19,014 nucleotides of DNA from a virus (taxonomy: Duplodnaviria > Heunggongvirae > Uroviricota > Caudoviricetes). The notes under the pieces were generated by a model. It made no database searches and had not been told where the DNA came from. It worked only from the letters and a program-made list of their open reading frames with translations. A program made the translations under genes and the position numbers. Positions 1 through 19,014 of the stretch are shown here, one piece after another. Numbering within the stretch: the first letter of the stretch is position 1; each line of letters begins with the position of its first letter. The stretch spans positions 1 to 19,014 of IMG/VR virus record IMGVR_UViG_2645727905_000013; one strand, written 5' to 3'.

Positions 1-534
1 TCACTTTTCATCCGTCGTTGACACATGCGGGTCGTCGTAAGCCAGTGCCTGCTGCTGACCGAGTATTTTGTTGATTACCTCAATCACCGTTTCACCGTGA
101 TCAGGCTGGACATCCGGAATAACACCCGACGGCGCACCGTTGTTCACCACCTCAATGCCGAAAGGCGCAGCAAGCGCCTGCGCAATCTGTACCAGCGATC
201 GTCCGTTAAACTGTGTCGATTCGGCTGCACAGTCAATCAGGTCAGCGGTCAGACTGCGTCCGGCAATACCGGTGCTGACCGAACGGGCATCGTAACGAAC
301 GGGCGTCGCCTCCACCCAGCCGGTGATCACCAGCTCATCACCAATCAGAACTTCCACTTTTGAACCGTTTTTAATACGCGGCTGAAGCGTGGTGATACAC
401 TCATCTCCCGGCCACTGGCGGGTGATCTCCACACTGAAATCCCGTGCCAGCCGTTCAATACCGGCACCGATGCGCACCGATGTCCAGCCATTCCACTCCC
501 GGCCATTTACCCGTAGCGTGACGTTATCGTTCAT
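1..534 (-). CDS. Mu-type tail/baseplate protein (gpP-like position), short, possibly truncated
   Basis: 177-aa ORF whose ATG overlaps the stop of the upstream DNA-circulation gene (tcat at 531-534). It occupies the position that follows gpN in Mu-type tail clusters. Its stop codon is at window bases 1-3. Family assignment is by context only. Confidence 0.4.
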   Translation of the reverse strand: MNDNVTLRVNGREWNGWTSVRIGAGIERLARDFSVEITRQWPGDECITTLQPRIKNGSKVEVLIGDELVITGWVEATPVRYDARSVSTGIAGRSLTADLIDCAAESTQFNGRSLVQIAQALAAPFGIEVVNNGAPSGVIPDVQPDHGETVIEVINKILGQQQALAYDDPHVSTTDEK

Positions 535-1859
535 TGCACTGGCACCTTCAGAGGGATCACCGGCACAAAGCCGGGATGTGTAATGGCATTGCGCCGGATA
601 ATGTCCGCGTCATGCGCCGCGTTATCAAACCAGGTCGCCGCCAGCACCAGCGCGGGTAAAACCTCATCCGGCGTACGCTGAATGATCCGCGCAGACTGTT
701 CAAGGCGCGTGTTGATATCCGCATTCAGATCTGCTTTCACCCGGCGCAGCGCCAGAAACAGCACATCACTGGTTGTACGGGACAACTCCTTATCAATTGC
801 CGTATTCAGTGTGTCGCGAATGTCGGTCAGCTCTTCCCACGTTGGCAGGTCAACCGTGTTTTTCACCGCCGGTGCATTGTTCAGTGCCGGATGCGTGACG
901 GAAGGCCAGCCGGTGCTCTGCGCGGGTGTTGTTGACTGCCCCACTGCGGCATTCTGCATCACCGCGGAAGTTGTTGGCGCAGGCAATCGGGTAACGGCAT
1001 ACGCCGCTTCGCTGATTGCAGTCGTACGAAGGGTGCTGGCAACCACGTTACGCTGCTGCGTCGCTGTGGCGGTGGTTTTACTGTCCGTTTTCCAGACACC
1101 GCGCGGTTGCAGATCGCTGCCGAGGCTGACACCGGAAAGCGTTTTGATCATGGTGACCAGGTCGCTGGCGTTACCATAAAGGCGCTTCCCGGTACGCCAC
1201 ATTTTCTGCACCTGCTCAACGAAATTTTTGCCTGACGATGGCGGCGGCAGAAGTACCGAGATATCCCCCTGCAACAGCCTGGCGGCATCCGATACAGCAG
1301 AATCCACCACTTTCATCGCATCAGAAACATACCCCAGCATTATGCTGGCATTACCGATAACGTCGTTCTGCACAAAATCTGCCACGCCATCGATACTGAA
1401 ACCACTGAAACTGTCACTGATGCAGTCATCCAGTGCAGAACAGGATGACATCAGCGTCTGCGCCGTCGCCGCACCTGATGTGGGGTAAGAGAGTTCTCCC
1501 GCTTCGACAAACTTCAGGTCAAAGCGGACAATACGCCCTTCACTCTTCGATGTGCTGACCCGAACCTCCCCGTCAACACAGACTTTCAGCTCACCGTATG
1601 TCGGATGGACAAGCGTGCCGGGACCGGGTTTATTCAGCGCATCAATCAGGCGATCGCGCTGGTCAAAGCAGTCATCTCCCACCACATAAGCCGTGATGGA
1701 CGGGCGGAAAGTGACTTTTCCCAGATCTTCGGTATAGGGTTTGTCGCGGTTCGGGTATTCGTGCGTTTCCACACGACGACCGGTTCCCGCACTTTCTTCT
1801 TCAACCTTAAACGGCACACCGCGAAATGACGCGTCCTGAAGTCTGTCTTTCCACGTCAT
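531..1859 (-). CDS. Phage DNA circulation protein (Mu gp43/N-like)
   Basis: N-terminal MTWKDRLQDASFRGVPFKVEEES... matches the recalled signature of the Mu N / DNA-circulation N-terminal domain. Start placed at the internal ATG (1857-1859), which has a GGAG 7 nt upstream; the ORF-track start at 1901 has no SD and would include the upstream hairpin. Confidence 0.7.
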   Translation of the reverse strand: MTWKDRLQDASFRGVPFKVEEESAGTGRRVETHEYPNRDKPYTEDLGKVTFRPSITAYVVGDDCFDQRDRLIDALNKPGPGTLVHPTYGELKVCVDGEVRVSTSKSEGRIVRFDLKFVEAGELSYPTSGAATAQTLMSSCSALDDCISDSFSGFSIDGVADFVQNDVIGNASIMLGYVSDAMKVVDSAVSDAARLLQGDISVLLPPPSSGKNFVEQVQKMWRTGKRLYGNASDLVTMIKTLSGVSLGSDLQPRGVWKTDSKTTATATQQRNVVASTLRTTAISEAAYAVTRLPAPTTSAVMQNAAVGQSTTPAQSTGWPSVTHPALNNAPAVKNTVDLPTWEELTDIRDTLNTAIDKELSRTTSDVLFLALRRVKADLNADINTRLEQSARIIQRTPDEVLPALVLAATWFDNAAHDADIIRRNAITHPGFVPVIPLKVPVQ

Positions 1860-1874
1860 ATAAACTCCGTACAT

Positions 1875-1896
1875 AAAAAATCCCACCGGAGTGGGA
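1875..1896 (-). terminator. Possible weak intrinsic terminator/attenuator between tape-measure and DNA-circulation genes
   Basis: On the minus strand: 6-bp stem tcccac/gtggga with a 4-nt loop, followed immediately by a T6 run. Confidence 0.3.
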
Positions 1897-1919
1897 CTCA
1901 TTAACAGATTAATTTTTCA

Positions 1920-2717
1920 TTACCTGCCAAAGCGCGTATAGCCAACATCATGGCTGACATCAAAACCGCTGGATCGCGTTTCCATAACCCGCATACCCGG
2001 AGGCGAATTCACAAAAGAGACCTTGATCTCACCATCAACTTTTGGCGCAGAAGCTTTGTTAATCATGAAGGGGGTCGGGCCTGTGACATCGGAGGCGTTG
2101 TTTGACTGAGCCGGATCTACCGCCGGATAAGGTGTGTATCCCCGCGCCGGTATTCCCGTCCCATAAGCATCATAAGCACCCGCGCCCCACTGCGCAGAGT
2201 TAATGGCATCGACCGTGTCACCGGAACTGTCGGTAAACCACTCAATAATTGGCTTCAGCTTGTCCCACATATCCTGAAACCACTTAACAACCGGCCCCCA
2301 GTTATTGATCACCATCCCCAGCGGCGACCAGGCAAAAACTTTCTTAAGGAGTTCCCAGCCGGCCTCAAAATAAGGACCAATGGTTTCCCAGAGTTTCTTA
2401 AAATAAGGTCCGACAACATCCCAGTTAGTGATAATTAATCCCGCAGCCAGGGCTATCGCCGTCGCAATCATGCCAATCGGCGTCATCGACATGATCCTGC
2501 TGACAATACTGATGGCACCGCCAACGCCCATCAATCCCAGTTTCAGAATCGCAAGACCGGCAGCAAGCCCGACGACGCCGCGAATAACCCGGGGATTTTC
2601 ATCCGCAAACTTCGTGAATTTCTCCCCCAACTCCCCCAGCCATTGCGTGATATTTTTAGCGTCACCAGAAAATGCGCCGCCAATAGCTGCAAGACCGTTA
2701 GTTGCGGTCCCCGTCAT
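1920..2717 (-). CDS. Tail tape measure protein, C-terminal segment (downstream of in-frame TAG)
   Basis: 265-aa ORF with a long Gly/Ala-rich hydrophobic stretch typical of tape-measure C-terminal regions. It is in the same frame as ORF 2724..3623, separated only by TAG (2724-2726) plus two codons. Confidence 0.55.
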   Translation of the reverse strand: MTGTATNGLAAIGGAFSGDAKNITQWLGELGEKFTKFADENPRVIRGVVGLAAGLAILKLGLMGVGGAISIVSRIMSMTPIGMIATAIALAAGLIITNWDVVGPYFKKLWETIGPYFEAGWELLKKVFAWSPLGMVINNWGPVVKWFQDMWDKLKPIIEWFTDSSGDTVDAINSAQWGAGAYDAYGTGIPARGYTPYPAVDPAQSNNASDVTGPTPFMINKASAPKVDGEIKVSFVNSPPGMRVMETRSSGFDVSHDVGYTRFGR

Positions 2718-2723
2718 TGCCTC

Positions 2724-3623
2724 CTACAGGTTGGACAGCGTACCAAGCTGTGCCTGAACACGTTTATTCAGGCTGGCCTGTTTATTCATCTTCTGCTGGA
2801 TCTGATCGTAACCATCCTTCCCTTTATCGATCAGAGCATTGACCACCTGAAGGGTTTCGGCATCATCACCAAATATTGCCTTAAGTACACCTGTTCGCTT
2901 AACGTCGGTCAGTTTTCGCAGCTTTGCCAGTTGCCTGAACATGTTATCAAGACCGCCAAAACTCCCTTTGCCGTCAGTAAAATCGAGCTGCACTCCGAGT
3001 TTCTGGCGGGCCATAACTTTATTAACGTCCCTGATTTTCTTAACGCTTAATCCGGACTGGATAACTTTTCGCAGGGCATTACCTGCCGACTCCCCGTTCA
3101 TCCCCATCTGATCCATCATGACGCTGATGGGGGCAAGGCTCTGTGCAGCCTGAAGACCATCCTTGTTCACCATCTTCAGAACAGAACTGGTTTTAGTGAA
3201 GAAGGACAACATGTTGGTATCGTCAACGCCCAGATAAAACGCCTTCTGGATAGTGTCGAACAGCCCCATCATGTCTTCTGACGCCGTTCCGGTAGCATCC
3301 TGCATCTTTGCAGCAAACTCAGCAGCCGCTTCCGGTGTTTTTTTCAGTTGTACCGCAAGATAGGCTGTCGCTTTACCCACACCACCCAGAATGTTTTCTG
3401 CCGGGATCCCCTGACGCACCAGCATCTGCATCATGTTCTGGAAATCAGCCGTTGTACCGGGTAGCTGGTTACCCAGGCCAATAGCCAGTTTATTGATGTC
3501 CTGAAAGCGCTTTCCGACCTCACCGTTCGCATCCATCATGGCAACTTTCAGCCCGGTATCCATTTCCGCATAAAACAACGGAACCAGCGTATTCGACGGA
3601 ATGGTGTTAAAGCTTATCGTCAT
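2724..3623 (-). CDS. Tail tape measure protein, N-terminal segment (ends at in-frame amber codon)
   Basis: 299-aa alpha-helical, Gln/Lys/Ala-rich ORF located upstream of the DNA-circulation gene as in Mu-type tails. Minus-strand read across the junction is ctg tag gag gca atg. Confidence 0.55.
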   Translation of the reverse strand: MTISFNTIPSNTLVPLFYAEMDTGLKVAMMDANGEVGKRFQDINKLAIGLGNQLPGTTADFQNMMQMLVRQGIPAENILGGVGKATAYLAVQLKKTPEAAAEFAAKMQDATGTASEDMMGLFDTIQKAFYLGVDDTNMLSFFTKTSSVLKMVNKDGLQAAQSLAPISVMMDQMGMNGESAGNALRKVIQSGLSVKKIRDVNKVMARQKLGVQLDFTDGKGSFGGLDNMFRQLAKLRKLTDVKRTGVLKAIFGDDAETLQVVNALIDKGKDGYDQIQQKMNKQASLNKRVQAQLGTLSNL

Positions 3624-3785
3624 CGGTATTCACCTTTTTATTCACGCGCCGGATATCACCCGCTGCTTCACGGCGCAGCCAGTAGTTGTTCTCGTCAACA
3701 TTTCGCCCTTCGGCGGGCAAAAGGTCGCCGCGGGCAGGGTCAGGAACTGACCGCCCTTTAACAGGTTTGACAAACATGAGGATCC

Positions 3786-4139
3786 TCAGGAAGGAAGGGT
3801 TATTTCGGTGTGATGTTCGATATCGCCGTCAGGCCCGTTACCGGGCTCGAGATAATCAACATCAATCGCCAGCGTTTGCAGTTCATCCAGACTGTTCAGA
3901 TCATCCTGCTGGCGGGTATCGTCTTCGGTCAGCTCGCTGATGATCGAAAAATCGAACTGATAAATCAGCTCATGACGATTCAGATCCAGCAGCGTGCCGC
4001 CGTCATAGGTAATCGGGTTACCGCACGCTTCCGGGTTCCAGCCCAGCAGAGCCTTAAAGAGCATCTGCCGGATATCCGTTCCTTCTGACCATGCCACCAT
4101 ATCCAGGAAAGCTTTACGCTGGGAATTTAGTATCTGCAT
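3786..4139 (-). CDS. Endolysin remnant: lambda R-type N-terminus (about 22 aa) fused to unrelated acidic sequence
   Basis: MQILNSQRKAFLDMVAWSEGTD closely matches the recalled lambda R N-terminus MVEINNQRKAFLDMLAWSEGTD; the remainder does not resemble R. The gene sits immediately downstream of the holin, as R does. Confidence 0.4.
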   Translation of the reverse strand: MQILNSQRKAFLDMVAWSEGTDIRQMLFKALLGWNPEACGNPITYDGGTLLDLNRHELIYQFDFSIISELTEDDTRQQDDLNSLDELQTLAIDVDYLEPGNGPDGDIEHHTEITLPS

Positions 4140-4142
4140 AAA

Positions 4143-4469
4143 TTACTCCTTAGAGCCACCAAACTTGTTACCGATCACTCTCATTGCAGCCCCACGAATT
4201 GCATCGACACCAATCAGCCCAACACCGCCACCAATGGCAACAGAAAGAGATTTAGGCCATCCGACATACTCAAGAGCGGATGCAAAAGTCAGCGTCAGAG
4301 CACCACAGAGCAAAATCTCGAGCGTTTTTCGCTTCCACCCACCACCACCGCCAAAATAGGCAATGCGCAATCCAGCCATAACAATCGACATAATCACTGC
4401 GCCAAGAGGCGTATCTCCACGCCACCAGCTCTGGAACAACTCCAGCCAGGTATTTGGGTTATGAGGCAT
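4143..4469 (-). CDS. Holin, lambda S family (class I)
   Basis: 108 aa with hydrophobic helices and a charged C-terminus. Segment LRIAYFGGGGGWKRKTLEILLCGALTL parallels lambda S [24 protein letters not shown]. It lies directly upstream of the R-like ORF. Confidence 0.65.
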   Translation of the reverse strand: MPHNPNTWLELFQSWWRGDTPLGAVIMSIVMAGLRIAYFGGGGGWKRKTLEILLCGALTLTFASALEYVGWPKSLSVAIGGGVGLIGVDAIRGAAMRVIGNKFGGSKE

Positions 4470-4622
4470 TTGTAGTTATCTCTCACCTCGCCGATACAGG
4501 AGGTGTAAATTGAGGGAGTACCACGAACCGCAAATCAGAAGCGGAAACGTAAAAGAAGTCGAGCCAATGGATAAGTACTAGATAGACCAAGCCCAACGAA
4601 TACCAAGGCCCAGAAAAGACAA

Positions 4623-4645
4623 AACCCGCTCAATGGCGGGTTTAA
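4623..4645 (-). terminator. Intrinsic terminator hairpin upstream of holin (tR'-like candidate)
   Basis: Perfect 8-bp inverted repeat aaacccgc/gcgggttt with a 6-nt loop; on the minus strand it is followed by a T-rich tract (tgtcttttct). Confidence 0.4.
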
Positions 4646-4725
4646 GCTGTGTGGCGAAGTAACCACTCTTAACAGATTACAAGAATTTTTGCGGACCGCG
4701 TTAATGATTTTTAATCCCAAAGTCG

Positions 4726-4754
4726 TATTATTCGTTTTTTACTGTAGGAGTTAA
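4726..4754 (-). promoter_or_regulatory. Candidate sigma70 late promoter (pR'-like) reading toward the lysis genes
   Basis: Minus strand: TTAACT (-35), 17-nt spacer, ATAATA (-10). Located about 75-95 nt upstream of the hairpin terminator and about 250 nt upstream of the holin. Confidence 0.3.
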
Positions 4755-4759
4755 CAGGT
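4740..4759. promoter_or_regulatory. LexA (SOS) box-like motif TACTGT-N8-ACAG
   Basis: Sequence tACTGTaggagttaACAGgt has the conserved CTGT and ACAG arms at canonical 8-nt spacing, with an imperfect central region. It sits 10 nt upstream of the KAP NTPase ATG and overlaps the opposite-strand promoter candidate. Confidence 0.3.
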
Positions 4760-4766
4760 TTATATT

Positions 4767-5609
4767 ATGTTAGATACACTATCGTTCACTGAACGTGACG
4801 AGTTCCAACGAAGAAACATCGCTGAAAATATCATCAAGTTGCTAAAACCAGAGGCAGACATTTCACCACTGGTAATAGATGGCGCATGGGGAACAGGGAA
4901 ATCAGAATTTAGTATCAAACTGAAAAATCTCATTATTGAGCAAGAACCCGAATCTAAAGTTGTTTATATTGATGCCTTTAAAGGGGATCATGCAGAATCT
5001 CCATTACTTCTCATAACCTCTGCAATTGCCAGCATTTTGCCTGAGGAAGAAAAACAACACTTCATTAAGAGGTCTCTTCCTGCAATTCGATTTGGTTTAA
5101 AAACTGTACTAAAAGCTGGTGCAGGTTGGTTTTTACGACAGGAGGCTAGTGAAGTTGCCGAAGAATTCCAAGATGCGATGAAGAAAGCAAGCAATGCAGC
5201 AATAGATGGGACTATTGAAAGTTTGCTTGAAGACCATATGGAATCAGAGAAAAACATAAATTCACTTAAATCTTGCATCGAAAGTATTTCAGAAAATCAA
5301 AAGATAGTAATTATAATTGATGAATTAGATCGATGTAAGCCGAGTTTTTCAACAAATGTCATTGAAACAATAAAACACATTTTTGACATCAATAATGTCT
5401 TTTTTATTTTAGTTACAAACACAGAACAATTAAGAGCATCGATAAATCATATTTATGGTTATAGTATTAACTCACAAAAGTATCTTGACAAGTTTATAAA
5501 ATATACCATCACGCTTCCAGATACATGTTTGATAAATGGTCACGACGTATGTAAAGCCTCTGTTATATATTGGAATTACCTTGTAGAAAAAAACAAGATC
5601 ATTAAATGA
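4767..5609 (+). CDS. KAP-family P-loop NTPase, N-terminal part (Walker A and B present); gene appears frameshifted
   Basis: Walker A VIDGAWGTGKSEF (GxWGxGKS type) and Walker B IVIIIDELDRC (DELDRC) are the KAP NTPase signatures. AT-rich composition. Encoded on the opposite strand between Q and the lysis genes. Confidence 0.7.
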   Translation: MLDTLSFTERDEFQRRNIAENIIKLLKPEADISPLVIDGAWGTGKSEFSIKLKNLIIEQEPESKVVYIDAFKGDHAESPLLLITSAIASILPEEEKQHFIKRSLPAIRFGLKTVLKAGAGWFLRQEASEVAEEFQDAMKKASNAAIDGTIESLLEDHMESEKNINSLKSCIESISENQKIVIIIDELDRCKPSFSTNVIETIKHIFDINNVFFILVTNTEQLRASINHIYGYSINSQKYLDKFIKYTITLPDTCLINGHDVCKASVIYWNYLVEKNKIIK

Positions 5610-5757
5610 AATCAATAGCTTATCAGGTTATTTTATCCGTGATTTAATTCAACGAACCAACTTATCATTACGTGAAACACAAACATTTTCACGCAATCTT
5701 AACATTTTTCAACTGTTAAACGACAATGAAGACAACAGTAGTGATCGTTTTATAAAT

Positions 5758-6099
5758 ATGATCTTTGTCGTAGCTGTCTTCATACATTGCTTTGGTGACA
5801 AGGAAAAACTAAAACACGAAATTACCGCTGAATCTATATCTTATTTAGCAGACCTGCTTAAAATAAAAGAGATACCTTATTCTTATGAGATGAGTTCGAA
5901 AATCCCTAAAATATCAATTGTATTCTTTGGAATAATTAAAGACAGTATTACTCTTAATGAGCGATTTGCTCCTAAAAGTGATGAAGAACTAAAAAGATTC
6001 ACCAAAGTTTATACTGATTATGACCACCTAAATTTTTGGAGTACTACACCCAGAGAGTTATTGATAAAATATATCAATCAAATGTCATTCATTCAGTAA
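5758..6099 (+). CDS. Probable C-terminal continuation of the KAP NTPase gene in the +1 frame
   Basis: This frame is open from 5587 (just after a TAG at 5584-5586) through 6099, overlapping the end of the upstream ORF. Deleting one A from the A7 run (5587-5593) fuses the two ORFs into about 443 aa. The first ATG is only at 5758. Confidence 0.4.
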   Translation: MIFVVAVFIHCFGDKEKLKHEITAESISYLADLLKIKEIPYSYEMSSKIPKISIVFFGIIKDSITLNERFAPKSDEELKRFTKVYTDYDHLNFWSTTPRELLIKYINQMSFIQ

Positions 6100-6101
6100 A
6101 T

Positions 6102-6126
6102 AATACGCCCCTGCATGGGGCGTATT
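6102..6126. terminator. Bidirectional intrinsic terminator between convergent KAP moron and Q gene
   Basis: Perfect 10-bp stem aatacgcccc/ggggcgtatt with a 5-nt loop, flanked by T-rich tracts on both strands (tttattaaa on plus; ttattta on minus). Confidence 0.55.
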
Positions 6127-6129
6127 TTA

Positions 6130-6495
6130 TTAAACGTCCAAATCTAATGTTAGATCTAGCATGGAAAGGCAGCCATCAATAAATCCTTCGGCTAACTGTA
6201 TTTCTATACGTATCAATTTCTCATCCTTTCCACGCGCCTTTGCAATCTTACGCTTGGATATTCTGTATAAATAATGTGCCACAAGAAGCGAATGCTCATA
6301 AGGTCTTTTTTGCTTTAGACGAGCAAGACAACCTTCAATAATTAATGCATCACTATCCGAACAAGCCAAGCGTTTCTTGCTGGTATAGGGAAGAAGTCCC
6401 TTAAACCCAGCAGCTATAGGTGAATAATCAACACCAGAGTTATCACTCGCAGCCCATGCTCCCCAACGTTCAAGTATCATCTGAATATCACGCAT
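6130..6495 (-). CDS. Late-gene antitermination protein Q (QuuD / phage 82 Q-like family)
   Basis: MRDIQMILERWGAWAA...IAAGFKGL closely matches the recalled N-terminus of E. coli DLP12 QuuD. Start placed at the ATG at 6493-6495, which has an AGAAAGG SD; the ORF-track start codon at 6508-6510 is TTG. Confidence 0.75.
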   Translation of the reverse strand: MRDIQMILERWGAWAASDNSGVDYSPIAAGFKGLLPYTSKKRLACSDSDALIIEGCLARLKQKRPYEHSLLVAHYLYRISKRKIAKARGKDEKLIRIEIQLAEGFIDGCLSMLDLTLDLDV

Positions 6496-6512
6496 CACCT
6501 TTCTCCACAAAA

Positions 6513-7508
6513 TCAGGCCAGTACGCCAATTGCCAGCGCACGATCGATAAAACGAAATATCAGCTCCAGCTGAGAGCCATACTTCTCTTCAAATGCCACG
6601 GTATCCGCATGCAGCTCGTCGTGATGCTTTCTGCACAAAGGCAACACAAAGAGGTCATGCGCTTTTGTACCCATTCCACCCTGACCGTGGCCTATCAGAT
6701 GGTGGGGATCATCAGCAGGCTTTCCACAACATGCACACGGCTGTGTCTTAACCCAGCGCGTGTACTTTTCATTAACCCAGCGGCGGCTTTTTGGGCGTAA
6801 CATAAAAGACTCCGGCGACTCCGGATCCACTTTCAGCGCCAGCACCTTTTTCGCTTTATCCAGGATGATGCTGGTGGCAGGAACCGAAGGCACAAGGTCA
6901 CTTTCCCGGGTGACAGACGGCACAACAGGTTTCGGTAATCTCAGCGCCTTACGGGCTACGCTTTCAGGTAAGGCATCCGCCAGGTCATTACGAATCAGCC
7001 ACCAGCACAGTTCCGGCATTGTCACGGCATGGTTATCATCAAAATCGAGATCCCGACGGACTACAGACAACACCCAACGGGCACAGTTATCCGTTGCCAT
7101 TGATTCCAGCCGCTCCGTGAACTGATCACGTAACTGATTATCGCAGTGCCAGCACAGACGGATTGCGCCCGGCGCGTGTCGCATTGTGGTCATGTTCTCG
7201 CTGTGCCAGTCGGAATGAGGCCACTGGCAGCCTTTTTCACGAAGTAACCAGCTTTCAAGACATTCCACCCCACCAGCACGACGAATCACTGCCTCATTAC
7301 GGAACACGGCCCGAACGGCAGGATCATCCGCCAGCGGTTGTGATGCCGCCGGAACGGCACCACTGGCGAAAGATGAATAACGTTCCGGCTCAGGCTCCAG
7401 CAGGACACGCCCCTGCATAAACAGGGGCATCAGCTCTGAACCTGGCCTGAACAATACGATCCCCATACGCGGGGCAATTTCAGGGGTCAGTAGCGCTCTC
7501 ACGGTCAC
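6513..7508 (-). CDS. DUF968-like phage protein with C-terminal HNH/zinc-finger-like motif (YdfU-like)
   Basis: C-terminus CACCGKPADDPHHLIGHGQGG...CRKHHDELH has an HNH-type Cys/His pattern. It sits immediately upstream of Q, as ydfU does relative to quuQ in the Qin prophage (recalled). Confidence 0.5.
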   Translation of the reverse strand: MTVRALLTPEIAPRMGIVLFRPGSELMPLFMQGRVLLEPEPERYSSFASGAVPAASQPLADDPAVRAVFRNEAVIRRAGGVECLESWLLREKGCQWPHSDWHSENMTTMRHAPGAIRLCWHCDNQLRDQFTERLESMATDNCARWVLSVVRRDLDFDDNHAVTMPELCWWLIRNDLADALPESVARKALRLPKPVVPSVTRESDLVPSVPATSIILDKAKKVLALKVDPESPESFMLRPKSRRWVNEKYTRWVKTQPCACCGKPADDPHHLIGHGQGGMGTKAHDLFVLPLCRKHHDELHADTVAFEEKYGSQLELIFRFIDRALAIGVLA

Positions 7509-7509
7509 C

Positions 7510-8319
7510 TCAATGAACGGTATCGAGCAGCTTTAACAGCTCAGGGAATCGGGATTCGAAGAAATGCGGCTGCGTCTCGCGCGGATTTGCGGGACTGGTG
7601 ATGTTCTTGCCGAACATGCAGCCTTTCGCCGTCAGCGACCAGAATTTTTTGATGTTGTTAATCGCAGTGCGGCTGTATCGTTCACGTTGTTCAACGATCC
7701 CCAGCTTCGCCATCTGGTGATATGCCTGATTAGCTGTCAGGCGGATACCATACTGCTTCAGCAGTGCACTCAGTGACAGCGTGGGGCGGCTTGAGCCATC
7801 AGGCGCGTCAGCAGGAGCATCAATGGCATAGCGCGGTGCCAGATTCGGTAAGCCAACAGCCTCCTGGAGTTTCTGACAGGCACCAAGCACTGAAGAGTTA
7901 GACAGGTTTAACTCCCGGCGCATAAAGTCCAGCAGGATCACGCCAGCCTGCATCTTGTCAGCAGCCTGTCCGGATAATTTTTCCGGTGCGCTGGTTACCA
8001 TATCGAAAGTACGGATCACCTTCAGATGGAATGACGGGCTGATCCACATTGCATAGGCATACACCAGTTCCTTGCAGACATATGTTCCCCGTTCATTTCC
8101 CCCATGAATCACACTCACCGGGTCAACACCCAAATTCTGGGTGTTGGTCAATTCATGAACAAGCTCAACAGTTTGTTGGCTGGAAAGAAACTTTCCCGGC
8201 TCCTTGGTTCTGGCATTTGCACCAGATGCTACTGCTGCGCGATGCAGATCGTTCAGGCTGTAACGCCCATAAGCATCACGACGAACTTCAATACCATCAA
8301 TGACCATCAGATTATTCAT
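7510..8319 (-). CDS. KilA-N domain protein (antirepressor-like)
   Basis: N-terminal MVIDGIEVRRDAYGRYSLNDLHRAA... is typical of the KilA-N domain. Start placed at the ATG at 8317-8319, which has a GAGGAG SD about 8 nt upstream. Confidence 0.65.
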   Translation of the reverse strand: MNNLMVIDGIEVRRDAYGRYSLNDLHRAAVASGANARTKEPGKFLSSQQTVELVHELTNTQNLGVDPVSVIHGGNERGTYVCKELVYAYAMWISPSFHLKVIRTFDMVTSAPEKLSGQAADKMQAGVILLDFMRRELNLSNSSVLGACQKLQEAVGLPNLAPRYAIDAPADAPDGSSRPTLSLSALLKQYGIRLTANQAYHQMAKLGIVEQRERYSRTAINNIKKFWSLTAKGCMFGKNITSPANPRETQPHFFESRFPELLKLLDTVH

Positions 8320-8338
8320 ACTTCGTTTCTCCTCTTGA

Positions 8339-8728
8339 TCAGGCGGCTGCACCCGCCGTTTTCTCGTACTTACTGATAGTGATCTCGACCTTCCCTTCCG
8401 GGATAACCGGTCCCCACTCCACCAGCATTCTTTTCACCTGACTGTCGTCTTCCCACACACCCGCGTGGGTCAGGGCGTCAAACAGCGCCTTGTTATAGTT
8501 GTCCAGATCGCGGATCCGGTTATCCGGAGGAAACAACACGATCTCCACTGAAGCAGGTGCCGACGTTGGTTTTGGCAGACGACGTAACTGCTCAACTATT
8601 GCTGCACACGCTGCGCTCTGGAATTTGCGCCCCGCCGCGCTTATCAGGCTCTTACCTGCAAACGCCCCTTTGTTGGGGTGTCGCCAGTACGTGTTCACGC
8701 TGGGCGGGAAAGGCAGGATCAGCTTCAT
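8339..8728 (-). CDS. rusA: Holliday junction resolvase RusA
   Basis: 129 aa; ...PPSVNTYWRHPNKG...RDLDNYNKALFDALTHAGVWEDDSQV... parallels E. coli RusA (PPSNNRYYRH...[27 protein letters not shown]). Its ATG overlaps the stop of the upstream gene. Confidence 0.8.
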   Translation of the reverse strand: MKLILPFPPSVNTYWRHPNKGAFAGKSLISAAGRKFQSAACAAIVEQLRRLPKPTSAPASVEIVLFPPDNRIRDLDNYNKALFDALTHAGVWEDDSQVKRMLVEWGPVIPEGKVEITISKYEKTAGAAA

Positions 8729-9051
8729 ACTTTCAGGCCCCTCTCATGTAACCAGTGGGCTGCACGCAGCCTGGCGTTTTCCTCACCGGCAAGCAGTGAG
8801 CGGATAATCCCGACCGCCTCGCTGTCGTCGTCCTTCACCGCGGTATGAAGCGTTATCCCCCGGGCCACGCCACGCTTTATCGTGATGACGCCTTTTTTCT
8901 CCAGCGCACGAAGATGCTCCACCGCTGCATTCACCGAACGGTATCCCAGCATGGTTGCCACCTCCTGATTGGTTGGTGGGAAGCCACGTTCTTTCTGATA
9001 AGAAATCAGCATATCCAGCACCTGCTGCTGGCATTGAGTTAACGTCGTCAT
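8725..9051 (-). CDS. LexA N-terminal DNA-binding-domain-only protein (no S24 peptidase domain)
   Basis: MTTLTQCQQQVLDMLISYQKERGFPPTNQEVATMLGYRSVNAAVEHLRALEKKGVITIKRGVARGITL aligns with the LexA N-terminus ([68 protein letters not shown]). It retains an AGE linker motif but ends about 25 aa later. Start (ATG at 9049-9051) overlaps the upstream stop (TAATG). Confidence 0.65.
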   Translation of the reverse strand: MTTLTQCQQQVLDMLISYQKERGFPPTNQEVATMLGYRSVNAAVEHLRALEKKGVITIKRGVARGITLHTAVKDDDSEAVGIIRSLLAGEENARLRAAHWLHERGLKV

Positions 9052-9545
9052 TAAGCCCCCACGTAATTCCCTGACAGATACCACTCTTCACCCGATGCAG
9101 CGCGCTTGCTGCTTTTCCGTAAGCACCGCTCACGACGCGCCAGAAAATTGTTTCGTTCTGGCTGGGAGTGGCTTTCACGGAATGCCGCCATCCACACGGT
9201 TGCAGCACGACGAAATAAGCCCCTGGACTCCAGTTCTTCCGCCTGGCGGGCCAGGCACAAAATCACCCGCGGGTCGTTAGTGCCGACATAGAAATTGCGC
9301 ACAGGTCTGGTTTCACGAACTGGTTGCCGTTCCGCCTCCGGAGATATCTTTGTCTGGCGCGGGAAATGTCTGCGTGTATCCCCTTCACAACGGTGAGCCA
9401 CACGCCCACTCTGACGTAACTTGCTTGCTGACTGCAGAACGCGCTGCCGTGAGTAACCTGCAAAAGCATCAGCAATGTCTCCGGAAGTACCCCCTGGATG
9501 GGCTTCAATGAATTTCTGAACTTCATTCAAAAGACTCATAATCAC
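9051..9545 (-). CDS. Hypothetical regulator; C-terminal region PerC/ANR-like
   Basis: 164-aa ORF whose ATG overlaps the stop of the replication gene (ATGA). C-terminal ARQAEELESRGLFRRAATVWMAAF...RRERCL resembles the recalled PerC/Pch motif GLWRRAAxRW. The N-terminal half may be a winged helix. Confidence 0.4.
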   Translation of the reverse strand: MIMSLLNEVQKFIEAHPGGTSGDIADAFAGYSRQRVLQSASKLRQSGRVAHRCEGDTRRHFPRQTKISPEAERQPVRETRPVRNFYVGTNDPRVILCLARQAEELESRGLFRRAATVWMAAFRESHSQPERNNFLARRERCLRKSSKRAASGEEWYLSGNYVGA

Positions 9546-10483
9546 CCCCTGAATCCTGCCGGGATCTGGCTGTAGTCCACATTGTCGTAACTGGCTTTGA
9601 AGTACGGGTCTTCACGTTTTTCTGTGTGCGTGCTGACGGACGGCGATAAGCGCAGGGAAAGCTCATCCCATTTTTCCCGCAACTTCGACGGGCTGAGCAC
9701 GTTACGGCACCAGAACGGATCGCGGCTGACGCGGCTGTACATCTCGCAGATTTGTTTGTGAGTACGACCATCCTGCACACACATCAGGCGAATTTCGTTT
9801 GCCCAGGCTGTCCAGTTCGGTTCTTTGGGACGAATCACCTCGCCGTCACATTCGGCGGCCTGCTCGTACAGGGCGATGATTTTTTTCCAGAGCCACTGTG
9901 CGCAGGTCAAATCATCCTGCGTTCCCCACTGACGCTTTTTAGGGCTGAATACAACCGCATCAGGATGGCGAGTTAAAAAATCCTGTTCATCCGTCTGCGT
10001 GTCCGGTTGCGAAGCGTCCGGACGAGAAGTTTTTTTATCTGACGGATCATGTTTTGATTTTACTGACGGATCCCCGCCAGATTCTGACGGGTGAAAACCC
10101 GCTTTTTTGCCAGATTTCGACGCATCAAATTTTGACGGGTCAGATTTTGATGCGTCAGATTTTGACGGGTCAGAATCTGACAGTTGAGAAAATGCCGCTG
10201 CCTGAAGCTTCGCAACGTTAAGCTGATAAACATTCGACGCATTGCGGTTACCCTGGCGACGCGCCTTACGCGTTAACCAGCCTTCTGCTTCCAGCCGTGC
10301 GATAGCCGTTCTGACGGTACTCATCCCCGCGCCAATCTGGCGGGCAATGGTTTCAATTGATGGCCAGCACACACCTTCGTCATTACTGAAATCAGCCAGG
10401 CGGGCCATAATTGCCACGCTGGATAACTTCATGCCTGATGCAGCGCAACCATCCCATACATAGCCGGTTAATTTAGTACTCAT
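9542..10483 (-). CDS. Phage replication initiation protein (lambda O-like role), N-terminal wHTH, internal repeat linker
   Basis: N-terminal wHTH-like segment SIETIARQIGAGMSTVRTAIARLEAEGWL. A repetitive linker (SDSDPSKSDASKSDPSKFDASKSG) is encoded by tandem 15-bp DNA repeats. Located downstream of cro and the cII-position genes. Confidence 0.6.
   Translation of the reverse strand: MSTKLTGYVWDGCAASGMKLSSVAIMARLADFSNDEGVCWPSIETIARQIGAGMSTVRTAIARLEAEGWLTRKARRQGNRNASNVYQLNVAKLQAAAFSQLSDSDPSKSDASKSDPSKFDASKSGKKAGFHPSESGGDPSVKSKHDPSDKKTSRPDASQPDTQTDEQDFLTRHPDAVVFSPKKRQWGTQDDLTCAQWLWKKIIALYEQAAECDGEVIRPKEPNWTAWANEIRLMCVQDGRTHKQICEMYSRVSRDPFWCRNVLSPSKLREKWDELSLRLSPSVSTHTEKREDPYFKASYDNVDYSQIPAGFRG
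10038..10185. repeat. Iteron-like tandem direct repeats (candidate replication origin) inside the replication initiator gene
   Basis: Four or more tandem 15-bp units (caaattttgacgggt, cagattttgatgcgt, cagattttgacgggt, cagaatctgacagtt) plus degenerate upstream copies, with an adjacent T-rich tract (agtttttttatc, 10029-10040). Confidence 0.55.
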
Positions 10484-10652
10484 GACCGACCTCTATTTCC
10501 CTGAATTTACGACGAAACTGTTCGAGCGGACTGAAGCATTCATGCTCATAACCTTCGCGGAGGTAGATAACCCGTTGTGTTTCCGGCTCCCAACGAATGA
10601 CTCTGACGGGCACTCCGTAGTGATCTTTGAACCAGCGGTTAACTTGTCGCAA
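10473..10652 (-). CDS. Small ORF (59 aa, TTG start) overlapping the 3' end of ORF 10493..10831; alternatively the displaced C-terminus of that gene
   Basis: AAGGAG SD 8 nt upstream of TTG; translation [59 protein letters not shown] is protein-like. Its stop overlaps the start region of the replication gene. Below the 60-aa ORF-track cutoff. Confidence 0.3.
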
Positions 10653-10831
10653 AGGACTGTCTCCTTCTGCCGGTTGAAATCACCCACAGCCCACTCTGCA
10701 AAGCTGTGGGTTACAATTTCCCTGTCACCTGGTACATTCACTGCATAGCAATATTCCACCTTCGCTTTTCCACCCGGTACAGGAAGCGCAATCAGTTGCG
10801 AGCGACGGTAGTGTGTTGTTAAACTGTTCAT
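10493..10831 (-). CDS. Hypothetical protein (C-terminal third looks non-protein-like; possible frameshift)
   Basis: ATG overlaps the stop of the upstream gene (ATGA at 10828-10831), which supports the start. A second frame with a strong SD carries protein-like sequence over its 3' part. Confidence 0.35.
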
Positions 10832-11442
10832 GCGTTAGTTTCTCCACAACCAGAAGCAATCGACGCCACGACGCCCGGAGCTGCACACTCGCGGGCGTCA
10901 TTACTTTCTGAAATGCAAAAAATTTTGTAGACAAGTGCTGCATGCTCCTGCAGCTTCGAAATTGAGAGATACAGCTCGTCGTTAATTGCTGTCTTCTCAT
11001 GCGGTTCCACTACACCGTCTTCAATTGCTGAACGAATCTGTTTTGAATAACTGCCGATCTGTTCAATGACTTCCAGCAGGCGCTGGTTAATATCGGCGTT
11101 GTCCACATCCTCGACGTCAGGAAGAGACACAAAGACGCCATTTGCAGACTGCGCCACAGCGTCAGCAATGAAGTGAGTTCCACCAGCACGTTGCAAAATC
11201 ATTGCCCATCCCAGCGGGAAAATCTGATCGCCATCTGCACGAAGGCGGTTAAATAATGCGTTCTCTGTTACATCCAGCCAGTCAGCTGCTTCAGCGTAAC
11301 CACCCGGCAACGCTGCGATAGTTTTTCTGACAGCTTTCACGTACCACTCAGGCTGTTTTTCTACTTTCCAGTGATGCTTACCCACGGTTAGCCTCATCGT
11401 TCTGTGGTTTCTGTTAATCGATTTATCCATTAGATTTTTCAT
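10828..11442 (-). CDS. Hypothetical early protein in the cII/YdaT position downstream of cro
   Basis: Long ORF directly following cro. Start uncertain: ATGs at 11440-11442 and 11428-11430 overlap or abut the cro stop; the ORF-track start at 11499 would overlap cro by 77 nt. Function not recognised. Confidence 0.4.
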
Positions 11443-11623
11443 AAAGCTCAGGTTTAAATGGCAACCGTCCGCAAGTTCTATATGCAGCTTCTGCTGCACG
11501 TCCTTTTGGAATTAACTGGCCCGGACGGTTTCGCCACTGATAAACGGCTTCAGTTGTTATGCCGAAAAAAGCAGCAACTTTCTCAATACTGCCGAAGTAG
11601 CTTTCGATATCGTCAGTTGTCAT
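11423..11623 (-). CDS. cro: Cro-like HTH regulator
   Basis: 66-aa HTH protein (GITTEAVYQWRNR) transcribed divergently from the CI-like repressor, with a GGAGGG SD upstream. Confidence 0.7.
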   Translation of the reverse strand: MTTDDIESYFGSIEKVAAFFGITTEAVYQWRNRPGQLIPKGRAAEAAYRTCGRLPFKPELYEKSNG

Positions 11624-11720
11624 ACGCCCTCCAAACTAAGTTTTATTAGATGCTAATTACAAATCTATCTTTGGTCAACAAAAACTAAGATTACTTAGTA
11701 ATTAAAGAAATGGTGCTCCT
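11624..11720. promoter_or_regulatory. cI-cro intergenic operator/promoter region (OR-like)
   Basis: 97-bp AT-rich divergent intergenic region containing the palindrome ACTAAGattaCTTAGT (11684-11699) and a further ACTAAG copy (11635-11640). A possible minus-strand promoter is TTGACC, 17 nt, TAGCAT. Confidence 0.5.
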
Positions 11721-12347
11721 ATGGAAACGGTTGGTCAGCGTATAAAAGCTCTGAGAAGAGTAACCAGAACGTCCCAGAAAGAATTGGGTAAATTTTGTGG
11801 AGTAAGCGACGTTGCTGTGGGGTACTGGGAGAAAGACATCAATACCCCTGGTGGGGAGGCACTTTCGAAATTAGCGAAGTTCTTCAATACGTCAATAGAT
11901 TACATTCTTTATGGTGCTGAGTTTGAAGGCAAACTCGTCACAAACATGCGCAGAGTTCCTGTAATATCGTGGGTTCAGGCTGGGCAGTTTACTGAGTGCA
12001 GGGCAGCAGAAGTGTTTAGTGAAGTGGACAAGTGGGTAGATACATCATTAAAGATTGGTGATAACTCATTTGCATTAGAGGTTAAAGGTGACTCCATGAC
12101 TAACCCTAATGGCCTCCCAACAATACCAGAAGGCGCAACAGTGATTGTAGATCCAGATGCAGAACCTCGTCATGGAAAAATAGTCATCGCTCGACTTGAT
12201 GGAACAAACGAAGCTACAGTAAAAAAATTAGTCATCGATGGCCCTCAAAAGTTTTTAGTGCCATTAAATCCTCGGTATCCCAACATCCCTATCAATGGTA
12301 ATTGCCTTATCATTGGTGTAGTCAAAGGAGTTCAATACGAACTCTAA
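11721..12347 (+). CDS. cI: CI-like prophage repressor (HTH-XRE N-domain plus S24 LexA-type autopeptidase C-domain)
   Basis: N-terminal HTH (QKELGKFCGVSDVAVGYWEKD), a putative Ala-Gly cleavage site (VQAGQF), catalytic Ser in GDSM and Lys in TVKKL. Confidence 0.85.
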   Translation: METVGQRIKALRRVTRTSQKELGKFCGVSDVAVGYWEKDINTPGGEALSKLAKFFNTSIDYILYGAEFEGKLVTNMRRVPVISWVQAGQFTECRAAEVFSEVDKWVDTSLKIGDNSFALEVKGDSMTNPNGLPTIPEGATVIVDPDAEPRHGKIVIARLDGTNEATVKKLVIDGPQKFLVPLNPRYPNIPINGNCLIIGVVKGVQYEL

Positions 12348-12357
12348 GACCTCTCTT

Positions 12358-12430
12358 TTCTAACTAAGGCACCGAACTAAGAAAAGTTTGGTGTTTTCTC
12401 TTGCCATAATAACTAAGTTAAGTTAGATTT
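12358..12430 (+). promoter_or_regulatory. Candidate OL/pL-like region downstream of cI (repeated ACTAAG motifs; possible promoter)
   Basis: ACTAAG at 12363-12368, 12377-12382 and 12413-12418, the same hexamer as in the cI-cro operators. Possible promoter TTGCCA (12401-12406), 17 nt, TAGATT (12424-12429). Confidence 0.25.
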
Positions 12431-12534
12431 TATGTCAAAGATAACGAACAGGCAGGACGCGCACGAAGTAGCCCGCCCGGTACGTACGAAGACCGGGATG
12501 ATTCGTTAGCGGATGATTTCAGTGGAGAGAATAG

Positions 12535-12843
12535 ATGAATGAGCAGGATTTGAAGCATGTGATCGCATTGTTGCTGGAAGACGCTAAACGTTTGCAGCAG
12601 ATAGAGCCAAATGCAGGCACTGAGGCCCGTATTTTGTTAGCAAAACAGGCATTAAAGACTTGCGGGGCGCAAGACCCTGATCGAACCAAGTTCATGAATT
12701 TCATGGCTAACACGATCACCCCACTGCCATGCAATGGAGAGAGGGTTAGCCGTGTTTATCACGACACAATGGTTAAGGCATTAAGAATCGAGCTTGATGG
12801 GCTTAGGCGTAAGATCGTGATGAACAAAATCGTTGCCAACTAA
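12535..12843 (+). CDS. Hypothetical immunity-region protein
   Basis: 102-aa ORF with a GGAGAG SD at appropriate spacing; first gene downstream of cI. No family recognised. Confidence 0.4.
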   Translation: MNEQDLKHVIALLLEDAKRLQQIEPNAGTEARILLAKQALKTCGAQDPDRTKFMNFMANTITPLPCNGERVSRVYHDTMVKALRIELDGLRRKIVMNKIVAN

Positions 12844-13122
12844 GGAAGCAGACGGAAGTAAGCATGCGCTTTGTTCAAATTTGCAGACAAATATATTTGC
12901 GTCAACACCAGCACTGTTAGCAATGGAAAAAGTTTGATCAAGGATTTGTTGGCAGTTCATTGTGCTTTTGAGGATATATCCCTCTGGAATCAGTCTGCAG
13001 CAGCTATCGTCAGACTCTTTGATTGTTTTCTGGTACAGAAAGTTAAGCATTAATTCTTCAAATTTTTTGGTCTGTTCGGCTGTTGCTTCAAACAGACGAA
13101 CGTGAACATAAAACTGGTTCAT
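12781..13122 (-). CDS. Hypothetical protein encoded antisense to the early-left operon (immunity-region moron candidate)
   Basis: ORF with an AGGAAA SD 5 nt upstream of the ATG at 13120-13122 (protein MNQFYVHVRLFEATAEQ...). Relatively AT-rich. Convergent with 12535..12843, overlapping it by 63 nt. Confidence 0.35.
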   Translation of the reverse strand: MNQFYVHVRLFEATAEQTKKFEELMLNFLYQKTIKESDDSCCRLIPEGYILKSTMNCQQILDQTFSIANSAGVDANIFVCKFEQSACLLPSASLVGNDFVHHDLTPKPIKLDS

Positions 13123-13401
13123 TAGATTTCCTTGCTGGCTGTGTGAGAACTCCAGCATACCACCGAGCCTGAAGTGGTGAAAAGACAGGCAATAGTTTCA
13201 TTGCTGTGTGTAGTCTTGGCGGTACCAGCTTGTACCCTTGCTTCCGGCTGGTACCGTCCTTTTTACAAAACAGAGAAGAGTATCACCGGACGACGGGCTC
13301 ATAACCCAATCCATCCGGGCGGCTGCCACCGCAGGTGTTCTTCTCTGTTTTGTGGAGAAACCAACCGACCTTGCAGGGTCGATATGATGAGGAGCAGCAA
13401 A

Positions 13402-13764
13402 ATGGCTAGCGAACGCAGTACTGATGTGCAGGCATTTATCGGGGAGCTGGACGGCGGCATATTTGAAACCAAAATCGGCGCTGTTCTCAGTGAAGTCGCT
13501 TCCGGTGTGATGAACACAAAAACCAAAGGGAAAGTCTCACTCAACCTGGAAATCGAACCATTTGATGAGAACCGTGTGAAAATCAAACACAAACTCTCAT
13601 ATGTTCGCCCGACTAACCGCGGGAAAATTTCCGAAGAAGACACCACCGAAACGCCGATGTATGTCAATCGCGGTGGTCGCCTGACTATTCTGCAGGAAGA
13701 CCAGGGACAATTACTGACTCTTGCCGGTGAACCTGACGGAAAACTCCGCGCAGCAGGTCGTTAA
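13402..13764 (+). CDS. Hypothetical phage protein (possibly YfdP-like)
   Basis: Strong GAGGAG SD 8 nt upstream of the ATG at 13402. The ORF-track N-terminal extension from 13174 is Cys/Arg-rich and implausible. Confidence 0.45.
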   Translation: MASERSTDVQAFIGELDGGIFETKIGAVLSEVASGVMNTKTKGKVSLNLEIEPFDENRVKIKHKLSYVRPTNRGKISEEDTTETPMYVNRGGRLTILQEDQGQLLTLAGEPDGKLRAAGR

Positions 13765-13829
13765 TATCGTTTTTAATAAACTGATTATTTATCTCATCAC
13801 TGAATATCTTTATATAGTGAGGACTTATT

Positions 13830-14654
13830 ATGTCTCAGAACTTAGACGCAACCGCAATTAATCAAATCCATGCCCTTATTTCTGCTCAGGGTGTTAATGA
13901 AATTATCAGTAAGATTGGTGCCGATGCTGTGGCATTGCCTGAGAATTTCCGCATTCATGATCTGGAAAAATTTAATTTAAATCGCTTCCGTTTCCGAGGT
14001 GCGCTTTCCACTGCAAGCATCGATGACTTTACCCGTTATTCTAAAGATCTTGCAGATGAAGGCACCCGCTGCTTTATCGATGCTGATAATATGCGTGCCA
14101 TCAGTGTGCTTAACCTGGGCACTATTGATGAACCAGGTCACGCAGATAACACCGCCACTCTCAAACTGAAAAAGGCAGCACCGTTCTCTGCTCTGTTGTC
14201 TGTTAACGGCGAGCGTAACTCCCAGAAGTCACTGGCAGAATGGATTGAAGACTGGGCCGACTACCTTGTGGGCTTTGATGCTAATGGTGACGCTATTCAG
14301 GCAACAAAAGCGGCTGCGGCTGTCCGTAAAATCACGATTGAAGCAAACCAGACCGCTGATTTTGAAGATAATGACTTCAGCGGCAAACGCTCCCTGATGG
14401 AGTCTGTCGAAGCGAAGACCAAAGATATTATGCCAGTGGCATTTGAATTTAAATGCGTTCCGTTTGAAGGTCTGAAAGAACGTCCGTTTAAATTACGTCT
14501 CAGCATTATCACTGGCGATCGTCCTGTACTGGTTCTGCGCATTATTCAGCTGGAAGCAGTGCAGGAAGAAATGGCTAACGAATTTCGTGATCTGCTTGTT
14601 GAGAAATTCAAAGACAGCAAAGTAGAAACCTTTATTGGTACTTTCACCGCCTGA
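13830..14654 (+). CDS. Hypothetical phage protein, 274 aa (YfdQ-like by size and context)
   Basis: Well-formed ORF with a GAGGA SD. Size and position next to an HD-domain gene match the yfdQ-yfdR arrangement recalled from the E. coli CPS-53 prophage. Confidence 0.5.
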
Positions 14655-14666
14655 TTTCATTACTGC

Positions 14667-14688
14667 AAATGCCCCTGCGGGGGCATTT
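14667..14688 (+). terminator. Strong hairpin (possible partial terminator) between the 274-aa gene and the HD-domain gene
   Basis: Perfect 9-bp stem aaatgcccc/ggggcattt with loop tgcg; the downstream T-tract is short (ttt). Confidence 0.3.
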
Positions 14689-14782
14689 ATGGAGACGTAA
14701 TTAACTCAATAATCGCCGGATGGTAAGGGCTTCTTTTTACCAAAATTCAGTGCGGTGCAGCGCAAATAACGTGGAGAACAAA

Positions 14783-15331
14783 ATGTCATTTATTAAAACT
14801 TTTTCCGGGAAGCATTTTTATTATGACAAGATAAATAAAGACGACATCGTGATTAACGATATCGCGGTTTCCCTTTCAAATATCTGTCGCTTTGCAGGAC
14901 ATCTTTCACACTTCTACAGTGTCGCCCAGCATGCGGTGCTTTGCAGCCAGCTGGTGCCACAGGAATTTGCTTTTGAAGCATTAATGCATGATGCAACAGA
15001 AGCTTATTGCCAGGACATCCCCGCTCCACTGAAACACCTTCTTCCTGACTATAAACGGATGGAAGAAAAAATAGATGCCGTAATCCGTGAGAAATACGGG
15101 TTACCCCCGGTTATGAGCACGCCCGTGAAATATGCCGATCTCATCATGCTGGCAACCGAACGCCGCGATCTCGGGCTTGATGATGGCTCTTTCTGGCCTG
15201 TACTGGAAGGCATCCCGGCAACAGAGATGTTCAACGTGATTCCACTGGCACCGGGCCATGCCTACGGGATGTTTATGGAACGCTTTAAAGAGCTACATAA
15301 GATACATAAACAATCCAGACAGCGAAATTAA
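14783..15331 (+). CDS. HD-domain phosphohydrolase (YfdR-like 5'-deoxynucleotidase family)
   Basis: His...HD pattern (RFAGH, AQHAV, LMHDATEAY). Start placed at the ATG at 14783 with a GGAGAA SD; about 182 aa. Confidence 0.65.
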   Translation: MSFIKTFSGKHFYYDKINKDDIVINDIAVSLSNICRFAGHLSHFYSVAQHAVLCSQLVPQEFAFEALMHDATEAYCQDIPAPLKHLLPDYKRMEEKIDAVIREKYGLPPVMSTPVKYADLIMLATERRDLGLDDGSFWPVLEGIPATEMFNVIPLAPGHAYGMFMERFKELHKIHKQSRQRN

Positions 15332-15359
15332 CTAGTGAAATAGTTTTGTAGCAAAAGAA

Positions 15360-15620
15360 ATGAGGTTATCAAAAATGCTTCAAATGCTGACACTTGAGGA
15401 ATGGGCTACGGAAAAATACAGAAGTAATCCTCCAAGTGTGTCCACATTGCGTCGTTATGCTAAGCAGAATTTATTTTGTCCACCGGCAATGAAACAAGGT
15501 CGACTATGGCGAGTGCGTGAGGACGCAGAGTTAGTTGGGGAATTAGTTACTCCTGTCATCAAGAAAAGTGATTCTATTATTCTACAAAGGATTTTAAGTA
15601 ATGGCAGCCAGACCACGTAA
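15360..15620 (+). CDS. xis: Excisionase (lambda Xis-like)
   Basis: LTLEEWATEKYRSNPPSVSTLRRYAKQNLFCPPAMKQGRLWRV parallels lambda Xis (YLTLQEWNARQRRPRSLETVRRWVRECRIFPPPVKDGREYLF). Overlaps the integrase start by 20 nt. Start may be the internal ATG at 15375 or 15384. Confidence 0.7.
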   Translation: MRLSKMLQMLTLEEWATEKYRSNPPSVSTLRRYAKQNLFCPPAMKQGRLWRVREDAELVGELVTPVIKKSDSIILQRILSNGSQTT

Positions 15621-16728
15621 AAATAATGTTTCAGTCCCGAACTTGTATCCGCTCTATAGCAGAAAAGTAAATAAAGTCTATTGGCGATATAAGCATCCAG
15701 TGACCGGGAAGTTTCATTCTTTGGGCACAAACGAAGCTGAAGCCATTGCTATTGCCACTGAGGCCAATACACGCCTGGCTGAGCAAAGAACCCGGCAGAT
15801 TCTGGCTATCAGTGACAGGATCGCAACCAGCAAAGGAAAAGCGATAACAACATCAACATGGTTAGACCGCTACCAGGCCATCCAGGATGACAGGCTGAAA
15901 AGTGGTGATATAAGACTCAACACCTATAAGCAGAAAGCCAAACCAGTATCCTTGCTCAGGGAACGAGCAGGAATGAAATTGATTTCAGCTGTTGATGTCA
16001 GGGATATAGCACAATTGCTTGACGAGTATATCGCTGCCGGGCAACCGAGAATGGCCCAAGTTGTAAGGTCTGTATTGATTGATGTGTTTAAGGAAGCACA
16101 GCACTATGGCGAAGTTCCGCCAGGGTATAACCCTGCTCTTGCGACGAAGCAACCCAGAAGGAAAATTACCCGTCAACGCCTCAGCCTGGAAGAATGGCAA
16201 AAAATCTTTGATATCGCAGATGCCAGTCATCGTTATATGGGAAATGCCATGCTGTTAGCACTGGTTACTGGCCAGCGGTTAGGTGATATTTCGCGTATGA
16301 AATTTAGCGATATTTGGGATGATCATCTTCACGTCATTCAGGAAAAGACCGGGAGCAAAATCGCCATCCCGCTTTCTCTTCGCCTCAATGCGATTAACTG
16401 GAGTTTACGCGATGTAGTATCCCGCTGCCGTGACTATGCAGTCAGCCCATACCTTGTACATTTTTTCCGTACGACTTCACAGGCTGAACGTGGCGCACAG
16501 GTTAAATCCAATACATTGACGATGAATTTCAGTAAAGCGAGGGATTTTGCAGGAATTGACTGGGGTGATGGCTCACCCGCAACATTCCATGAACAAAGGT
16601 CTTTATCTGAACGTCTGTACAAAGAACAGGGGTTAGACACACAAAAACTACTTGGTCATAAAACGCAACAACAAACCGATCGTTATCATGACGATCGCGG
16701 CAAAGGATGGAGCAAAGTTGCGTTGTGA
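15601..16728 (+). CDS. int: Tyrosine site-specific integrase, lambda Int family
   Basis: 375 aa. N-terminal arm-binding region (VPNLYPLYSRK...HPVTGKFHSLG) and C-terminal catalytic region (TFHEQRSLSERLYKEQ...LLGHKTQQQTDRYHDDRG) parallel lambda Int (PPNLYIRNNG..., TFHELRSLSARLYEKQ...LLGHKSDTMASQYRDDRG). Confidence 0.9.
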   Translation: MAARPRKNNVSVPNLYPLYSRKVNKVYWRYKHPVTGKFHSLGTNEAEAIAIATEANTRLAEQRTRQILAISDRIATSKGKAITTSTWLDRYQAIQDDRLKSGDIRLNTYKQKAKPVSLLRERAGMKLISAVDVRDIAQLLDEYIAAGQPRMAQVVRSVLIDVFKEAQHYGEVPPGYNPALATKQPRRKITRQRLSLEEWQKIFDIADASHRYMGNAMLLALVTGQRLGDISRMKFSDIWDDHLHVIQEKTGSKIAIPLSLRLNAINWSLRDVVSRCRDYAVSPYLVHFFRTTSQAERGAQVKSNTLTMNFSKARDFAGIDWGDGSPATFHEQRSLSERLYKEQGLDTQKLLGHKTQQQTDRYHDDRGKGWSKVAL

Positions 16729-16976
16729 AAATTTAAGCGTCCCAACGCCACCTTGAACTTCTCACCACACATGAAAAAGAACCAAACTGTTCGCTTTGAG
16801 CGAAAGGCGGACGTCATGAGACGCGTATAACATATATTGTAAATATAAGGTTCGATTATTTGCTTTCTTAACGTAAAATAAGTATGGAATGGTCTTGCTT
16901 ACGTAAGGTCTTTTAAGTTATATCTAGTAGTTATGATTTTAAATAGGTCTTTCGTGCTAATAAATAAGGTGGTTGC
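16729..16976. other. Probable attachment-site / prophage boundary region (core not identified)
   Basis: Non-coding AT-rich segment immediately downstream of int with a marked compositional shift. Contains ttacgtaa-type palindromes (16870-16910). Confidence 0.3.
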
Positions 16977-17897
16977 ATGTTACATAAAAAAACAACACAA
17001 GAAAATGTAGCTTTTGGACTTGCTGTACTTAACTACTATCTTCGTTTCAATTCTAAAGCGAATTTACAGGACGCTAATGTAAGTTCAGAGGAGTTGATAA
17101 GTAATTTAGTAAATATTCTGAATGATAGTGATTTTATCTGCACATCGGAAATCTCAGCAAATTATCCAGGAATAGATGCTATCGATAAAGTAAATAGACT
17201 CGGGCTCCAGATAACACATACAAAAACCAATTCAAAAATTAATAAAACAATAGATAGAATTCGCGAAAATAAAGTTAACAATGAAATTGGTGTGCTATAT
17301 TTTTTCATTACATCAAGAAAGCAGAAGAAATACACTATCACAGCACAATGCCCAAATCTAAACGTCACAACAAATAACATATTGGACTTTGATTCCCTAG
17401 CTGAACTGCTTTCGAAAAATCAGAATAAACTGGCTCAAGCAGAAGCAGAACTTATTAAAGCAATGCCTCGTCTCTACCAAGATGGAAAAGCACGACATGA
17501 GGCTATGCTTAATAGTATTCTTGTGGCCAGAAATGAATTAGATAGAAGAGTATTCACTGCTGATAAAATTTTAGAAGAACCAGAGGAAATGCTTTTATCC
17601 CTCAGGGAAATGAGAATAGCCATACAAAAAGCAGGAATAATGAATGAAGCTAATTCTGTTGTATCTACTTCATTTAAAAAAATAATTAAAATTATTAATG
17701 ATGCAGAGGGTCAAATTGCAAAAAAACATACCAGTGGATATAAAAAATATAAGGCCAGAATATTTCCCTCGTGGGATTATACTGATAGAGATGATTGTTT
17801 AAATATTTTAATGGGGATAAGAAAAGATGTTTTAGACCAAATAGATATTATTGACATTGAGATCAATAAACTGAAAGGGTTTCTTGGAATACGGTAA
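16977..17897 (+). CDS. Hypothetical protein with SMEK-like N-terminal domain and helical C-terminal half (candidate defence-associated)
   Basis: 306-aa AT-rich ORF. N-terminal region (...SANYPGIDAIDKVNRLGLQITHTKTNSKINKTIDRI...GVLYFFITS) resembles, from memory, the SMEK-type domain pattern (AIDLGD...IAFQVTS). C-terminal half is predicted helical/coiled-coil. SD AAGGTGG upstream. Confidence 0.45.
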   Translation: MLHKKTTQENVAFGLAVLNYYLRFNSKANLQDANVSSEELISNLVNILNDSDFICTSEISANYPGIDAIDKVNRLGLQITHTKTNSKINKTIDRIRENKVNNEIGVLYFFITSRKQKKYTITAQCPNLNVTTNNILDFDSLAELLSKNQNKLAQAEAELIKAMPRLYQDGKARHEAMLNSILVARNELDRRVFTADKILEEPEEMLLSLREMRIAIQKAGIMNEANSVVSTSFKKIIKIINDAEGQIAKKHTSGYKKYKARIFPSWDYTDRDDCLNILMGIRKDVLDQIDIIDIEINKLKGFLGIR

Positions 17898-18330
17898 CAT
17901 TTAAATTTATCAATACGTTATTCGCAATCTATTAATATGAAATAAGGTACAATTGGCGGGCATGACAAATGTCCGCTTCTGGCACGGAGCAGACCCAAGC
18001 AAGGCCATTAGGTCTGGTGTGAGCGAAGAACAGACGTTACAGTGGAGTTAGAATCTGATTGGTTTTCACAATACATCTAAGTGCATTGAGATAAGAAATG
18101 AATTACATCCGGTCAAACCCCAATCGACGCTTTATGGAAAGTATGGCAAAACGATGAAAACGTTCTGCCTTGTGCTGATTTATTTCATAAAACTGATGAG
18201 AAGCCCCATATATCTATATCTGGTGAAACTGGCTTCTAATTTCCCCCAAAAGCTTAATATTGAATTGAAGCCATTATTGAAATTGTCATATTTAAAGTAT
18301 ATTGAAGTTGATGCGAAAAAACAAACTTTT

Positions 18331-19014
18331 CTAAAAATCATTTGCCGATTGGATAGCGTTATATGGATTGATTGATGGGGTGCTGCCAGTCACTATTCCA
18401 ATTAAACTACCAATTACAAAAGGCTCTTTGTTATCAATTATAATATAGGGCCCGCCAGAGCATCCAGGATAGCTATTATGATTCACCATTAGACGAGATG
18501 TAATACACCCCCCATTTGAATGTTTAGTACAATTCTTATTGAAAGGTTGAGAAACTATACCTTGCATTTGATTAAGTTGAGACTTTCCTAAAGGAAACCC
18601 TAATCCGAAGGCAGCAGTTTTTTGTGTAATTGAGGTTTTTTTAAAGAAATTTGATATAGGATGGATATCATCTCTATTTAATACTAATTCTGCGCTATCT
18701 ACAAAAGGGTCAGGGTTGTTATAGTTATTTACATCATTACAGTCGTTGAGAATAAAATCGACTAAGATAGGCGTTGATTTTACTAGTCCGTGATGGTTTT
18801 CAAATTTGACGAATAATTGGACGGTATTATTAGTTGGATATATCCGGTTAAGAGCGTTAGTAACAACATGAGCTGCGGTAAGCATTTTCTTACACTCACC
18901 ATCGTCAAAACCAAATGCAGTGGCTTCGAATGGGTTTTGAAAATTAGAATGAGCACTTACATAGATTTTGCATACATAGTCATCAAAGTGAAAACTGCTA
19001 AAAAATTTTAGCAC
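18331..19014 (-). CDS. Trypsin-like (S1/chymotrypsin-fold) serine peptidase, N-terminus probably beyond window edge
   Basis: Catalytic triad motifs present: LTAAHVV (His), VDSAELVL (Asp), PGCSGGP (Ser). The ORF runs to the window end at 19014 with no ATG in frame. AT-rich. Confidence 0.6.
   Translation of the reverse strand: MLKFFSSFHFDDYVCKIYVSAHSNFQNPFEATAFGFDDGECKKMLTAAHVVTNALNRIYPTNNTVQLFVKFENHHGLVKSTPILVDFILNDCNDVNNYNNPDPFVDSAELVLNRDDIHPISNFFKKTSITQKTAAFGLGFPLGKSQLNQMQGIVSQPFNKNCTKHSNGGCITSRLMVNHNSYPGCSGGPYIIIDNKEPFVIGSLIGIVTGSTPSINPYNAIQSANDF

Follow-up and report, generated by a model that had tools for sequence, protein, structure and literature searches.

Motif-bounded single-gene cassettes in the probable int–icd cargo slot of an e14-type prophage, one encoding a predicted Mrr/SMEK-type nuclease

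The AT-rich end of the window (the whole stretch of viral DNA analysed here, 19,014 nucleotides) is probably part of a cargo slot in a lambdoid prophage of the e14 family (intE-type) that is integrated at the 3' end of icd. Three independent, motif-bounded single-gene cassettes would lie side by side in this slot: one for a SMEK protein, one for a probably weakened trypsin-like protease and, past the window, one for a dGTPase. The SMEK gene would be a nuclease-type exclusion gene, and it appears to be the sole intact gene of the cargo within the window.

The cargo slot and its cassettes

The final backbone gene ahead of the slot (15601..16728, + strand) encodes an intE-type (e14 family) tyrosine integrase with Arm-DNA-bind_1 and Phage_integrase domains. 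Of 5,426 complete E. coli genomes, 503 have an annotated intE with which it shares 89–92% nucleotide identity, K-12 with its e14 included. Composition changes abruptly after the integrase, as the preliminary description had reported, from about 48% GC to 32–37%. Counted in 500-nt windows, GC is 0.45–0.48 up to about position 16500 and 0.32–0.37 from 16750 to the window end; by feature it is 0.483 for the prophage (1–16711), 0.32 for the SMEK coding sequence, 0.367 for the gap that follows and 0.352 for the protease coding sequence. The variable cargo segment in the int–icd slot occupies 16712..19014 (no strand) and extends past the window to about 21087 in window-equivalent numbering, or position 14111 of L001, a carrier locus that reaches further. 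Homology between L001 and the related prophage 'vB_EcoM-689R6' ends at L001 9735 (window 16711) and restarts at L001 14112, 103 bp beyond the icd stop, and the homology of K-12 e14 to the window ends at 16812.

Megablast of the AT-rich segment against the 5,426 complete E. coli genomes gave no match, so this cargo is rare. The order int, SMEK, protease, dGTPase, icd, rluE, nudJ, mnmA, hflD, purB, phoPQ was found in eight independent assemblies. In the related prophages compared, the int–icd interval is variable and not core genome, and six different cargos occupy it; the others are lit (K-12), a GmrSD_N protein, an HNH protein with an AAA ATPase, a KAP/STAND-like ATPase, and a methylase with an ATPase. 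The suggestion of accessory DNA in an integration hotspot of the kind that commonly gathers defence cargo is borne out on both counts, as the segment adjoins the att site within icd and other defence-type genes hold the same position in related prophages. With an intE-family integrase next to icd and strain-variable genes between them, the AT-rich stretch has the make-up of a swappable cargo slot within an e14-type prophage inserted in icd, situated between int and the att core. Scans of the window for tRNA genes and Rfam families returned nothing at gathering thresholds, and two chance-level Rfam matches at E values up to 5.

The cassettes are delimited by blocks of nucleotide homology. The SMEK cassette (16793..17990, + strand) is one gene with its own flanks and shares 90.5% identity over 1,200 bp with a locus in a Morganella P2-like prophage (L013 5815–7014) and 79.8% identity with loci on IncX-type plasmids, and the protease cassette shares 89.5% identity with Serratia. 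On its left the SMEK cassette ends in a B-type boundary motif, TGAGCGAAAGGCGGA (16797..16811, + strand), with an equivalent copy after intE in both K-12 (L033 7696–7710) and strain PAR (L032 7696–7710). On its right it ends in an A-type motif, CGTGCCAGAAGCGGA (17972..17986, − strand), with the same copy in the same place in Morganella (L013 6996–7010). Back to back with the latter stands a B-type motif, TGAGCGAAGAACAGA (18020..18034, + strand), which marks the 3'-side end of the protease cassette. SMEK-cassette homology stops at 17990 and Serratia protease-cassette homology begins at 18032, 42 bp apart at this motif pair. The stretch of some 430 bp described earlier as lacking a convincing ORF (17898..18330, no strand, 433 bp) contains only short non-conserved ORFs and no Rfam match, and is best read as a non-coding junction at which the 3' flanks of the two cassettes abut. 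The window copy of the junction (z -0.2) gives no support to a strong hairpin or terminator; two other copies do fold well.

Inverted copies of the core motif, TGTGCCAGAAGCGGA / TGAGCGAAAAGCGGA, bracket the SMEK cassette, the protease cassette, lit in K-12 and the Z/fun hotspot of a Peduovirus; for the dGTPase cassette the A-side copy is clear and a B-type copy is degenerate at best. The A/B motif forms an imperfect inverted repeat of about 38 nt with the consensus AATCTGACAGTCyGCTyTG(T/A)GC(C/G)ArAAGCGGAC. It may resemble the 38-bp inverted repeats of the Tn3 family (TCTGAC...ACGTT). Readings of the motif as a sigma-54 promoter, CRP site, REP/ERIC element, dif/cer site or attC fit poorly by inspection.

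The trypsin-like protease and the neighbouring dGTPase gene

The ORF at 18331–19014 (− strand) barely passes the Pfam Trypsin cut-off (21.2 bits against 20.6) and falls under that of Trypsin_2. Its AF2 model (pLDDT 87) matches Deg/HtrA and chymotrypsin folds (Deg9, Deg2, Rv3671c, chymotrypsin) with a probability of 1.0, and residues H49, D106 and S186 (the last within GCSGGP; 227-aa numbering) are invariant in 25 homologues. Predicted structure and alignment together give the chymotrypsin double-barrel fold with a His/Asp/Ser triad that defines the PA clan (S1/trypsin-like), and so agree with the S1-type peptidase with intact triad recognised in the preliminary description. The homologues are 214–220 aa long, and in alignment they begin with a Met opposite codon 9 of this 227-codon ORF (window 18990–18988); the complete enzyme, the 219 codons common to homologues (18331..18990, − strand), therefore lies within the window and does not run off its edge as had been thought. 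The protein has 92% amino acid identity to one of Serratia fonticola. Homologues begin MFDDYVCKIYVS..., by eye without a hydrophobic segment, and the neighbours are mobile-element and defence genes. No signal peptide is evident and no degradative operon was found, and the gene thus does not look like part of a secreted degradative enzyme operon, the outcome that would have spoken against the earlier view. A small conserved ORF 3' of the protease was considered and dropped, since the 53-aa ORF that overlaps the stop carries a frameshift in Serratia, and in Vibrio and Proteus it is unrelated. Scanning genome contigs with an alignment of the protease gave no confirmed locus.

The 5' end of the gene (18985..19014, − strand) is damaged. 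An alignment of five genera reveals a 32-bp deletion (junction 18988|18987) that took out the conserved Shine-Dalgarno sequence TAAGGAA and the ATG, both invariant in the four other genera; the missing stretch reads TTTGCTAAGTATGTAACTAAGGAAATGAAATG in the Serratia fonticola homologue. The GTG called as start (19014–19012) belongs to what is 5' leader in other genera and overlaps a conserved TGCTAAAAT box (19013–19005). This TGnTAAAAT box resembles an extended -10 element, and transcripts from the native promoter would then begin downstream of the GTG. Because the 32 bp with the Shine-Dalgarno sequence and ATG are gone, the window copy is probably poorly expressed or silent.

That the gene nevertheless yields a working single-gene abortive-infection protease, Lit-like in function and translated from the upstream GTG, we regard as rather unlikely. 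The intact ORF and triad, a dN/dS of 0.26 against Serratia and a weak AGGG 8 nt upstream of the GTG leave room for some expression, and gene callers accepted the GTG in eight assemblies. The solo clade to which the protein belongs (59–92% identity) also moves about as a cassette complete in itself, its leader conserved, in islands and ICEs of Serratia, Proteus, Vibrio and Pantoea, and the domain resembles the protease effector of Lamassu LmuA (PADLOC 4.7e-7). Against this reading stand the loss of start signals that are invariant elsewhere, the position of the GTG inside the putative -10 box, and the strong hairpin terminator separating the dGTPase and protease genes, by which transcription from upstream is blocked.

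Two known systems come close to the protease. In protease-type Lamassu the N-terminal effector of LmuA resembles it, but the window protein has half the length of LmuA, whose profile matched at 9–168 of 425 only, and no SMC-family Pfam domain (LmuB) was found in the called genes of the locus. In Bunzi-like loci, which occur in Klebsiella and on 471 plasmids (those examined are IncHI2), a protease homologue with about 50% identity is the first of three genes in an operon, and a membrane BnzA-like gene (2.6e-8, partial) and a BnzB-like gene (3.3e-53) lie downstream of it. The operon partners of protease relatives thus lie downstream, on the SMEK side, and are absent in the window: tblastn found no trace of BnzA/B-like genes or remnants in the window or in L001, which also rules out such a remnant in the 433-bp gap.

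A partner for the protease had instead been expected beyond 19014. Extension past that point did locate the next gene, but no protease operon; the gene upstream encodes a dGTPase, has a terminator of its own and does not share an operon with the protease. It scores 1.9e-110 with the PADLOC dGTPase model and 321.7 bits with TIGR01353 (cut-off 152), and stays under the cut-off of the NCBIfam 'antiphage_dGTPase' model NF041026 (293.7 against 400); by these matches it would be a dGTPase of known anti-phage type. Tal et al. in 2022 reportedly described anti-phage dGTPase action by dNTP depletion.

The SMEK protein

The SMEK ORF (16977..17897, + strand, 306 aa) is preceded by a good Shine-Dalgarno sequence, aaGGTGGttgcATG. 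Residues 13–143 (nt 17013–17405, + strand) match SMEK_N PF21941 (E 2e-24, 86.5 bits against a cut-off of 27), and the protein also matches NF033859 (1.5e-24, 85.6 bits against 30). In the AF2 model (pLDDT 80.6) the C-terminal half is all helices, forming a bundle from about residue 147 to 303. Profile searches and model thus uphold the arrangement proposed earlier, an N-terminal SMEK-like domain followed by a helical half, and the searches gave no housekeeping match, as that proposal required. PDB entry 26bh ('Mrr domain of Kordia jejudonensis Mrr-APAZ') matches at E 5e-14, and the motif PxIDxxD..QITxT..K is common to both proteins. Within it P64, D67, D70, Q78 and K87 are invariant across 23 SMEK homologues, so that the motif takes the form P64-x-x-D67-x-x-D70 ... 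Q78-I-T ... K87 and reads Q-I-T, not (D/E)-x-K.

The description of SMEK as a defence-island domain holds in outline; in the papers searched, the role documented for it is that of an Mrr-type nuclease effector domain in short-Argonaute partner proteins of Argonaute defence systems (PMC10810196). The likeness to the SPARMA/short pAgo system of Kordia jejudonensis is one of a homologous nuclease domain with the same conserved motif. The PADLOC model Aga_REase-PNTD1-PNTD2 likewise matches the nuclease part only (9e-16). APAZ was not found in the SMEK protein, the PADLOC REase-APAZ profile matching at 14–159 of 463 only; no Argonaute gene is among the neighbours (int, protease, dGTPase), and no Argonaute-family Pfam match occurs among called genes in the other contexts of the 306-aa family. 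As the protein has a C-terminal bundle in place of APAZ and no Argonaute gene accompanies it, guide-dependent activation is excluded.

The C-terminal half is narrowly distributed, with just seven representative clusters among 1.84 billion proteins. Four of five new C-terminal-half clusters were scanned and three of the four contain SMEK_N; searching proteins with just the SMEK N-domain gave no more than four fragments. No PADLOC model fits the protein outside the common nuclease domain, and a literature search found no paper on the combination of SMEK and helical bundle. The carriers of the 306-aa family are about 60 conjugative plasmids of 33–85 kb, P2-like prophages in both Providencia and Morganella, and an island on a Pantoea plasmid in which the gene adjoins a HEPN-RES gene. 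On IncX-type plasmids (the carrier pMAS2027 is typed IncX1/X3) it has a fixed place between topB and T4SS genes (trbM), and the plasmid form is a 689-member cluster. A paralogue with a different C-terminus is located in the P2 Z/fun hotspot. From domain matches and contexts we conclude that the protein is a predicted stand-alone Mrr-type nuclease with a family-specific helical bundle, carried as cargo by IncX plasmids, P2-like prophages and islands.

Should the SMEK protein be a PD-(D/E)xK nuclease of Mrr/SMEK type that works alone, the helical bundle could keep the nuclease inactive or mediate oligomerisation and sensing. When a competing phage infects the cell, or another mobile element enters it, the protein would then cut DNA, and the invader would be excluded or the infection aborted, to the benefit of the carrier element.

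It is unlikely, in our estimate, that the gene instead serves its carrier in some way other than against phages, for instance in the establishment of a plasmid, in entry exclusion or in competition, or that it acts as a selfish nuclease or as an addiction gene. The backbone-like fixed position between topB and trbM in the conjugative plasmids and the size of the plasmid-form cluster suit such a role, and so does the confinement of defence-model matches to the nuclease domain. The gene is also found, however, in classical positions of defence cargo, namely the lit slot of e14, P2-like prophage cargo and beside HEPN-RES in Pantoea; its paralogue sits in the Z/fun hotspot, and in Argonaute defence systems the SMEK domain serves as the effector nuclease.

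Placement of the segment and proposed exchange of cassettes

The segment, which the preliminary description had placed beyond the integrase, is not outside the prophage; int borders it on one side and the att core lies on the other. L003 departs from L001 at 14378, within icd, where a second prophage begins, and the att core, about 160 bp from the icd stop, is therefore beyond the cargo. That the segment is instead an island of the chromosome, or what is left of a different element, between prophage and icd is very improbable, even though its abrupt GC drop, mosaic origin and lack of phage genes would suit such a reading. Elements of the e14 type that integrate in icd supply the icd 3' end, and in every strain examined the cargo is found between int and this replaced end; in L003–L005 the second prophage is inserted on the far side of the cargo, within icd. 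The icd C-terminus here also seems to differ slightly from the K-12 sequence.

The convergent (tail-to-tail) arrangement of the SMEK (+) and protease (−) ORFs was correctly described at the outset; the pairing of the two genes did not survive, and on comparative grounds they do not appear to form a unit. A two-gene defence system, or a three-gene one with the dGTPase, can hardly be credited and is largely refuted already: the genes do stand next to each other in each of the eight assemblies bearing this prophage, a Vibrio ICE has a protease homologue directly 3' of an Mrr_cat nuclease gene, and the Serratia island with the protease relative also holds a DUF4365 nuclease gene, but SMEK relatives occur in four other contexts without the protease, protease relatives in six contexts without SMEK and, among solo loci, with no recurring neighbour, the nearest DNA relatives are in different organisms (Morganella for SMEK, Serratia for the protease, each locus lacking the partner gene), the genes converge as separate cassettes whose homology blocks end 42 bp apart, and a terminator stands between dGTPase and protease.

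Independent cassettes in a prophage slot have a close counterpart in e14 of K-12 (intE–icd with lit, ymfE and ymfD), which shares the integrase family (89% nucleotide identity), the icd site and the placement of cargo directly after int, and in which lit is likewise flanked by B-type and A-type motif copies. Both slots hold a protease, but the cargo is otherwise wholly different. Lit is a cell-death metallopeptidase triggered by the T4 Gol peptide and directed at EF-Tu; the window protease is of the PA clan and has lost its native start signals. The Z/fun hotspot of P2 and other Peduoviridae carries single-gene or small cargos with the same A/B motif pair, the SMEK paralogue among them, whereas the carrier in the window is a lambdoid e14-type prophage and its slot a three-cassette array. 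Integron attC arrays and the pdif modules of Acinetobacter are also arrays of single-gene cassettes, with or without promoters, at imperfect palindromic sites of 60–70 bp. The cassette ends in the window differ in being inverted A/B copies, with a hairpin stability not consistently above that of shuffles. Inspection of the junctions found no RYYYAAC/GTTRRRY or dif-like consensus; no IntI lies nearby, and the sole integrase is the lambda-type intE.

We propose only tentatively that the A/B motif is the recognition or crossover element of an undescribed cassette-exchange system, which may move single defence genes among P2-like phages, e14-type prophages, and CP4-like and other enterobacterial islands. 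Searching the literature for the motif as a string turned up nothing of relevance. These repeats may figure already in a paper by Nilsson et al. from 2004 (Mol Biol Evol 21:1), to go by its title. If cassette exchange does occur, it would explain the fast turnover of hotspots mechanistically, and the window would show a three-cassette array made in this way.

That prophage cargo slots carry defence genes is already established, and the general picture is in this respect ordinary. The window adds a compact, clonable candidate, a 1.2-kb one-gene cassette for a SMEK-helical protein that is found on IncX-type plasmids, in P2-like prophages and in an e14-type prophage. It also illustrates how a small deletion in the leader, overlooked by ORF-based annotation, may disable a 'defence protease' that looks intact. 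In unrelated mobile elements, and around the classical lit gene as well, the same inverted motif delimits variable cargo to within a few bases. Hotspot exchange has been put down to unknown mechanisms, with repeats unmentioned (Rousset et al. 2022, PMC9122126), and a defined boundary sequence makes that mechanism directly testable.

Cargo between the integrase and icd

The window corresponds to the right arm of a temperate phage resembling SfV and e14; near its right end lie xis (15360–15620) and the gene for a lambda-type integrase (15601–16728) with Arm-DNA-bind_1 and Phage_integrase domains. Of 5,426 complete E. coli genomes, 503 (K-12 with its e14 included) have an annotated intE gene with 89–92% nucleotide identity to the integrase gene, and the element is therefore of e14 type, residing in icd. 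Directly past the integrase the GC content falls from about 0.45–0.48 to 0.32–0.37, a shift as abrupt as the preliminary description had reported. The exact SMEK protein encoded there was found in 48 blocks of the assembly collection, and all eight E. coli assemblies examined share the order int (+), SMEK (+), protease (−), 410-aa HD protein (−), icd (−), rluE, nudJ, mnmA, hflD, purB, phoPQ. Three assemblies contain a second prophage inside icd, about 160 bp from the icd stop codon and distal to the cargo. This places the att core beyond the SMEK, protease and HD protein genes, all three of which thus belong to the prophage. The second prophage (14378–20921 in the E. coli assembly loci L003, L004 and L005), inserted in tandem with the e14-type one, carries tail fibre and tail-fibre assembly genes and encodes a 1,571-aa protein with no Pfam match; a 50-aa icd fragment remains between the two. 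Just upstream of xis and int, the conserved backbone holds yfdR (14720–15331), a homologue of the YfbR-like HD-family 5′-deoxynucleotidase, so that a nucleotide-metabolism gene adjoins a slot also carrying a dGTPase here.

Homology to the related prophage record vB_EcoM-689R6, whose cargo comprises a GmrSD_N protein and a 216-aa protein, ends at window 16711 and restarts 103 bp past the icd stop codon. The same interval holds lit-ymfE-ymfD in K-12 and, in other strains, a KAP/STAND-like ATPase, HNH plus AAA ATPase, a 156-aa plus a 1,040-aa protein, or a methylase plus AAA ATPase; the present cargo segment had no megablast match among the 5,426 complete E. coli genomes. Where e14-type prophages differ in cargo, their homology ends at 16711 (689R6), 16716 (STEC388) or 16812 (K-12), so the variable region has no constant left edge. 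Homology may stop within the final int codons (16711–16728), and the integrase C-termini differ slightly. The segment is accessory cargo of the defence type at a familiar kind of site, which agrees with its earlier interpretation as defence cargo at an integration hotspot. The hotspot and the domain families are already known, the stand-alone SMEK architecture is uncharacterised, and the overall novelty is moderate.

The SMEK protein

The 306-aa ORF at 16977–17897 (+) matches SMEK_N in profile searches (Pfam E 2e-24, NCBIfam 1.5e-24), and its predicted structure has a helical bundle at residues ~147–303, so that both halves are as first proposed. The short-Argonaute partner Mrr-APAZ of Kordia jejudonensis has an "Mrr domain" of solved structure (PDB 26bh), and the N-terminal domain is its homologue (E 5e-14). 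Both contain the motif nYPGIDaiD...RlGlQITHTk..sKI, and the residues at these positions do not vary within the SMEK family. Nuclease effector domains found fused to APAZ include SMEK (PMC10810196), and the name SPARMA has been given in bioRxiv 10.1101/2025.04.08.647717. Unlike the Mrr-APAZ/short Argonaute system, the window locus has neither an APAZ domain nor an Argonaute gene, and the protein matches only the nuclease part of the PADLOC REase-APAZ profile.

Among 1.84 billion proteins, relatives of the C-terminal half make up only 7 representative clusters, SMEK_N being present in three of the four scanned from the five new clusters, and fold searches with the bundle returned generic bundle matches only. 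Full-length homologues are likewise few (24 clusters at 90% identity, all 303–307 aa), and every cluster bearing a source name comes from Enterobacterales. They occur in a Pantoea plasmid island adjoining a HEPN-RES gene, in a Providencia P2-like prophage with gpU on one side and tail-fibre genes on the other, in a Morganella P2-like prophage past ogr and adjoining host pyk (90.5% DNA identity to window 16793–17990), and between topB and trbM on plasmids with T4SS, TopB, Hha and H-NS genes, with about 60 plasmid records in all, including the IncX1/X3 plasmid pMAS2027. A 360-aa paralogue sharing the N-terminal domain alone occupies the Z/fun hotspot (between FI and G) of Peduovirus vB_EcoM-12474III. 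At that locus (L037 3318–4699) inverted repeats of ~40 nt flank the gene; the C-terminal region is unrelated, and five IMG/VR contigs carry the same cargo. Most likely the SMEK protein is a putative self-contained nuclease effector, regulated or oligomerised by its C-terminal bundle, and it may be carried as exclusion or defence cargo.

The protease and the HD protein

The ORF at 18331–19014 (−) encodes a PA-clan serine protease. The Pfam Trypsin match is just above the cut-off; the AF2 model (pLDDT 87, pTM 0.87) matched Deg9, Deg2, Rv3671c and chymotrypsin at probability 1.0, and H49, D106 and S186 are invariant across 25 homologues, which bears out a trypsin-like enzyme with an intact triad. 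The homologues (214–220 aa) begin at codon 9 of the window ORF, so the whole protease lies inside the window and does not, as had been thought, run off its edge.

Two groups of homologues can be distinguished. Solo genes of 59–92% identity occur in islands of Serratia, Proteus (by mutS) and Pantoea and in a Vibrio ICE, where the copy adjoins Mrr_cat and Gabija-like genes; the S. fonticola island is 89.5% identical to positions 11056–12137 of L001, a longer E. coli locus with the same segment (from window 18032 to past the window end). Copies of ~50% identity head a three-gene operon (L019 6001–8747 and L022 4998–7747, protease 218 aa), followed by a membrane protein partially matching PADLOC BnzA (2.6e-8) and a 461-aa protein matching BnzB (3.3e-53). 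Apparently unnamed, this operon looks like a protease-associated variant of Bunzi. It was found in an island of Klebsiella and in 471 plasmid records; most of the plasmids are large and conjugative, and IncHI2 is the type of both that were examined. The window held no trace of BnzA-like or BnzB-like partner genes.

A partner beyond 19014 had been anticipated; the gene found there, 400 bp past the window end, encodes the 410-aa HD/HD_assoc protein (L001 12435–13667, −), which matches the anti-phage dGTPase family (PADLOC 1.9e-110) and TIGR01353 and has a relative in only 2 complete E. coli genomes (77.5% nucleotide identity). Its stop codon is followed by a strong hairpin terminator, an inverted repeat with 40-nt arms, a GC-rich core and a T-run (L001 12292–12375), so its termination is independent of the protease's, and the anticipated partnership does not hold. 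Nor do SMEK and the protease form a pair: the protease gene is absent from the Pantoea, Providencia, Morganella and plasmid contexts of SMEK, and no neighbour recurs at the solo protease loci of the four genera. The three genes are independent cassettes, that of the HD protein being the third of the slot.

Alignment of the protease leaders from five genera (E. coli, Serratia, Proteus, Vibrio and Pantoea) revealed, in the latter four, a conserved TG-n-TAAAAT box, ~25 nt, a conserved TAAGGAA(A/G)TGAA Shine-Dalgarno region and ATG. From the E. coli copy, 32 bp with both the Shine-Dalgarno region and the ATG are missing (junction 18988|18987), and the called GTG start (19014–19012) overlaps the box. 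The box looks from its sequence like an extended −10 element; if it is the promoter, native transcripts would exclude the GTG. The dGTPase terminator blocks transcription entering from upstream. Since the ORF is otherwise intact, with dN/dS of 0.26 against Serratia, the deletion is either recent or tolerated. Judging from this leader, the protease is probably silent or weakly expressed.

A boundary motif shared by different elements

The SMEK ORF is followed by 433 bp with short ORFs only, much as the earlier estimate of ~430 bp without a convincing ORF had it. At the cassette junctions a repeat search detected a 22-mer in three direct copies. It belongs to a motif whose core has diverged into two versions, A (TGTGCCAGAAGCGGA) and B (TGAGCGAAAAGCGGA), each usually following TAAT...(G)GTCTG or AATCTGACAG. 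B lies at window 16797–16811 (+) and 18020–18034 (+), and A at window 17972–17986 (−) and, beyond the window, L001 12117–12131 (−) and 13977–13991 (−); this order gives the array int-[B SMEK A][B protease A][? dGTPase A]-icd. Back-to-back ends of two cassettes thus make up the GC-richer centre of the gap. Homology of the cassettes to other genera stops at the A/B cores, and the same pairing brackets HNH-ATPase cargo in strain PAR and lit in K-12 e14 (B, L033 7696–7710, +; A, L033 8728–8742, −). The A copy at lit is ~120 nt upstream of the lit start, a position similar to that in the protease cassettes. The SMEK paralogue of vB_EcoM-12474III has B on its left and A on its right.

The boundary motif is real and widespread. 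Loci gathered for comparison contain 29 A-core matches (≤3 mismatches) against 5.75 in shuffles, and the 20-base A-arm pattern occurs in at least 120 IMG/VR contigs, mostly of 30–40 kb. In 38 of these an inward-facing pair is spaced 765–3,740 bp apart, in each case one A and one B, enclosing 23 unrelated cargo clusters. Across 24 motif-pair contigs with different cargo, the consensus frequency is 0.84–0.93 outside and within the core and drops to 0.4–0.5 within ~5 nt inside it on both sides. The 87-nt A arm is present in 2,653 of the 5,426 complete E. coli genomes (median one copy, maximum five) and is intergenic among the matches listed. In three P2-like IMG/VR contigs (L057, L118 and L141), a 1,685-bp A/B interval encloses a further cargo of the P2 hotspot, a 348-aa protein with an additional N-terminal region and, by eye, a C-terminal trypsin-like domain (TARHV...GGNSGGP), which would be a second, unrelated protease-type cargo of such cassettes.

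CP4-like islands contain the motif as well, in one case immediately upstream of a reverse-transcriptase gene whose annotation records a frameshift. In an Ag43-carrying, CP4-44-like island of E. coli AVS0467 (L159 ~4500–8650), a core copy separates the gene for a YeeP-like GTPase from a 3.7-kb gene for an RNA-directed DNA polymerase that is annotated as frameshifted; integrative islands therefore also have cargo flanked by the motif. The motif did not fold consistently better than shuffled sequences and matched no Rfam family. These repeats may already have been described by Nilsson et al. in 2004. Candidate roles are homology handles for cassette exchange, ends for a transposase or recombinase encoded elsewhere, or insulators; the exchange mechanism at P2/P4 hotspots has been stated as unknown (Rousset et al. 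2022, PMC9122126).

The window thus holds one intact candidate, the SMEK-helical protein, one probably disabled protease and a junction exposing a conserved boundary repeat. This repeat, common to different element types, is the most interesting lead.
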